A stretch of 64,000 nt of DNA from a virus. The stretch is taken from the IMG/VR virus record IMGVR_UViG_3300020061_000004, positions 59,281 through 123,280 of that record; one strand, written 5' to 3'. Below the pieces are notes generated by a model that was not told where the DNA came from, made no database searches, and saw only the letters and a program-made list of their open reading frames with translations. Position numbers and translations under genes: made by a program. Below are positions 1-64,000 of the stretch, in pieces; position 1 is the stretch's first letter, and each line of letters begins with the position of its first letter.

Positions 1-977
1 AACCATGCATCTAATACCTCTCCAAGAGTAAATGTAGAAATACTATCATGATTTCCCGGTATAATTATCACATCTACAGGTGCAATAGTAGATAGTTTTT
101 CTATAGTTTCAATTAATAGAGTCTTTGCAGTCTGGAACATCTTCCCAAAGCGTGAATCACATGATACGGGTGTACCGGCAGTAGTAGTATTACTAGCATT
201 ATCCACATTAATGAGGTCATTACCAACAGGAAGAATGATTTTTGCTACATTTTCCAGATTAACACGAGACAGTAATTCTTCTACTGCCTTTGTATAACGA
301 TCTACAGCAATTTTACTATCATAAGCTTCTCCTGTTTCCTTTCCCCATGCCAGTTTACCAATATGCAAATCAGGAATGTTGATTTCTAATGCATGTACCT
401 TTTCAACCTTAGATGGAACTGCATATTCAATACCAATATTACTATAAGGACTATATCCCTTGATTTCATCAAGAAACTTCTTCTTGTCGAATTCAACTGA
501 GCTTTCCTTTTTATTTTTAACTTTAGCCTTCACCGAATATAGTGGCTTAGACTCGATCTCTCCTTGGTTGTTCTTAATCCAAGCATTGTATGATTTAATC
601 TCATAATCTGATATATTTCCCTTATCAAGATTGATCTTTGCAACACTTATAAGATCATCAAGATTCTCTACTTTATCTTCTGTAGTATGTGTATATACAG
701 ATTCTGCATCTTCTACTTTATATGACCAACCAGTATTAGGAAGAGTTAGTGATCGAGTAGGGTCTTTTACTAAAGACTGATCATAATCTACACTATAATA
801 TCCAATTGTTGCAGTAGTAAGGGGTTTGTTTGTTTTATTTAATTGTCTCCAACGTTTACGAGCTTTTTCAGGATGAATATTAAACTTTGCAGCAATTTTA
901 TTGTAATATCCTACTTCATTTGTCTTTTTAGGATTTGCCATTATATATTCATCAACTAACTTATTCAGTTCACTCAT
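1..977 (-). CDS. Calcineurin-like metallophosphoesterase (runs off the window edge)
   Basis: Translated by hand from ATG at 977 (MSELNKLVDEYIMANP...); contains PDLHIG, VGNDLI and IPGNHD motifs. Confidence 0.8.
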   Translation of the reverse strand, partial: MSELNKLVDEYIMANPKKTNEVGYYNKIAAKFNIHPEKARKRWRQLNKTNKPLTTATIGYYSVDYDQSLVKDPTRSLTLPNTGWSYKVEDAESVYTHTTEDKVENLDDLISVAKINLDKGNISDYEIKSYNAWIKNNQGEIESKPLYSVKAKVKNKKESSVEFDKKKFLDEIKGYSPYSNIGIEYAVPSKVEKVHALEINIPDLHIGKLAWGKETGEAYDSKIAVDRYTKAVEELLSRVNLENVAKIILPVGNDLINVDNASNTTTAGTPVSCDSRFGKMFQTAKTLLIETIEKLSTIAPVDVIIIPGNHDSISTFTLGEVLDAW

Positions 978-1025
978 TTTGTTATATTTTACACAAAAAT
1001 ACACAAAATCTCTGATATATCCAAA

Positions 1026-1056
1026 TAAAAAATCCCCTCCTAGAAAAGAGGGGACA
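1026..1056 (-). terminator. Intrinsic terminator after the tail fibre gene
   Basis: Minus strand GTCCCCTC-loop-GAGGGGAT followed by a T-run. Confidence 0.7.
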
Positions 1057-1096
1057 GAACCTATCCAAAAACCAACAAAAGCATAGGGTCTTAAAG

Positions 1097-2860
1097 TTAT
1101 TTTAATTCGAGTACTTTTACCTTATCACTCAACTCTTTAACTGCATTTATTAGTGTAAAGATTAGAGTATCTGTATCAAGTTTTTTGAAATCCTCAATAT
1201 TATAATAATGACTTTTTTCAGTAACTACAGCTTCAGGTATAATCTTTTCTATTTCTTGTGCAATTACACCTACACGTTTATCACCAGTAGTATTGTCTTT
1301 AAAATGAAACTTTAATGTATTAATTTTTTCAATTTCATCAAGTCCTCTTGTATAAGATTCAAAACCAGTTTTTACTCTTTCATCTGATGTTACAACAACT
1401 CCTGTAGAGAAACTATTTGTCATAGTGCTACCTTCTTGGAAGATAGCATGTTTATTAGTTATACGTGCTCCATAATCACTTGTAGTAATATCATCAATAT
1501 ATAAACCATAGTAGTCAGCAACAGTTCCTGTATAAACTGCACCAGTTGGTGCTGTATTAATACCTCTTGCTCTTATTGCTGCCCATCTTGATACATTTCC
1601 TGCATCAGATGCAAAAGCAACAAATGTACCATTACTTACTATATTATCTACTGATACACTACCAGCATTTTCTTTAAACATAACACCCACTACACCTGCA
1701 TATCCATCACATCCAGGAGCTAATGTAACTGCACCAGTTGCATTTATTCTCATTTCTCCATGAATCGCAGATTTTATTGAGTTAATAGCATCTGTCTGTG
1801 CTCCACCATCAATTTCTAATAAACCAAATATTCCATTTAATCCTGTAGAAGCAAATGTTCCTGTAGTTGATATAGTTGCAGCACTAGTCTTTCCACCAGA
1901 TACTACATAAGTATTTTCTATCTGAAAGTTAGCTCCAGTACCGGGAGTACCTTCACCCATGTATAATACAGGATTGTCATGATACTTCAAATTAAAAGTA
2001 GCAAAATCAATATCTGTATTCTTAATTAATGGACCACCCATCTGAACTGTATTACCAGTAATGCTAAGACCATTATTAGCAGCATTAACTGTACCGGAAT
2101 TGCCTACGAATAAACCATCACTATTTACAGTAATATTATTACCAGCAGTAACTGATACTTTAACATTAGCAGTTAAGACATTAGGAGTAGTAGTTGAAAG
2201 ATTAAGATCAACTGTAGCTGTATCATTAGCTTGTAAACCTGCTGTTAATAAGCAATTTGCAAGCTGTTCCCTGACACCTAAGTTAGAACTACATAATGCA
2301 CTAGCAAAGCAAGCAGCGTTGAATGTAGGGCGTATTACAAGGGTTCCAGAATTATCTAGGACATCAATAGATATACAACCATCTACAGTAGTGTCTCCTA
2401 CTACCTGATTAAATAAATAATCAGGAGAATCATTAGCATCTACCTTTACAAAGAAATTAGGATTGGGATTAGTGGCAAGGAGTCCATTAGCTGTAGCAGA
2501 TAATAGATTACCAACAGTTGGGTCTATTATTACATTACCACTTAATGTTCTTCCATCAAGGCCAACAGTTAAATCTAATGTGTTTGTATCAAGAGGAATG
2601 ATAGGAGTATTAGCTGTACTACCAAACTTTGCATCTATTGCATCAAATATTGTCTGAGCAGAACTACCATTAGGAAGTCCTAGATTTATTAGATTAGTTG
2701 CAGGAGGGATGAAGCCTGGATATGTAGGATGATAGATAACACAAGCAGAATCCATTTCTGAATTACAGTTTGCATTTTCATTACATTGATCACAATAAGG
2801 AACTACTACACAATTACATCTAAGATGGTCTGGGCCACCACAAGTTGAGCAAATAGGCAT
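1097..2860 (-). CDS. Tail fibre/spike protein with C-terminal intramolecular chaperone (peptidase S74-like)
   Basis: Beta-rich low-charge body; C-terminal SDERVK...GVIAQEIEKIIPEAV...LINAVKEL signature. Confidence 0.8.
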   Translation of the reverse strand: MPICSTCGGPDHLRCNCVVVPYCDQCNENANCNSEMDSACVIYHPTYPGFIPPATNLINLGLPNGSSAQTIFDAIDAKFGSTANTPIIPLDTNTLDLTVGLDGRTLSGNVIIDPTVGNLLSATANGLLATNPNPNFFVKVDANDSPDYLFNQVVGDTTVDGCISIDVLDNSGTLVIRPTFNAACFASALCSSNLGVREQLANCLLTAGLQANDTATVDLNLSTTTPNVLTANVKVSVTAGNNITVNSDGLFVGNSGTVNAANNGLSITGNTVQMGGPLIKNTDIDFATFNLKYHDNPVLYMGEGTPGTGANFQIENTYVVSGGKTSAATISTTGTFASTGLNGIFGLLEIDGGAQTDAINSIKSAIHGEMRINATGAVTLAPGCDGYAGVVGVMFKENAGSVSVDNIVSNGTFVAFASDAGNVSRWAAIRARGINTAPTGAVYTGTVADYYGLYIDDITTSDYGARITNKHAIFQEGSTMTNSFSTGVVVTSDERVKTGFESYTRGLDEIEKINTLKFHFKDNTTGDKRVGVIAQEIEKIIPEAVVTEKSHYYNIEDFKKLDTDTLIFTLINAVKELSDKVKVLELK

Positions 2861-2861
2861 A

Positions 2862-3647
2862 TTATACAGTTGTTATTGTCTTAACGATTCCGTTTGCCTG
2901 AATCTTAAGAAGGTTTGAAGTGGTATTAAACCAATACTGTCCATCAAGAATTCCTGTAGGATCAGTAGCTAAATTACCAAGATATCCAATTACACCACAA
3001 GCAAGAGCAGCAAGACTTACCGAGTTACCACCTACAATAGATAATGTCTTAGTAGTATTATCAAGTGAAAGTGTCTGAGGAGCAGAAAATATACCATCAG
3101 ATAAAATAGAAGCTCTATTATTAGCTGTAGCTGATATCTTCACCACCCCAGTGATAGTATGGTTCTGAGTACCTGAAACAGTAAAATCAATAGATGTACT
3201 ATCTATAGGAGTAATAGGAATTGTTGCAGCGGCAGTTGCAGCAGCTATAGCAGCACTCTGTGTAGCAAATTCAGTATCAACTGATTGTGCAAACTGTTGT
3301 AGAGTATTTATAGTAAATGGAACAGCTCTAAGAAAGGGAAGAGTGTAGTTTGGTACATTCATTACCTGTCCAATAGGTACTGCAACAGTATCCATAAATA
3401 ACTGAAGAGTAGCTCCATTATTTAAGCCAATAGGTGTAAGATTATTAATTATATCATTATTCTTATGATAGATGACACAATTAGAATCTAACTGAATTGG
3501 GCAACCAGTATTATTACACGTACATACAGGCTGACCACATCCACATCCGCCATATTGCCAACCAGAAGGAGCTATACGAGGATATTGAGGACCAAATGGA
3601 ACAGCATCACTACCACATCCACAACCAGAATAAAGAGGGTTAGGCAT
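2862..3647 (-). CDS. Cys-rich putative virion structural protein
   Basis: Shares the DSxCVIYH motif and the TIPITPIDS/TPIIPLDT segment with the neighbouring fibre gene. Confidence 0.55.
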   Translation of the reverse strand: MPNPLYSGCGCGSDAVPFGPQYPRIAPSGWQYGGCGCGQPVCTCNNTGCPIQLDSNCVIYHKNNDIINNLTPIGLNNGATLQLFMDTVAVPIGQVMNVPNYTLPFLRAVPFTINTLQQFAQSVDTEFATQSAAIAAATAAATIPITPIDSTSIDFTVSGTQNHTITGVVKISATANNRASILSDGIFSAPQTLSLDNTTKTLSIVGGNSVSLAALACGVIGYLGNLATDPTGILDGQYWFNTTSNLLKIQANGIVKTITTV

Positions 3648-3658
3648 TTTATTTTAAT

Positions 3659-4117
3659 TTATATTCCTAAGAATGTTTTAATTGTACAAATTTCACTTCT
3701 AAATAAGTTTAGAATAGAAATGAGTGAGTATGTATTAGTTCCAACTTGACAAGGTGCAGCTGAGGCTGAAAGACATTGTAAGTCTATTGTTAGAAGCTGT
3801 GTAGCAATATTCCAAGCATTTACAGTTGATGTTAATGCAGTGAGAGCAGCATCCAGTCCACATATCTTATCTGTGTGAATCTGAAATAATCCCTTTACAT
3901 CTACATCAATAGGAACAGTTGTTAGACACTGGTTATTAAGATTAGTAACATTAATAGCCGTCTGAATATTTAGAATAGCCTGTGATATTAGATCAACAAT
4001 GTCATTGACATTAGCATCACAGTCGGGTTGTTGTTCTGTTGTAAGAAATACTAAATCCTTTCCTGTGTAAGGAACACATTCAGAAGGAATTATATTACCA
4101 CATGAATATCTTCTCAT
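3659..4117 (-). CDS. Cys-rich putative virion protein
   Basis: 152-aa ORF in the structural operon; SECVPY resembles the CVIY motif of its neighbours. Confidence 0.5.
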   Translation of the reverse strand: MRRYSCGNIIPSECVPYTGKDLVFLTTEQQPDCDANVNDIVDLISQAILNIQTAINVTNLNNQCLTTVPIDVDVKGLFQIHTDKICGLDAALTALTSTVNAWNIATQLLTIDLQCLSASAAPCQVGTNTYSLISILNLFRSEICTIKTFLGI

Positions 4118-4275
4118 TGTACTTTTTTATAAAGGAGGCTACAAATATATTCTGTTTGTTGTTTATCTTTGAAGAACTTGGCCTTTAGAAAGTCTTCATT
4201 AGGAAGTTCGCAGGTAATATCATAGCGATAGCTATTATATACAGCATTAGCATATTTAAGAAGTATCTTTAACAT
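4114..4275 (-). CDS. Small hypothetical protein (53 aa, not in the ORF track)
   Basis: MLKILLKYANAVYNSYRYDITCELP...KKVQ; fills the gap and overlaps both neighbours (ATGA overlap). Confidence 0.6.
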   Translation of the reverse strand: MLKILLKYANAVYNSYRYDITCELPNEDFLKAKFFKDKQQTEYICSLLYKKVQ

Positions 4276-4589
4276 TGTCCTGTGCTTAATATTACTGTTA
4301 CAAAACTTTTAATCTCGTCAAGCTGCTTTTTAAAATAGCAGACATTTGTTGGGTAGTTGAGTGTTGAAAGTAATATACCTCTATAGTTTACAAGCTGAGC
4401 TTGTGTGATATTAGGCATAGTTGTATATAACCCTTTATCCTTAAAGCATGTTACTTTTTCCAACCATGAATTTACCTGATCTAAGGTATATACACAATCT
4501 GATTGTTGTGTTTCATCAATGGGAGGAACAGAACGAGTAGCAAATGAGCGTGTAGCTATTGTAGCATTACCCGATGAACATCCACACAT
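4269..4589 (-). CDS. Hypothetical protein in the structural operon
   Basis: 106-aa ORF coupled to its neighbours. Confidence 0.6.
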   Translation of the reverse strand: MCGCSSGNATIATRSFATRSVPPIDETQQSDCVYTLDQVNSWLEKVTCFKDKGLYTTMPNITQAQLVNYRGILLSTLNYPTNVCYFKKQLDEIKSFVTVILSTGQC

Positions 4590-5155
4590 TAGTTACAACA
4601 TTTTTCGAGTTTCTTAATTAATCGATCTGTCAACTTAGATGCCAATGCATAAAACTCAGTAGCTTTCTTTTCATTCTGATCTGCAATAAGATGACATCCT
4701 TCTACAAGCATGTGTATCTCAGCAAGATCATTCATTATTGTTAAGTCCTCTTTTCTTGAACAATCTGAAGCTCCTATCTTTTCATAGATAAAAGTAATTC
4801 GTTGTTCTAAGATATTAGTACGACAAAAGCTCTTAAGTTTATAATTGAGATTGTATGGACAGATTTTATACTTTAGTCGATATACTCCATCAGGAAGATC
4901 AATAAGACAATCAGCATTCAATAAGTCTGTAAGTCCTAAAGTATTGGAATTGAAGGTATTAACCTGATTTGCAACAATATTAACTAAGAAATACTTATTG
5001 TATCCCGGCATTAATACTTCAAGTAAGGGTCTATCAGGTTGTCCTATATATACAGAGCTATCTATGAAAACAAGAGTCTTAGGATTTCCCGTAGAAATTA
5101 TTTCGAAATCTATAATATTTTCTCTAAATCCCTTCATAAATAAAAAAAGGAGCAA
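4589..5155 (-). CDS. Hypothetical structural-module protein (true start probably MKGFRE)
   Basis: ORF with a DLPDGVYRLKY motif, following a terminator. Confidence 0.55.
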   Translation of the reverse strand: MLLFLFMKGFRENIIDFEIISTGNPKTLVFIDSSVYIGQPDRPLLEVLMPGYNKYFLVNIVANQVNTFNSNTLGLTDLLNADCLIDLPDGVYRLKYKICPYNLNYKLKSFCRTNILEQRITFIYEKIGASDCSRKEDLTIMNDLAEIHMLVEGCHLIADQNEKKATEFYALASKLTDRLIKKLEKCCN

Positions 5156-5178
5156 GCAAGATTGTACCTGCTTGCTCC
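5142..5178 (-). terminator. Intrinsic terminator after the capsid gene block
   Basis: GGAGCAAGCA-loop-TGCTTGCTCC followed by a T-run on the minus strand. Confidence 0.8.
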
Positions 5179-5201
5179 AGATTATAAGAGTTACAAAAAA
5201 C

Positions 5202-7124
5202 TTAGTCGAGTATTACATCAACTGGGCTAGACAAACTTTCGATGTATCCCAGAATTGCTGTTTCGAATGCTGTACCTGTACCGGTAGGGAAGTATACAAC
5301 CTGCTGATATGAATCAGTATAGGTTTGAGACCAACCCAACACTTTGTAGGTGAATTCATACTCAAGAGTATATTCATCATAGAAAGCGAAAGGATCAGAG
5401 AAGTATACATAACCTTCAGCTTCACGAACAGCAGGGTCCATAGAGTAGTCCTTCAGGAAGTAACCAAGAGACTTAACTTCTTGATCACGAACATAAGCAC
5501 CAACACCTACAGGATACTGTACGTTCTGAAGTTCAGTGATAGGCCAACGATTTTCACAAGGAGAAGCATCGTAGTCTTCATTGTATTCAGATACCTGAAT
5601 GTGAATTGTATCAGCTTCATAAGGATAGTACAGATATGTACATTCTCCAGTGATACGATTGATAAAGGCCGTTTCTATGATAACACCAGCAGATACTACT
5701 GCACCCGGAGCTGCTGTTACTGGAACCCACTCAGAGTTACCAAAGGCAGGAATCTTACCGAAATCAATTTCATCTACCTGACAATCAATACCAACTACAT
5801 TAGAGAAAGTTGTTACTGCATAACCATGTACACAATCTACAGGACCATCAGCAAGCTGAGTAATCGTGAGAGGCTGTCCATTGATTAAGATACCAGCATA
5901 ATAGTCCTGAAGTTCAGTCAGACGGCTAACACCACAAACATTATCTGAAAGGGTAAGGTTAAGAGTCTGAGGGAACTGCCAAAGAACTGGAGTCTGTGCT
6001 GTCCAAGCAGTAGTTGTAGGAGTAGTGATAGTACATTTAGCACTTACATCTCCAAAAGCTTGAATAGAGTCAGTACCAACAGCAGCCTGATTAGCAACAT
6101 TACTTACAATTACATAAGTAGAAAGTTGATTAGGGCTATCGAAGTTAGTACGAACAATTGACTCACCGGGACCTGCAATAGCATAAGCAGTTGCAGCAGC
6201 CGTAAGAGCAGCAGGATTACCAGCATCAGCACGACGTACTACATACAAGAAACCAGCAGGATTCAATGTATAACCAGCAGGACAAGTAGCACAAGAAGGA
6301 AGTACAACAATACCAGCATTTGTGAATGCAGCAGGAGCACCAGCACTTGTAAGACGAGTCATCTGATATGTACTTACAATACCATCACGAGAAGTGCGAA
6401 TTACCACCATTCCAGGATACTGTACCTGTACAAAAGCCAGAGCAGCATTATGTCCACCATCCGCTACAGATAGGGTATATACTGTGTTTGAGAGAGCACC
6501 CGTTGTGTCAACAGCAGTGCTGAGAACTTTCTTAGCTAAAAGCAAACCGGGAGTATCGAAACTATTAAATTTCAGACGAGGATCATTATTGATCTTATCT
6601 ACAAGCTGATCAGCAAGCTGAGAAGCATTAACAGCAGCACAGTTGTCTGTACCACAATCATCGCAACAGCCCGTATCCAGCCAATACTGGCGAATAAGAC
6701 CCTGAACCGAGTAGAGTTTATCAATAGGATTACCTGTAAGTTTGATAAATACTGAACGCTTTTCACCGCAGTTAGCAGTTAAGGTTTTAGTAACATCAAA
6801 ACCGTCGAAACCGATAGCGACTTTCTGATTCTGTCCTTGATGTGCAGTTTTCTTACGGAACCTTGTAATAAGTTTCCCCTTGATCAGCTTAGAAGCCTGA
6901 TTAGTTTTAGGAATACCGCCCATTAAAGGGATAAAAGACAGATCAGGCATACCTTGCCAGATTTGAATTGCTTTGTTATTTGCATAGGTGGGAGCAGGAG
7001 CAGCAGTATAGGTATTGCCATCGACGATACCAATCTGAGAAATACCCAAGTCCACGGTTGTGCCCGATGCAAGTAAGACAGGAGTTTTCGTTACGAATAC
7101 TTGTCTAAACGATTGATTAAGCAT
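5202..7124 (-). CDS. Abundant virion structural protein (auxiliary capsid-like, crAss capsid module)
   Basis: 640 aa, Ala/Thr-rich, biased codons, third gene after the major capsid gene as in crAss-like phages. Confidence 0.6.
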   Translation of the reverse strand: MLNQSFRQVFVTKTPVLLASGTTVDLGISQIGIVDGNTYTAAPAPTYANNKAIQIWQGMPDLSFIPLMGGIPKTNQASKLIKGKLITRFRKKTAHQGQNQKVAIGFDGFDVTKTLTANCGEKRSVFIKLTGNPIDKLYSVQGLIRQYWLDTGCCDDCGTDNCAAVNASQLADQLVDKINNDPRLKFNSFDTPGLLLAKKVLSTAVDTTGALSNTVYTLSVADGGHNAALAFVQVQYPGMVVIRTSRDGIVSTYQMTRLTSAGAPAAFTNAGIVVLPSCATCPAGYTLNPAGFLYVVRRADAGNPAALTAAATAYAIAGPGESIVRTNFDSPNQLSTYVIVSNVANQAAVGTDSIQAFGDVSAKCTITTPTTTAWTAQTPVLWQFPQTLNLTLSDNVCGVSRLTELQDYYAGILINGQPLTITQLADGPVDCVHGYAVTTFSNVVGIDCQVDEIDFGKIPAFGNSEWVPVTAAPGAVVSAGVIIETAFINRITGECTYLYYPYEADTIHIQVSEYNEDYDASPCENRWPITELQNVQYPVGVGAYVRDQEVKSLGYFLKDYSMDPAVREAEGYVYFSDPFAFYDEYTLEYEFTYKVLGWSQTYTDSYQQVVYFPTGTGTAFETAILGYIESLSSPVDVILD

Positions 7125-7151
7125 TGTGATTTGTTATTGTTTGTTAAAAAT

Positions 7152-7820
7152 TTACTCTGTTACTATTCTTTCTTTTGCGAGTTGAAATCCATCTGGATTC
7201 TCGTAGCGTCTGATCACTTCTAAAGCACACCTGTCAATCACTTCATCAACATACTGATCTTGAATATCAGGATCAATGTTTGTTGATTGTGTGCCATCTA
7301 ATCTGATGTAACCTTCTATATCAATGTTTATAACAGAACGATAATAGTTTAGGTAACATTCATCAACAGCGAAGTCCTTTTTAAAGACGAATAGGTTTCC
7401 CTCAGACAAATCTACGATAGTTTCTTCAAAATCAAAAGAGGGCTGATTATTTGCGTCCTCTAATAGCATATTTTCGTTTAAGGGCTTGTAGGGAAAGTTG
7501 AATATTCTAACCCCTTTACAATTCCCCGAAGAACATACTGAATAACTACTCGCATAATTAAAGAAGTTGGTCGGCAACTTAAAGATAGCGTAACTATCAT
7601 TCTCATCCAGCTTTTGAAGCTTTTTGAACTTAACTTGGATTTCAGCCAAGTCTTGAACATCAATTACGCTTTCTTTTTCGTTTAACTTCGTCTTCAGCCA
7701 CCTTTTAGCCTGTTCATTAAATAAGAATACAAACTCACCTTTTGATATATCAATATCTGCATTGGTGTCATTCTTATTTACTTTTAATAACAGTCTTTTA
7801 TAGGTTTCAAATGACGTCAT
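7152..7820 (-). CDS. Putative head-tail ring/adaptor protein
   Basis: Position in the crAss-like capsid module; adaptor-like size and composition. Confidence 0.5.
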   Translation of the reverse strand: MTSFETYKRLLLKVNKNDTNADIDISKGEFVFLFNEQAKRWLKTKLNEKESVIDVQDLAEIQVKFKKLQKLDENDSYAIFKLPTNFFNYASSYSVCSSGNCKGVRIFNFPYKPLNENMLLEDANNQPSFDFEETIVDLSEGNLFVFKKDFAVDECYLNYYRSVINIDIEGYIRLDGTQSTNIDPDIQDQYVDEVIDRCALEVIRRYENPDGFQLAKERIVTE

Positions 7821-7830
7821 TATTATAATT

Positions 7831-8718
7831 TTATCCCAGTGAACGTTTTTCTTCTACTTCTTCTTTTACAGAAGCAAACTCATTTACATTTGCAGGACTA
7901 CTCAGGAACTTTATTACATCCTTCATAGTCTTACCATATGTAGCATTACCTCTCTGGTAATAGCCTTCTCTGATACGAATAACGTGACGCTGGATAGCTT
8001 CATCAATGATAAGCTTATAAGTGAGTTCTTCTACAGTCTTACCCATAGCTTCAGCAAACTTACGCGTTGCAGTACCTTCCTTATCATTAGTAAGTGTATC
8101 CCTAAGAAGGTTATATACACTATCTTTCTTCATTGAATCCTTAACCTTAGAGCCAAGAATGTATTTACCAATGAGATTAAGCTTACGCTCATTATCATAC
8201 AGACCGAAGAGATCAGCAACTGCCTTATCACGTTCACGACTCTTAACAGACTTCTGAGAATCTTCTTCTTCTGAACGGTGCATGTAGAATTTTGTGGAAA
8301 TGTAATCAGGATCACCTTTCGCTTCCAATTCTGGAGCACTAAATCTATTTGCTAGCAAGACATAGTATTTAACCCTGTCAAGCGGAATATCAAAGTTAAG
8401 AGCTAATTTATCTACAATACGAATGTAGAATGTTTCCCAGAAATCTGATTTAGCATGCAGATTAAGACCAGTGAGAGTTTCGAGTTCCAAACGGAGTTCT
8501 TTTTTCTCTGCCTGAATTTTCTCACGAAGTTCACTGTCTTTAATACTTTTGATAGATACTGTCTCGTCATCAAGACCTGTAATCCACCTTCCATCTAAGC
8601 CTTTACCAGCTTGAAGGATTTCAAAAGTTCCAGGAAATTTACTTTTGTCATACTTGTCAAGTCCAAGCATCTGAGCACCTAAGTCAGGAGCCTGTTTGAT
8701 TTCTACAAGAGTAGCCAT
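7831..8718 (-). CDS. Conserved capsid-module protein (start MATLVE)
   Basis: Directly downstream of the major capsid gene; ATG at 8718 follows an A/C-rich leader. Confidence 0.55.
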   Translation of the reverse strand: MATLVEIKQAPDLGAQMLGLDKYDKSKFPGTFEILQAGKGLDGRWITGLDDETVSIKSIKDSELREKIQAEKKELRLELETLTGLNLHAKSDFWETFYIRIVDKLALNFDIPLDRVKYYVLLANRFSAPELEAKGDPDYISTKFYMHRSEEEDSQKSVKSRERDKAVADLFGLYDNERKLNLIGKYILGSKVKDSMKKDSVYNLLRDTLTNDKEGTATRKFAEAMGKTVEELTYKLIIDEAIQRHVIRIREGYYQRGNATYGKTMKDVIKFLSSPANVNEFASVKEEVEEKRSLG

Positions 8719-8740
8719 TGTGTTTGTTTGTTGGTTTAAA

Positions 8741-8776
8741 AAAGAAAAGTAGGGAGGTGTTTGTGGCACACCTCCC
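8741..8776 (-). terminator. Terminator-like hairpin after the major capsid gene
   Basis: GGGAGGTGT-loop-ACACCTCCC then a T-rich tail. Confidence 0.65.
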
Positions 8777-8789
8777 GAAGCACTTAAAA

Positions 8790-10424
8790 TTAGAAGCTAG
8801 GCTTGATCTTTTCGATGATGATCGAGCGAGTGGCATCTTTCAGCCAAATGCTGCTCTGATTTTTCATCCAGATCGCATATCCATCACGCTGAGAGCTAGA
8901 GAACATACCCTGAGTTGCTTTAGGACCAAACGGATGTTGAGTACCTAATTCATAACCCCAATATGTATCAGACCAACCTTCAGGTTTAATAAGAACCAGG
9001 TTCGAGTTATCGTTAAAGCCATCTTCAACACGATATTCTACTTCCTTAACCTTTGCGGCTGCATTTGATGTATTATTATCAGTGATATCCAATACCATCA
9101 GAGTGTAAGACTCGATAGGCAGTTCACCTATCAGACCATCCTGAACACGATTGTAGTGATTATCCAGAGCAGGGTTATATTCGAAAGTAACCTCACCAGC
9201 TACAGGGAAACGTTTGCTAGTGAAACGATATCCATACATCAGGTGCATAGCATCTCCTGTTAGATATCCCTTAACATCACCAGCCAGTACCAAGAATGGA
9301 TTAGTATTCTTAAAGTCATCAGCCAGAAGTTTAGAAACTTCAATCATAGCACCAGTACCTACCATGATCTTAGTACGACGCTGTTCAAACGGAATACCAG
9401 AGTTGTAGAACAAGTTAGCCAGAGTTTCTTCGATCAGAGCAAGTGTCAGTCTAGTATACTGAACTCTATTACCTGTACGCAGTTGTTCGTAAAGACCCGT
9501 GTTAACACGTACCGAACGACGACCACTACCAGTAACAATACCACCCTTAGACCACATCAAATCCCTTTCTTCCATCATCTTCATTTCAGCCCATAGCATG
9601 GCTTCGATACGATTCATCCATTTCATGGAGTTAGGTATCGGCTTACCAGCCTGATCTTTATTGAAGAAGACAAGAGTAGAGTTATTTCTACGCAAATCAG
9701 AATACTGATTAAGATAACCATAACGAGGGTCTCCACCGTCGATCTTCAGCATGTCAGCATAAGCAGTAATCCAGTGATATACCGAACGTCCACCACCAAC
9801 TTGCATTTCCAGATCAAGTGATCCCTGACGAAGCCAAACAGAAGATTTCTGAGTGTCATATTCGCCATTAACATTGGTAATTTTCATATACTCAACACCG
9901 GGCTGAAGGAACCTCTTAGGGAAGAAGTTTTTCTTGTTAGCCTGTGGAAGAGTAACAGTATATACCCAACCATCACTTTCTTCATAGATTTCTTCTTCTG
10001 TGATATACAGAGACACACCATCACGATAATCGTAAGTGATAATATCAGTGTTTGTAAAACAGTTTTCAGAAAGCTTAATTTTGAATTTCTGTCCATCAAT
10101 ACCGGGACGCTGGATATCACCAGTCATATCTTCTACCATATAAGGTAGGCCGATGTTGTACGGTACGCTATAACGGAACTTTCCTTCAGCACCATTGATA
10201 TACATAACAGAGTTATTCATCTCAGTCATGCTGATCAGCGGCGTATTCATCAACCTACGCTGATTCCACAAGTGGATCATACCTTTATAGGTAGTGAATG
10301 ATTCTCTCTTGTACAGAGAGTAAAGTGAGTTCAAGTCTGTGTACTTGTTAACATCAAATCTAGTCTGACCAACAACGAGTGAGTTATTTAAACTCGTTAC
10401 GCTTGGTATTTGAACTTGAGCCAT
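8790..10424 (-). CDS. Major capsid protein (crAss-like)
   Basis: 544 aa, strong codon bias, two genes after portal, followed by a terminator; TGLYEQLR-type motif. Confidence 0.75.
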   Translation of the reverse strand: MAQVQIPSVTSLNNSLVVGQTRFDVNKYTDLNSLYSLYKRESFTTYKGMIHLWNQRRLMNTPLISMTEMNNSVMYINGAEGKFRYSVPYNIGLPYMVEDMTGDIQRPGIDGQKFKIKLSENCFTNTDIITYDYRDGVSLYITEEEIYEESDGWVYTVTLPQANKKNFFPKRFLQPGVEYMKITNVNGEYDTQKSSVWLRQGSLDLEMQVGGGRSVYHWITAYADMLKIDGGDPRYGYLNQYSDLRRNNSTLVFFNKDQAGKPIPNSMKWMNRIEAMLWAEMKMMEERDLMWSKGGIVTGSGRRSVRVNTGLYEQLRTGNRVQYTRLTLALIEETLANLFYNSGIPFEQRRTKIMVGTGAMIEVSKLLADDFKNTNPFLVLAGDVKGYLTGDAMHLMYGYRFTSKRFPVAGEVTFEYNPALDNHYNRVQDGLIGELPIESYTLMVLDITDNNTSNAAAKVKEVEYRVEDGFNDNSNLVLIKPEGWSDTYWGYELGTQHPFGPKATQGMFSSSQRDGYAIWMKNQSSIWLKDATRSIIIEKIKPSF

Positions 10425-10456
10425 TTTTTACGTGAATTTTAGTTTAGATTAAAAAT

Positions 10457-11734
10457 TTATCTTGAAGGTAAGCCCCAATCTAGGGTTGCTACTTTCTTAT
10501 CTTTATTACGAGAGGATTGTTCATGTTGGCTACCTTTCTTAGTAGAAACAGCACCATTTCCTTTGATGAACTTAAAGGCTTCAGCAGCGGCTTTGGATTT
10601 CTCCTGTGTTGCTACTTTATTAACAAACTTCTGCTTATCCATTACAAACATAACCAAATCAACATAATCTTGAGGGTTAGCTTGCATCTTAGCGAAGTTC
10701 ACATAGAACTTATTAACTAGATTGCCATTTGGAAGGCGCTGATCATAACTAAGAAGATAATCTTCTACAGTACGTTTTTCAGCTAATGAAAGGTCTTTAC
10801 GCTCTTTGATTGTATTACGAATATTACTTTCAAAAGTCTTTTCCTTTTCCTTCTCTTTAGCTACAAAATCTTCCTGATCTTTATTAAGCCTATCAGCTTC
10901 TTTTCCGTAGTAAGATTTCAGAAGGTCTTTAACTTCCTTAGCTTCATTTTCAAGCTCATTAGAAAGTATAAGTCCACCTATCTGCTTTTCAACCCTTTCA
11001 GGTTTCCATCCTAATACTTCAGAATAATAATGCTTAATAAGTTCTTTCTGTCCATCTACACTATCAAGAGGAATTGCTTCTACTTGTTTCTGTTCTTTAA
11101 ACAGATCGATGATCTCATCAGGTTGTCCACCATTCTTTACAAACTCAATGATAGCTTTACCAAAAGGTCCAGTACTATCTACAAGTTCTTCAAACATGCT
11201 ACTAACACGAAGAGAATCTTGCTGAGCTACTAATTTTGCATAAGTGTCTTCATCAATATCTAAGTCTTCACGACCTTCGAAATCCTGCCAAGCACCACTT
11301 TGTATAAGATACTCTACAGTAGATTTAAGAATTCCTTTTACATCACTACTATCACTCTTCTCTTCTTCTTCAGACTCTTCTTCAGATTCTTCAGAAGCTT
11401 CTTCTTTCCTTTTAACAGGAGGCTTTTTCTTTGCTTCTGGATTTTCTTCTTCTTCCTCTACTTCCTCTTCCTCATCTTCTTCATCCAGACTATCCAAATC
11501 TATATTCTGAATGTCATTACGACCAAAGGCTTCAGATATAGGTTGTTCTACACTTTTTTCTTTAGAAGCTAGAGGAGCTTTTTTACTTCCTTTAACTTCA
11601 GATTCTTCTTTTTTAGGGGCTTCTTTTTTTCCACCTACAAGAGAGTCTGCACTTGGTGTACCAGATGGTGTTTCATCAAACAGTCCATTAAGTACATCAT
11701 CGGACATCTCCATGATTTCACTTTGAAATTCCAT
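10457..11734 (-). CDS. Acidic scaffold-like protein between portal and capsid genes
   Basis: Poly-Glu N-terminal region and helical C-terminus; conserved position in crAss-like genomes. Confidence 0.6.
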   Translation of the reverse strand: MEFQSEIMEMSDDVLNGLFDETPSGTPSADSLVGGKKEAPKKEESEVKGSKKAPLASKEKSVEQPISEAFGRNDIQNIDLDSLDEEDEEEEVEEEEENPEAKKKPPVKRKEEASEESEEESEEEEKSDSSDVKGILKSTVEYLIQSGAWQDFEGREDLDIDEDTYAKLVAQQDSLRVSSMFEELVDSTGPFGKAIIEFVKNGGQPDEIIDLFKEQKQVEAIPLDSVDGQKELIKHYYSEVLGWKPERVEKQIGGLILSNELENEAKEVKDLLKSYYGKEADRLNKDQEDFVAKEKEKEKTFESNIRNTIKERKDLSLAEKRTVEDYLLSYDQRLPNGNLVNKFYVNFAKMQANPQDYVDLVMFVMDKQKFVNKVATQEKSKAAAEAFKFIKGNGAVSTKKGSQHEQSSRNKDKKVATLDWGLPSR

Positions 11735-11839
11735 TGTTGCTTGGTTTTATTAATTTAGAATCTATTACAAAAATAAGTACAAATAAGTAAGTAAGCAAAT
11801 CCTATGTTCATTAGTTGTAATACATAGCATTTCTTATAC

Positions 11840-14515
11840 TTATTTCTTACCATCGTATTTGTTTTTGTTTATTTTGGCTACTTTTAACTTTTCATTCTCT
11901 ACTCTTTCACGAGATTGTAGCTCCTGTTGACGTACTTTTAGATCAGCAGTTTTCATCTGAGCATCTATTACAGCCTTTTCACGAGCTATAGTATTCTTCT
12001 CCCTATCCAATAGCAATTTCTGCTGTCCTACTTCTGCTGCAACAGAAAGCTTATCATATTCCAGAATATCCGGAGTCTGATCAGCGTCTTCATCTTTAAG
12101 ATTATCTGGTTGACGAGAGAAGGTTTGGATATAAGCGATCTTCTCTTTAGAAGCTCTATTCTTATCATTCTCATCAGCTTGGAATGCAAGGTCTGCTTGT
12201 TTCTGCTGAGCTTCACTCTGAATCTGCTGCTGTTGCATATCCATTTGCTGTTGATACTTCTGTTCATTACGAGCCATAGCAACTTCAAGCTGAGCTTTAA
12301 TTTCAGCAGGACTATTAGATGTAATAACAGTAGCAAGATCAACTGGTGATGCTCCAGTATTATTATTAGACATAAATAACTGACGAAGAGATTCAAGTTG
12401 TCTCATATCTTCTTGAGAGTTAGACACATATACGTGAAGATCAGATAATAGGAGTTCTGTGCCATTCATCTTCATGAAAGCTCTACTCATATCTGATTTA
12501 ACATAAGATACTGTTACATCTCTTTCCTTAGACTGTACATACTGTGCAATATCTAAGTTCATCTTTAGTACACGACGCTTATATTCAGAGAACCTAGTAA
12601 AGTAAGATTCTGTCTGAGCATATGACTGAGCAATAGCTTGTTGTGTACCTGTAGCTGTTTCTGAGGCTGCCACTGACCCAAGACGCTGAGGAGTAATACC
12701 TACTTGAGATAGGGCTCTTTGTTCAAAGAACTCCATTATCTTCATTCTGGACATCATCCTTGCAGACTCATCCATATCTACTTCTTTAGGCATCTGTCCA
12801 CCTGGATTAGCACCCTTCATATTCTGGGGTGATGTATCTACAAAGGTGACACCTAAACTCTTAGCAACTAGAAGGAACTTTTCATAGGCATTCTCTCCAC
12901 CCCAGTCTTTAATGTTTGTAAGCATATTCACATCCATGATAAGGAAGCGACCAATTTCACGTTGCATTGTCTGGTAGAGTTGGTTAGCTCCTACATTAAA
13001 TCCAATCTGCCAAGGCTTCATCAAGTCTACAAGAGACATTGATTGAGAGTTTCTAGCATTGAATATCTGTCCACATACTGGTAGCTTCGCATAGTAAGGA
13101 TTGAAATCTCCTCTAAACTGAAATGGAAGAGGACCAGCATTTACATAAATATCTTCTTTTAATTGTGTACCATGTTTACATATCTTAATCCCACGCCAAA
13201 TTTCATTTACCCATGTCCAAGACACAGTATTAATTTGATCATCATTCTCATAGATAGCACTATCAAGTTCTTTAAATCCAGGAGGTACTACAAATGTTTC
13301 ATCTACAAGTTGCTTAGTAACTAAGTTAGTTTCAGGATCGATAAAGGTTACTTTACCTATCTTCTTCTGTGATTTCCAATAGGCTTCTAATACTTTCAGA
13401 TAGCCTCTAGTATTAAGGAAGTATGGATTATGTGTACTAAGTTCTGTAGACATGAAGTCTCCAGTAAAGGTGGGAATATAGGGAGCAGCAGGATTGACAC
13501 CAAAGGTATCAGTCATAAGTTTACCATCTCCATAGTTCTGGTATGGTACTACAGCACCATATGCAATACCCTGTCCATCAGTTCCAGATATCTTACCCAT
13601 TAAGTCCTTAGAGAGTTCCAAGTCTTTAAGGGTAGACTTTTTCATCATATACCCATATCTATCTACAACATCAGATACAGTTAGATATATAATACGTCCT
13701 ACATAGTCACCTTCTTCAGCATGTTCTACTTCAGGACTCTTATGGAAGAATGTATTAACAGGGTTCCAAGTTTCTTGGTTATACCCATTTGATGTCAGAT
13801 AGAAGTGTCTAAATGCACGATCCGCAGTGAGCATATCTTCAAACTCTCTACGTTCTAGTTCAGGAAGATAGAAACGCTGCCTATCAAGTTCAAGTTGGTA
13901 TTGTCCCCATATCTCAGCAGTATCCTGCCAAGAGTATTTCATATACTTCTCTATTTCTGGAGGAGTAAGAGCCTGACGCTGTTGTTCTACTTGTTGTTGA
14001 TATTGCTGTTGTTCTTGAGGAGAATTAAATTGATCCTTATTAGGATTCAATCCCATTTGTGCAAGACGTAAGTTTACTTCATTATTAACCTCTTGCATTA
14101 CATGCTCTAGTAGGAGACGAGTCTTTTCACGAACATAACTATTTGTAGTATTTTCATCATAACCCTTTACTCTAAAGTTATCAGGGCGCTTCTGGTATTC
14201 ACCAGATAAAGTATTGATTACCTGAGAGATAATATCATAGTGACGTAAGTAGTTAGGAATTTCAAATTCTCTGGAAAGCTGATGTACCATATCAGCATAT
14301 TCATCCTGTTCTAGGTAGTGAGAGAAAATGAATTTACCCTTAACCATCTCATAGTTTTCTATAAGACTCATGTTAGAGTAGTATTGAAGAGTTCCTATTC
14401 TCTCCAAAGAGTCCATATTGTCCTTAATCCACTGAGCATTTTTCTTGGTTAAGGGAACCATTTGGGCTGGTAAGGCCACATTAGGGTTCGTATTAATTGC
14501 CGGACTTATATTCAT
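11840..14515 (-). CDS. Portal protein
   Basis: 891 aa after the terminase; LRHYDIISQVINTLSGEY, GITPQRLG and a Gln-rich coiled-coil C-terminus. Confidence 0.8.
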   Translation of the reverse strand: MNISPAINTNPNVALPAQMVPLTKKNAQWIKDNMDSLERIGTLQYYSNMSLIENYEMVKGKFIFSHYLEQDEYADMVHQLSREFEIPNYLRHYDIISQVINTLSGEYQKRPDNFRVKGYDENTTNSYVREKTRLLLEHVMQEVNNEVNLRLAQMGLNPNKDQFNSPQEQQQYQQQVEQQRQALTPPEIEKYMKYSWQDTAEIWGQYQLELDRQRFYLPELERREFEDMLTADRAFRHFYLTSNGYNQETWNPVNTFFHKSPEVEHAEEGDYVGRIIYLTVSDVVDRYGYMMKKSTLKDLELSKDLMGKISGTDGQGIAYGAVVPYQNYGDGKLMTDTFGVNPAAPYIPTFTGDFMSTELSTHNPYFLNTRGYLKVLEAYWKSQKKIGKVTFIDPETNLVTKQLVDETFVVPPGFKELDSAIYENDDQINTVSWTWVNEIWRGIKICKHGTQLKEDIYVNAGPLPFQFRGDFNPYYAKLPVCGQIFNARNSQSMSLVDLMKPWQIGFNVGANQLYQTMQREIGRFLIMDVNMLTNIKDWGGENAYEKFLLVAKSLGVTFVDTSPQNMKGANPGGQMPKEVDMDESARMMSRMKIMEFFEQRALSQVGITPQRLGSVAASETATGTQQAIAQSYAQTESYFTRFSEYKRRVLKMNLDIAQYVQSKERDVTVSYVKSDMSRAFMKMNGTELLLSDLHVYVSNSQEDMRQLESLRQLFMSNNNTGASPVDLATVITSNSPAEIKAQLEVAMARNEQKYQQQMDMQQQQIQSEAQQKQADLAFQADENDKNRASKEKIAYIQTFSRQPDNLKDEDADQTPDILEYDKLSVAAEVGQQKLLLDREKNTIAREKAVIDAQMKTADLKVRQQELQSRERVENEKLKVAKINKNKYDGKK

Positions 14516-14592
14516 TCTTTGATATTAAATAGCACAAATGTACTTAAAAACGATTAGATTATAAAGTATGTAACCATAATAACATATTATGA

Positions 14593-16665
14593 TTACCTGG
14601 ATTGTTTATTATGCTTGAAGGTGAATGTACTCTGTACCTTTCCAAATCCTTGTCCTATCCTTACAAAGGGTGAAGCAAGCATTGGATCATGTACCTTCTT
14701 AGGCATTAGAGGATCAAAGGGTTGTTCAGCTATATTACTAACAGGATAGTATTTATCCAGATGCTTAGCAAATGCTAAAGCATGCCTGAAGGCCACTATA
14801 CGGTCATAGTTACCATCCTTTGGATCATACTTGATAATCTCCATTAGAAGTACAGGGTCCAGAATTCGGGTTATACCAAGCTTGTAGATGGGTTCTCTTG
14901 TAACAGGATGTGTTCCTATCTGTATCTGTTCCTTACAATATTCTATCATTAAGGACATACAGTAGTTAATATTAGCTACTGTTGGTGATAAGCCATATAC
15001 TTTACCACCTTGGTTAGCTCTAGTCTTAGGATTTATTTCTCTTGCAATATTAAATCCCTGTCCAAGCATATGTCCTTTATTCTTACGCTCAAAATACTGG
15101 ATGAATGTACCTGCTGCATTTTCTGGAAAGCATGTAGCATTATAATAATCCATTAACATCTCAACATCTTCATGCCAAGAATCCATTCTCTCAGGACGAG
15201 ATGCCAAAGATGCCACCACCATATTCTGATAGGTTTCACCAGATACATCTGTCATTCTCTTATAGATGAAGAGTGTCCCTAGAGAGTCAGACCAATCTGA
15301 TATATCATTATTATACGGGTCGGCTCCAGCTACATAAAGCCCCATAGGAGCATTTGTAATAGGTTCTTCCCATATTACTATAGGGCAATCTGTGCCTAAG
15401 TTTCCTTTTGTTGGAAACTCTGAGATTGGTAGATCAGTAGGATCAGCATTTTTCTGAATTACCCTACCATTAGAATCTCTATATAGACGTACATAACGTC
15501 CCTTAATTTGATTAGTTTGTAAGTATTCCAGATGCTGTCTAGCTGCTTCCAAAGGGAACGGATTACTACTACCTGATAGAAAGCATTCCTCTGGTGTCAG
15601 AGGATGATACATTACAGCCTTTAAATACTCTTGTTTATCTGGGTCTTTAGACTTGATGAGTCTTTCTTCTTCTATCTTTAAGCGAGCTTTCTCTTTATCT
15701 GATACCTTAATAGGAATTGTCTTAGCTTCTAATCCAATTCCTGTAAATCCTTTTGATAAGAGATAGTCATATAGATTGGAATCAGTCTTACAATCCATTC
15801 GGTAAAGACCAGACATGAATAAGCCAGTCTTCTTTCCTGTCTCTTCATTTACTACTTCTTGGAAGTTATTAGCTGTGGGATGTTCAAATACACGTTTAGC
15901 ATCATTACCTTTCTCAAAACTACCACCAGTACCCACTAGGATTGGAACACAACGCCAGCCGTATGGTGATAGGAACGCTGGTTTATGTGCTTCAAATACT
16001 GGTGAAAATAGATATTTACCAATTTCATCATATACTGCTGCCTTTGCTGTTGTACCAGCCGCGGCTTCTGTATTTGTACCTTCTTCTGCATTACGAATCA
16101 TTATATAACTCCACACATGGTCTTCATTATTCTTGTCTTTAAAACCAAGACGTAATGTTGGCTTCCTCCAGTCTTTATCTAGTTTAGGGATAGCCAATCC
16201 TTGCCACATATGTTTCCATCCAAAATCAATCTTCTCTGTAAGAAGCTTCATGTCTGCTCCATTACCCGCTACAAGTACACTCTGTGAATTCTCATATAAT
16301 ATAGCTGTCATACCAATATGAGAAGCTTCCCATTCTGATTTACCTCCCTGACGTAATCCCACTTCTATATATCCCTTCTGAGCTACACGAGCTTTCTCAA
16401 AATACTCAGCACGTTCCCATTCATTATCTCTAAGATCAGGTAGGGATGGTGTACGTACAATGTTTCCCCACTTATCCTTCTTATCCACAATAATATGCCA
16501 GTGATTCAAATGCCCATATAAAATTCCAGGAATATGAACACCACCAATAGTAATACCCCCCATGCACTTTTCAATTTCCCACTCTACAAGAGAAGTGAAA
16601 TCATCAGTACCGGGAGGTGGCAAAGTTTTTATATTTCTAAAAAACTCAGTTGTTTTAATCTGCAT
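14593..16665 (-). CDS. terL: Terminase large subunit
   Basis: RQGGKS Walker A, VYDEIG Walker B, GTGG coupling motif, nuclease motifs AGADPY and GNYDRI. Confidence 0.9.
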   Translation of the reverse strand: MQIKTTEFFRNIKTLPPPGTDDFTSLVEWEIEKCMGGITIGGVHIPGILYGHLNHWHIIVDKKDKWGNIVRTPSLPDLRDNEWERAEYFEKARVAQKGYIEVGLRQGGKSEWEASHIGMTAILYENSQSVLVAGNGADMKLLTEKIDFGWKHMWQGLAIPKLDKDWRKPTLRLGFKDKNNEDHVWSYIMIRNAEEGTNTEAAAGTTAKAAVYDEIGKYLFSPVFEAHKPAFLSPYGWRCVPILVGTGGSFEKGNDAKRVFEHPTANNFQEVVNEETGKKTGLFMSGLYRMDCKTDSNLYDYLLSKGFTGIGLEAKTIPIKVSDKEKARLKIEEERLIKSKDPDKQEYLKAVMYHPLTPEECFLSGSSNPFPLEAARQHLEYLQTNQIKGRYVRLYRDSNGRVIQKNADPTDLPISEFPTKGNLGTDCPIVIWEEPITNAPMGLYVAGADPYNNDISDWSDSLGTLFIYKRMTDVSGETYQNMVVASLASRPERMDSWHEDVEMLMDYYNATCFPENAAGTFIQYFERKNKGHMLGQGFNIAREINPKTRANQGGKVYGLSPTVANINYCMSLMIEYCKEQIQIGTHPVTREPIYKLGITRILDPVLLMEIIKYDPKDGNYDRIVAFRHALAFAKHLDKYYPVSNIAEQPFDPLMPKKVHDPMLASPFVRIGQGFGKVQSTFTFKHNKQSR

Positions 16666-16978
16666 CTCTCTGCATTCTATGAGGAATATTAGTATTCCCT
16701 TTTGCTTCAGCCTTAGTTGCTTCTTTTTCTCTTAATTTATCTATCACTTCCAAAAGAAGAAGATAGTTCTTCATGGTATCTTGTACAGATTTAATCTGTT
16801 GTTCAATAGAAGCCACTACTGTACGCATCATACCACCATTCTTCGTCTCCTTATAGTCCATCCTATCTGTTAGTTGATCTATAGGATTGATGTCAATGTA
16901 ATTACGCCATTTCTTTAATTGCTCTTCAGCCCAATCTAAATCTGATGTTATGTAACTATTAACTTTCTTTGCTGCCAT
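16655..16978 (-). CDS. Hypothetical protein, possible terminase small subunit
   Basis: Helical 107-aa ORF overlapping the terL start. Confidence 0.4.
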   Translation of the reverse strand: MAAKKVNSYITSDLDWAEEQLKKWRNYIDINPIDQLTDRMDYKETKNGGMMRTVVASIEQQIKSVQDTMKNYLLLLEVIDKLREKEATKAEAKGNTNIPHRMQRDAD

Positions 16979-17444
16979 CTATTTGGTTTTGAGCACTAGG
17001 TTGGATTTGAACCAACGGTTGTACGGTTTTGCAGACCGGTGCCTTGGACCCCTCAGCCACTAGTGCAGGTTTCTGTGCGAAATCTAAATACTTTGATATT
17101 AAAATCTTATTCTTAAGAACGTAATCAAATATCTTCTCCACTATATATCCTGTTATATATGCTCTTGTCTCACCTAGTTTCTCTACTTCAGTCTTCTCGA
17201 TGATGTAGTCTACAATGTGGGACACTTCATGTACAATGCAGTTGGGAGTGAGTCCATGTAACTGATAGAAGATGAAGTATTTATGATCAGGTGTATCTAG
17301 TGATAAACCATAATAGCCTCCTTCTGCAAGAGGCTCCATACCATACTTCTTAAGATATCTTGGTACTATCTTTTCAATCTCTTCATCTATAATAATAGTG
17401 AGGTTGAACTCAAAGATAGGTATCTTTATAGTTGTCTTATACAT
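16959..17444 (-). CDS. Putative zincin-like metalloprotein
   Basis: HEVSH (HExxH) motif followed by ETRAY. Confidence 0.5.
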   Translation of the reverse strand: MYKTTIKIPIFEFNLTIIIDEEIEKIVPRYLKKYGMEPLAEGGYYGLSLDTPDHKYFIFYQLHGLTPNCIVHEVSHIVDYIIEKTEVEKLGETRAYITGYIVEKIFDYVLKNKILISKYLDFAQKPALVAEGSKAPVCKTVQPLVQIQPSAQNQIDGSKES

Positions 17445-17454
17445 AGAAGATATT

Positions 17455-17529
17455 TGGAAGCGGGAGCGGGATTTGAACCCGCGACCTTTGAGTTATGAGC
17501 CCAACGAGCTACCTCTGCTCTACCCCGCT
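17455..17529 (-). tRNA. tRNA-Met(CAT), initiator-like
   Basis: AGCGGGGTAGAGCAGAGGTAGCTCGTTGGGCTCATAACTCAAAGGTCGCGGGTTCAAATCCCGCTCCCGCTTCCA; body resembles fMet tRNA, CCA encoded. Confidence 0.9.
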
Positions 17530-17535
17530 ATATTA

Positions 17536-17763
17536 TTAATCTTCTATTTGTGTTGCCTTATCAGCTAGATCAGTCTCAAGTTCATCACGATAGTTTTCAA
17601 ACTTCTTGAGAAGTTCTTCATCACTCCAGTTATAATTACCTGTTTGGGGGCGCATCACATGCACAATATGCTGTGAGATACTATACTGGGGAAACAACTC
17701 TACTATCTCTACGAAATGATGAAAAATCTGTTGCTTGATCTGAGTTTTTTGTTTATTGCTCAT
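17536..17763 (-). CDS. Hypothetical protein
   Basis: 75-aa ORF coupled to the upstream gene. Confidence 0.6.
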   Translation of the reverse strand: MSNKQKTQIKQQIFHHFVEIVELFPQYSISQHIVHVMRPQTGNYNWSDEELLKKFENYRDELETDLADKATQIED

Positions 17764-18181
17764 TGGTTTTTGTTTTGTATGCTGTCCATTTAAGTTCCAT
17801 ATTGATGTTGTTATTCTGATTAAAGGCTAACAACTCTTTATCCTTGCAAGTACAATTTGATAAGTTATCAAAATTGCAACAATCAATTCCACAATTTGCT
17901 TCTAGTGAAGCTGTCTTTCTAGTGATTGTACATCCACACATAATACAATGTTCATCAAATCTATCTGTCTTATATCCAGTAGATACTGCATTTGAACTAT
18001 TGAATGGACACGTTGCACATATAAATCTTCTTCTTGCTATTTCTGCTTGTTCATCTTCAGGAAGGATATCATATTGCAATTTCACTTGATTCACTATCCC
18101 CTCCACTATCAAGTCTGCATTCTGTACTACTGTCGGCAGTAGTTTTACATATTCTATTAGTCCTTTTAGCATAAGCTTCAT
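17753..18181 (-). CDS. Cys-rich putative Zn-binding protein
   Basis: ICATCPF, HCIMCGC and further Cys clusters. Confidence 0.6.
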   Translation of the reverse strand: MKLMLKGLIEYVKLLPTVVQNADLIVEGIVNQVKLQYDILPEDEQAEIARRRFICATCPFNSSNAVSTGYKTDRFDEHCIMCGCTITRKTASLEANCGIDCCNFDNLSNCTCKDKELLAFNQNNNINMELKWTAYKTKTNEQ

Positions 18182-18512
18182 AATACTGTGTTGCTAATGT
18201 ATTCCTCTGTATTAAGGCTTTTCTAAGTTTGCCATAGTTTACTTCGAGGAGCAGGTCTTTTGTTGATTCTTTATACCTGATAGACTTCTTTATATTCCTA
18301 ATCTTATTAATTGTGGACTTTATAAAGTAGTCTATCTTACGTTTACTTGTTGTTATTGTTCCTAAGTACTTGATACTCACCGATGTAGACTCAAGGCCAC
18401 TTAGTTTTTTCCTTACTTCTTTCCAATAAAAATCATTCACACTATCAACAATCTTCTCTTCTATTCCCATCTCACGGGATACTATCTTGCTGATTACTTG
18501 AATAGTTTTCAT
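18069..18512 (-). CDS. Putative HU/IHF-like DNA-binding protein
   Basis: Basic; helix-turn-helix start then VSIKYLGTI strand as in the IHF-like proteins of crAss-like phages. Confidence 0.5.
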   Translation of the reverse strand: MKTIQVISKIVSREMGIEEKIVDSVNDFYWKEVRKKLSGLESTSVSIKYLGTITTSKRKIDYFIKSTINKIRNIKKSIRYKESTKDLLLEVNYGKLRKALIQRNTLATQYYEAYAKRTNRICKTTADSSTECRLDSGGDSESSEIAI

Positions 18513-18853
18513 TAGCTATTATCTATTTTAATCAGTACACCAATCACAGGATTAACAGGAAAGTCTAAGTCTGCATTAAGTGTGTAGTCTTTAGAATCTA
18601 CAGGACGCACTAACATTCCAAACTTCTTAAGTTTACTCATTGTATTCTTCAGACTATCCTCTGTTTTGAGAATATTTGAAGAAAGAATAAGGTCTTTAGT
18701 TTTTCTATTAATCCTATATACCATGAAATAAGCAAGGACTGTGAGTTCAGTATCAGAAAGTCGTATATTCTTGAGTAAACAAAAGATACCAATTACTTTC
18801 TTTGCCTGTTCCACCTTGCTATTGGTTTTAAGTTTGATTTTTACAAGCTGCAT
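18512..18853 (-). CDS. Hypothetical winged-helix-like protein (start MQLVKI)
   Basis: ORF downstream of a promoter; LKNTMSKLKKFGMLVR pattern. Confidence 0.5.
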   Translation of the reverse strand: MQLVKIKLKTNSKVEQAKKVIGIFCLLKNIRLSDTELTVLAYFMVYRINRKTKDLILSSNILKTEDSLKNTMSKLKKFGMLVRPVDSKDYTLNADLDFPVNPVIGVLIKIDNS

Positions 18854-18910
18854 TTCCTTAATTTCTACACAAAGATAAGTAATTGATTTCAATTAACCAA
18901 ATCTTTTTCA

Positions 18911-19396
18911 CTAATTATGATTATTTGCTGTAATTAAGTCTCTATATCTCTCATTTACAATCTTAGCCTGAGCTGATGAAGGTATTCTTCCTGATTCTAA
19001 TAGGGAAAGGATACTTCTGAAGTAAGGAGCAGGGGATATTTGTAATATCTTCTTACAACGCTTCTTATATTCCTCTATAACTCCTTGTATTCTAGTGGTA
19101 TCCTTTGATTTATTCTTCTTTACTCTTCTGGTTGATGAAGGTTTCTTCATGAAAGAAGCTATTGTTCTTTTCTCATGTGCTTTTGAATGACAATCTGCAC
19201 AAAGAGTAACTAAAGCTTTCAAAGGATATTCCCAAGGACTCTTATCTTTGATGTAATAGAGATGATGAACATGCAACATACAATTTGTAGCCTTACAATT
19301 CCTGCATGTATACTTATCACGGTTTAAAACCTGAACCCTAACTACATCAACCCAGCGTGTATCAAGTAATAATATTTTATATTCTTCTTTTGTCAT
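18911..19396 (-). CDS. HNH endonuclease (start probably MTKEEY)
   Basis: RDKYTCRNC...LHVHH...LVTLCADCH. Confidence 0.8.
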   Translation of the reverse strand: MTKEEYKILLLDTRWVDVVRVQVLNRDKYTCRNCKATNCMLHVHHLYYIKDKSPWEYPLKALVTLCADCHSKAHEKRTIASFMKKPSSTRRVKKNKSKDTTRIQGVIEEYKKRCKKILQISPAPYFRSILSLLESGRIPSSAQAKIVNERYRDLITANNHN

Positions 19397-19476
19397 AATA
19401 TTCTCTGTTGAGTATGCAATACTACGGAAAATTATTGACATTATGCCACTTTTTTCAATATTTATTTTTATATAAT

Positions 19477-19504
19477 ATAAAAACCCCTCACTTGGAGGGG
19501 CTTG
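19477..19504 (-). terminator. Intrinsic terminator
   Basis: AAGCCCCTC-CAAGT-GAGGGGTTTT. Confidence 0.7.
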
Positions 19505-19524
19505 CAACAAAAGAAGGTAGCAGA

Positions 19525-19671
19525 TTAGACTTTTTTAGCATCTGCTTCGACAGTAGAAGCTACTTCTTCAACCTTTTCAATAATCGGCTCGATCTTTTCC
19601 TTGTTATTACGGTAAATTAATATACCTGCAATGAACAAACCAAGAGATACAATAGCAACGAGTGGAACCAT
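19525..19671 (-). CDS. Small single-pass membrane protein (48 aa, not in the ORF track)
   Basis: MVPLVAIVSLGLFIAGILIYRNNKEKIEPIIEKVEEVASTVEADAKKV, with its own promoter (about 19690-19721) and terminator. Confidence 0.65.
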   Translation of the reverse strand: MVPLVAIVSLGLFIAGILIYRNNKEKIEPIIEKVEEVASTVEADAKKV

Positions 19672-19721
19672 ATGTTTCAAATTTAGATACAAAGATAATA
19701 ACTTCTTAGGAAATTACCAAA

Positions 19722-19795
19722 TGGCACGGGAGGCTTGATTCGAACAAACATCAAAGGTTTTGGAGACCTCTATTCTACCATTGAACTACTCCCGT
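19722..19795 (-). tRNA. tRNA-Trp(CCA)
   Basis: Cloverleaf, anticodon loop CTCCAAA, CCA end. Confidence 0.9.
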
Positions 19796-19796
19796 A

Positions 19797-19871
19797 TGGG
19801 GTGAAAGGACGGTAATGATCCGTCTTCTATGCCTTCACAGGGCACCGCATCACCTTAATGCTTCAGACACC
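19797..19871 (-). tRNA. tRNA-His(GTG), atypical acceptor stem
   Basis: Loop CTGTGAA, G-1:C73, CCA end; acceptor GTGTCTG/CTTTCAC has three mismatches. Confidence 0.8.
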
Positions 19872-19880
19872 ATGTATTAT

Positions 19881-19953
19881 GTACCCGATCATGGGAACGA
19901 TCCACATTCTCCTGCTTCAAAGGCAGGCATAATACCTTTATACTACTCGGGTA
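19881..19953 (-). tRNA. tRNA-Gln(TTG)
   Basis: Stem CCTGC/GCAGG, loop CTTTGAA. Confidence 0.8.
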
Positions 19954-19957
19954 TAAG

Positions 19958-20028
19958 TTGGGGAAGATTGAATCGAACAACCACCAAAGGTGTCAGAGAC
20001 CTTTGTACTACCATTATACGATTCCCCA
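19958..20028 (-). tRNA. tRNA-Gln(CTG)
   Basis: Stem AAGGT/ACCTT, loop CTCTGAC, Gln-type body. Confidence 0.85.
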
Positions 20029-20074
20029 AAATGAAGGTTCCTTACTCAATGAAGTATGCCTACAACCCAAAATG

Positions 20075-20147
20075 TGGTACAGGTTAGTTATGATCTAACT
20101 CCTCGGGATTTTCAGTCCCGCGCTTCTACCAAGTTAGCTTCTGTACC
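20075..20147 (-). tRNA. tRNA-Phe(GAA)
   Basis: Stem CGGGA/TCCCG, loop CTGAAAA. Confidence 0.9.
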
Positions 20148-20152
20148 ATAAG

Positions 20153-20226
20153 AGCCCTAGCCGGAACTCGAAGCCGGTCTGTTCCGCATTACAAGTGCGG
20201 CGCTGCACCATATCAGCATCTCGGGC
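20153..20226 (-). tRNA. tRNA-Thr(TGT)
   Basis: Stem CCGCA/TGCGG, loop CTTGTAA. Confidence 0.85.
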
Positions 20227-20275
20227 AGTTGACATTTGATTTTCACATAAAACAAAGTTTCCAAACAAAACATCG

Positions 20276-20376
20276 CTAATGGGGTACGATTCGAACGTAC
20301 ATGCAGAGGTTATTAATTCCCTATATCTGCACCACCGAGAAAAGGAGGCGAGTCTGCCAAGTTCCAACACCCATTA
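20276..20376 (-). ncRNA. Aberrant class II tRNA-like RNA (about 30-nt variable arm, loop TTTTCTC)
   Basis: Perfect acceptor TAATGGG/CCCATTA, T-arm GTACG-TTCGAAT-CGTAC, Leu/Ser-type D region, long TGCAGA...TCTGCA arm. Confidence 0.7.
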
Positions 20377-20381
20377 ATCTG

Positions 20382-20453
20382 CGGGGAAGGTATGGATCGA
20401 ACATACGACCTGAGAGTTAACAGCTCCCTGCTCTACCGCTGAGCTACTTCCCC
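20382..20453 (-). tRNA. tRNA-Asn(GTT)
   Basis: Canonical cloverleaf, loop CTGTTAA. Confidence 0.9.
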
Positions 20454-20510
20454 AAAATAGGGTGTAAGGGTTCTTCCTTACACAGGGTGCGCTTACCCCA
20501 CTTCCTATTG

Positions 20511-20586
20511 CCGGCAATACGGGATTTGAACCCGTGGTCTTCCCGTAGACAGCGGGACAGGGACAACCAGACTCCCCTAAATGCCG
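20511..20586 (-). tRNA. tRNA-Asp(GTC)
   Basis: Stem TCCCG/CGGGA, loop CTGTCTA (pyrimidine at 37), G73. Confidence 0.85.
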
Positions 20587-20594
20587 AATAAAAG

Positions 20595-20665
20595 TCTAGC
20601 TTGTCTGAATCGAACAGCTCTTCATGCTTCCAAGGCACGGGTGCTACCATCACACCCCAAACTAG
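20595..20665 (-). tRNA. tRNA-Pro(TGG)
   Basis: Stem CGTGC/GCATG, loop CTTGGAA; weak T-stem. Confidence 0.75.
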
Positions 20666-20697
20666 AAATAAAAAACCCTCCTTTAAGGGGAGGGCTT
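20666..20697 (-). terminator. Attenuator terminator of tRNA operon A
   Basis: AAGCCCTCC-CCTTAAA-GGAGGGTTTTTTATTT directly ahead of tRNA-Pro. Confidence 0.85.
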
Positions 20698-20721
20698 GTA
20701 TGAACACGCTTGAAAATTTAG

Positions 20722-20802
20722 TTATCGTGATATAATATAGCCTCTCCCAACGATTGTATCGGGTTGAAAATTAAAGGTATTATTATGCCAATTCTGAATC
20801 AT
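20722..20802 (-). CDS. Leader peptide A (26 aa) MIQNWHNNTFNFQPDTIVGRGYIISR
   Basis: Hand translation; codons 3-16 encode only Q, N, W, H, T, F, P, D, matching the downstream tRNAs. Confidence 0.85.
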   Translation of the reverse strand: MIQNWHNNTFNFQPDTIVGRGYIISR

Positions 20803-20806
20803 ACAG

Positions 20807-20838
20807 CAAAGATAAGAAGAATATTTGATATTACCAAA
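20807..20838 (-). promoter_or_regulatory. Bacteroidota-type promoter of tRNA operon A
   Basis: TTTGG...TATCTTTG, ending 4 nt before the leader ATG. Confidence 0.85.
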
Positions 20839-20857
20839 TTTCTTATAAAAATAAATG

Positions 20858-20940
20858 TGGGAGCTGATGGAGTTGAACCACCCGAGTCCTAAGACAGCAG
20901 ATTTACAGTCTGCCCCGCTACCCCTACGGTATAAACTCCC
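20858..20940 (-). tRNA. tRNA-Tyr(GTA)
   Basis: Loop CTGTAAA, long variable arm. Confidence 0.9.
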
Positions 20941-21026
20941 AAATAGCTACCCTCGGTATTTCCGAGACCAGCTTACAATATAGGGTCACTCACTTAAGAG
21001 GCTCACTAGTTTCCTAGTTACTTTAG

Positions 21027-21113
21027 AGGAAGGTGTGGGATTTGAACCCACGGAACTTTTACATCCTCCGGTTTTCAAGACCGGTGCAATCAGCCAGACT
21101 CTGCCAACCTTCC
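21027..21113 (-). tRNA. tRNA-Ser(TGA)
   Basis: Loop CTTGAAA, long variable arm. Confidence 0.9.
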
Positions 21114-21187
21114 TAAAGCTCACCCCGTAGGTGAGCAGCGCAATTAAGGCTTTGCGATGCCATTACAGCCACCCTTTGGGCAGTGTG

Positions 21188-21272
21188 AGGAGAGTAGAAG
21201 ATTCGAACTTCTGGGGCTTTAACACCCAACACTTTAGCAAAGTGTTACGATAAACCTCTCTGACAACTCTCC
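21188..21272 (-). tRNA. tRNA-Ser(GCT)
   Basis: Loop TTGCTAA, long variable arm. Confidence 0.9.
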
Positions 21273-21277
21273 TTATG

Positions 21278-21357
21278 TATCCCTAACATGATTTGAACAT
21301 GCACCCCGAAGGAGCAGATTTTAAGTCTGCCGCGTCTACCAGTTTCGCCATAGAGAT
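21278..21357 (-). tRNA. tRNA-Leu(TAA)
   Basis: Loop CTTAAAA, Leu-type D arm. Confidence 0.9.
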
Positions 21358-21363
21358 AAGTTG

Positions 21364-21448
21364 TAGGTATAGTAAGAGTCGAACTTACACGCCCATTACA
21401 GGCATCAGTTTCTAAGACTGACGTGTCTACCAATTCCACCATATACCC
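21364..21448 (-). tRNA. tRNA-Leu(TAG)
   Basis: Loop CTTAGAA, Leu-type D arm. Confidence 0.9.
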
Positions 21449-21450
21449 AT

Positions 21451-21488
21451 AAAATAAAAACCCCCGCTATCCGAATTAGCAGGGGAGT
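21451..21488 (-). terminator. Attenuator terminator of tRNA operon B
   Basis: ACTCCCCTGCTAATTCGGATAGCGGGGGTTTTTATTTT directly ahead of tRNA-Leu(TAG). Confidence 0.85.
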
Positions 21489-21528
21489 GACGATATTGTC
21501 TTTTACGAACGCTTCTTTATCACATACT

Positions 21529-21591
21529 TTACCCCTTACTATCGAGTGATAGATAACTTAAGGAGAGCAAATATGAGTTTAAATTCTTCAT
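21529..21591 (-). CDS. Leader peptide B (20 aa) MKNLNSYLLSLSYLSLDSKG; an in-frame upstream ATG lies at 21657
   Basis: Hand translation; codons 6-16 encode only Leu, Ser, Tyr, matching the downstream tRNAs. Confidence 0.85.
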   Translation of the reverse strand: MKNLNSYLLSLSYLSLDSKG

Positions 21592-21665
21592 TTTAATTAG
21601 GGGTCTCAGGAAAGATATAGAAACAATCGTGTGTACAATAAATCTATATCTATCCATCAACACAA

Positions 21666-21697
21666 CAAAGGTAATACAAATAATTGATATTACCAAA
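21666..21697 (-). promoter_or_regulatory. Bacteroidota-type promoter of tRNA operon B
   Basis: TTTGG...TACCTTTG. Confidence 0.85.
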
Positions 21698-21705
21698 TTT
21701 AAGTG

Positions 21706-21778
21706 TAGTAATGATGGGAGTTGAACCCACTACCCCGGAGGTATCAGCTCCGTACTCTAACCGTTGAGCTACACTACT
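21706..21778 (-). tRNA. tRNA-Ile(GAT)
   Basis: Stem CGGAG/CTCCG, loop CTGATAC. Confidence 0.9.
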
Positions 21779-21780
21779 AG

Positions 21781-21852
21781 TGGACTGAGATGGAATTGAA
21801 CCATCGACTTGCACATTATGAGTGTGCTGCTCTACCCCTGAGCTATCAGTCC
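21781..21852 (-). tRNA. tRNA(CAT), probably Ile2 (lysidine) rather than elongator Met
   Basis: Loop CTCATAA; GGAC- acceptor like bacterial Ile2; next to tRNA-Ile; the leader contains ATA and no internal ATG. Confidence 0.75.
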
Positions 21853-21859
21853 ATAAAAG

Positions 21860-21931
21860 TACTCTGTGACGGTTACGATCCGTCTTCCACGCTTTGAAGG
21901 AGCGTTATCCTAGCCACTAGACGAACAGAGC
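21860..21931 (-). tRNA. tRNA-Glu(TTC)
   Basis: Glu-type body, stem ACGCT/AGCGT, loop CCTTCAA (C at 33). Confidence 0.8.
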
Positions 21932-21938
21932 ATATATG

Positions 21939-22010
21939 AGCACCAGTGGGTAATCGAAACCCAATCCGCGCATTGGAAGTGCGCTATAATAGCCGTTATA
22001 CGACTGATGC
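21939..22010 (-). tRNA. tRNA-Gly(TCC)
   Basis: Loop CTTCCAA, U73. Confidence 0.9.
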
Positions 22011-22012
22011 AT

Positions 22013-22087
22013 TGGTAGAGATACCAAGAATCAAACTTGGGTCTAGGGATTAGAAGGCCCTCGTTCTATTCATTGAACTACATCTCT
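22013..22087 (-). tRNA. tRNA-Arg(TCT)
   Basis: Loop CTTCTAA, CCA end. Confidence 0.9.
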
Positions 22088-22088
22088 A

Positions 22089-22164
22089 TGGAGGACACAG
22101 AAAGAGTCAAACTTTCGTTCCCTGCTTCGTAGGCAGGAGTTCTATTCAGCTGAACTATGCGTCC
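22089..22164 (-). tRNA. tRNA-Arg(ACG)
   Basis: Loop CTACGAA, CCA end. Confidence 0.9.
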
Positions 22165-22235
22165 TAATACTGGGCCAGAGTATACAGGTTACTGTCCCTC
22201 TATGAATTTCACATAGTTACCCCAGTAGAATACTG

Positions 22236-22308
22236 TCTCCCCGTTCGGAATCGAACCGAACCCCACGGTTTAAAAGACCGTTGCCTACAACCAGTTTGCT
22301 ACAAGGAG
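22236..22308 (-). tRNA. tRNA-Lys(TTT)
   Basis: Stem ACGGT/ACCGT, loop CTTTTAA. Confidence 0.85.
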
Positions 22309-22313
22309 TTTGT

Positions 22314-22353
22314 AAAAACAAAAACCCGAAGCTGCTAGTTGCGGCTCCGGGCT
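22314..22353 (-). terminator. Attenuator terminator of tRNA operon C
   Basis: AGCCCGGAGCCGC-AACTA-GCAGCTTCGGGTTTTTGTTTTT directly ahead of tRNA-Lys. Confidence 0.85.
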
Positions 22354-22375
22354 CTGTTAAAAGAAATTGTTAGTA

Positions 22376-22477
22376 TTATCCTAAATCAATATCTTGTAGA
22401 CATATAGCTCCGGAGCCAGGTTTTCTTCCTGCCTCGCGAATAATTTCTATGCCACCGATATTGATAACTAAATTCAT
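22376..22477 (-). CDS. Leader peptide C (33 aa) MNLVINIGGIEIIREAGRKPGSGAICLQDIDLG
   Basis: Hand translation; 12 of codons 7-19 encode I, G, E, R, K, matching the downstream tRNAs. Confidence 0.85.
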   Translation of the reverse strand: MNLVINIGGIEIIREAGRKPGSGAICLQDIDLG

Positions 22478-22481
22478 AATG

Positions 22482-22513
22482 CAAAGATATGTTAAATATT
22501 TGAAACTACCAAA
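22482..22513 (-). promoter_or_regulatory. Bacteroidota-type promoter of tRNA operon C
   Basis: TTTGG...TATCTTTG, ending 4 nt before the leader ATG. Confidence 0.85.
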
Positions 22514-22746
22514 TCTTGTTTTAAAAAGGCTATTACTTCTTTAAGTTCTTGTTCAGGAGTAGATGGCCTTATCATAAATTCTCTTTCCCGATTTGTTACC
22601 ATATATCCAAAAACATTTGAGGATGCTAGGAAACCCTTTGAAATATTAAGAAATGATGGAAGGTGTGTTCCAGACATAAATCCATAATCTCCTCTACTAT
22701 GAGAGAGTCCTGTCTCCTTATCTATATAAGCTAATACAGCATTCAT
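22492..22746 (-). CDS. Hypothetical protein
   Basis: 84-aa ORF. Confidence 0.55.
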   Translation of the reverse strand: MNAVLAYIDKETGLSHSRGDYGFMSGTHLPSFLNISKGFLASSNVFGYMVTNREREFMIRPSTPEQELKEVIAFLKQDLVVSNI

Positions 22747-23030
22747 TATACAAAGATTAAACTACACAATGCTTTTGATATCCATACAATCTCACCTTTA
22801 ACTGGTTCTTGATCAATCTCAATAGATATATGAGTGCCATCAATCCCTGCAAACTCTCCATTATCTAAGGGTGTCATATTCCAATGGCTTATCTCACGTT
22901 TATCATTGAGGATGGTATAATAGCTACCATCCTCTTTTATTAATCTTATGCCGGGACAGAGATATTTCTTTGGAATATATCTATCCCTCCAATCTCCCTG
23001 TATCATCAGAGTCACTCGTGTGGGTCTCAT
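22746..23030 (-). CDS. Hypothetical protein
   Basis: 94-aa ORF, TAATG coupling. Confidence 0.55.
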   Translation of the reverse strand: MRPTRVTLMIQGDWRDRYIPKKYLCPGIRLIKEDGSYYTILNDKREISHWNMTPLDNGEFAGIDGTHISIEIDQEPVKGEIVWISKALCSLIFV

Positions 23031-23054
23031 AACTAAAAAAAATTCGTTCGTACG

Positions 23055-23456
23055 TTAACTCAAATTATCACTATCCATACCAAGCCCGAAATCATCAATC
23101 GAATCTGGTTTGATGATAGTGTCATTAGACGCGCCTTCTCCAGATTTTTCTGTTATGAATCCGTGTATACTATACCCTGTAGCGGCTGTATAGATACGCT
23201 GAAACTCACTATAAGGCAATGCCACTACAAAACTATCCCCGTCCTTAAAACGCACCGTTGTCGATTTTTTATCCTGGCTACGATTGAATCGAGAGATATC
23301 ATTGATATCAAACGTCATAGGAGCATAGTCATAAAAGAACTCTGGTTGGAAGTTGTTCTGCTCTTCACCACTCAGAAGCTTCTTTAGTTGAAGTTCCTGA
23401 TCGTCCTCTTTCTTAACACGCATCTCTGTCCATCTCACCTGCATTTCTACTATCAT
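23055..23456 (-). CDS. Hypothetical protein
   Basis: 133-aa ORF. Confidence 0.6.
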   Translation of the reverse strand: MIVEMQVRWTEMRVKKEDDQELQLKKLLSGEEQNNFQPEFFYDYAPMTFDINDISRFNRSQDKKSTTVRFKDGDSFVVALPYSEFQRIYTAATGYSIHGFITEKSGEGASNDTIIKPDSIDDFGLGMDSDNLS

Positions 23457-23457
23457 A

Positions 23458-23673
23458 TTAATATACTTCTCCTATAAGTTTGTTTATTTTCTTCCTATCA
23501 CCATTTGTTTTAGTTACAATCTCCACTAAGGTTTCAAACCTGGAGCTTCTCAATACTAGAGGGGAAGTTCTATTAGAGAATAACAAGGGATAATGATCCC
23601 TTTCTACGGCTGCCCATTCCATCTTATAGGCATTGTAGTTAAATACCCAATTGTGTAAATTACTTAGTTCCAT
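23458..23673 (-). CDS. Hypothetical protein
   Basis: 71-aa ORF. Confidence 0.55.
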   Translation of the reverse strand: MELSNLHNWVFNYNAYKMEWAAVERDHYPLLFSNRTSPLVLRSSRFETLVEIVTKTNGDRKKINKLIGEVY

Positions 23674-23968
23674 TTATATCTACTTTTGTTGTTGCTTTTA
23701 AATTCTCTACTGTCTTTATATCTGCATCAGCTAACTCAGGGTGTTCTCGTAATGCTTTCTGCATTGCTTCTTCCCATTGTGCTGCTGTAAAGTTAACTCT
23801 TTTTTGTTTAGTAAACAAATATTTTTGCTTAATTTTCATGTTTATATTTTTCGTTTAAATTATCTACAAACTCCTTTAATATCTTCTTAGGTATTTTAGG
23901 CCCATATTTTATATATAGTGCCCCCATACCTTCTAGCCATTCTGCTGTTAGTTTGGCTTCTTCAATAC

Positions 23969-24724
23969 TTAGCCAAGATGTTTCATCCATTTTACTTCTT
24001 TTATAATTTCCCTCCAGCGTGTAGCTAAGAGGTTTGAATAAATACTATCATCAAGTCCATAGTTCCCAAGAGACCATCCATCATTACACTCTACCAATAC
24101 TGTCTCTCCTGTAGATAGAACACCAACATCCAGACTATATCCAGAAGGAGCTTCTGTATAAGCTGCTATCATCTTCATCACCTTCTCCTTATTGGGAGCT
24201 ATAAAAGGATCACCAAGATAGTGCTTCATTCCCTTTAATACTCCATTGATGATATAGCATCTATATTCAGAAACGAAGTCTACCACTTCACTATAGAATA
24301 TCTTTGTATCCTGAGGAATCTTACTGAAGTAAATAAGAGCATCTGTTGGTGTTTTAACTACTCCTGCTATAAACTCCTTAGCTTTTCCATCTGGCTTTAC
24401 AAATAGAGGCCATTTACGCTGCTCACTATACCAAGTAATATCCTCCATTTTACCATTTCCTACTTCTCTTTTAAGGAACTCTTCTTTCCATAATTGGTAG
24501 GGAACATTAATAGCCTGCTTTGGTGGTAGTCCTATCTTCTCGAAATACTTATTGGTGGTTTCTATATAAGCTACAAGAATTACCCAAGGAGCTACAGGTA
24601 CTTCATCAATATCCTCAAAGAATACTATATTAGCTTGCTTCCCTTTAAACCCCATATAGGCAGATACCATCCAGTCTGCGATTGGGAAGTTATTAAGACT
24701 CTCTATGTATATTTTATAATCCAT
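23969..24724 (-). CDS. ATP-grasp domain protein (DUF4343/R2K-like)
   Basis: PLFVKP, SEYRCYI, YSLDVG, LVECNDGWSLG motifs. Confidence 0.75.
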   Translation of the reverse strand: MDYKIYIESLNNFPIADWMVSAYMGFKGKQANIVFFEDIDEVPVAPWVILVAYIETTNKYFEKIGLPPKQAINVPYQLWKEEFLKREVGNGKMEDITWYSEQRKWPLFVKPDGKAKEFIAGVVKTPTDALIYFSKIPQDTKIFYSEVVDFVSEYRCYIINGVLKGMKHYLGDPFIAPNKEKVMKMIAAYTEAPSGYSLDVGVLSTGETVLVECNDGWSLGNYGLDDSIYSNLLATRWREIIKEVKWMKHLG

Positions 24725-24738
24725 TCTTTCTCAATATT

Positions 24739-25038
24739 TTATTTTCCATATCTCTGTTCATCTGGTGTTACTATAACTGTAAAGTTATTATATCTCAATG
24801 ACTTAGATTCTATAGGAGCATTAGTAGCCATCGCTCCATAATTATAATGTCGTTCTCCCTTAGTCATAATGTGCTCTATAAAGTCTGCTACAGAAGGCAT
24901 ATTCTTAGTAATAGTACTAAGCCTTGTCTGTATACTATCAAACACATTCTTGGAAATAATTTCCTGATGGGTGAGTGTATTAAGAACCAGTTGTATTTCT
25001 GTTACAGTCTGGTTGAGTTTATCATATTTTGCTTGCAT
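24739..25038 (-). CDS. Hypothetical protein (start MQAKYD)
   Basis: ATG 4 nt after a TATTTTTG promoter box; first gene of the minus-strand arm. Confidence 0.55.
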   Translation of the reverse strand: MQAKYDKLNQTVTEIQLVLNTLTHQEIISKNVFDSIQTRLSTITKNMPSVADFIEHIMTKGERHYNYGAMATNAPIESKSLRYNNFTVIVTPDEQRYGK

Positions 25039-25217
25039 GTGGCAAAAATACAATAATAAGACATACTTTCCAAATTTTTTACTACCTATTTTTTAACAAG
25101 TATGGATGTAATACCTCTACCTCACCAAGTGTATGGGTGCATATACCCAGTCTCAACAGCTCCCCCCCTTAAATCTAGCGGAGCGATAGTGCCCCGTACT
25201 TACACTAATACGTAATT

Positions 25218-25499
25218 ATGAACACGAAATTCACAGTCGTTGCATCTACAGCTAATCAGAAAGGTGGCTTTGTTTGGAAACTTACAGCTAATCAGGAAGT
25301 CACTGTCTTCGGTGTTAAGAAGCTCATCAGTCGCACATACTACATTGGTGGCATGCCTTCTGCTGCTGCTATTGGTGCTGTCATCGAGGAAGACATGGCG
25401 AAATTCGACGTCATTGAACGCGAGTTTCAGTTCCCTAATAAGGACACTGGCGAAGTGGAAACGATCAACCTGAAGTGGCTACACGCGAAAGCGATGTAG
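25218..25499 (+). CDS. Small protein with highly expressed-type codon usage; first gene of the plus-strand arm
   Basis: 93 aa, higher GC, biased codons, followed by a CCC-TTCG-GGG hairpin. Confidence 0.7.
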   Translation: MNTKFTVVASTANQKGGFVWKLTANQEVTVFGVKKLISRTYYIGGMPSAAAIGAVIEEDMAKFDVIEREFQFPNKDTGEVETINLKWLHAKAM

Positions 25500-25934
25500 C
25501 ATCCCTTCGGGGAGGCTGCTTATACAATACCTCAGACTAGTGTGAGATATTTATAGGGTATTGCTCTATAAATACCTCATATCTGGGTGATGTATATACG
25601 CAGTATTTATACACTATTCAATACCAGCTTGATTCTTTACGAGGACAGAAGTAGACAGCTTGACTGCGCATACCGTTAGTAAATACACTTATATATATGT
25701 ATACAATCATCAATGGCTGCTTAATTCCTACTAAGGATGCAGCTGAATGGGACAAGAAATGACTAATATAATACACACATGATGAGAATTGTGTGTGTAT
25801 TTTTCTTATTTCTATTGTCATAACCAATTGATTGTCAGTGTGTTGATGAGATAGGTAGGTAAAATAGTATGTATTTGAGGATATATTTAACATTAGTATA
25901 AAACACATTCCTAATATTTAATACTATTGCATTT

Positions 25935-26141
25935 ATGTCACAACATAACATTAATTGTCCTAAGTGTCATACTACTCATGAAGTAGATGTTCTTAGAAAT
26001 GGTGGGATTGCTGGAGTTATAGTTTCAGAACAATGTGGCTTTCAGACTAATAATAAAGCAGAGATTATGAAGTTATTAGGATTGGAAGAGATACATAGGC
26101 AGCGTGTTCGTGGTTATGAGATACCAGCACAAGACTACTAA
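25935..26141 (+). CDS. Hypothetical Zn-ribbon-like protein
   Basis: CPKC motif. Confidence 0.45.
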   Translation: MSQHNINCPKCHTTHEVDVLRNGGIAGVIVSEQCGFQTNNKAEIMKLLGLEEIHRQRVRGYEIPAQDY

Positions 26142-26269
26142 GATATTTCAGGATCAGGTATTCATAGAGGATTTTATTGGACTTAAAGAGAGGGTATTTC
26201 TATACTCTCTCTATTTTTACCTTCTTACATAGCATTTATTATCTTTTAATATCTAATACACACTTACAC

Positions 26270-26677
26270 ATGAACAAGGAATTTACACTTCAAAAGACCA
26301 ATGATTTGAAAGCTGTTGAAATAGTATTGATTGAGAATATCTATCTTGTATTAAAGAGGAGAGATGAACTCATCAAGCGAATTGTTAATCATGCAGATGA
26401 TTACAAGAAGGTATTAGAAGCAGCTGAAGAATTGAGGCATATTGATCGCTATAATGGCACAATGGATAACATGAAGAATCAATTATTTGAATATGCTTCT
26501 GTTGAGACATTGAGAAAGATAGTATATGAGGAGAAATTTGCTTCAGTATATAACTTTCAAGATCCATTTACTATTTCTAAGCTTGTGCTCAAAGAGTTTG
26601 GATATGGAAGTGAAATCAAGCAGAGCCATCCAAAAGCAGAAATAGCTAAGAAATTGGGTGCTAAAATAGTTATCTAA
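26270..26677 (+). CDS. Hypothetical protein (start MNKEFT)
   Basis: ORF followed by a hairpin. Confidence 0.6.
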   Translation: MNKEFTLQKTNDLKAVEIVLIENIYLVLKRRDELIKRIVNHADDYKKVLEAAEELRHIDRYNGTMDNMKNQLFEYASVETLRKIVYEEKFASVYNFQDPFTISKLVLKEFGYGSEIKQSHPKAEIAKKLGAKIVI

Positions 26678-26732
26678 GGCATTAAATAGAGGGCTTGTCC
26701 CTCTATTCCTTTTGTAATCAAACGTTTACATC

Positions 26733-26948
26733 ATGAAACGTATTATATATAAGATTGGTGGTAGCCATATTGGCCATATGGATACAACAATGTATCATTA
26801 TTGGATATCATACAATAATGGAGCTTATTTCTATCCTGTTCATTGTTCACATGAGCATTTTGCAATGCATATGCTGAATGTCTGGGATATGGCAGGATAT
26901 AAGGTAGAATACATTGAACATGGCATTCTAGCCACAGAAAAAGATTGA
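26733..26948 (+). CDS. Hypothetical protein
   Basis: 71-aa ORF. Confidence 0.5.
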   Translation: MKRIIYKIGGSHIGHMDTTMYHYWISYNNGAYFYPVHCSHEHFAMHMLNVWDMAGYKVEYIEHGILATEKD

Positions 26949-27145
26949 TTTCGGCCATCAATTCACAAGCATGTATTATTCCAGAAATGGTATAATATAT
27001 GCTTTTACACTGTACACTAATACTTAACATATGAATCCAAAACGCATTCTTGGATTGGCTTTCTTGGTATTATTCGTTTATTGGATAATATGCATGATGG
27101 CATAATCAGGACATTTGGGCGGACATCAACAGGACAGGGGAGGAA

Positions 27146-27529
27146 ATGGCTATAAGCCGCAATAGTTTCCTCCCTATTTTTAACTTTAAACTTTTAATCG
27201 TGATAATTATAAAGATTCAATTGTTTTTTAATATTCTTTTTACTGTGTTAGTAGCTCTTGGTATTTATGTAGATATTCAGCATATTACATATATGTTGAT
27301 ATTTGATGCTATTATGGCAGGTATTTGTGTTTATAAATGGGTAGCTTATTCCAGGGATATTGCAGAGATTGAATTGGAGGCTGAGATGAATAAGTGTATG
27401 GTAAGCTTATTGGAAGATCAACTTGCTATCACTGAGCGAATGTACAGGAATAAGTTTGAGGTATTTAAATCCTCTTTTAACCACAAAGAAAATTGTGGCT
27501 GTATTGTTTGTGCTATAGTAAAAGAGTAA
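27146..27529 (+). CDS. Hypothetical membrane protein
   Basis: Two hydrophobic segments; start uncertain. Confidence 0.5.
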   Translation: MAISRNSFLPIFNFKLLIVIIIKIQLFFNILFTVLVALGIYVDIQHITYMLIFDAIMAGICVYKWVAYSRDIAEIELEAEMNKCMVSLLEDQLAITERMYRNKFEVFKSSFNHKENCGCIVCAIVKE

Positions 27530-27936
27530 TTAATTACACTTTATATGATCAAGGTACAATCTAGTACTTACCCTTCTCAGACTCTATCATTTAATGAGTG
27601 GATGCAACACATCTATAAGCTCTTAAATAATAGATAAATCATTGATAGTTAGTATATTATAAGGATATTACCGTTTGGTATGATCAAATAATATGCTGAC
27701 TATTATATTTTTAACTCTAAATTATTAGATCGTGTTAACAAAAATATTCATGTTTCTCATATTCTTAGGTATAGCTATTGCATTATGGCCAATTGCTAAG
27801 GATAATGGTGATGTTTGTGCTGTTCTTATTGTGGATGGTATTATTGATGCTTGTTTTCTCTATTTTATATTAGAGAGCATCGAGAAGAGATTTAAAATTT
27901 AAGACATTCTATTTTTTCATATAACAATTTAATTTC

Positions 27937-28167
27937 ATGCCAGTCATTAAACAGGATCGTGTGATGCCATTTGCTTTTGTACATGCTAATGCTCCATTTG
28001 CATTTACCACTACTATTTACAGTAAGTCTGAAGGTGTTGAAGAACCTAAAGAACACATCTTCTTTAAGAAGGGTGTTAATAAGGCTATTACATCAGACAA
28101 GCGTGTAGTAGTATATTTTGCACCTAATGATAATGTACAATTGTGCAAGTTGGAAAGGAACCAATAA
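27937..28167 (+). CDS. Hypothetical protein
   Basis: 76-aa ORF. Confidence 0.55.
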   Translation: MPVIKQDRVMPFAFVHANAPFAFTTTIYSKSEGVEEPKEHIFFKKGVNKAITSDKRVVVYFAPNDNVQLCKLERNQ

Positions 28168-28386
28168 TTTCTTAACAATCTAAAATACCCAAAAGTCATG
28201 AAAAAGCTTTTAATCTTTGTTATTATTGGCGTATTATTCACATCGTGTTATAGTTCAAAAAAGGACTATCGCTACACACCCATGCCCAGAAGTGGTAGAA
28301 TGTGTGATTATGTTCATAAACATTGGGTAGGTTTTTGATAAACTCGCGCCTAGAGTAAATCAATCTCTTACATCAATTTCTTTTTA

Positions 28387-28602
28387 ATGAACTATCATCC
28401 ATCAACCGAAAAGGTGAGTAATAACCCTAATTTAGGGTTTGCAATTAGTAAAGCATCACGGCAGCTTCATCCATGCAGAGTATATACAAAGGATGAATAT
28501 CCATCATTACCTGAAACAATGGTAAAGATTATATCTCAGGATGGGCGGAATATATTTCTGCCAGCGTCTAAGTTCAGCGAAATAAGCACAATGGACTTTT
28601 AA
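28387..28602 (+). CDS. Hypothetical protein
   Basis: 71-aa ORF. Confidence 0.5.
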   Translation: MNYHPSTEKVSNNPNLGFAISKASRQLHPCRVYTKDEYPSLPETMVKIISQDGRNIFLPASKFSEISTMDF

Positions 28603-28646
28603 ACCTTATCCAATCATTTATTTAATTTAAAACAAAAAACAAGAAC

Positions 28647-29216
28647 ATGGAAGCGACAAAATCATTATCGGCTCTTTTGAATAAGACAACCCCTGTAATT
28701 CTGGTAGCAAACGAAAACATCGAAGGAAGTCCTCTGGTTACTCCTCTGATGGATAGCGTCACTAATCTGCCCAAAACGGATATGATGGGTAAAGCACTCG
28801 GCAGTATTCGTGTACAGCAGGAAACCACCTCTTTGGCTAATGGCTCTTTCTTGAATGTACGCAAGCGTGTTGCATTCATCAGCGGCTCTGTTGAACTGCT
28901 CACCGCTATTATCTCTGGTAATGGCTTGAAAGCTGGTAGTGCATTGCCTGGAAAGATTGTTATCACTGAATCTCTGGAACCCTTCTGGAATGGCCAGAAT
29001 CATAAGATCAACCCGCAGACTGATGAACCCATTGGTGTTACCATCAATGACAAGTTCTATCCCGTCTATATGCGTATGTTGTATCAGGAAGATGGCAGCG
29101 GCAAGGATGTATTCATCCGCACACCTGAAGAAGCTGTTAATTGGTTTGCATCCCGTACAGCACTCACTGCTCAGACAGCAGGAACTGTTGAAACGGCTAG
29201 CATGCCACAGGCTTAA
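28647..29216 (+). CDS. Hypothetical protein with highly expressed-type codons
   Basis: 189 aa, A-rich leader, terminator at about 29251-29286. Confidence 0.7.
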   Translation: MEATKSLSALLNKTTPVILVANENIEGSPLVTPLMDSVTNLPKTDMMGKALGSIRVQQETTSLANGSFLNVRKRVAFISGSVELLTAIISGNGLKAGSALPGKIVITESLEPFWNGQNHKINPQTDEPIGVTINDKFYPVYMRMLYQEDGSGKDVFIRTPEEAVNWFASRTALTAQTAGTVETASMPQA

Positions 29217-29304
29217 TTGATATAAAATAAAGAACGTTCCGGCGGCATGGAGAAGAGCTAAGAAATTAGCTCTTCTTCTATTTTTTAATTCGTAACAAAA
29301 ACAA

Positions 29305-30033
29305 ATGAAAAAAGCAATTTTTCTTATATCCTTGTTGATAGGATCAATAATTGGATATTCTCAGACTATCACTACTGATAGTATCTTTACAGGTACTTCA
29401 ATGAATGGTAGTATTATTACCATCAAATCAGGTATTACTCTTACTTTCACTAAAGCAGTAGATATTACCGGCTGTACATTTACAATAGAACCAGGCGCTA
29501 CTCTTACTTCTAACAATGCTCTTACACTCAATGGATCAACCTTATTTATTAGTGGTACATTACAAGCTACTAATACAACAATAAAGAGTAGTACAGTAAC
29601 ATTAGCAGGTTGTGCATTTATTAATATTAAAAATCTTACAACTAATAGTAGTGATCAGTTAAGTGGGAGTGGATTGATAGTTGTTGCTAACGAATACAAG
29701 AATACTTCAAATCAAGGTCTTACTTTTAGTTCTACTATTTATATCAATACTAGTAATACTACGAATCTTGGAAATGCACAGCCTACTAATCAGACTATAC
29801 CTGCCTGTAGTGTCACCACACCTGTAGTATTTAGTGCAAGTCCTAAAGTAACAGCTATCTATGAGAACTATGTAACAGTAGAATTCAAGGTAGCTAATGA
29901 GGATCAGATTGCACGCTATAATGTACAGTTTAGTCGGGATGGTGGTAAGACATGGGAAACAGTAGCCGTAGTAATACCTAATAATACCACATTGAACAAA
30001 ACCTACTCTATTAACGTAAATTTATACAAATAA
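29305..30033 (+). CDS. Secreted beta-helix/Ig-like protein
   Basis: Signal peptide MKKAIFLISLLIGSIIGYSQ; Thr/Ser-rich repeats; C-terminal TPVVFS...YNVQFSRDGGKTW domain. Confidence 0.65.
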   Translation: MKKAIFLISLLIGSIIGYSQTITTDSIFTGTSMNGSIITIKSGITLTFTKAVDITGCTFTIEPGATLTSNNALTLNGSTLFISGTLQATNTTIKSSTVTLAGCAFINIKNLTTNSSDQLSGSGLIVVANEYKNTSNQGLTFSSTIYINTSNTTNLGNAQPTNQTIPACSVTTPVVFSASPKVTAIYENYVTVEFKVANEDQIARYNVQFSRDGGKTWETVAVVIPNNTTLNKTYSINVNLYK

Positions 30034-30224
30034 TGTCACGTAAGACAAAACTCATCGCAGCAGCAGTAATCATCATTGCAATACTTTTTACAATGGCTTC
30101 CTGCTCTAAAAAGACTTCAAGACCCAATGTGGGTACAACAACAATATTGGTACGAATACAGGCAATAAACTCTGTGGATACTAGCTCTGCTGGTTATTCT
30201 ACGCAGGCAGCCTTTAAGTACTAA
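30033..30224 (+). CDS. Small lipoprotein
   Basis: Hydrophobic leader ending in the lipobox MASC. Confidence 0.6.
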   Translation: MSRKTKLIAAAVIIIAILFTMASCSKKTSRPNVGTTTILVRIQAINSVDTSSAGYSTQAAFKY

Positions 30225-30383
30225 TGACGGCAAACTACCGGGGGAGTGGTATCAATGACCACTCCCTTTTATTTCTGTCAAAGATATTTTGTTCATTGCG
30301 TAACAAAGTGTAAGTGTAATTGTCATACAAGCTGGATGTTTCTACATCCGGCTTATTTTTAATTTCATTAAACATTATTTTAT

Positions 30384-30986
30384 ATGAAGGTAGAAATATC
30401 ACTTCTGTCATGGCATGTTAAGGTATATAAATGGTTTTACCATACACATTCTGTGCCAGTATCTCTTTGTAAGTATTTTTGGAAAACAGCTTTTGCTACA
30501 ATCATAGCGCCTTTTCTGCTACTGCTATCATTACCAAACTTTGTAATAATACATTATTTCAAAGGATGGAGATGGTTTATTCATCAGGTAGATAGAGTAT
30601 CTCCTAAGCATTTTGCTTTTGCTGGTGCTTTATTGTATGGTGCAGCGTGGATATTTACACACACTATCTTTTTCATTCTGGCTCTCATTCAGCATCATCA
30701 TATCACCACCAATCAGACAGTATCTTTTGCAATGACTGTAGTATCTACTATTATGATAATAGTAATATTTGTAGCTAATAAGTTTTATAATTATAAAACT
30801 GATCAAGAAAATCGGCTTTATACTCAATTTCGCCGTGCAAATCCTGAATTGGGATGGAGAGAATTCTATGAAGAATCCAAAAAGCGCAAATGGTATAGGA
30901 GATTTAATCTTCCCAATTCGCTACTTGTTAAAGCCATTATAGCATGGTATAACAAAAGTTGCCCTATTATTGAGTGGACACGTTAA
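30384..30986 (+). CDS. Membrane protein
   Basis: Three hydrophobic segments. Confidence 0.6.
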   Translation: MKVEISLLSWHVKVYKWFYHTHSVPVSLCKYFWKTAFATIIAPFLLLLSLPNFVIIHYFKGWRWFIHQVDRVSPKHFAFAGALLYGAAWIFTHTIFFILALIQHHHITTNQTVSFAMTVVSTIMIIVIFVANKFYNYKTDQENRLYTQFRRANPELGWREFYEESKKRKWYRRFNLPNSLLVKAIIAWYNKSCPIIEWTR

Positions 30987-30989
30987 CTC

Positions 30990-31618
30990 TGCCCTAAGAA
31001 TATAGGCGGTTCCTATTAACTAAGTGGGTGATAACCAAAGATTACAAGATGTAGGTCTTCTTATAATCCTAATAATACACCTTCTGAATACTCATAGTGT
31101 AGAAGACCACAGCTATTGTGAGAGCTAAGATGCCGATAGTGATACGGCTTTAATGCTGGGAATACCTTCGAGAAGTGGGCAACGGGGAAACTTCTCATTT
31201 TTGATACTCAGGTTATATTCAATAGGCTGCATGTATAAGGCGTCAGTTCATGAGCTGTTTATACTTGCAGGGAAATAGTACTAACCAAGTGCCGGATATA
31301 CTATCAGTTATATACTGTATAATCTGGGTATCATTAACTTATTAAAGATTATATAGTATCATTCTGTTGGATTCAGATAAGCTCAGGTAAACAGATAACG
31401 CTGGCCTTTCTTTCAAGGGCTATATAATCTTTAACTTCTTAAGCTCCTATACACCTTATTGATATATTAAGCCCATAGCATGAGGATGGTCAGGCTAAGC
31501 ACATACAACGCTTGAATAGGTAAATGGGACATGTAATCAAGTTGTGATAGTTACATGTTGGGTAGTGCTTAGGATGGATTAATAAGTGAGGCCAGATTGC
31601 CCTCTGTATAGGAGCTTA
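30990..31618 (+). ncRNA. Cluster of structured non-coding elements
   Basis: About 630 nt with no ORF of 60 aa or more on the plus strand; three consecutive domains closed by 14-16 bp stems. Confidence 0.5.
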
Positions 31619-31635
31619 TTTTAAACTTTATTATT

Positions 31636-31881
31636 ATGAAAACAATAGATACTACAATAGGTAAAATTCCTGAAATACAGCATTTGTTTGTAAAACTAAT
31701 AGCTGACAATGGCAATGGAATCAAAGGAGATATGAATATACTCAAAGATTCTACTGAATCTAAGGATGATAAAATCATATTCATGTATCCAAATGAATAT
31801 GGAGGATTTTCTCGTGGATCAATAAGTAAAGATCATGTATTATTTATTGATGGTAAAACCTTAAAAGAATTAAATTTTTAA
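31636..31881 (+). CDS. Hypothetical protein
   Basis: 81-aa ORF. Confidence 0.55.
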   Translation: MKTIDTTIGKIPEIQHLFVKLIADNGNGIKGDMNILKDSTESKDDKIIFMYPNEYGGFSRGSISKDHVLFIDGKTLKELNF

Positions 31882-31899
31882 CTCTTTAAACCAATCGGT

Positions 31900-32187
31900 A
31901 TGGATAAAATAGACTTAGATGCATTATTAAAAGAGTTCGTATTTGAAGATGAATATGGAGATGATTGTATTACTGTTAATACTGCCAAAGAATGTATGCG
32001 AAAACTTGTTCATCAAGCTCTTGTATTAGCTACTGAGAAAGCTCAGCTTGTTGGTACATGCGTTCATCAAGCATGGAGACCTGATGTATCTGATGATTCT
32101 GTTTATGTGGCTAATTCAAATGGACCAGATTATATTTATAGAGTAGATAAACAATCTATTCTTGACATTGAAAAATTGATTATATGA
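31900..32187 (+). CDS. Hypothetical protein (paralog of the next gene)
   Basis: Shares KIDL, AKxCM, LxLAxExA and DKQSILDI with 32184-32429. Confidence 0.65.
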   Translation: MDKIDLDALLKEFVFEDEYGDDCITVNTAKECMRKLVHQALVLATEKAQLVGTCVHQAWRPDVSDDSVYVANSNGPDYIYRVDKQSILDIEKLII

Positions 32188-32429
32188 ATAACAAGATAGA
32201 CTTAAATAGTATTATAGCTGAGGTAAATAAGCTTCCTAAATTCAATGGGGGAGTATATACTGAGGCTCAATATGCTAAAAAATGTATGGAAATAGCTATC
32301 CATAAAACTTTACTATTGGCTAGTGAGAATGCTAAAATGAAGGCACAGAAAGGTGGAGGAATTGATGATATATTCTGGGTAATAGATAAACAATCTATTC
32401 TGGACATAGATAAACTTATTGTCGATTAA
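32184..32429 (+). CDS. Hypothetical protein (paralog of the previous gene)
   Basis: Shares KIDL, AKxCM, LxLAxExA and DKQSILDI with 31900-32187. Confidence 0.65.
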   Translation: MNNKIDLNSIIAEVNKLPKFNGGVYTEAQYAKKCMEIAIHKTLLLASENAKMKAQKGGGIDDIFWVIDKQSILDIDKLIVD

Positions 32430-32807
32430 CTTTTTAAAAAATATCAATTATGATACATTACAATTTGAGTAAAAAACAGTTAAGAGAATTGGGAAACAAT
32501 CGTGTAAATGCACGTTGCCCTAATCGTCAGTCTCGCTTGACAGTAAAGGGTAAAGCGCATCTCTTTTTGAGGTTAAACCCTGTAAAAAATGTGGAATAAC
32601 AAATATCGATTTGTTGATAAACTCATTGCAGAGATGTTTGGACCAGCATTTCATAGCCCTGAGCATGATAAAGTATCATCATCAATTAAGATTACTATAG
32701 TCTTAATTGTAATGGGAATTGCTTATCTGCTTTATATCAAGTAACCATATTTAATTACAAGAAGCTCATAGTAATATGGGCTTCTTTCACATTTTAAATC
32801 ACTAATT

Positions 32808-33023
32808 GTGCGTGAATTCGATCAAGAAGAACAGGAAGAAATGGATGAGCAAATAGAAATGCTTATTCGTACCACTAAGAGTACTATTAAAGGAATGGAT
32901 GAAGAATTTCATCAACTCCAAGCTGAGAATGCAATGCGTGCCTATAATGCTTACCAGAAGGTAGGATTTACTGCTCAGCATTGCTTTGATCTTGTTGTAG
33001 CTTCTATGAAAGCTATAAAATAA
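32808..33023 (+). CDS. Hypothetical protein
   Basis: 71-aa acidic ORF. Confidence 0.5.
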   Translation: MREFDQEEQEEMDEQIEMLIRTTKSTIKGMDEEFHQLQAENAMRAYNAYQKVGFTAQHCFDLVVASMKAIK

Positions 33024-33033
33024 GCTTTAAAGT

Positions 33034-33126
33034 GGGCATGGTAGCATTGGTGGCGCTAATGTAACTCCCTCAACAGAAAAGCGCAAGCGGGATTAGATCG
33101 CTGGTTCGAAACCAGTCATGTCCCCA
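33034..33126 (+). ncRNA. tRNA-like RNA with acceptor stem and T-arm but no canonical anticodon arm
   Basis: GGGCATG/CATGTCC (G3.U70), GCTGG-TTCGAAA-CCAGT, ends in CCA. Confidence 0.6.
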
Positions 33127-33150
33127 CATTTTAATCATTAAAACAGTTTT

Positions 33151-33540
33151 ATGTATAAGAAACTTTTAATTCTTATTCCAAGTATTATTCTGTTCTTTGT
33201 AGGACTAAATCTACTTGTAACTCTTGCGAGTATTGGAGTATGGTATTCTTATACCACTCCTATATTAGCACTCTTATTGTGCTATGGGTTTGCTAAACTC
33301 TGGCGATATACCTTTAAAACCTGGTATGAATGGCTTGATGCTACAAGCTATAAGCGTAATGAAGCTATTAAGGAACGTATAAGAGCATCTGCCAAGCTCT
33401 TATCTACTACATCAAATCTGGAATCTGTACAAAAATTAGCTAAAATGCAAGCTAATAAAGTATGTCCTTATGGTGATTCCTCTGTTGCTCGTGTTACTAT
33501 TGTCATACCTAAAATTGATAGCGATGCGAAAAGCGTATAG
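33151..33540 (+). CDS. Membrane protein
   Basis: Two N-terminal hydrophobic segments. Confidence 0.55.
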   Translation: MYKKLLILIPSIILFFVGLNLLVTLASIGVWYSYTTPILALLLCYGFAKLWRYTFKTWYEWLDATSYKRNEAIKERIRASAKLLSTTSNLESVQKLAKMQANKVCPYGDSSVARVTIVIPKIDSDAKSV

Positions 33541-33757
33541 ATTCCTCACCTATCTAAGTACATGGATTCAAAATACTGGATTCTTTGGTGATACCCCATG
33601 TGGTGGATATTTCTGTGGAAATATTGATAGTGAACATAAATGGGGAAGTAGACATTATTGGTATTTCTTCATGGGAGTATTATTATTCCTTCTATCAATT
33701 GTAAGAGTAATAGTTTGGGCATTTTGGTATTGGGAGCCTGATCATTTAAAAAAATAA
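33524..33757 (+). CDS. Small membrane protein (start MRKAYR)
   Basis: WGSRHYWY followed by a transmembrane segment. Confidence 0.5.
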   Translation: MRKAYRFLTYLSTWIQNTGFFGDTPCGGYFCGNIDSEHKWGSRHYWYFFMGVLLFLLSIVRVIVWAFWYWEPDHLKK

Positions 33758-33766
33758 GTTTAATAC

Positions 33767-34306
33767 ATGAAAACAATTCTGTTTTTATTGATATTTATTC
33801 ATCAACCATTTCATTGGGAAGATCACAAACTATCGTGGATAGATTTTGAAGGAGTATATGATAAATCAGAAGCTTCGGCTTCATCGTGTACAGAGCTTTA
33901 TATGGATATGAACCTGGATTCAATCGGTGGAGTAGTATTCAATGTAAAAGCTATATTTCATCCTGAGTCATCTTTTATAGCACCTTTCTGTTCAAAGAGT
34001 AGTAGAGCGTTAAAGCATGAACAATTACACTTCGATATTACTGAAGTATATGCAAGACAATTACGTATACTTTTAGCCCCGCTTCAACATACTCATAATC
34101 AGAATAGTGTACAGATGTCAGAATACTATTATGAATTTGTGAGTAAGCAATGGAATAATACGGAGAGAGATTACGATTGTGAAACAGATCATGCAAATAA
34201 GCTCGTAGTTCAACAGATGTGGGAGATTCGTGTAGCGAATGCTCTTATAAAACCATTAAAGTATGCAAACAAATCTAGCCCCAGACTACGTAAAGTTCGT
34301 AGATAA
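33767..34306 (+). CDS. DUF922-like secreted Zn-dependent protease
   Basis: KLSWIDFEG, LKHEQLHFDITEVYAR, YDCETDH. Confidence 0.75.
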   Translation: MKTILFLLIFIHQPFHWEDHKLSWIDFEGVYDKSEASASSCTELYMDMNLDSIGGVVFNVKAIFHPESSFIAPFCSKSSRALKHEQLHFDITEVYARQLRILLAPLQHTHNQNSVQMSEYYYEFVSKQWNNTERDYDCETDHANKLVVQQMWEIRVANALIKPLKYANKSSPRLRKVRR

Positions 34307-34544
34307 TGGAGAGCGAATAGATCATCTTGTACAAGAAGTAATTGATAGAGCCCAGTATCATGCTGGATTTCTTGATTTCTTAGAGATGTTGTTAAAAGAT
34401 TATGAATCTCCTTTCGAATGGCTTGACACACCAGATGGAAGAGTAAGAACATTAAAACCTCATTTCGTTAAAACAAATTCAAATGGCAATAATATTGAAT
34501 CTGAGACCGGGACTGATAACGGATCAGAATTACAAAGCCTTTAA
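34263..34544 (+). CDS. Hypothetical protein
   Basis: 93-aa ORF overlapping both neighbours. Confidence 0.45.
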   Translation: MQTNLAPDYVKFVDNGERIDHLVQEVIDRAQYHAGFLDFLEMLLKDYESPFEWLDTPDGRVRTLKPHFVKTNSNGNNIESETGTDNGSELQSL

Positions 34545-35394
34545 GTTTCCGGGTGGTGAACTACATTTCATCTTAAGCGATTCATTCAAATATATTCTGA
34601 ATGAGAGCAATGATGATATTCATGTTTATGCAGGAGTAAATTCTGCTGAGGACCTTATTCTGTTGTGTATTGCTGTAGAGACAATAGCAAAGACCTATAC
34701 TAATGAAATTCATGTAGTATTTGCTTATATGCCCTATCAGCAAGCAGATAGAGACTTCTCTGAAGGTGAAAGTTTTAGTCTTAAAACCATAACAAACATT
34801 CTTAATGGACTACCGGTACAGTCGTTCACCATTTATGATCCGCATTCTGATGTATCTCCTGCATTGCTGCGTAATTGTCAGGTTATTACTAACCATAACT
34901 ACATCAAAGAAGTAGTAGATAGTATTGTACATGAGGATTTTCAGGAGGAACTTGTTATTCTTTCTCCGGATGCTGGAGCATACAAGAAGATATTCAAACT
35001 TGCTGAAGCAATTAAGTTTGATGGTGGGATTGAAACTGCCAATAAATATCGTGATATAAGAAGTGGAGACCTTAAAGTGAGGTTCTCCTGTGACGATTTT
35101 AATGGCAGAGATGTTCTCATCGTTGATGACATCTGTATCGGCGGTGCTACATTTATTGCTCTTGCGGAAGAGCTTTTGGATAAGAATGTGGGAAAACTGT
35201 ATTTAGCAGTATCTCATGGTATATTCTCCAGAGGATTTGGAGAACTCGGTAACTATTTTTCGAAGATATATACTACCAATTCACGGCACTCTGAATATGG
35301 TGATCTTATTGATGATTGGAATATTAATCATGCTCCTCGCACCAATAAATATCACACAGATGAGTTTGAGCTGGCAGTACATTCCATTATTTAA
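34483..35394 (+). CDS. Ribose-phosphate pyrophosphokinase family protein (probable NARP1 ADPR-PP synthase, Adps)
   Basis: FKFPGGE, YMPYQQADR, DPHS, SPDAGA, IVDDICIGGATF, VSHGIFS. Confidence 0.85.
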   Translation: MAIILNLRPGLITDQNYKAFKFPGGELHFILSDSFKYILNESNDDIHVYAGVNSAEDLILLCIAVETIAKTYTNEIHVVFAYMPYQQADRDFSEGESFSLKTITNILNGLPVQSFTIYDPHSDVSPALLRNCQVITNHNYIKEVVDSIVHEDFQEELVILSPDAGAYKKIFKLAEAIKFDGGIETANKYRDIRSGDLKVRFSCDDFNGRDVLIVDDICIGGATFIALAEELLDKNVGKLYLAVSHGIFSRGFGELGNYFSKIYTTNSRHSEYGDLIDDWNINHAPRTNKYHTDEFELAVHSII

Positions 35395-35405
35395 AACTTT
35401 TTACA

Positions 35406-35861
35406 ATGTTTTTTTTAAATCCGGAAAACTTCACACAGCGTCTTCGAACAGAATGGGAGACATATGGCGGGTTAATTCTTGCTGTAGACTATGATAGTAC
35501 TCTTGTTCCTTATTGGCAATATGAGATGAAAGACTCATATGAACCCATTCAACAACTCATCAGAGAATGTAAAGAATGGGGATGTACCATTATCATCAAT
35601 ACGGCTGCTGCTGAGGAGAGACATGAGAGTATTAAGCTTAAATTAGCTGAATTGAATATTCGTTGGGATTATTTCAACGAGTCTCCCTCTTATATCCCCG
35701 GCATCGGTAAAGGTGGTAAAGTATATGCCAATGTATATATTGATAACAGAGGAGGACTCTGGCAGGTATATACCACTCTTAAACAACTTCTTCTGGAGAG
35801 GCAAACTATCCTACTGAAAAAGCAGGTAAAAGCTCTTGACAGGTACATCACAAAATTATAA
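35406..35861 (+). CDS. HAD-superfamily hydrolase
   Basis: AVDYDSTL (DxDxT) and KVYANVYIDNR. Confidence 0.7.
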   Translation: MFFLNPENFTQRLRTEWETYGGLILAVDYDSTLVPYWQYEMKDSYEPIQQLIRECKEWGCTIIINTAAAEERHESIKLKLAELNIRWDYFNESPSYIPGIGKGGKVYANVYIDNRGGLWQVYTTLKQLLLERQTILLKKQVKALDRYITKL

Positions 35862-36357
35862 AACTATGGTAGAGGTACATTATCCACCCGCCAAGCCTTT
35901 TATTAACAAAAGATCATTTAAGATTTTCTTAGCTGGTACAATTGATCAGGGTAATTCCATTGATTGGCAAAAGCTAATGATTAAGGAAATTGAAAAGCAC
36001 TTTCCTGAAGGTAATATTGATATTATGAATCCCCGGCGACCTGATTGGGATTCATCATGGGAGAATGATCCTTGTCATCCTATGTTCAAAGCTCAGGTAA
36101 ACTGGGAATTGGATCAATTGGATAATGCGGACTTAATCATCATGGTATTATTGGAAGAAAGTATAAGTCCTGTTTCTATGTTGGAACTTGGATATCTCAA
36201 GGATCGTAGGATGCTTGTTTTTAATCCGGAAGAGTTCCATTTATACGGAAATGTAGAAATATTCTGTCGTAGAAATAATATACCAAGCTTTCACGATTGG
36301 GATGACTATTTGATTTCTATTAACCGTTATATTCGTACTTCACTTTTAAACTATTAA
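35836..36357 (+). CDS. Nucleoside 2-deoxyribosyltransferase-like protein
   Basis: IFLAGTI, NPRR, QVNWELD, SPVSMLELG. Confidence 0.8.
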   Translation: MTGTSQNYKTMVEVHYPPAKPFINKRSFKIFLAGTIDQGNSIDWQKLMIKEIEKHFPEGNIDIMNPRRPDWDSSWENDPCHPMFKAQVNWELDQLDNADLIIMVLLEESISPVSMLELGYLKDRRMLVFNPEEFHLYGNVEIFCRRNNIPSFHDWDDYLISINRYIRTSLLNY

Positions 36358-36365
36358 AACTTACG

Positions 36366-37979
36366 ATGTCTAACGCAGCACACAAAATCGACTTTTATAA
36401 ATCTGGACACAAAGTCCAGTATCCTGAAAATACAACACTCATCTATTCCAATCTTACTCCTCGAACGAGTAGAATACCCGGAATTGATCATGTTGTGTTC
36501 TTTGGGATGCAAGCAGTTATCCTTAAATTTCTCATTTACGATTGGAGAAAAGGATTTTTTAATCGTGATAAAGAATCTGTATTACATTCCTATAAACGTA
36601 GGCTTGATAATGCATTGGGTAAGGATGTAGTAGATATTAGCCACATAGCTGCTCTTTACGATCTGGGCTATCTTCCATTGGAAATTAAAGCCCTGCCTGA
36701 AGGAACTCTGGTGCCTATTAAGGTTCCTGTATTCACTATTAAGAATACCAAGCCTGAGTTCTTCTGGCTGGTAAACTATCTTGAAAGTGCTATATCAAAT
36801 CTGATATGGAAGCCTATCACTTCTGCAACATTAGCCTTCAACTTTCGCAAGAACTTTGAGGACTTTTATGCACAGACAATAGGAGAAAATATTCCTGATG
36901 GTCCTGTTATGTTTCAAGGACATGATTTTTCCTATCGTGGTATGTCAGGTGATTGGGATGCTGAAGCATCTGGTGCGGGTCATCTACTATCCTTCTGGGG
37001 AACTGATACTGTACCTGCAATTGATTTCCTCGAAGACTATTACTTTGCTGATAGTGATAAGGAAATGATTGGTTGTAGTGTTCCGGCAACAGAGCATTCT
37101 GTTATGTGTATGGGAGGTAAGGAAGATGAAATTACTACCTTCCGTAAGCTCATCACTGAGACATACCCTTCCGGTATTGTTTCCATTGTCTCTGACACAT
37201 GGGACTTCTGGAAGGTAGTAACGGAATATCTGCCTATTCTGAAGGATGAAATAACCAATCGTAAAGGTAAAGTAGTAATTCGTCCTGATAGTGGCGATCC
37301 TTATCGTATTATTTGTGGCTATATGCCTGAAGAACTTGTGGAAAGAGACGGAAAGTTATATTTTACTGAAGAGGTATGGAATGAAGAACATACAGAATCA
37401 AGATACAAAACTGATTCTAAATCATTAGAAATCTGGCAAGTAAGGGGACTTATCCAGTGCTTATGGGATACATTTGGTGGTAGTATGAGTACTCTGGGAT
37501 ATCGTATCTTATCTGAGAAGATAGGCGCTATCTATGGTGACTCTATAAACCTCACCAATCAGGTACAAATCTTACAGGGATTGAAGCGTAAAGGCTTTGC
37601 ATCTACTAACATTGTACTTGGTATTGGTTCCTATACTTATGAGTATCAGACTCGTGATACCTTTGGGTTTGCAATGAAGGCTACTTATGGTGAAGTAGAA
37701 GAAGCGGAAGCTAGGGAAGATATGGGTTCAGGATATACAGTAAAAACTGTAGGTCGTGAAATCTTCAAAGACCCCAAGACTGATAGTGGTATGAAGAAGT
37801 CTGCTCGTGGCTTGCTTCAGGTATTCGAAGACGAGAACAATGAACTACACCTGAAAGACCAGTGTACTTGGGAAGAAGAACAGCAGGGATTGTTGCAAAC
37901 CGTCTTTCTGGACGGACAGCTAATAGCTCCTATATCTCTCTCAGAGATACGCAATCGTGTTAATTCGTATATCATTTAA
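36366..37979 (+). CDS. Nicotinamide phosphoribosyltransferase family protein (probable NARP1 Namat)
   Basis: DFYKSGH, HDFSYRG, SVPATEHSVM, SIVSDTWD, VIRPDSGDP, IYGDSI, KDPKTD..KKSARG. Confidence 0.9.
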   Translation: MSNAAHKIDFYKSGHKVQYPENTTLIYSNLTPRTSRIPGIDHVVFFGMQAVILKFLIYDWRKGFFNRDKESVLHSYKRRLDNALGKDVVDISHIAALYDLGYLPLEIKALPEGTLVPIKVPVFTIKNTKPEFFWLVNYLESAISNLIWKPITSATLAFNFRKNFEDFYAQTIGENIPDGPVMFQGHDFSYRGMSGDWDAEASGAGHLLSFWGTDTVPAIDFLEDYYFADSDKEMIGCSVPATEHSVMCMGGKEDEITTFRKLITETYPSGIVSIVSDTWDFWKVVTEYLPILKDEITNRKGKVVIRPDSGDPYRIICGYMPEELVERDGKLYFTEEVWNEEHTESRYKTDSKSLEIWQVRGLIQCLWDTFGGSMSTLGYRILSEKIGAIYGDSINLTNQVQILQGLKRKGFASTNIVLGIGSYTYEYQTRDTFGFAMKATYGEVEEAEAREDMGSGYTVKTVGREIFKDPKTDSGMKKSARGLLQVFEDENNELHLKDQCTWEEEQQGLLQTVFLDGQLIAPISLSEIRNRVNSYII

Positions 37980-37986
37980 GACTGTG

Positions 37987-38056
37987 AGGGATAGAGAATA
38001 GACCACACTGAAATGGCAGACCTATAGAGTGGCGACAAGTTTGCTTCTCTATCCCT
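37987..38056 (+). ncRNA. Stem-closed element with TGGCAGACC and TGGCGACA boxes
   Basis: 12-bp stem AGGGATAGAGAA/TTCTCTATCCCT; the inner boxes recur at 63748 and 63831. Confidence 0.4.
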
Positions 38057-38205
38057 TCTTTATTTTTTAAACAATCATTATTTTTATGTATCAAGGAGAT
38101 TTTTGTGGGTATGGTATGAGGATATATACTCCTTTACTAGGATGATGAGATGCAACAGCATACCTATCCGTTAGCTGAACAATTTTTATTTTTAAACATG
38201 AAATA

Positions 38206-38562
38206 ATGGAAAACATCTGGCCTAGAAGGGTAGGAGTTACACAGGAGCAAGCAACTAAATTAAATTCTTTAATTCAAGAGTTTGCTCCTCTTTTTACAAA
38301 GTATTCTGAAGAAAATGGTATGTTGTTTAACACAAAAGAACCATATTCATACGCTTCAGGAATTCATTGGTTTGAATTTTGTTTTACTGTATTAGCACCA
38401 AATGTTGCTATACACTATACAAAACATCATATGGATAGTACACAAGGTTGGGCTAGAAGAATGATATTGCAGAAGCTAGCTCATGAAGTATTTATTAATA
38501 ATCCTATAGATACATTGTATTCTATATGGACTGATCCACAACTTTATAAACAAGGATTATGA
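38206..38562 (+). CDS. Hypothetical protein
   Basis: 118-aa ORF. Confidence 0.55.
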   Translation: MENIWPRRVGVTQEQATKLNSLIQEFAPLFTKYSEENGMLFNTKEPYSYASGIHWFEFCFTVLAPNVAIHYTKHHMDSTQGWARRMILQKLAHEVFINNPIDTLYSIWTDPQLYKQGL

Positions 38563-38744
38563 CAATATCAATTCCTATATTAGTAACTATTATCTTTATA
38601 ATAGCTTTAATAGTAACATTCTTTATTCTTAATCAGAGTGATGATTGTTTTGCGGGATTTTATCTTCTTGTTGTATGGCTTCTTGAAATATTAGGCTATG
38701 CAGTTTTTTGGATTATTTGGTTAGCTATTCATTATCATGCCTAA
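38559..38744 (+). CDS. Small two-pass membrane protein
   Basis: Two hydrophobic helices, ATGA overlap. Confidence 0.55.
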   Translation: MTISIPILVTIIFIIALIVTFFILNQSDDCFAGFYLLVVWLLEILGYAVFWIIWLAIHYHA

Positions 38745-39120
38745 GATTTGTAATGTTTGTAGTAATCCTGTCTTTGGCGGGGGGTATTGTAAATCACATC
38801 AATATCTAAGACAGGATAAGAAAGCGCCCAAACCCGTCACACATACTCCTATTAGTAGGATGAGCAAAAAACTGAGAAATAATACTCAGCAATATAACTT
38901 TCAGAGAGGTAAATATCTCGTACTGAATCCGTTATGTAAAGCGAGGATATCTATAAATTGCTCTCGTCAAGCTAATGATATTCATCACATAAAGGGACGA
39001 GGAATCTACCTTCTAAGAGAGGATACATGGCTACCAGTATGCAGAACATGCCACTATTGGATTGAAATGCATCCAAAAGAAGCAAAAGAATTAAATTTTT
39101 CACAATCAAGACTAAGTTAA
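38737..39120 (+). CDS. HNH-fold nuclease-like protein
   Basis: CKARISINC...DIHH...LPVCRTCH. Confidence 0.7.
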   Translation: MPKICNVCSNPVFGGGYCKSHQYLRQDKKAPKPVTHTPISRMSKKLRNNTQQYNFQRGKYLVLNPLCKARISINCSRQANDIHHIKGRGIYLLREDTWLPVCRTCHYWIEMHPKEAKELNFSQSRLS

Positions 39121-39680
39121 TGGATAAGCTTAAAGTATATCCGATTATGATCCCTACTACAGATATTTCATCTCCTTTATTCAAAGGAAGAAAGACGGGT
39201 ACAGTTGGATTGACGGGCGGTAGTCTATCAGGGGATCAGCATCTCTATTTAGTCTCTGACAGAGAGATAAAAGAAGGTGACTGCTATTACAATAGTATCA
39301 ACGGCAGAATATATAAGGATGCAGGTGCAGGGGTATATGATAAAATATTCAAGAAGGTAGAAGCAACCACCAATCTTTTATTAGGATTACCTATTATCCC
39401 TAAGTCATTTATTGAAGAGTATGTGCAGAAACAAGGGAAGATTGAGACTGTATACATTCAACAATATTTGTGGGAGGATAAAAGTAGATATACTCCAGAT
39501 ATAAGATATGGAGAAGTAATAATCCTCCCTGTAAAGGATAGCTGGAATAGAGAGGAGCACAAGAAAGGTGCCTTGGATGCAATTAATTGGTATATAGGTC
39601 TAAGGTGGCCGGGAAAAAATCTTGCTTTGACTTATCTCAATATACTAGACTTCAACGAATGGTTCGATAAAAACTATTAA
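39120..39680 (+). CDS. Hypothetical phage protein
   Basis: HLYLVSDREIKEGD motif. Confidence 0.6.
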   Translation: MDKLKVYPIMIPTTDISSPLFKGRKTGTVGLTGGSLSGDQHLYLVSDREIKEGDCYYNSINGRIYKDAGAGVYDKIFKKVEATTNLLLGLPIIPKSFIEEYVQKQGKIETVYIQQYLWEDKSRYTPDIRYGEVIILPVKDSWNREEHKKGALDAINWYIGLRWPGKNLALTYLNILDFNEWFDKNY

Positions 39681-39954
39681 ATAATGGTAAGAGAAAAACA
39701 ACCGGGAGAAATAGATATGTCTAAAGTTCCTGTTATAAAGACAGCTTTTCCTAAGCCAAAAGGCTTCATTCCTTCTACTCATCCTGAAGCATAATGAAAA
39801 TTATATCTCGTAATGGTAGCTCTGTTATCATCGAGAGAGATAATGGACAAATATGGTTAACTAGACGTAAAAAGCGTCGTCATGACAGTAGAAGAAGGGT
39901 TTTTAATAAAACCAATAAATCTTCAGTGATTTACATACCTATTAAACATTTATC

Positions 39955-40467
39955 ATGAAAACATATTTTGCTAAATATCTCCCAGTAGAAGGAGAAGTGA
40001 AAGAGGGGGATAAGTTTGTGGATAATTGGACTATAGATAAATCAGTTAGAACCTGTATCTCCTTTGGTAGTGTGAAGGGATTCATCGATCCTCTTATTAC
40101 TGATAGTAAACATTTACGTTCATCGCCTAAAAACACTAAAAAGGTACAACTCTTCCTCTGTAGTAGAGATATACAGGTTGGTGATAAAGCTTATTTAAGA
40201 CCAGATTTACAACTGGTTCCTACTAAAGTTACCTCTATAGGAGGTAGAGGAAGTGAAATGATTATACAAGGCGAAGATGGTACAGATTGTTATTTAGGAG
40301 AAGATAATTATTTTAAAGTAATAGGTCATATTTCTCTGGATGCTACATGGGTAAAAGATGGAGATAATTTTGAGGAAACCAGTATTAAAATACCTTCTCG
40401 TAATAATAAGTTTTGTAATCTCAATACTGACATCCTTATAAAGGGACCCTGTGGACATTTTCACTAA
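39955..40467 (+). CDS. Hypothetical phage protein
   Basis: EVKEGD and LFLCSRDIQVGD motifs. Confidence 0.6.
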   Translation: MKTYFAKYLPVEGEVKEGDKFVDNWTIDKSVRTCISFGSVKGFIDPLITDSKHLRSSPKNTKKVQLFLCSRDIQVGDKAYLRPDLQLVPTKVTSIGGRGSEMIIQGEDGTDCYLGEDNYFKVIGHISLDATWVKDGDNFEETSIKIPSRNNKFCNLNTDILIKGPCGHFH

Positions 40468-40476
40468 ATCTTATAT

Positions 40477-40860
40477 ATGGCGAAATTTCATCAATTATTA
40501 GATAAGAAGAATGGAACTATCACTTACAATAAAGAGAATGTAAAAAACATTCTTGATATATTATTTGATGGTCGCTATCTTGTTACTCTACAAAGAATTG
40601 ATCCTAAGAGTGATGTGAAGGATTATCGCCGCTGCTATTTTGCCAAGCTTGATGAGCTTGCAAGAGATGCTGGTGAAGATCGATATTCTCTTCATGCTAT
40701 TATTAAGGATCAGGTAATGCTTCCTATGATGGAAGAAACTCCTGAATTATTTGCCGATGGTGCAATTAGTACAGGCTCTTTAACCCTCGAAGGCTGGACT
40801 GTATTCATAGAACGATTCGATCTATGGTCTTTCACAGAGTACGGGATAATACTTCAATAA
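40477..40860 (+). CDS. Hypothetical protein, possibly NinB-like
   Basis: YFAKL...LHAIIK...STGSLT pattern. Confidence 0.45.
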   Translation: MAKFHQLLDKKNGTITYNKENVKNILDILFDGRYLVTLQRIDPKSDVKDYRRCYFAKLDELARDAGEDRYSLHAIIKDQVMLPMMEETPELFADGAISTGSLTLEGWTVFIERFDLWSFTEYGIILQ

Positions 40861-41321
40861 TGAATACAAAACAGTTTATCACAGAACTTAATAAGGTTGG
40901 TTATACTACAAATGTTAATCATCCAGCCTATATTGTAAAAATCGATGGAGCTGAAGATGAGGAATACAGCTTCGATTTTGATGTAGCAAATACAAACTTC
41001 TGCTGTGGTATGTATGAAATAGGAGATGTAAGTATTTCTGGAAAAAGTAATTTTAATGTTGTTTTTTCATCAAGAAAGAAAGAAGATAAAAATCTCATCC
41101 GAGCTCTTGTTTTACTTATATCTTTCCAAATACTGAATGATATAGGTATTAATAAGAAAGGAAAAACTCCTCAATCATATCAATATATCTTTACAGGAAA
41201 TGGACTACCTGTATCAAAGTTAGTTGGTATGGGACTTCTCCATACTGGAAGATTCAAAGAAGTATGTAAAAGTATTAATCCTGGGAGTAAACGTGAACTC
41301 ACTACATACATTGGTGTATAG
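40860..41321 (+). CDS. Hypothetical protein (start MNTKQF)
   Basis: TAATG coupling; FCCGMYEIG motif. Confidence 0.55.
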   Translation: MNTKQFITELNKVGYTTNVNHPAYIVKIDGAEDEEYSFDFDVANTNFCCGMYEIGDVSISGKSNFNVVFSSRKKEDKNLIRALVLLISFQILNDIGINKKGKTPQSYQYIFTGNGLPVSKLVGMGLLHTGRFKEVCKSINPGSKRELTTYIGV

Positions 41322-41347
41322 AATTTATAATAATTTTTAAACTTAAA

Positions 41348-41379
41348 TTTGGAGGAACCTATGCTATTTAGTATTTTTG
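41348..41379 (+). promoter_or_regulatory. Bacteroidota-type promoter of the DNA polymerase gene
   Basis: TTTGG...TATTTTTG just before ATG 41383. Confidence 0.7.
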
Positions 41380-41382
41380 CAG

Positions 41383-43368
41383 ATGGCTAATCAGGAACGT
41401 TACACAGTATATGATCTTGAAACTCTCTGTAATCTAATTACAGGTTGTTTTATGGATTGGGAGACCAAAAAGCGTAAACAGTTTATTATACATGAATCTC
41501 AGAATGATTTTGAAGAACTATATAAGTTCTTATGTGCTCTACAAGAGCATAGATATTATCTGGTAGGATATAATAATCTGGACTTTGACTCTCAGGTGAT
41601 TCACTTTATAATGGTGAATTATAAGAGTCTTAGGAAGCTTAATGGCGAAGAACTAGCTAAAGTACTTTATACTAAAGCACAGGAAGTGTTACAGACTCGT
41701 GAAGAAGAACGTTATTTAAATAATGTTCCAGAATACAAGCTGTCTCACTTACAATTAGATGTTTATAAGCAAAAGCACTATGATGGTAAAGCTAAACGTA
41801 CTAGCCTGAAATGGCTAGAGTTCACCATGAGAATGCCTAATATTGAGGAAATGCCTATTGCTCACGACATGCCTGTCACAAAAGAGCAAATCCCCGGTAT
41901 TCTCGCATATAACTGGAATGACGTAGAAGCAACTTTAGAATTCTTTATTCGCAATAAATTTGAGACCGATCTACGTCTAAAATTATCAGGGCAGTTTAAT
42001 ATCAATCTTCTCAACGCCTCTGAGCCACGTATGGCTAGAGAAATATTAGCTAAGCTATTAGCAGAAGATATGGGTATTCCACTGCGGGATTTAAAAGATA
42101 AGAAGACTTTCCGTAAGGAAATACATCTAGGCAAGTGCATCATACCAATAGTGAAGTTTGAGGATCAAGCATTCAAGGATTTGCATACTTTTTTCAAGAA
42201 GACAACAGTAAATGCCTTAAACACTAAAGAGTGTTTTAAATATCCCGTAAGATATAAAGGTATAGATATTGAGTATGGTGTAGGAGGTGTACATGGAACT
42301 AGTGGAAGTGGAGTATATACCTCTGATGAAGACTATGTAATATGGACAGTGGATGTGAAGTCTTTTTATCCGAATATGATCATTAATTACGGATTTACGC
42401 CCGCACACCTTGGGCAGAGTTTCTCCAATAGATATAGATGGTTCTATACTGAACGTAGTAAATACGGTAAGAAAGACCCCATCAATTACATCTATAAAAT
42501 TATTCTTAATAGTACATATGGTCTGTCCAATGATAAAAACTCTTTCTTGTATGACACGCTTGTCACAATGAAGACTACTATCAATGGCCAGCTACTCCTT
42601 AGTATGCTAGCAGAAAGCTTATCGGGAATCCCAGACAGCCAGCTTATTATGATGAATACAGATGGTTTAGAAATAAGATTTCCAAGAAAGTATGAGGCCC
42701 TACTGACTGAACGCTGTAAAGCGTGGGAAACACTTACTAAACTTGAACTAGAGTATGACCAGTATGACAAGATTATTTTAGCAGATGTAAATAACTATAT
42801 TGGAATTTTCAGCAAAAGGAAAGCAAAAACTCAAGAAGAATGGCTTAATCTGAAAAAAACAGAACCCTACTATGTGTTTGAACAGGATGGTGAAGACTAT
42901 TACTATTCACCTACAAAGCTAAAGGGACGATTCGAGATTAAGATGGATTGGCATAAGAATCCTAGTGGTATAATCATCACTCAGGCAGTCTTCAACGAAC
43001 TTGTACGGGGTATTCCCGTTAAGGAAACGATTGAAGCAGGTGACAATATTCTTGATTTTTGCTATGGTGTCAAAAAGAAATATGATTTTAACCTCATTCT
43101 CCACAGAGTAGCATTTGGCGAACATCTTCGCGAAACACAGCAAAAGGTGACTCGCTATTATATGTCGAATAAGGGAGGTAAACTTGTAAAAGAGTATCAT
43201 GATGGTAGAATCGTATCAGTGAGTGCTTCCACTCCAGTGACACCGCTGAACCGTATTAATGACAATTCAATCCCTGATAATTTAGATCGTAGTTTCTATA
43301 TCGCAGAAGCGAATAAGGAAATTCAAAGTGTTATCGGACATAAGAGCACACAATTAGTAATGTTCTAA
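41383..43368 (+). CDS. polB: Family B DNA polymerase
   Basis: Exonuclease YDLET, GYNNLDFD, YNWND; polymerase DVKSFYPN, KIILNSTYG, NTDG. Confidence 0.9.
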   Translation: MANQERYTVYDLETLCNLITGCFMDWETKKRKQFIIHESQNDFEELYKFLCALQEHRYYLVGYNNLDFDSQVIHFIMVNYKSLRKLNGEELAKVLYTKAQEVLQTREEERYLNNVPEYKLSHLQLDVYKQKHYDGKAKRTSLKWLEFTMRMPNIEEMPIAHDMPVTKEQIPGILAYNWNDVEATLEFFIRNKFETDLRLKLSGQFNINLLNASEPRMAREILAKLLAEDMGIPLRDLKDKKTFRKEIHLGKCIIPIVKFEDQAFKDLHTFFKKTTVNALNTKECFKYPVRYKGIDIEYGVGGVHGTSGSGVYTSDEDYVIWTVDVKSFYPNMIINYGFTPAHLGQSFSNRYRWFYTERSKYGKKDPINYIYKIILNSTYGLSNDKNSFLYDTLVTMKTTINGQLLLSMLAESLSGIPDSQLIMMNTDGLEIRFPRKYEALLTERCKAWETLTKLELEYDQYDKIILADVNNYIGIFSKRKAKTQEEWLNLKKTEPYYVFEQDGEDYYYSPTKLKGRFEIKMDWHKNPSGIIITQAVFNELVRGIPVKETIEAGDNILDFCYGVKKKYDFNLILHRVAFGEHLRETQQKVTRYYMSNKGGKLVKEYHDGRIVSVSASTPVTPLNRINDNSIPDNLDRSFYIAEANKEIQSVIGHKSTQLVMF

Positions 43369-43479
43369 AGGCCACAAATGACACAACTATTAAATAGTGT
43401 AAACAAGCTCCGCAACAATATTGTCCTCTAGCGAGCTTTGATAATATCATCAGTTTACGTTGTAAAATGTATACTATTG

Positions 43480-44607
43480 ATGATCAATGAGGAGCGGCGA
43501 AAGCTGCAAATGGAAGCTCTACAAGCCCTGAGAAGTAATGACTTCCGGGGCATTGTTATCTTACCTACTGGAACAGGCAAAAGTTATGTTTTAATTGAAG
43601 CTCTAAAAGAGCTATATCAACCGGGCATGAGTATATTATATACTTGTGACAGTATACGTTTAAGAGACATTGATTTTGATAAAGAACTTCAGAAGTGGGA
43701 TGCTCAAGAGTATTCTGAATTAATGGAAAAGGAATGTTATGCTACAGCATACAAATATGGAGGAAAGCATTATAACATCTTGTTAGCAGATGAAGGTGAT
43801 TATGGACTTACTCCTTCCTATTCCAAACTATTCACAGAGAATACATTTGATCATATTATATTTGTTAGTGCAACCCTTGATAAGAAGAAGCGAAAACTCG
43901 CTGAAAGTATAGTACCAATTGTGTACGAGAAGAAGATCGATGAGATCGAAGAAAAGGGTGTAATTAATAAATGTGATATATTCTATGTTCCCTACCTTCT
44001 AAACAAGGAGGAGAACGACCAATATCTGAAATTCAATCAACGTTTTCATCATCTTCTACAAGACATGAATCCTGCTAATCAAAAAAGATTAGAGTTTTTA
44101 ACCTTCGAAAGATTACATTTTCTTGCTGGATTGAAAAGTTCTGCGTACATTTGTAGAGAATTAATGAAAGATTTGTATTCAAAAGATGCAAATACTAAAA
44201 TGTTAATTTTCTGTGGTAGTACAGAGCAAGCGGATAATGTATGTAAATACTCCTATCATACTAAGTCAGAGACAGACTGGTTGGATATCTTCAACAAAGG
44301 AGAAATTCCTGCCTTAGCAGTATGTGGAAAGGTAGATAGAGGTATTAATCTGGAAGGTGTAAATACTATCATCATGGAATTCACCACAGCAAGTGAGACC
44401 AAGATGATTCAGAAGAGTGGACGAGGTAGAAGATTGAAGGTGGGAGAAGTATTAAGATTATTCTTCTTGCTTCCATACTACAAGCAGATGAAAACGAATA
44501 AGATGCAGCAATATCCTACAATAGTTCTTGATAAGATCAAGAAGGCTTGTAAGAACATCGGCATCGAGAATGCAAAAACGTATATTTTAAAACTGGAAAA
44601 TGGCTAA
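43480..44607 (+). CDS. Superfamily 2 helicase
   Basis: PTGTGKS, DEGD, SAT, RGINL, QKSGRGRR. Confidence 0.85.
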   Translation: MINEERRKLQMEALQALRSNDFRGIVILPTGTGKSYVLIEALKELYQPGMSILYTCDSIRLRDIDFDKELQKWDAQEYSELMEKECYATAYKYGGKHYNILLADEGDYGLTPSYSKLFTENTFDHIIFVSATLDKKKRKLAESIVPIVYEKKIDEIEEKGVINKCDIFYVPYLLNKEENDQYLKFNQRFHHLLQDMNPANQKRLEFLTFERLHFLAGLKSSAYICRELMKDLYSKDANTKMLIFCGSTEQADNVCKYSYHTKSETDWLDIFNKGEIPALAVCGKVDRGINLEGVNTIIMEFTTASETKMIQKSGRGRRLKVGEVLRLFFLLPYYKQMKTNKMQQYPTIVLDKIKKACKNIGIENAKTYILKLENG

Positions 44608-45331
44608 CTTAGAGATTCAATTAAACGCTAGCATTATTAAAAAAGTTAAATCGCTAAACTTTCAGGTAGATCAGATTGGGTCTGTACTGTTTATTCTTTT
44701 TGCTCTATATGAAGATAGAATCGATTTGTTAGATGCATTTGATGACTTCAATAGGCAGAAGCGTGCATTCCTCTTATATACAGAGTTGCAGAATAGGGAC
44801 TTAGTACAGTATAACAGTGATACCGATAAGGATAGCCCATTCTACATACTCACCAAAGCAGGAATTGAATTTGTTGAATATGTAAAATCTGAATTTGCTA
44901 ATACCTATCAGCAAGTGGATAGTGCTAAAATAGCGGTGACAGGTATTGAAGAAGACCAGCTTAGCAAAGTAGTTAATCCCGATGATCTTGACGTTTGGAT
45001 TGATGAATGGATAGATATTTTTCCAAGGGGCGTGAAGTCAGGTGGTCGTCTTATCAGAGGAGATAAACAATCATGTTTACGCAAAATGCGCGTATTCATG
45101 AAAGAATATCAGTATGATAAACAGACCATCCTCAACGCTACCAGAAAATATATCGAATCTAAAAAAGCTGAAGGTTTTCAATACACAAGATGCGCCGTCT
45201 ATTTTATATATCGTGTAGATAGCTCTCAGAAAGATAAAGTTTCTGATCTAGCTTCATGGTGTGATCAATCTATTCACGAAGCATCAGAAGGTCCACAGAA
45301 TACTAGTAATAACCTCGAAATCATGGCATAA
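44600..45331 (+). CDS. Hypothetical replication protein (initiator/loader-like)
   Basis: Coupled to DnaB; N-terminal winged-helix-like segment. Confidence 0.45.
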   Translation: MANLEIQLNASIIKKVKSLNFQVDQIGSVLFILFALYEDRIDLLDAFDDFNRQKRAFLLYTELQNRDLVQYNSDTDKDSPFYILTKAGIEFVEYVKSEFANTYQQVDSAKIAVTGIEEDQLSKVVNPDDLDVWIDEWIDIFPRGVKSGGRLIRGDKQSCLRKMRVFMKEYQYDKQTILNATRKYIESKKAEGFQYTRCAVYFIYRVDSSQKDKVSDLASWCDQSIHEASEGPQNTSNNLEIMA

Positions 45332-46452
45332 TGAATCTGTTTGACTCAACTCTTAGTAACATCGAACAGAAAGCCGAGATTAAGAGGGTTGGTGGCTTTA
45401 ACGGCATTCCCTATCCATATCCAAGACTTGCAGAATATGTTCCAAGTATTGATAGAGAAACTGTTATTGGACTCACTTCTTATACTGGGGCAGCAAAATC
45501 GAAGTTTTTACGGTATACCTATGTAATGCATCCTTATGAGTTCTCTTTAATTAATGATTATAATGTTCTTATAGATTATTATTCTCTGGAAGATAGTGCA
45601 ATGAAGGTATATAAAAATATCCTTTGTCACTATCTATTCATGAAGAGTAAAATACGTGTGTCTACATTTGATCTTGATAGTAAGTTTAAAGCTCTTCCTG
45701 CTGATGTGATGAAGCACTTGAAAGGTGCTGAAAAGTACATGCAGGATTTTAGTAATAAAGTACGAATCAAGGATGGATTAACACGTCCCTTTGCTATCTA
45801 TACGGATGTTTTAAAGACAGCAGCAGAACTAGGTGAAGTAGTTACTAAAGAAGTTGAGTGGGGAGGAGAGAAACGTCAGCAGATCGTAGACTTTAAACCA
45901 AAGGATAATACCCATTGGATATTGCTCTGCGATAACTTGAATAATATAGATAAAGAGAAGCAACATCACGATAAGAAAGAAGCTATGGATAGCTTTGTTC
46001 AACGTGATTGTAGACTTATCTTTTCTAAAATATTCAAGATGACTTGTGTAATCGTTCATCAACAGGCATTAGAAGCTGAAAGACAACAATTTACAAACAC
46101 CGGAGGAAGTATCCTTGAAAAGATTATGCCATCATTAGCAAATCTAGGAGGAACCAAAGAGGTTGTAAGAAGTTATCATCTAGTATTTTCACTGTTTAAT
46201 CCACATAAATTTAAAGTAGAGAACTATAAGGGATATAACGTAAGTCATATCTCCAACAATTTTAGAGAACTTCAGGTATTAAAGAATAATGATGGCTTTG
46301 ACAATGTGTCAGTTCCATTATATTTCGATGGTGCTGCTGAGTTCTTTAGAGAAATTCCACATGCTGATAAACAAAAAGAGGAACTGCAAAAGTTCTATGA
46401 TTGGTTGACAGAAGAACGCCTCAAACAGAAAAATAAAATTCTATTATTCTAA
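45331..46452 (+). CDS. dnaB: DnaB-like replicative helicase
   Basis: GIPYPY, variant Walker A SYTGAAKS, YSLED, LLCDNL, VHQQ, VLKNNDG. Confidence 0.7.
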   Translation: MNLFDSTLSNIEQKAEIKRVGGFNGIPYPYPRLAEYVPSIDRETVIGLTSYTGAAKSKFLRYTYVMHPYEFSLINDYNVLIDYYSLEDSAMKVYKNILCHYLFMKSKIRVSTFDLDSKFKALPADVMKHLKGAEKYMQDFSNKVRIKDGLTRPFAIYTDVLKTAAELGEVVTKEVEWGGEKRQQIVDFKPKDNTHWILLCDNLNNIDKEKQHHDKKEAMDSFVQRDCRLIFSKIFKMTCVIVHQQALEAERQQFTNTGGSILEKIMPSLANLGGTKEVVRSYHLVFSLFNPHKFKVENYKGYNVSHISNNFRELQVLKNNDGFDNVSVPLYFDGAAEFFREIPHADKQKEELQKFYDWLTEERLKQKNKILLF

Positions 46453-46462
46453 AACTTTTCAA

Positions 46463-46942
46463 GTGAAAAAATATTATTTCGCATACGGTTCCAACCTTGA
46501 TCAAAACCGGTTGGAAGCAAGGGTTGGAAAAGTAGTTAATCTAGGAGTCCATACATTATATGGATATAGGTTATCATTCAACGCTGGATTTGAAATGAGT
46601 CAACATGCATTTGCTAATCTTATTCCCACAGGTAGTATGAAAGATAGTGTCGAGGGAGTAGTATATCAAATGTCTATGATGCAAATCAAACTGCTTGATA
46701 ATTGTGAGGTTGCTCCTCATCTCTATACCCGCTGTATTCACTATTATAAGGATAAAGACTTACAGGTATATATATCCTTTAATCCTGCCTATACTGGGAA
46801 AGGACATCAAGGTGTTATACCCACTCAGGAATATATGCGTTTTGTAGTAGATGGAGCATTCAAAAATAATGTTAAATCCACTTTGGATATTATTACAACA
46901 GAATATCCACGTCTTTGGAACAAGTTAATGAATAAAAAATAA
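46463..46942 (+). CDS. Gamma-glutamylcyclotransferase family protein
   Basis: YFAYGSNL, GYRLSF, VEGVVY, LDNCE. Confidence 0.8.
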   Translation: MKKYYFAYGSNLDQNRLEARVGKVVNLGVHTLYGYRLSFNAGFEMSQHAFANLIPTGSMKDSVEGVVYQMSMMQIKLLDNCEVAPHLYTRCIHYYKDKDLQVYISFNPAYTGKGHQGVIPTQEYMRFVVDGAFKNNVKSTLDIITTEYPRLWNKLMNKK

Positions 46943-47005
46943 AAGTAACAATTATGTTGATTGTTTATCAGTTTTTGCATATCTTTGTAAAAACTAAACA
47001 TCAAT

Positions 47006-47725
47006 ATGTCAAGAGTTGCGCTTATTTTAGGTGAAGCTGGAGCAGGTAAATCTACTTCAGTTCGTACCTTAAACCCTAAAGAAACTTTCGTTATTAACTC
47101 TTTAGGTAAGGACCTTCCTTTTAAAGGATCAGGCAAGCTGTATACATATTGGGATAAAGACAAGAATCCCAATGGTAATATGGTGAAGACTACAGCAGGA
47201 GCTGCTGTTATACAATGGTTACAATTTATCGATCAGAAACGTCCCGAAATCAAGAACATCATTATAGATGACAATACCCATCAGTCTTCTATGGAATACA
47301 TCCGTAGAATACGCGAAACAACATGGGATAAGTTCAATGATATCGCGTACAATATGGTGACAATTGTTAATCTTTGTGGCTCATTACGTGATGATCTTAC
47401 TGTATTTATTATGCACCATGTCACTACAGAAGGTGATGGTATATTAACAGATAAGAAAGTCAAAGCACAAACATTAGGTAAACTCGTAGATCAAAAGCTT
47501 TCCTCTTTTGAATCATTCTTCACTATTGTATTCCTTGCTGAAAAAAGTAAGACTGATACAGGTGACGTAGAACATTATTTCTTGACGAGAGATGCTAATT
47601 CAACAGCAAAAACACCCAATGGGATGTTTGAAGACCAGAAAATACCGAATGATTTAGCCTATATAAAAAAGGCAATTGAAGGGTATTATAATGGAGAAGT
47701 AGAAACAAAACAAGAAAATAAGTAA
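47006..47725 (+). CDS. AAA_24/Sak4-like ATPase
   Basis: GEAGAGKST, IIIDD, TAKTPNGMF. Confidence 0.8.
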   Translation: MSRVALILGEAGAGKSTSVRTLNPKETFVINSLGKDLPFKGSGKLYTYWDKDKNPNGNMVKTTAGAAVIQWLQFIDQKRPEIKNIIIDDNTHQSSMEYIRRIRETTWDKFNDIAYNMVTIVNLCGSLRDDLTVFIMHHVTTEGDGILTDKKVKAQTLGKLVDQKLSSFESFFTIVFLAEKSKTDTGDVEHYFLTRDANSTAKTPNGMFEDQKIPNDLAYIKKAIEGYYNGEVETKQENK

Positions 47726-47727
47726 GA

Positions 47728-48303
47728 ATGTACAACGAAGAAGCAATTGATTTTGGTAGTGTATCTGCTGCCGCAGAAAGTAAGTTCCTTGAGCCTGGTA
47801 TGTATCGGTTGAAGTTTGACAAGGAGGGTATTGTGCTATTCACACCGGATGGCAAAACACCATATCTGTCTGCTCGCCTGTATAGTCAGGATGGAGGAGC
47901 TATTAATGAGAAGTTTTTCCTCACTGCAAAAGCCCTACCAAGGTTGCAGTATTTGCATGAAGCATTGCTTGATAAGAAGCTGGATAAGAAATTTACCAGT
48001 TTTATTCAGGTAGGAGAATATTTCAAAGCGGTGTTGAGTGCTCTCACCAAGTCTTATCCTGTAGTAACAGCCGGTAAGATTACTCCTGACGGTAAGTTCT
48101 ATAGTGGTCTTCCTTATACAGGATTTATTGTTAAAGATGAATCCTTGTTTGAAGAAGGACCTTTCGACAAAGACAGTGACCAGTACAAGCGTTTGGTAAA
48201 GGTTGAAAAGCCTAATCCTATGGTTGCAGGAACTGATAGTAGTATTCTCCCTGAAATGGGTGGTCCTTCTATGCCTGTAGCTGGTGGTCCTACGCCTTGG
48301 TAA
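47728..48303 (+). CDS. Putative single-stranded DNA-binding protein
   Basis: Follows the Sak4-like ATPase; LEPGMY start, flexible tail ending PW; biased codons. Confidence 0.55.
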   Translation: MYNEEAIDFGSVSAAAESKFLEPGMYRLKFDKEGIVLFTPDGKTPYLSARLYSQDGGAINEKFFLTAKALPRLQYLHEALLDKKLDKKFTSFIQVGEYFKAVLSALTKSYPVVTAGKITPDGKFYSGLPYTGFIVKDESLFEEGPFDKDSDQYKRLVKVEKPNPMVAGTDSSILPEMGGPSMPVAGGPTPW

Positions 48304-48384
48304 GATTAAAATTTTAGGCGCGAGTTTTAGTTTATGAAGCCCCTTGCATTCGTGTAAGGGGCTATTTTTTAAAACCATCTTGTT

Positions 48385-48645
48385 ATGCAACTATACAACA
48401 ATCGTATAACAGTTCCACAAGCAAAAGTGTTAATAACTCAATTGCCACTTAGTGGAAGATTTACAAAGGATCATATCTTTATGTTAGCTGCTAAGAGGAA
48501 TAACTATATCTTTGGATATAAACTTAGAGAATGTGTAACAAAAGCACTCAAAGAGTTGGTAATTGAGGGAAGTATGACTGAAAGCTATGGACAACTGAAG
48601 AAAAGTGATGGAAGCATAACAGAAACCTTTTATAGTTGGAAATAG
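48385..48645 (+). CDS. Hypothetical protein
   Basis: 86-aa ORF. Confidence 0.5.
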   Translation: MQLYNNRITVPQAKVLITQLPLSGRFTKDHIFMLAAKRNNYIFGYKLRECVTKALKELVIEGSMTESYGQLKKSDGSITETFYSWK

Positions 48646-49658
48646 ATTTTACCAAAGTAGTAGGAGCCTACAATATAACAACTGATTTTCTTCTTTCGAA
48701 ATTATCGGAGGAACAGATATTCTTTTATTATTTTGGACGCTTTGAATTAGGTAGGTCCTATCCTTCTAAATTCAGGAAGGATGGAACGCCTAGCACTGGA
48801 TTTTATGTTAATCGTACAGGAAATATCATTCTAAATGATCTCCGTACTGGTGAAAAGCTTAATTGCTTTCGCTTTGTAGCAAAGCTTTATCAACTCAGCT
48901 ACACAGAAGCTCTTAATAAGATTGCTGCTGATTTTGGTTTATTAGCTAATACAGATGCTAAACCATTAGCACAATCAATTATCAATCAAGGAATAGAATT
49001 TGATAGGGAATTAAAGAAGAATACTCTTATTCAATTTGTTCCGGGACAATGGACTACTAATAGAAGAATGTATTGGAATCAGTATGGATTAGGAAATCTA
49101 AACTTCACCAAAGCAGATATATATCCAGTAGATAAGTTGTTTCTCAACAAGAATGAAATAAGAAATCTTGATGAATTATGTTTTGCATATGTAGTGAGAG
49201 AGAAAGTAGATGGAAAGGAACAAATATATGTAAAGATATATTCCCCCTACTCAGAGAATATGAAATGGCTTTCTAATATTCCCCTTACTGTTCCCTTTGG
49301 ATTAAACACATTGAATTACAACAGTGATCATGTAATAGTGACAAAGGCAAAGAAGGATATGGAAGTATTAAAGCTGTTATTTCCTTCGGTAATCGGCACT
49401 CAAAATGAGTCTACATCAGCTCTTACAGATAAAATGGTGAAACATCTTTGCCATAATTTCACCAGAAGAACCATTATCTGGGATGCTGATGAAACAGGTG
49501 TAGAAGCCTGTAAGAAGTTCAATACGAGAGGATTCGATTATTTTAATACACCAAAGGAACTCCTTGAAAGAGATATTAAGGATGTTTCTGATTTTGTAGC
49601 TGCATTTGGATTAAAAGCACTCGAAGACCTTCTTCGACAAAAGAGAATATTATGGTAA
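48636..49658 (+). CDS. DNA primase (TOPRIM)
   Basis: FRKDGTPS, VTKAKKD, WDADETG, KDVSD. Confidence 0.8.
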   Translation: MEIDFTKVVGAYNITTDFLLSKLSEEQIFFYYFGRFELGRSYPSKFRKDGTPSTGFYVNRTGNIILNDLRTGEKLNCFRFVAKLYQLSYTEALNKIAADFGLLANTDAKPLAQSIINQGIEFDRELKKNTLIQFVPGQWTTNRRMYWNQYGLGNLNFTKADIYPVDKLFLNKNEIRNLDELCFAYVVREKVDGKEQIYVKIYSPYSENMKWLSNIPLTVPFGLNTLNYNSDHVIVTKAKKDMEVLKLLFPSVIGTQNESTSALTDKMVKHLCHNFTRRTIIWDADETGVEACKKFNTRGFDYFNTPKELLERDIKDVSDFVAAFGLKALEDLLRQKRILW

Positions 49659-49846
49659 AGTATGCACGATTTAAGATTGAAAGGCTTGTATTAAACTTCA
49701 ATTCCTTACAGCAAGTATTAGATAATCCTCAGTATTATAAATATACTCTGGATGAAGCTAGAACTATGCGAAAAAATCTGGAATCCATAAGAAATGCTCT
49801 ACGGATACGAATATTAGAACTAAAAAGTTTAATTGGAGAAGCATGA
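49652..49846 (+). CDS. Hypothetical protein
   Basis: Coupled ORF. Confidence 0.5.
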   Translation: MVKYARFKIERLVLNFNSLQQVLDNPQYYKYTLDEARTMRKNLESIRNALRIRILELKSLIGEA

Positions 49847-50124
49847 GTATTTGGAAAGATAAACCAGACCTTATCACTTTAATTCACGACACTAACAATT
49901 CTCTTAGCTTATTAGGAGCACGTCTAAGACAATTAGATGCTTACAATAAAGAGAATGTAGCTAAAATGAGAGATGCTGGTATTAATGATACTAAATCATT
50001 TATCATAGCTGAAAGTTTTAGAGCTGAATTAAAAAGAATTGAAGGGGTAATTGACATTTATTACGAAAAGGAAAAAGCAAAATATGAGCAAGAAGTTAAA
50101 GCAGGAACTAATAACACCAAGTGA
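49843..50124 (+). CDS. Hypothetical protein
   Basis: Coupled ORF. Confidence 0.5.
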   Translation: MSIWKDKPDLITLIHDTNNSLSLLGARLRQLDAYNKENVAKMRDAGINDTKSFIIAESFRAELKRIEGVIDIYYEKEKAKYEQEVKAGTNNTK

Positions 50125-50241
50125 TTATCTGGTAGCATGGGCTAATGGTGAACTCACCTTTGAAGAAGCATTGAGTGATTATGCTGCTAAGGCATATGCA
50201 ACTGGATTATCTGAAGGTATTGCATCAGCACAGGAGGCATA

Positions 50242-50940
50242 ATGGCATTACAAGATCATTTTGAAGAAGGGTGGTGGCAAAAGCTATCACCCTTCCTCCT
50301 TTCTGATCAGTTCACAGTCATTGGACAAAGACTGATGAGAGAGAAATCAATGGGTATTGAAGTCACACCTAAGTTTGATGATATGTTCAGAGCCTTTAAG
50401 GAATGTCCTTATAAGGATTTGAAAGTAGTATTTATGGGTCTTGATCCCTATCCTTCTAAAGGAATAGCAGATGGTCTTTCATTCTCTTCTAAATATACTC
50501 CATATGATGAGCCAATATCTTTAAGATATATCTTTGACGCAATGGAGAAAGATGCTTATGGAGGCTTTGGAATAGGATTTAACCAAGAGTATAGAAATAC
50601 TGATTTAACTCGTTGGGCTAATCAGGGAGTTCTTCTCATAAATACTGCTCTAAGTACTCAAATAGGTAAGACAGGAACCCATTTGGAATTATGGCAACCG
50701 TTTATTCGCAATCTCATGATACAACTTGCATCATTCAATACAGGTATAATTTATGTGTTCTTTGGAGCAGTGGCTAAACAATGGTCTGTAGCCATACCAA
50801 AGGAACAGAATTATATCTATAGTGTTGTACATCCTGTATACAGTAACTATCAAAATCTAAAAGAATGGGATTGCGAAGATATTTTCTCTAAGATTAATAA
50901 AATCTTAGAGAGTAATAATAAAACAAAGATTTTATGGTAA
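50242..50940 (+). CDS. ung: Uracil-DNA glycosylase family 1
   Basis: KVVFMGLDPYP, ADGLSFS, WANQGVLLINTAL, HP. Confidence 0.9.
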   Translation: MALQDHFEEGWWQKLSPFLLSDQFTVIGQRLMREKSMGIEVTPKFDDMFRAFKECPYKDLKVVFMGLDPYPSKGIADGLSFSSKYTPYDEPISLRYIFDAMEKDAYGGFGIGFNQEYRNTDLTRWANQGVLLINTALSTQIGKTGTHLELWQPFIRNLMIQLASFNTGIIYVFFGAVAKQWSVAIPKEQNYIYSVVHPVYSNYQNLKEWDCEDIFSKINKILESNNKTKILW

Positions 50941-51164
50941 AGAGAATATTTCTCATTTTTCTACTATCTTATTTTCTGGAAGGATGTAACCAACCTGAAG
51001 AGATTAAGGTTCCTCATGGACACATCACTCAGGTAAGACTGATACAAGGAACTACTTATATAGAAGTAGAATTCCAAAGTGAATGTACCACTTGTTCTTC
51101 TTCTACTGAGTGGTTTGTAGGGAGTGATACTTGTAGAGTAGGGCAAAAAATATTAGTAAAATAA
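50934..51164 (+). CDS. Small lipoprotein
   Basis: Lipobox LEGC after a hydrophobic leader. Confidence 0.5.
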   Translation: MVKRIFLIFLLSYFLEGCNQPEEIKVPHGHITQVRLIQGTTYIEVEFQSECTTCSSSTEWFVGSDTCRVGQKILVK

Positions 51165-51171
51165 TATAAAT

Positions 51172-51414
51172 ATGAAGCAACTTGATTTTCCTACAGCTCA
51201 GGAAATAAGATCAATTAATCCTATTGCGGATATTGATCAATATCTTGGTAATCTTTCCTATGTAATGAAAAAAGCTAGGGCGGAAGGACAGGATAGAGTT
51301 ATATCACATCATGCTAACAATGCTGCTGAACGTGTAGCTCTTATACAATTTTTAAAAAGTAAAGGGTTTACTGTTTTAACAAGTGGTCATTACAGCATTG
51401 AAATTCAATGGTAA
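51172..51414 (+). CDS. Hypothetical protein
   Basis: 80-aa ORF. Confidence 0.55.
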   Translation: MKQLDFPTAQEIRSINPIADIDQYLGNLSYVMKKARAEGQDRVISHHANNAAERVALIQFLKSKGFTVLTSGHYSIEIQW

Positions 51415-51417
51415 TTT

Positions 51418-51642
51418 ATGACAAACTCATATGTAACACTAACAAAATATACTCCTACTCTCAATTCTAACTATAAAATGAGGAGTTTCTTTGAAACTAA
51501 TGTAGATGGAACGAAAGCTATGGAAATATTTCAATACTTGTTCAGTGAATCTGTCAAGAATTTTAAAGGAGGTTTTCCACAGTTTTCACATCTATCAGAT
51601 ACGGCTTTTGATGTACAGATCACTCTTCTAAAATCAGTGTAA
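51418..51642 (+). CDS. Hypothetical protein
   Basis: 74-aa ORF. Confidence 0.5.
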   Translation: MTNSYVTLTKYTPTLNSNYKMRSFFETNVDGTKAMEIFQYLFSESVKNFKGGFPQFSHLSDTAFDVQITLLKSV

Positions 51643-52469
51643 TGAGAAACTTAGCACACATGCCGATTGAAAAGCTAGAGGAAATACCAACTCATCTTAG
51701 TATGAAATGGAATCCTCATAGCGGATGGACATTGAAGCCTTACGATCGCTACTATAGAGATAATTGGGCATATCTTAGGCTTTACAACAAATTAGATAGG
51801 ATTGTCAAGGCAAGTATTGGAAAAAATTGGAATGATATTTATTCTAAGTTAACAGTGCTTACCAGAAATATATCCTACGGCTTCAAACTTGATCACTTCC
51901 TAAGTAATGAGGTAGAAATACCTCATTGGAGTACTAAGGATCAGAGATGGAAATTCATGGGTGGATATAATTCCTATGAAGTTGATCTTGAATATCATAT
52001 AGCCAATTTAAAGCGAACATATGGTAATAGTACAATTAACTTCTATTATGTTTGTCCAGTCAGTGGTGTGCTTCGTTTAGTGAAATCGAGAATCTGGCCA
52101 TATAAGAAGAGAGATCATGCAGAGTTCTGGAGGAGACATTATAAATTTGCCTCTGAAAGAAAGAAGAAAAAGAAAAAAGAGCATATTCCTGAAGCTATAT
52201 ACACAATGATTAATAATCGTGAATTATTCAAGTTTTATACTGAGATAAAGAGCAATTATACTAATCGTCTGAAAGTATTAGCTAAAGGCTTAAAACCTAT
52301 TCCAAAAGACTATTGGAGTAAGTGGAATGTGTATACTCACAATAGTAACTACAAAAAGTTTAGTGAAGATCAAGTAACGCTTCAGAGTATGAAAGATCAA
52401 ATAGAAGAACTCGAAAAAGGAAACTTTGACGGATTCTTTGAAAGTGCAGTGTATTTATATTCGAAATAA
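51642..52469 (+). CDS. Hypothetical basic protein
   Basis: 275 aa; IGKNWNDIYSKL and FYYVCPVSGVL. Confidence 0.6.
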   Translation: MRNLAHMPIEKLEEIPTHLSMKWNPHSGWTLKPYDRYYRDNWAYLRLYNKLDRIVKASIGKNWNDIYSKLTVLTRNISYGFKLDHFLSNEVEIPHWSTKDQRWKFMGGYNSYEVDLEYHIANLKRTYGNSTINFYYVCPVSGVLRLVKSRIWPYKKRDHAEFWRRHYKFASERKKKKKKEHIPEAIYTMINNRELFKFYTEIKSNYTNRLKVLAKGLKPIPKDYWSKWNVYTHNSNYKKFSEDQVTLQSMKDQIEELEKGNFDGFFESAVYLYSK

Positions 52470-52510
52470 AAAGAATGTCATCATTTCGAACAACCATAAT
52501 AAAAAATAAC

Positions 52511-52909
52511 ATGGAACAATCGCAAGACCCACAGGGTCCTTTATATGCAGTGTATGGTACATTGCGTCAGGGATTTGGCAACTATCAAAGGCTACTCAAC
52601 AATGAATTTTGCACCTATCTTGGTACAGAGCGCACAGAGCCTAATTTTCATATGGTAAGTCTTGGAGGTTTTCCCGGTGTAATTCCCGGTGGTAATCAGG
52701 CTATCACCATCGAAGTATTTCAGGTAAATTCTCCTAAAGTTGAGCAAGGTCTCGATTGGCTGGAAGGATATCCAAGCTTCTATGGTAAGATGGAAATTAA
52801 GACTAAATGGGGAATGGCTAATATGTATATCCTTGATGAGTCTTATTTGGGTCGTACAATTGTACCTAGTGGTGACTGGGCAGAACATATCGGCAGAAAA
52901 ATTCATTAA
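52511..52909 (+). CDS. Gamma-glutamylcyclotransferase (YtfP-like)
   Basis: AVYGTLRQG, GGFPGV, LDWLEGYP. Confidence 0.85.
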   Translation: MEQSQDPQGPLYAVYGTLRQGFGNYQRLLNNEFCTYLGTERTEPNFHMVSLGGFPGVIPGGNQAITIEVFQVNSPKVEQGLDWLEGYPSFYGKMEIKTKWGMANMYILDESYLGRTIVPSGDWAEHIGRKIH

Positions 52910-52924
52910 CAAAAAATACAAGAA

Positions 52925-53989
52925 ATGTTTCCTAAAGATTTTGTAAAGTCAATTCCGGGCTATCATGTAAATTCTCATATGGGTGTATCTTTCTCAACAA
53001 ATAAGTCTAAGATTCAGACTCTTAATGCAATTAAGAAGATGGGTATAGGAAACTTTTTGCAGGAAGATAACCCTATTAAGTATAATAGTTTTGAGTATAA
53101 CTATGGTAAAAATAAGACGAAGCTGTATAACGATGATCGTATCGTTGGCTCACCTATTCTTCATAGTATGACTCAATGTTGCTCATGGACTAAGGCATCT
53201 GATAGATGGTTCTTATTCCCATTTCCGGAAAGTAATTTCAAAGCCGTAGGTATTACTATTGATGATGCTTTGCATTATATCAAAAGTTTGAATGATCTCA
53301 ATGTAGGGTTTAAATATCTCTATCTTGGACTTCAGGAAGGCGGAGAAAGACTAAAACCAATTAGGGCAACTGGAGAATTTCATTGGTTTGCTGTTCCCAA
53401 GACAGCTAATAAGGATGGTAATCATCCTCCCTATCATATAATGTATTTACATTGGATATTCCTACGAATGCTTGTAAATACTCATTATAATGATGGTTTT
53501 CATATACAATCTCTTCCATATTTCAACTTTCCAAGGATATTTATGTATATGATGGAGGATTTGAAAGTGGCTCCTTGGAAGGCATTCTTATATACTCATG
53601 CCACTACCGCATGGTATAATTATTACAGTATGACTCATGCTCATGCTGATATTAATAATCCACTTCATAAATTTATGGTTCCTGATCTTGGAATAACTAA
53701 GAAGGATTTTAAAGCTGTATGGACTTCTGGAACTACAAACATGAATGATGCTTTCACCGCAGGAAGTAATGAGTTTTTCAAAACTAAAAAGTTGAATATT
53801 ACTCTTGAAGGTAAGCATGATGTTAATACCTGTATAAGTCTCTGGAGTGGAAAGCAATACCATGAGTTTGTACAGTATATGGACAGTGTTTACTCTTCTG
53901 AATCAAAAAAGAAAGCAGATAGTTCTAAAGCTAAACTAATTACACGTGGCAAAAAATCAGCAACCAAAAAATCAGCTAAAGCCAATTAA
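52925..53989 (+). CDS. Hypothetical protein inside the amidoligase cluster
   Basis: 354-aa ORF overlapping the next gene. Confidence 0.6.
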   Translation: MFPKDFVKSIPGYHVNSHMGVSFSTNKSKIQTLNAIKKMGIGNFLQEDNPIKYNSFEYNYGKNKTKLYNDDRIVGSPILHSMTQCCSWTKASDRWFLFPFPESNFKAVGITIDDALHYIKSLNDLNVGFKYLYLGLQEGGERLKPIRATGEFHWFAVPKTANKDGNHPPYHIMYLHWIFLRMLVNTHYNDGFHIQSLPYFNFPRIFMYMMEDLKVAPWKAFLYTHATTAWYNYYSMTHAHADINNPLHKFMVPDLGITKKDFKAVWTSGTTNMNDAFTAGSNEFFKTKKLNITLEGKHDVNTCISLWSGKQYHEFVQYMDSVYSSESKKKADSSKAKLITRGKKSATKKSAKAN

Positions 53990-54776
53990 TAACCCCACAA
54001 TTGGGGCTGATATTGAGCTTTTTCTTAAGAATTATGTTAATGATGAGATAGTATCAGCTGAAGGTATCATCAAAGGAACAAAGTTTGCTCCGTTCCAGTT
54101 TGATGAACACAATCAGTATTTCAGTACATCTCTGGATAATGTAATGGCAGAGTTCACTATTCCGCCTGCAAGAGAATCTCTTCAGTTTGCAAATAACATC
54201 AAGTATGCAATAGGATGGATTAATGGATTCATTCCTAAAGAGCTTCAGACTGTTACACTAGCAGCAGCAAGGGTAAATCCTAAATATCTGGAAACAGAGA
54301 ATGCTAAACTGTTTGGATGTGAACCTGACTATAATGCATGGTTGATGGGAGATATGAATCCTAAACCTGAATGTGATAGTAACCTGAGAAGTGCAGGTGG
54401 ACATATTCATATAGGATATGATAAACCTGATTATGATATATCTATGGCCCTAATAAGGGCTATGGATATATTTATCGGTTTACCGTCTGTAATTCAGGAG
54501 CCTGACAATGAGCGTAAACAGCTCTATGGAAAGGCAGGGGCATTTCGCCATAAACCATATGGTGTAGAATATCGAACAGTTTCAAATTATTATGTAGAAA
54601 GTGATTCCCTAATGGAATGGGCTTTCAATAATACTCTTGAAGCAATCGATTTTGTAAACAACAACTCTCCTCTTACAGGTGAACATGCAAAGTCCATCAT
54701 CACTGCTATTAATACAGCAGATAAAGAACTTGCCAGTACAATCTGTAAGTATTTTGGAGTAAAACTTGCAGCATAA
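53946..54776 (+). CDS. phiEco32-like COOH-NH2 ligase type 2
   Basis: TIGADIELF, DNVMAEF, FGCEPDYNAW, RSAGGHIHIGY, YGKAGAFRHKPYGVEYRT. Confidence 0.85.
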   Translation: MAKNQQPKNQLKPINNPTIGADIELFLKNYVNDEIVSAEGIIKGTKFAPFQFDEHNQYFSTSLDNVMAEFTIPPARESLQFANNIKYAIGWINGFIPKELQTVTLAAARVNPKYLETENAKLFGCEPDYNAWLMGDMNPKPECDSNLRSAGGHIHIGYDKPDYDISMALIRAMDIFIGLPSVIQEPDNERKQLYGKAGAFRHKPYGVEYRTVSNYYVESDSLMEWAFNNTLEAIDFVNNNSPLTGEHAKSIITAINTADKELASTICKYFGVKLAA

Positions 54777-54958
54777 TGAAATTGGTAACGTATATCGAAG
54801 TTTCTGAAAAGGAAGTATTACAAGCACTTGAGGAAAAGTACAACAGGGATAATAATACAAATCATCAGTTGGGTTGGTATGGTCTTAATTCGACATCCAA
54901 TATTACTGTTAGGGTTGTGAAACATAATAAAGAAGAGGAAACTCATTAAAAGTAGTAT

Positions 54959-55897
54959 ATGATAAAAATTCTTGTTGGAAAGGACGGTCGTCCCTCAATG
55001 AAGAAAGTATTTGTTCTAATGAATAGTGAAGCAAATTTAGTAGTAAGGCGTATTCCTCCTAAAACGAAGAAGCCTTATTTACGTGTATTCGATGTACCAA
55101 AATCTGAAACATTCAAAAAAGCACCAATCAATGAACTCACTTTGGCAGGTAGTAAGATTATCCGATGGGGTAATCGAATTGAAGCAGAAACAGATAAGAC
55201 TACGATTGTCTACAACAAATCCGAGGCTATTGCGAAAGCTACGAACAAAAAGCTTAGTCGGGAACTCTTCATTGCGGGAAAGGTCCGTACTCCACTCTTG
55301 GTGATACCTCAAACAGTAAAGAATGAACAATTCCCTATTATCGCACGACCAAGTACTCATGCCAAGGGTAAGAACTTCGTTATACTTAAAAATGGTGCAG
55401 AGTTCGGTACACATTTCACTGCGAATGAAAAGAGTGGTTGGTATTACTCTGAGTACATCAACAAAGAAAGAGAGTTTCGTGTACATTGTGCGCATGGTAA
55501 GATTCTGGCGGTTATGGAAAAGACAAGAGGTGGCGATAAAATCGCGTGGAATCGTGCCGTTACAGGTGAACCCTTTACAAGGCTCACTCAGGATGCTTAT
55601 CCTTTCTCCGTCTGCTTTCAAGCTCTTAAAGCTGTTCGAACACTTGGACTTGATTTTGCAGGCGTAGATGTGATGCTCCTGGGGAAGGAAGGTATTGTTC
55701 TTGAAGTAAATACGAGTCCAACCTTGAACTCTAGTGATCATGTAAGTAATCAGTATGCAATGTATTTTGATTGGCTTAATCGGTCTGAAAAGCGTCGTGA
55801 ACATTGGGATTTCACCAAGTTCAAGCAAGCAGAAAGTTTCTCTTGGAAGAATTTCCAATTGAATGAAACTCCTAATCCAAAAGTAACAGCTCAATAA
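54959..55897 (+). CDS. ATP-grasp ligase (RimK-like)
   Basis: IIRWGN, FPIIARP, REFRVH, GLDFAGVDV, LEVNTSP. Confidence 0.85.
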   Translation: MIKILVGKDGRPSMKKVFVLMNSEANLVVRRIPPKTKKPYLRVFDVPKSETFKKAPINELTLAGSKIIRWGNRIEAETDKTTIVYNKSEAIAKATNKKLSRELFIAGKVRTPLLVIPQTVKNEQFPIIARPSTHAKGKNFVILKNGAEFGTHFTANEKSGWYYSEYINKEREFRVHCAHGKILAVMEKTRGGDKIAWNRAVTGEPFTRLTQDAYPFSVCFQALKAVRTLGLDFAGVDVMLLGKEGIVLEVNTSPTLNSSDHVSNQYAMYFDWLNRSEKRREHWDFTKFKQAESFSWKNFQLNETPNPKVTAQ

Positions 55898-55964
55898 CTA
55901 AAACCAAACAATTATGTGCGGAAATTAATTTGTTTAACTCACATATTTTATATAGTTTTGCACT

Positions 55965-56531
55965 ATGAAAATATGTAAAAATTGCAAGGTTCCAAAACCA
56001 TTCTCTGATTTCTATAATGATAAAATGTATGCTGATAGTCATTATCCCTATTGTAAAATTTGTAAATCTCAGTATGATAAAAAGTATAGAGAACTAAACA
56101 AAACTAAGTATTCGAGTAAAGAATATAAAGAATATAATAGAGAAAGAATGAAAGTATATAGACATAATAACCCTGAGTTAATATTACTTAAAGGAGCAAG
56201 AAGTCGGGCTAAAAGGGACACTTTGCCCTTTAATATATCTATAGAAGATATTAATATACCAAAAACATGTCCTATATTAGGAATTCCTATTGTATTAAGT
56301 TCTGAAAGAATGGAAAAGAAATATCATAGTGGCTCTCCATCTATAGATAAGATAGTTCCTAAATTAGGATATGTAAAGGGTAATATACAAGTAATATCAA
56401 TGAGAGCAAATATAATGAAATCAAATGCAAGTTTAGATGAATTAGAGAGATTTTGCACGAATATTTTAAAATTAATTTCTAATGTTAGAAACAGTGATAA
56501 TTCAATTATGGATAGTGGGGCTATTAATTAG
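55965..56531 (+). CDS. HNH-type homing endonuclease
   Basis: CKNC..CKIC Zn finger; TCPILGI, PSIDKIVPKLGYVKGNIQVISMRANIMK; own promoter. Confidence 0.8.
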   Translation: MKICKNCKVPKPFSDFYNDKMYADSHYPYCKICKSQYDKKYRELNKTKYSSKEYKEYNRERMKVYRHNNPELILLKGARSRAKRDTLPFNISIEDINIPKTCPILGIPIVLSSERMEKKYHSGSPSIDKIVPKLGYVKGNIQVISMRANIMKSNASLDELERFCTNILKLISNVRNSDNSIMDSGAIN

Positions 56532-59088
56532 CTCTATCTTGAACTTTAGAAAGAAGCAAACAGTTTTATTCTGTGGTATTTTTGGGGCATCTCTTAATCC
56601 AAAACTAATGGATAAGGGAATGTCTAAGGCAGCTATCGCCAAGTTCAAGATGTTAGGAATGTATAATGTGGATAGAGGTAAGCATTCGTGTGGAGTATTT
56701 GTTGGGAATACTATCCAGAAAGGTATTGACAAAGAAAAGATATTTACTGATTTCATCGTAGAACAAAACTTCAACGATCCAATGGAATCTGGTAACTTTA
56801 CTATGATCGGTCATACCCGGATGGCAACCCAAGGAAACCATACAGCGGATAATGCTCATCCATTTATAGTTGATGATGATTTTATTCTTGCTCATAATGG
56901 TGTTATACGTAATGTATGGACACTCTGTAACAAATATGAGATTAACCATACTCATATTCATGTTGATAGTCTGGGCTTGGCAAATCTCATCAACAAGAAA
57001 GGATTTACTATTCTTAATGAGTATGAAGGGTTTGCAGCCCTTCTTATGACTAAGAAGAGTGAGCCTAATTCTATGTATGTCTATCGCGGTGTTTCTAAAA
57101 GAAGCTATGATGGAAAGTATGAAGAAGAAAGGCCATTATACTATCTGAAAACAGAAGAAGGTATTTATTTCTCCAGTCTTGAGAGTTCTTTGCTCGCTAT
57201 CTCTGATAGTAGCACTGATAAACTCTATCAATTAGAAGGAAATACTGTATTCAAAGTAACCAATGGTGTTTTCACTAAGGTTAAGACAGTAGTTAATCGT
57301 GATTCTGTAAATGTAGGTATCACCACTAATACACACGGGGGGAGTGCATCTGCTAACTACCCAAAACCGAATGGAGTGGGGGCAGCGAACAAGACTACTG
57401 GGACTTCTACTACACCAAGTATGGGCGCTATCCTGTCAGGGACTAATTCACATATTGGTGCTTCTCACTCCAATCCTGCTGCGATATTTCAAAAGGATCA
57501 AATTCCTGCTATCTGGTATGAAACTCTTCCATCAAGAATGAAGGCTTTTACCAAAGATAAGAAAGGAATTATCTTTAATCAAGGAAGATATTGGATTGTT
57601 GAAGATGACGCTCTGGAATTAGCACATGGTTCTTATTATATCAATAAGAAGGGTCATGTTAATCGCTATAAAGAGCGTACAAACCATAACTGGTATTTCT
57701 TCAAGGGTGTAATGATGAAAAGCTTTGTCGCTTATCAGGAAGCTCTGAAGGATGAAGGTCTTCGTAGTGATGAATGGAATCTGGCAATGCATCTTTCAAA
57801 ATATGCAGATTATCCAATCTGTAATAGTAAGGAAGATTGTACTACACGCTGTAAGGGAGCATCTGATTTTGTAAAATTCCGTTGGTATCAAAACCAGACA
57901 ATGTGTACTAATACAGGTTTTACACCAAGATTTAGTAACAGAAACTATGTTATTCATGATGGTCTTCTTCACAGTATCACCTCTCAAAAAGATTGTGGTA
58001 TTATAGAAAAGACTATTGACAATGAAGAACTAGCAAAAGCAAGGTCTCGATCAATGGATACTACTGTAGAAAAAGTAACTCCTCCAGCGGTTATAATGCC
58101 ACTACTTCCTATTCTTGCAGGACAACCTGTTGAGTCTGGAATAAGCAATGAACTTCCTTTTCCTGAACCTCCTGTAACAGTAGTGGATGGTGATAATACA
58201 AATTATGAGGTGGCTCATTTTTATCAACCATTTGAGACTGTTCTTCAGGCAAGAGAAACTCTCACTGATCTGGAAACTAATGCCTTACGGTATTATGTTG
58301 CTGATGTGATGATGGCAGAGATGAATGTACAACCTGTGTCTATTTTTGATGAGCAAGTGGATGTTCAACTGAATATCTTCTTGTCTGTGTGTGTGGAAAT
58401 GGGTACAAACATCATTGAAAATTGGGATGATAAGAACTATTCTGATATTCTCGAATATCTTGTAATAGCAGAAGATAATCCCGATGGTGGCCTTTATGAG
58501 ACTGTAACATCTCCCGTGAAAGATAATATTGAAGAAGCGGAAAAGAATGAGGTATGTGAATATGTTCCCAAACCTAATACTGCTCCCGAATTCTCAGCTA
58601 AAGAGACTTTAGAAGAACTTAATGCGCATGTTGAAGGAATTGAAGTAAAACTCAAGGAAATGCACATGCAAGTGGTAGCTAAAAATCTCAATAGTATTAT
58701 CACAAGGGGTGAAAACAAACTCTATGCTAAGGATGAAACAGCAACTGTTCCAACAGTAGTAGAGAAAGAGTTTACTACATCTACTTATAGTAAAGAAGAT
58801 GAGAGAGACTTTGCATTTCAGGATGCAGTAGATTATCTCAATGTAGTACGCTCTAATGCAGATGAGTTACAAGCTCATGAAGATGATGATCTTGCACAGC
58901 ATGCTGCAAGTATTCTATATAAGGCAGTTGATCCTGCCTTTGAAGAGTTAAAAGATTTAGCAACCAAGTATAGTGAACCCGATTTGTTACGTCATATAAA
59001 CAGAACTTATGGCAAAAGAACTAATAACAGTACGATACAAGGACAATCCGGAATTAAAGTACAAGACGGTGAAGACCGTATCCGGTAA
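56482..59088 (+). CDS. Class II (Ntn) glutamine amidotransferase with long C-terminal extension
   Basis: CGIFG at residue 31, RGKHSCG, GHTRMAT, NAHPF, AHNGVI, VDS. Confidence 0.85.
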   Translation: MLETVIIQLWIVGLLISSILNFRKKQTVLFCGIFGASLNPKLMDKGMSKAAIAKFKMLGMYNVDRGKHSCGVFVGNTIQKGIDKEKIFTDFIVEQNFNDPMESGNFTMIGHTRMATQGNHTADNAHPFIVDDDFILAHNGVIRNVWTLCNKYEINHTHIHVDSLGLANLINKKGFTILNEYEGFAALLMTKKSEPNSMYVYRGVSKRSYDGKYEEERPLYYLKTEEGIYFSSLESSLLAISDSSTDKLYQLEGNTVFKVTNGVFTKVKTVVNRDSVNVGITTNTHGGSASANYPKPNGVGAANKTTGTSTTPSMGAILSGTNSHIGASHSNPAAIFQKDQIPAIWYETLPSRMKAFTKDKKGIIFNQGRYWIVEDDALELAHGSYYINKKGHVNRYKERTNHNWYFFKGVMMKSFVAYQEALKDEGLRSDEWNLAMHLSKYADYPICNSKEDCTTRCKGASDFVKFRWYQNQTMCTNTGFTPRFSNRNYVIHDGLLHSITSQKDCGIIEKTIDNEELAKARSRSMDTTVEKVTPPAVIMPLLPILAGQPVESGISNELPFPEPPVTVVDGDNTNYEVAHFYQPFETVLQARETLTDLETNALRYYVADVMMAEMNVQPVSIFDEQVDVQLNIFLSVCVEMGTNIIENWDDKNYSDILEYLVIAEDNPDGGLYETVTSPVKDNIEEAEKNEVCEYVPKPNTAPEFSAKETLEELNAHVEGIEVKLKEMHMQVVAKNLNSIITRGENKLYAKDETATVPTVVEKEFTTSTYSKEDERDFAFQDAVDYLNVVRSNADELQAHEDDDLAQHAASILYKAVDPAFEELKDLATKYSEPDLLRHINRTYGKRTNNSTIQGQSGIKVQDGEDRIR

Positions 59089-60541
59089 TACCGAATATCG
59101 AAGAAATTGTCGTAAAATAAAAGATAAGTATTATGTATCTGGTGAAGAATGTTTTCTCATAGGAGATACATGGTATGCCAATACATCAAAGCTTATCACT
59201 TATGATTATGAGAAGGAGATATATGTTCTGATAAAGGACACTCCTCTCGTATATGGTGTAGTGGGTTTTAAGGAAGATGGGGTTCACGAGATGGGATATT
59301 TTACAGAGAATAAGTATAACAATATTCTCGTAAATATTCATGGCTATGGTTCTATATGGTGCTTTAATCAAGCAACATTGGAAAAAGGAGGATTTGTAGA
59401 AAATCTTTCTGATGGTCTGTGGTATTATAAAAAGAACCATTCAGCTTCTGCACTTGCTGGTTTTAAAAAGATCACAAGTAAGAAGGTGTATCGGGATAAA
59501 GGTTATAATATTGAGGACAACAAACAAGAGTTTGATCAGAAGATAAAGTCTTTTGCTGCAAGTCCCTTTGAAATACCTACAAAAGCCCACAGAATGGCTA
59601 AGTATTTAGGGAATACGACTTTTGGAATGGAAATAGAAACTGCACTTGGATATCTTCCTGAACATATACAATCCCGTCATGGGGTTGTTATATGTCGGGA
59701 TGGAAGTATTGATAATGCAGAATTTGTAACTGTTCCAATGCAAGGTGCAAGAGGTTTAGCTAATATCAAACATCTTAGCACTGAACTTTGTAAAAGGACT
59801 ATTCCTGATATCAAGTGTTCTTTTCATATCCATCTTGGAACTCTTCCTGATCATAGGCTATTTATCGTAGCATTATGGGCATTGTCTATAAAAATTCAGG
59901 ATGAACTCTATACAATGTTTCCTGGTTTCAAGACACATTGGGAAAAGTTCAAAAAGAAGGATTATAATCAGAAGACAAGAAAGCTTGGATTTACTACTCT
60001 TAAACCCTCTTTCACCAAAGATCAGTATTTGGCATATATTGATGATGCATATTATCGTATATCTAAGTTTCTGAATGAAGGAAATGAACCTGATGACCGC
60101 TTTAATAGGCAGAATCATCAGCATGTGAGAACTGCAAAGTGGGAAAGGGCACAAAGGTATTATTGGATCAATTTCATGAATATGTTCTTTAGTGAGAGGA
60201 AGACGATTGAGTTTAGACTCCATCAAGCCACCACTAATGGACAGAAGATGACTAATTGGTTGTTTATCTGTAATGCTATTGTAAAATATGCACAACAGAA
60301 TCCTAGGAAAATATTGTCTTCTCCTGACACTATTTCTCTTAACGAAGTGATGGATTATTACAAAGACACTTTCAAATCTGAAGAAGCGGGATTTCTCTCC
60401 GACTATATGAAAGCTTATATTGCTGACAGAAAGGCATATTTTGCTAATGATATAGCCAAAGGAGATTATGAAAGCAAAAAAGAGCTTCAAACAGACAAGG
60501 ATTATGTCTTTGAGTATAAAGGAGTTTTGTGGCTTTTCTAA
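59009..60541 (+). CDS. Putative amidoligase (Amidoligase_2-like)
   Basis: TFGMEIET, RDGSI, EFVT, CSFHIH, RYYWIN, TIEFRLH. Confidence 0.8.
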   Translation: MAKELITVRYKDNPELKYKTVKTVSGNTEYRRNCRKIKDKYYVSGEECFLIGDTWYANTSKLITYDYEKEIYVLIKDTPLVYGVVGFKEDGVHEMGYFTENKYNNILVNIHGYGSIWCFNQATLEKGGFVENLSDGLWYYKKNHSASALAGFKKITSKKVYRDKGYNIEDNKQEFDQKIKSFAASPFEIPTKAHRMAKYLGNTTFGMEIETALGYLPEHIQSRHGVVICRDGSIDNAEFVTVPMQGARGLANIKHLSTELCKRTIPDIKCSFHIHLGTLPDHRLFIVALWALSIKIQDELYTMFPGFKTHWEKFKKKDYNQKTRKLGFTTLKPSFTKDQYLAYIDDAYYRISKFLNEGNEPDDRFNRQNHQHVRTAKWERAQRYYWINFMNMFFSERKTIEFRLHQATTNGQKMTNWLFICNAIVKYAQQNPRKILSSPDTISLNEVMDYYKDTFKSEEAGFLSDYMKAYIADRKAYFANDIAKGDYESKKELQTDKDYVFEYKGVLWLF

Positions 60542-60595
60542 AAATAATTGACATAAAATAGGGAATATTCAAATATATTCCCTATTTTTGTCTTT

Positions 60596-60988
60596 ATGGC
60601 AAAATCGAAAAGAATATTAATTCCAAGAACAAGAGCCAGTCTTACTATGACTGAATCACAATACTGGTCCTTCATCAGATCAGCTCTTAGGAATAAGAGT
60701 AGATTCTGGAAACCAATTCAGGATGCAAAAGTATTAGCACGTAGAAATAATGAAAGCTCCAATAAGCGACTCAAATATGAATACAAATGTGCTATTTGTG
60801 GAGATTGGTTTCCTGAGAAGCTAGTAGAAGTTGATCATTTAGAGCAAGTGGGGTCTTTACGTTCTGGGGATGATTTAAAAGGATTCGTAGCAAATCTATT
60901 TTGTGAAGTGGATAAGCTAAGAGTATTATGCGAACCATGTCATTCACAAGTAACAAAAGAACAAGCCGATGCAAAGGACCGAGTATAA
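60596..60988 (+). CDS. HNH-fold protein
   Basis: YKCAIC, VEVDH, LCEPCH. Confidence 0.75.
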   Translation: MAKSKRILIPRTRASLTMTESQYWSFIRSALRNKSRFWKPIQDAKVLARRNNESSNKRLKYEYKCAICGDWFPEKLVEVDHLEQVGSLRSGDDLKGFVANLFCEVDKLRVLCEPCHSQVTKEQADAKDRV

Positions 60989-62057
60989 GAATGTATTTGC
61001 TATAAGTCAGAGTGCAATGAAGGCTTTTCGAAAGAAGACTCTTCATGATTTTCATAATCTCTACATCAACCAGATTGAGGACGATGAGGATGATTCTGAT
61101 TATGCCTTTGGAAGTCTAGCTGATACATTAGCCTTTCAACCTGAATTGATGGATGAAAGATTTTATATTCCTGAACATGCAATTTCAATACCCGGTGATA
61201 AGGTAAAGATAATTGTAGATAAGGTATATAAAGAAGCCTCAAAGATAGTTGAAACTAAGATGCTTCTTAATGAGAAAGGAAATCTTCCCGAACCTATTCA
61301 TGTTCCTTCATTGGAAGATTTATATGATTGGGAAGATGTTATTATGAAGTATGCCAAAGAGATTAAATATGGCGGAGATACATGGAGTCGTCCAAGAATT
61401 TTGGATAAGGTTGTTGATGAAGGGCAAGCTTATTTCAGGATGATGTCTAATGCTAATGGACGCTATATCATAAGCTCAATGGATAATGCTGATGCTATAG
61501 AGGTAGTGGATAATCTTCGTAAGGATATTAATACCCGTAAGTATTTTGTTCAACAGGAAGGTGAAACACTTCTATTTCAGCAGGAGATTTTTGTGGATCA
61601 TATTTATCAGGATAACTTGATGATTCCTCTCAAAGGTGCTCTTGATATTATACACTTCGACCACAAGAAGCGTACAGTACGGGTAGTTGATCTAAAAACA
61701 ACTCATACTTGTGAATTCTTTCCAAAGATAGCAAAAGAGTTGTTTTACATTGTTCAAGTATCATTCTATCAGTATATCCTATCTGAATGGCTTAAAACCT
61801 ATGAAGAAGGTAAATATGCAGGATATGAATTTGAGATTCCAATTAATATTGCAATAGACAGAAGGACTAAAATCCCTTATATCTATCAATATTTTGCGGA
61901 AGACCTTGAAATCGCAGAATACGGCTCGAAAGAGAAGAATATTCAGGGATGGAGAGAGACTCTCGATACAATATCTTGGCATGTTTCTACAGGAATATGG
62001 GATAGATCAAGAGAACTCTATGAAAATGGGTTTATCAGGATGAAGATTTACAAATGA
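60969..62057 (+). CDS. PD-(D/E)XK exonuclease (RecE/ExoVIII-like)
   Basis: SQSAMK, FGSLAD, KGALD, VDLKTT, QVSFY. Confidence 0.75.
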   Translation: MQRTEYKNVFAISQSAMKAFRKKTLHDFHNLYINQIEDDEDDSDYAFGSLADTLAFQPELMDERFYIPEHAISIPGDKVKIIVDKVYKEASKIVETKMLLNEKGNLPEPIHVPSLEDLYDWEDVIMKYAKEIKYGGDTWSRPRILDKVVDEGQAYFRMMSNANGRYIISSMDNADAIEVVDNLRKDINTRKYFVQQEGETLLFQQEIFVDHIYQDNLMIPLKGALDIIHFDHKKRTVRVVDLKTTHTCEFFPKIAKELFYIVQVSFYQYILSEWLKTYEEGKYAGYEFEIPINIAIDRRTKIPYIYQYFAEDLEIAEYGSKEKNIQGWRETLDTISWHVSTGIWDRSRELYENGFIRMKIYK

Positions 62058-62719
62058 CAAAAACAACTGAAGTAAGTATTGTTAATCTATTAGGGGAAGA
62101 GTATGTTAGCCCGGAGTCCGTCTTTGATACAAAGAGGACTAAAACCTCGCATTATATGCTTAACACCATCTTCCATAATAGTTCTCTGATGAGTACAGAG
62201 TATTTTGTAAATGCCTATCTGGATGATGAGGAACTTTCTCATAAGTTCTTTAGGCCATTATTCTTAGTATTCAAAGTAACCCCAAAAGATACTAAATGGA
62301 ATACAATTGCTCCTCGTTTGAGAGCAAAACCTGAATATCTGATGGAGTACTTTGTAGGAGTACAGGACACCAAACACTTAATTGTAATGGTTTTCCAAAT
62401 TCCTGACAAATATGCTAAGGATTATATCAATTTTAAACAAGGAAAGTATTCATTATTTACTCCGGAGTATAAGAAACTATTTGCTCGATATACTGCCAAT
62501 GAACGTGCCCAACCAGTGGAAAGCAAGATTTGGCAGGTAATCCACAAAACCAAAGAACTCAAGGCAGAATTGGAGAAGTATTTTACTGTAAATGTAAAAG
62601 ACCCCTTCCAATTTGGTCCTAATGATGAACTTTGGGGAATTCCGGAACCTAAATATGAACATTTTCGACACAAAACTACAGAAGAAGATGAACGAAAAGG
62701 GTGGTGGCTCTCGATTTAA
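62054..62719 (+). CDS. Hypothetical conserved phage protein
   Basis: 221 aa; FKQGKYS and DELW motifs. Confidence 0.6.
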   Translation: MTKTTEVSIVNLLGEEYVSPESVFDTKRTKTSHYMLNTIFHNSSLMSTEYFVNAYLDDEELSHKFFRPLFLVFKVTPKDTKWNTIAPRLRAKPEYLMEYFVGVQDTKHLIVMVFQIPDKYAKDYINFKQGKYSLFTPEYKKLFARYTANERAQPVESKIWQVIHKTKELKAELEKYFTVNVKDPFQFGPNDELWGIPEPKYEHFRHKTTEEDERKGWWLSI

Positions 62720-63488
62720 TGCAGGAAAAACAAGATATGATCTTGCTCCAGCATTTGCTCAGGATGTATATGCTCAAGTATTAACTTTTGGAAAAGATAA
62801 ATATGGAGAGCGTAACTAGGAAAAAGGAATGGCTTGGAGTAAAATAATTGCATCATTAGAGAGACATCTATGGGCTATCAAGAGAGGAGAAGATTATGAT
62901 CCTGAAACAGGCTTATTACATGATGGACATATTATGTGTAATGCTGCCTTTTTGACAGAGTATTATAAGATTTTCCCTCAAGGAGATGACAGACCTCTGC
63001 CATATCTACACCAAAAGAGAATTGGCACAGATATTGATGATGTATTAGCAGATTTCATTCCTGCATTTAGTAGAAGGTGTAATATACCCTCTGCTAAACA
63101 TTGGAATTATCATACGGATTTTATGAATGATTATAATAATCTTGAAGATTTCTTCTTTGAAAATCTTCCTTGCATAATTCATCCAAATGAAATTCCTTTT
63201 GAACCTGTTGTCTATATTACTTCAAGAAGAGCTAATCTCGCAGAGGCTACACATAAATGGTTATTTGAAAATAATAACTATCCTGTAGCTCCTCTAGTAT
63301 TTGCAAATGATAAATTAGATGCATGTAGAGAATATAATCTTGATGTTTTTATAGATGATAAGTATGAAACCTTCATACATCTCAATAAAAATGGAGTTCT
63401 GTGCTATCTCTTTGATGCCCCACATAATCGAAAGTATAATGTAGGCCATAAACGCATCACCAAGGATACAATTAACAGAATTTTATGA
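62688..63488 (+). pseudogene. dATP/dGTP diphosphohydrolase (DUF5664) fused to a HAD nucleotidase, interrupted by an in-frame TAG at 62817-62819
   Basis: GKTRYDL...GKDKYGERN*EKG...SLERHL...DPETGLLH then DIDDVLADF and FIDD; the stop replaces the Trp of the usual NWxKG motif. Confidence 0.75.
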
Positions 63489-63685
63489 ACTATGTAGAAA
63501 TAATTAAAGCTCTCATAGGAATTCTTAGTGTAGCTATTTGTTATTTCCTAATATTCTATGGACTATTCGAAATTCATTTAGACTGGACAGAGACAGATGA
63601 ATTACTTCTATGGTATAGCAAATACCAAAAAGATGGAAGTATTAAACGAAAGTTCATAGTATTGTATAAAAGAAACCAACGTTAA
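63485..63685 (+). CDS. Small membrane protein
   Basis: N-terminal hydrophobic helix, ATGA overlap. Confidence 0.5.
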   Translation: MNYVEIIKALIGILSVAICYFLIFYGLFEIHLDWTETDELLLWYSKYQKDGSIKRKFIVLYKRNQR

Positions 63686-63722
63686 ACCAACAATAAGGCT
63701 CAGAGAAATCTGGGCCTTTTTT

Positions 63723-63853
63723 ATTACTATACTCAAGAAACGGCGGGTGGCAGACCGCGTAAGTCCACCCTAGATGCTCAAAGCGGTTCGAAACGCGACA
63801 CAGCCCTAATCGAAAACGGTAGGGGTTTATTGGCGACACCCTAGTATAGTAAT
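63723..63853 (+). ncRNA. GC-rich structured intergenic RNA candidate
   Basis: 11-bp closing stem ATTACTATACT/AGTATAGTAAT; inner GGGTGG/CCACCC and other hairpins. Confidence 0.5.
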
Positions 63854-63868
63854 TAATTTATTTATATC

Positions 63869-64000
63869 ATGAGAACTCTAGTAGTCGGAGATATTCATGG
63901 TGCTCATTTAGCTCTTGAACAAGTATTAAAGAGGTCATCCTTTAATAAGAAGGAAGATACTCTAATTACTCTGGGAGATGTAGCTGATGGGTGGCCCTAC
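63869..64000 (+). CDS. Ser/Thr phosphatase-like metallophosphoesterase (5' part)
   Basis: MRTLVVGDIHG...LGDVADG. Confidence 0.85.
   Translation, partial: MRTLVVGDIHGAHLALEQVLKRSSFNKKEDTLITLGDVADGWPY

What the first reader, a model, noticed from the sequence alone, without database searches (positions are those of the whole stretch)
22314..22513. Attenuator C: leader codons match the anticodons one by one, including ATA, CGC, AGA, GGA, AAA
Codons 7-19 are ATC GGT GGC ATA GAA ATT ATT CGC GAG GCA GGA AGA AAA. They cover Ile(GAT), the CAT tRNA if it is Ile2, Glu(TTC), Arg(ACG), Gly(TCC), Arg(TCT) and Lys(TTT). GGCTCCGGAGCT (22406-22417) pairs with terminator arm AGCCCGGAGCC (8 bp perfect plus 3 bp after a bulged A). 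tRNA-Lys(UUU), a known PrrC and PARIS target, is the first gene after the terminator.
Basis: partly seen in the sequence, partly recalled or inferred. Interest (0 to 1): 0.85.

Follow-up and report, generated by a model that had tools for sequence, protein, structure and literature searches.

The report
Leader-peptide attenuator of phage tRNA genes
A tiny test gene, written mostly in the amino acids carried by the seven tRNA genes behind it and wired to a switchable transcription stop, probably lets this phage make those tRNAs only when ribosomes run short of them, a trp-operon-style control that I could not find in print for tRNA genes.

Summary
On the minus strand, 22513-22314 holds a Bacteroidota-type promoter, a 33-codon ORF starting 4 nt after the -7 box, and an intrinsic terminator ending 5 nt before tRNA-Lys. 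A leader segment can pair with the terminator's 5' arm.

This is one of three units of the same build in the window. Each leader is rich in the amino acids of its own tRNA block. In relatives with reshuffled tRNA blocks, the leaders follow the local block: 0 of 50000 permutations over 18 units reach the observed match.

A blind test worked. From the leader of a newly found fourth C-type unit I predicted ten amino acids. The DNA fetched afterwards held tRNA genes for exactly those ten.

The antiterminator arm is specific to its own terminator, shows a compensatory change, and is conserved as RNA across two reading frames. The cultured Cellulophaga phage phi38:1 has the same design.

Three points are not supported:
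- Codon-level (isoacceptor) matching is no better than gene codon usage.
- The Lys codon is the worst-placed sensor codon.
- The PrrC/PARIS link is untested.

No RNA data exist. This scan noted the same class earlier on other DNA (Caulobacter, lake and giant phages). My literature searches found no paper describing it.

The parts
22482..22513 (-). Promoter of unit C: -33 TTTG (22513-22510) and -7 box TATCTTTG (22489-22482).
   Evidence: pattern scan: 14 found against 1.77 expected. The -7 box consensus lies at -12 to -5 of flavobacterial sigma-A promoters (PMC9723704, passage read), so a start at the A of the ATG is inferred.
22376..22477 (-). Leader ORF of 33 codons plus stop. It is probably leaderless, since the ATG lies 4 nt after the -7 box.
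   Evidence: Homologous ORFs lie in L002, L003 and G001.
22421..22465 (-). Sensor codons 5-19: Ile, Gly, Glu, Arg and Lys codons, with one Asn and one Ala.
   Evidence: In the model, a ribosome with its A site at codons 1-17 leaves the antiterminator free.
22428..22440 (-). Region 1 (codons 13-17), which pairs with region 2 in the full-length minimum-energy fold.
   Evidence: structure.
22406..22420 (-). Region 2, the antiterminator arm (core GGCTCCGGAGCT, 22417-22406).
   Evidence: The partner change C-G to A-U in L002/L003 was read.
22314..22358 (-). Intrinsic terminator. The 5' arm includes AGCCCGGAGCC (22353-22343), the 3' arm is GCTTCGGG (22332-22325), and the T tract is 22324-22314.
   Evidence: -22.4 kcal/mol for the last 62 nt.
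21705..22308 (-). Regulated genes: tRNA-Lys(UUU), Arg(ACG), Arg(UCU), Gly(UCC), Glu(UUC), a CAU tRNA (Ile2 or Met) and Ile(GAU).
21449..21697 (-). Sister unit B: promoter, Leu/Ser/Tyr-rich leader and terminator, followed by tRNAs Leu, Leu, Ser, Ser, Tyr. Its terminator would also end transcripts that read through unit C.
20666..20838 (-). Sister unit A: promoter, leader with 14 consecutive codons from eight amino acids, and terminator. It is followed by tRNAs Pro, Asp, Asn, Thr, Phe, Gln, Gln, His, Trp.

Best explanation
Unit C is a ribosome-mediated (leader-peptide) transcription attenuator that gates seven phage tRNA genes.

Proposed mechanism:
1. Host RNA polymerase starts at or next to the ATG of a 33-codon leader.
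2. The first ribosome reads a run of Ile, Gly, Glu, Arg and Lys codons.
3. If charged tRNA for any of these is short, the ribosome stalls within codons 5-17. The segment at 22417-22406 then stays free and pairs with the 5' arm of the terminator, and the polymerase runs on into the tRNA genes.
4. If decoding is fast, the ribosome passes over or sits beyond that segment while the terminator is being made. The terminator then forms and transcription stops at 22324-22314.

The tRNAs made feed back on their own synthesis, so supply is matched to demand. Units A and B do the same for the other two tRNA blocks.

Shown: the anatomy, the composition match and its co-variation with tRNA content, the specific alternative pairing, and its conservation.

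Inferred: the transcription start, translation of the leader, termination, and the direction of the response.
For: 1. Anatomy. The promoter, the ATG 4 nt after the -7 box, the 33-codon ORF, the hairpin plus T tract, and the 5 nt to tRNA-Lys leave no room for another promoter.

2. Three units of one build lie in the window.
- Own-set residues are 18 of 32, 18 of 41 and 14 of 25.
- The longest runs are 9, 11 and 14.
- The summed runs are 34 for the true assignment, against 6-19 for the five other assignments.
- The top runs of each set in six frames of the 64 kb lie in the leaders.

3. Relatives fetched by the terminase gene.
- For 18 units from 9 non-redundant loci, 0 of 50000 permutations of leader against tRNA set reach the observed match.
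- A reduced set of 9 units, which keeps the mismatching L040, gives 1 of 50000.
- A fully automatic pipeline on 17 loci found 19 units and also gave 0 of 50000.
- Where tRNAs are regrouped, the leaders follow the local grouping. In L010 a Pro/Gln/His/Arg/Leu/Tyr block and an Ala/Gly/Asp/Asn/Trp/Thr/Arg/Phe/Cys block each have a matching leader, the latter with a run of 17. L120 has a run of 12 for Ala/Gln/His/Leu/Pro/Tyr/Cys. L129 has an own-set run of 12, scored against a cluster that excludes a Cys tRNA lying 738 nt beyond. L039 and L119 have runs of 12 without Asn or Asp, whose tRNAs are absent from the block.

4. Blind test. From the leader of a fourth C-type unit (L166), I predicted tRNAs for Asn, Met, Ile, Val, Asp, Arg, Gly, Ala, Glu and Lys. 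The 9 kb fetched afterwards held 15 tRNA genes for exactly these ten amino acids between this terminator and the next unit.

5. RNA switch.
- The terminator's 5' arm pairs best with its own leader. Own leader ranks first of 18 in 10 of 18 units, with a mean rank of 1.9. For unit C the energy is -23.5 against a mean of -13.1 kcal/mol for the other leaders.
- The window and G001 have GGCTCCGG with CCGGAGCC. L002 and L003 have GGCTCAGG with CCTGAGCC, and the 3' arm changes as well.
- In G001 the arm sits in another reading frame, so it is conserved as RNA.

6. Occupancy model. Antiterminator probability is 0.8-0.9 for A-site codons 1-17 of unit C and 0.12-0.2 from codon 22 to the stop. In all three units the sensor run ends where the probability falls.

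7. The L002 and L003 leaders differ in the sensor run mostly by synonymous or within-set changes (read).
Against: - No RNA evidence: no RNA run holds the stretch. Transcription start, translation and termination are all inferred.
- Codon-level matching is at background: 88 of 146 against 79.9 expected.
- The Lys codon is too close to the arm to signal well in the model.
- In the model, untranslated leaders C and A fold the antiterminator (P 0.85-0.88). This differs from trp and makes the default state read-through.
- Mismatches exist. The L040 leader is of the Pro/Gln/His/Arg/Leu/Ser/Tyr type but is now followed by Pro-like, Val and Gly tRNAs only (own fraction 0.17, run 1). L005 has Tyr codons but no Tyr tRNA was found (0.35, run 4). 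L058 scores 0.43 with a run of 3.
- Leader C holds one Ala, one Asn and one Val codon whose tRNAs are not in the block.
- Not every cluster is gated in this way. The Asp and Ile-Ile-Ala clusters of L005 and L039 and the Glu singletons lack a terminator. No unit was detected in L111, and I did not inspect it by eye.
- The automatic pipeline missed unit C itself.
- Related units share ancestry, so the 18 units are not independent.
Confidence: 0.8

Rival explanations
1. This is the same attenuator, but its purpose is counter-defence. It would switch on replacement tRNAs when a host anticodon nuclease (PrrC-like or PARIS-like) cuts host tRNAs, with tRNA-Lys as the key target.
For: - tRNA-Lys is the first gene after the terminator in all 4 C-type units.
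- A Lys codon is the last sensor codon in all four.
- PARIS degrades E. coli tRNA-Lys, and a T5 tRNA-Lys rescues the phage (PMC11464382, passages read).
Against: - No defence gene or nuclease was examined here.
- The Lys codon is the worst-placed sensor in the model.
- The design covers nearly all amino acids in three units, which fits general supply control as well as defence.
- The host is unknown.
Confidence: 0.25
2. The terminator is coupled to translation but has no tRNA specificity. Any slowing of translation (ribosome shortage, host shut-off) gives read-through, and the leader's composition is incidental.
For: In the model, leaders C and A read through whenever no ribosome passes codon 17-19 in time.
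Against: - Composition follows the local tRNA set across reshuffled clusters (0 of 50000 permutations).
- The blind prediction of ten amino acids held.
Confidence: 0.08
3. The ORF is an ordinary small gene, or chance, with a plain terminator. The tRNAs would be made by constitutive leak-through or from another promoter.
For: - GenBank annotates the phi38:1 counterpart as a hypothetical protein.
- Small ORFs are common between phage tRNA genes, as in T5.
Against: - Only 5 nt separate the T tract from tRNA-Lys.
- The promoter motif lies upstream of the ORF.
- The arm complementary to the terminator is specific and co-varies.
- The 11 small ORFs of the T5 tRNA region that I read show no leader-like run of the downstream tRNAs' amino acids, so the pattern is not a general by-product of tRNA clusters.
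Confidence: 0.04
4. The logic is reversed. A stalled ribosome favours termination and fast decoding favours read-through, which would give positive feedback.
For: A stall at codons 19-21 masks the antiterminator arm.
Against: The sensor run lies almost wholly in the zone where a stall frees the arm. This holds in all three units. The arm lies between the sensor run and the stop codon, as in classical attenuators.
Confidence: 0.05

Closest known systems
Multivalent leader-peptide attenuators of enterobacterial amino-acid operons: ilvGMEDA (Ile/Val/Leu) and thr (Thr/Ile), and the single-amino-acid trp, his, leu and pheA leaders (recalled; general account in the abstract of PMC1183508, seen in a search listing)
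   Same: All have a short ORF right after the promoter, a run of regulatory codons, a terminator with a competing antiterminator, and a stalled ribosome deciding between the two. Several amino acids are sensed by one leader.
   Different: - The genes controlled here are tRNA genes, not enzymes.
- Five to thirteen amino acids are sensed, and they mirror the tRNA block.
- The mRNA is probably leaderless.
- Leaders C and A are predicted to read through when untranslated.
- No match to any Rfam leader family.
pheST attenuator with the pheM leader in E. coli (recalled, not read here)
   Same: Leader-peptide attenuation controls part of the translation apparatus according to the supply of a charged tRNA.
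   Different: That system controls a tRNA synthetase and senses one amino acid. Here the tRNAs themselves are the product and close the feedback loop.
T-box riboswitches (recalled)
   Same: Both sense tRNA status and act through a terminator/antiterminator choice.
   Different: A T-box binds uncharged tRNA directly and needs no ribosome. No T-box match was found in 16000-24000 at E up to 1.
Inducible tRNA array (trn operon) of Anabaena PCC 7120 (PMC8421152, passages read; PMC10272220, abstract read)
   Same: An extra set of tRNA genes stays silent until translation is impaired.
   Different: Control there is by the repressor TrcR at direct repeats over the -10 box and start site. The words attenuat-, leader peptide and terminator occur 0 times in PMC8421152.
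Phage tRNAs as counter-defence: T5 tRNA-Lys against PARIS (PMC11464382, passages read) and the anticodon-loop variants proposal (PMC10264068, abstract in a listing and one search for terms)
   Same: Phage tRNA clusters replace host tRNAs that are lost during infection.
   Different: Those papers do not describe how the phage tRNA genes are regulated. In PMC10264068, 'promoter' and 'terminator' occur 0 times.
Cys-rich small ORFs that respond to cleavage of tRNA-Cys by VapC4 in M. tuberculosis (title seen in the reference list of PMC10264068; content recalled; paper not held)
   Same: Loss of one tRNA is read out by ribosomes stalling in a small upstream ORF.
   Different: That is a cellular stress response controlling protein genes, with one amino acid sensed. 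It is not feedback on tRNA genes.

Membership tests
Ribosome-mediated (leader-peptide) transcription attenuator | Short ORF at the very start of the transcript, just after the promoter | tested here: met
   The ATG at 22477 lies 4 nt after the -7 box, and the ORF has 33 codons. The transcription start itself is inferred.
Ribosome-mediated (leader-peptide) transcription attenuator | Run of regulatory codons tied to what the controlled genes supply | tested here: met
   18 of 32 residues belong to the block's amino acids, with a run of 9. The match co-varies with tRNA content in relatives. It holds at amino-acid level only.
Ribosome-mediated (leader-peptide) transcription attenuator | Intrinsic terminator between the leader ORF and the controlled genes | tested here: met
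   A G+C-rich stem plus TTTTTGTTTTT ends 5 nt before tRNA-Lys. All 18 units have such a hairpin followed by a T-rich tract, which ends a few nt before the first tRNA in the three window units.
Ribosome-mediated (leader-peptide) transcription attenuator | Antiterminator helix that uses the terminator's 5' arm | tested here: met
   Duplex energy is -23.5 kcal/mol, with 0 of 200 shuffles as good and rank 1 of 18 leaders. It forms in the truncated transcript. A compensatory change is seen in L002/L003.
Ribosome-mediated (leader-peptide) transcription attenuator | A ribosome stalled at the regulatory codons favours the antiterminator; a ribosome further on favours the terminator | tested here: met
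   Tested only in a folding model with the ribosome as a block: P 0.8-0.9 at codons 1-17 and 0.12-0.2 from codon 22 to the stop. Codon 19 (Lys) is marginal.
Ribosome-mediated (leader-peptide) transcription attenuator | Read-through rises in cells short of the charged tRNA | not testable with these tools
   No RNA run holds the stretch. Needs an experiment.
Ribosome-mediated (leader-peptide) transcription attenuator | Controlled genes are amino-acid biosynthesis or synthetase genes, as in the described members | tested here: not met
   The controlled genes are seven tRNA genes. I therefore file it as a new variant, not a plain member.
Rfam leader families and T-box | Match to a curated covariance model | tested here: not met
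   cmscan of 16000-24000 at E up to 1 gave 25 matches: tRNA-type hits plus 4 weak plastid- or virus-element hits. None was a leader or a T-box.
Repressor-controlled inducible tRNA array (Anabaena trn/TrcR type) | Direct repeats over the -10 box and start site, bound by a repressor | not tested
   I did not look for repeats or a TrcR homologue. The architecture found here needs no repressor.

The most novel reading that the evidence does not exclude
Phages of several bacterial phyla gate each block of their tRNA genes with a modular 'supply gauge': a leader peptide that spells out the amino acids of that block. This amounts to a demand-driven, self-limiting tRNA economy. It may double as a counter-defence switch that replaces tRNAs cut by host nucleases.

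Bacteroidota phages run it on leaderless mRNAs. They also have a second, terminator-free form for tRNA-Glu, in which the leader ORF ends inside the tRNA gene, so that translation competes with tRNA folding or processing.
Probability: 0.3. Interest if true: 0.9.

Novelty: new variant of a known kind. Interest (0 to 1): 0.85.

Why it matters
How phages regulate their tRNA genes is essentially unknown, and why they carry them is still debated (codon compensation or replacement of damaged host tRNAs).

A leader peptide that lists the amino acids of the tRNA block behind it would show that the phage measures decoding speed codon class by codon class and makes tRNAs on demand. That would turn the debate into a testable question: which shortage switches on which block?

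It would also extend classical attenuation from enzymes to the decoding machinery itself. It would give annotators a rule, since the leader predicts the tRNA set, as the blind test showed. And it would supply compact sensors of tRNA supply for synthetic biology.

The cultured pair Cellulophaga baltica and phage phi38:1 carries the same design, so experiments are within reach.

Tried and rejected
- Expression data: no RNA holder was listed for window 19400-22800. I did not lay reads, because DNA contigs cannot show termination.

- Isoacceptor-level matching: tested and rejected as a special feature.

- Identity of the CAU tRNA at 21780-21852: an alignment with the Ile(UAU) tRNAs of L005/L039 and with other CAU tRNAs was not decisive. 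Its place beside Ile(GAU), where relatives have Ile(UAU), is only suggestive.

- Pair counts on alignments of the C-type units: MAFFT put the arms out of register. I ran no count of structure pairs and read the compensatory change directly from the sequences.

- Phage T5 as a possible further case: I read 11 small ORFs of its tRNA region plus the stretch between promoter P14a and tRNA-Tyr. None has a leader-like run. One Cys-rich ORF before tRNA-Cys looks like a zinc-ribbon protein.

- Pattern scan for more C-type units: of 33 stretches, 3 were contigs already held, 1 was new and real (L166), and 29 had no tRNA within 60 nt downstream.

- Automatic unit finder: it missed unit C of the window, the L002 C unit and several others, and it merged neighbouring sets. 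I report it only as a check free of hand-picking.

- Literature: searches found no paper on leader-peptide control of tRNA genes. The library lacks most subscription journals, and supplements are closed, so a prior description cannot be excluded.

- Not done: I did not search cellular Bacteroidota genomes for the same design.

Full report
**What is there**

The window comes from a 123-kb virus record. Its tRNA genes lie on the minus strand. ARAGORN finds 22. Rfam adds one at 19800-19870, which a relaxed ARAGORN run reads as His(GUG).

The finding's stretch, read on the minus strand, holds these features:
- A promoter of the Bacteroidota type at 22513-22482.
- An ATG 4 nt after the -7 box.
- A 33-codon ORF.
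- After 25 nt, a G+C-rich hairpin with the tract TTTTTGTTTTT ending at 22314.
- tRNA-Lys from 22308, followed by Arg, Arg, Gly, Glu, a CAU tRNA and Ile.

The promoter pattern occurs 14 times in the window against 1.77 expected, and 0 of 100 shuffles reach 14. In flavobacteria the sigma-A box TAnnTTTG lies at -12 to -5 (PMC9723704, passage read). A 4-nt spacing therefore puts the start at the A of the ATG, which would make the mRNA leaderless. This is an inference.

**More than chance?**

Taken alone, unit C is modest. 18 of 32 residues belong to the block's five amino acids, against a background of 0.32 (P = 0.003). Its run of 9 ties for the longest in six frames of the 64 kb.

But the window has three units of the same build:
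- Unit B (21697-21449) precedes Leu, Leu, Ser, Ser, Tyr and has a run of 11 Leu/Ser/Tyr residues.
- Unit A (20838-20666) precedes Pro, Asp, Asn, Thr, Phe, Gln, Gln, His, Trp. It has a run of 14 residues drawn from just these eight amino acids, the only run of 12 or more in the window.
- The true leader-to-block assignment gives summed runs of 34. The five wrong assignments give 6-19.

**Relatives**

The terminase gene brought 53 loci from viral contigs and 80 from metagenome contigs. Those that hold tRNA clusters repeat the design.

In L002 and L003 the three units are homologous to the window's. Their C blocks also carry Val and Ala tRNAs.

More telling are loci where the tRNAs are grouped differently:
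- In L010 one block is Pro, Gln, His, Arg, Leu, Tyr. Another is Ala, Gly, Asp, Asn, Trp, Thr, Arg, Phe, Cys. Each leader follows its own block, the second with a run of 17.
- In L014 the second block also holds Lys, Ile, Val and Met. Its leader has 7 such residues, against 2 in L010.
- L014's first block has two Ser tRNAs, and its leader has 5 Ser against 2 in L010.
- In L039 and L119 a block without Asn and Asp, but with Arg, has a run of 12 with none of the former in it.
- L120 has a run of 12 for Ala, Gln, His, Leu, Pro, Tyr, Cys.
- L129 has an own-set run of 12 when scored against a cluster that excludes a Cys tRNA lying 738 nt beyond.

Permuting leaders against tRNA sets gave these results:
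- 0 of 50000 permutations as good as observed for 18 units.
- 1 of 50000 for a reduced set of 9 units that keeps a mismatching unit.
- 0 of 50000 for 19 units found by a fully automatic rule.

Homologous units are not independent, so the regrouped loci carry the weight.

**A blind test**

A pattern built from the three arms of unit C found one new locus, L166. From its 27-codon leader I predicted tRNA genes for Asn, Met, Ile, Val, Asp, Arg, Gly, Ala, Glu and Lys. I then fetched the downstream DNA.

Between this terminator and the next leader unit lie 15 tRNA genes: Lys, Lys, Val, Arg, Arg, Asn, Met, Met, Gly, Gly, Glu, Asp, Ile, Ile, Ala. These are exactly the ten predicted amino acids and no other.

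Gaps of 384, 1183 and 304 nt with HNH-like ORFs interrupt the block, so I cannot say it is a single transcript.

**The RNA switch**

- Full-length leaders fold the terminator.
- Transcripts cut before the 3' arm fold the leader segment onto the terminator's 5' arm in units C and A. In unit B this happens only if a ribosome opens a region 1:2 hairpin.
- Across 18 units the 5' arm pairs best with its own leader. Own leader ranks first in 10 of 18, with a mean rank of 1.9. For unit C the energy is -23.5 against a mean of -13.1 kcal/mol, and 0 of 200 shuffles are as good.
- The window and G001 have GGCTCCGG facing CCGGAGCC. L002 and L003 have GGCTCAGG facing CCTGAGCC, and the 3' arm changes to match.
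- In G001 the arm starts at the third base of a codon, not the first. It is therefore kept as RNA, not as peptide.

I modelled the ribosome as a block that RNA cannot pair across:
- In unit C the antiterminator probability is 0.8-0.9 for A-site codons 1-17.
- It falls to 0.49-0.78 at codon 18 and to 0.29-0.56 at codon 19.
- It is 0.12-0.2 from codon 22 to the stop.
- In units A and B the sensor runs likewise end where the probability falls.

This fits negative feedback: slow decoding gives read-through, and fast decoding gives termination.

**What does not fit or is open**

- The match holds for amino acids, not isoacceptors. 88 of 146 codons of four- and six-codon families are strictly cognate, against 79.9 expected from gene codon usage. 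In unit C the count is 5 of 8 against 0.72.
- The Lys codon sits 3 nt before the arm and is the poorest sensor in the model. Yet its place, and tRNA-Lys as the first gene after the terminator, are conserved in all four C-type units. I have no explanation for this.
- Leader C has single Asn, Ala and Val codons without a tRNA in its block.
- L040 keeps a leader for a block that it seems to have lost (own fraction 0.17). L005 has Tyr codons with no Tyr tRNA found. L058 matches poorly.
- Some clusters have no such gate.
- Untranslated leaders C and A are predicted to read through, unlike trp.
- The CAU tRNA is unassigned.
- There is no RNA evidence.

**Known or new**

- Rfam has no match apart from tRNAs and a few chance hits.
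- Six literature searches found no account of leader-peptide control of tRNA genes.
- The nearest in print is the Anabaena trn operon. It is induced by translational stress through the repressor TrcR (PMC8421152, passages read; PMC10272220, abstract read).
- The 11 small ORFs of the T5 tRNA region that I read show no such pattern.
- The notes of this scan report the same class on other DNA: phiCbK-like Caulobacter phages, and lake and giant phages. I treat these as leads, not as evidence.

New points from this window:
- The class occurs in Bacteroidota-type phages with probably leaderless leaders.
- The regrouping test.
- The blind prediction.
- A cultured example, described next.

Cellulophaga phage phi38:1 shares no DNA with the window beyond 68 nt of tRNA-Lys. 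It has two such units:
- The first leader lies inside the annotated gp066. It has a 14-residue run, of which 13 fit its block.
- The second leader is unannotated. It has a 19-residue run, of which 17 fit its block.
- These counts were made by reading the sequence. They include tRNAs found only at a relaxed threshold, plus one Ala-like tRNA that I read by eye.

**Verdict**

Unit C is very probably a ribosome-mediated attenuator of a phage tRNA block, one of three in this genome and a member of a wider, unpublished class.

The defence reading remains a guess.

Noticed in passing
L135 (Cellulophaga phage phi38:1, KC821614.1) 2225-2395 and 3700-3895: A cultured phage with a known host carries two units of the same design. 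The first leader lies inside the annotated 'hypothetical protein' gp066, and the second is unannotated. Several tRNA-like genes behind them (Ala-, Tyr-, Ser-, Trp-, Cys- and Ile(UAU)-like) are not annotated in the record.
   Followed up: partly
L010 5533-5660; L014 2584-2707; L069 3891-4016; L129 62-185; L065 664-784: In five loci, single tRNA-Glu genes are preceded by a promoter and an ORF of 19-26 codons. The ORF has 4-5 Glu among its first 16-18 codons, has no terminator, and ends 14-29 nt inside the tRNA gene. In L014 (by my own reading) the paired Glu codons just before the tRNA can pair with the tRNA's 5' acceptor strand. This may be a gate acting on tRNA folding or processing.
   Followed up: partly
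window 19800-19870 (-): tRNA-His(GUG) was missed by ARAGORN at its default threshold. It was found by Rfam (31.4 bits) and by relaxed ARAGORN. It accounts for the His codon in leader A.
   Followed up: yes
window 20227-20380 (-): A 154-nt gap between tRNA-Asn and tRNA-Thr holds a tRNA-like sequence. It has a good acceptor and T arm, a very long extra arm and a pyrimidine-only anticodon loop. Neither ARAGORN nor Rfam calls it.
   Followed up: no
window 21595-21657 (-): Unit B has about 63 nt between its promoter and the ATG that is homologous to the leader start in L002/L003. This stretch is in frame and folds into a strong 5' hairpin. Which ATG is used is open.
   Followed up: partly
window 19481-19721 (-); L041 and L039 leader upstream regions; L171 (reverse strand) 559-681: A promoter of the same type drives a small hydrophobic ORF (about 37-55 codons), followed in the window by a terminator, next to the tRNA blocks. 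In L039, L041 and G001 a similar small membrane-like ORF sits directly before a leader.
   Followed up: no
L040 6230-6660: The leader is of the Pro/Gln/His/Arg/Leu/Ser/Tyr type but is followed only by a Pro-like tRNA, Val and Gly. This looks like a deletion inside the tRNA block that the leader has not yet followed.
   Followed up: partly
L039 6730-7116; L171 (reverse strand) 980-1361, 1880-3060, 3560-3863; L007 1-505: ORFs, some resembling HNH endonucleases, are inserted between tRNA genes of one block, as in phage T5.
   Followed up: no
L002 4474-4548: The tRNA-Lys(UUU)-like gene in first place after the terminator has a deviant T loop. Neither ARAGORN nor Rfam called it.
   Followed up: partly
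window 21697-21705 and 19721-19722 (-): There is no terminator between the last tRNA of one block and the promoter of the next. The next unit's attenuator would therefore also end, or pass on, transcripts from the block before it.
   Followed up: no
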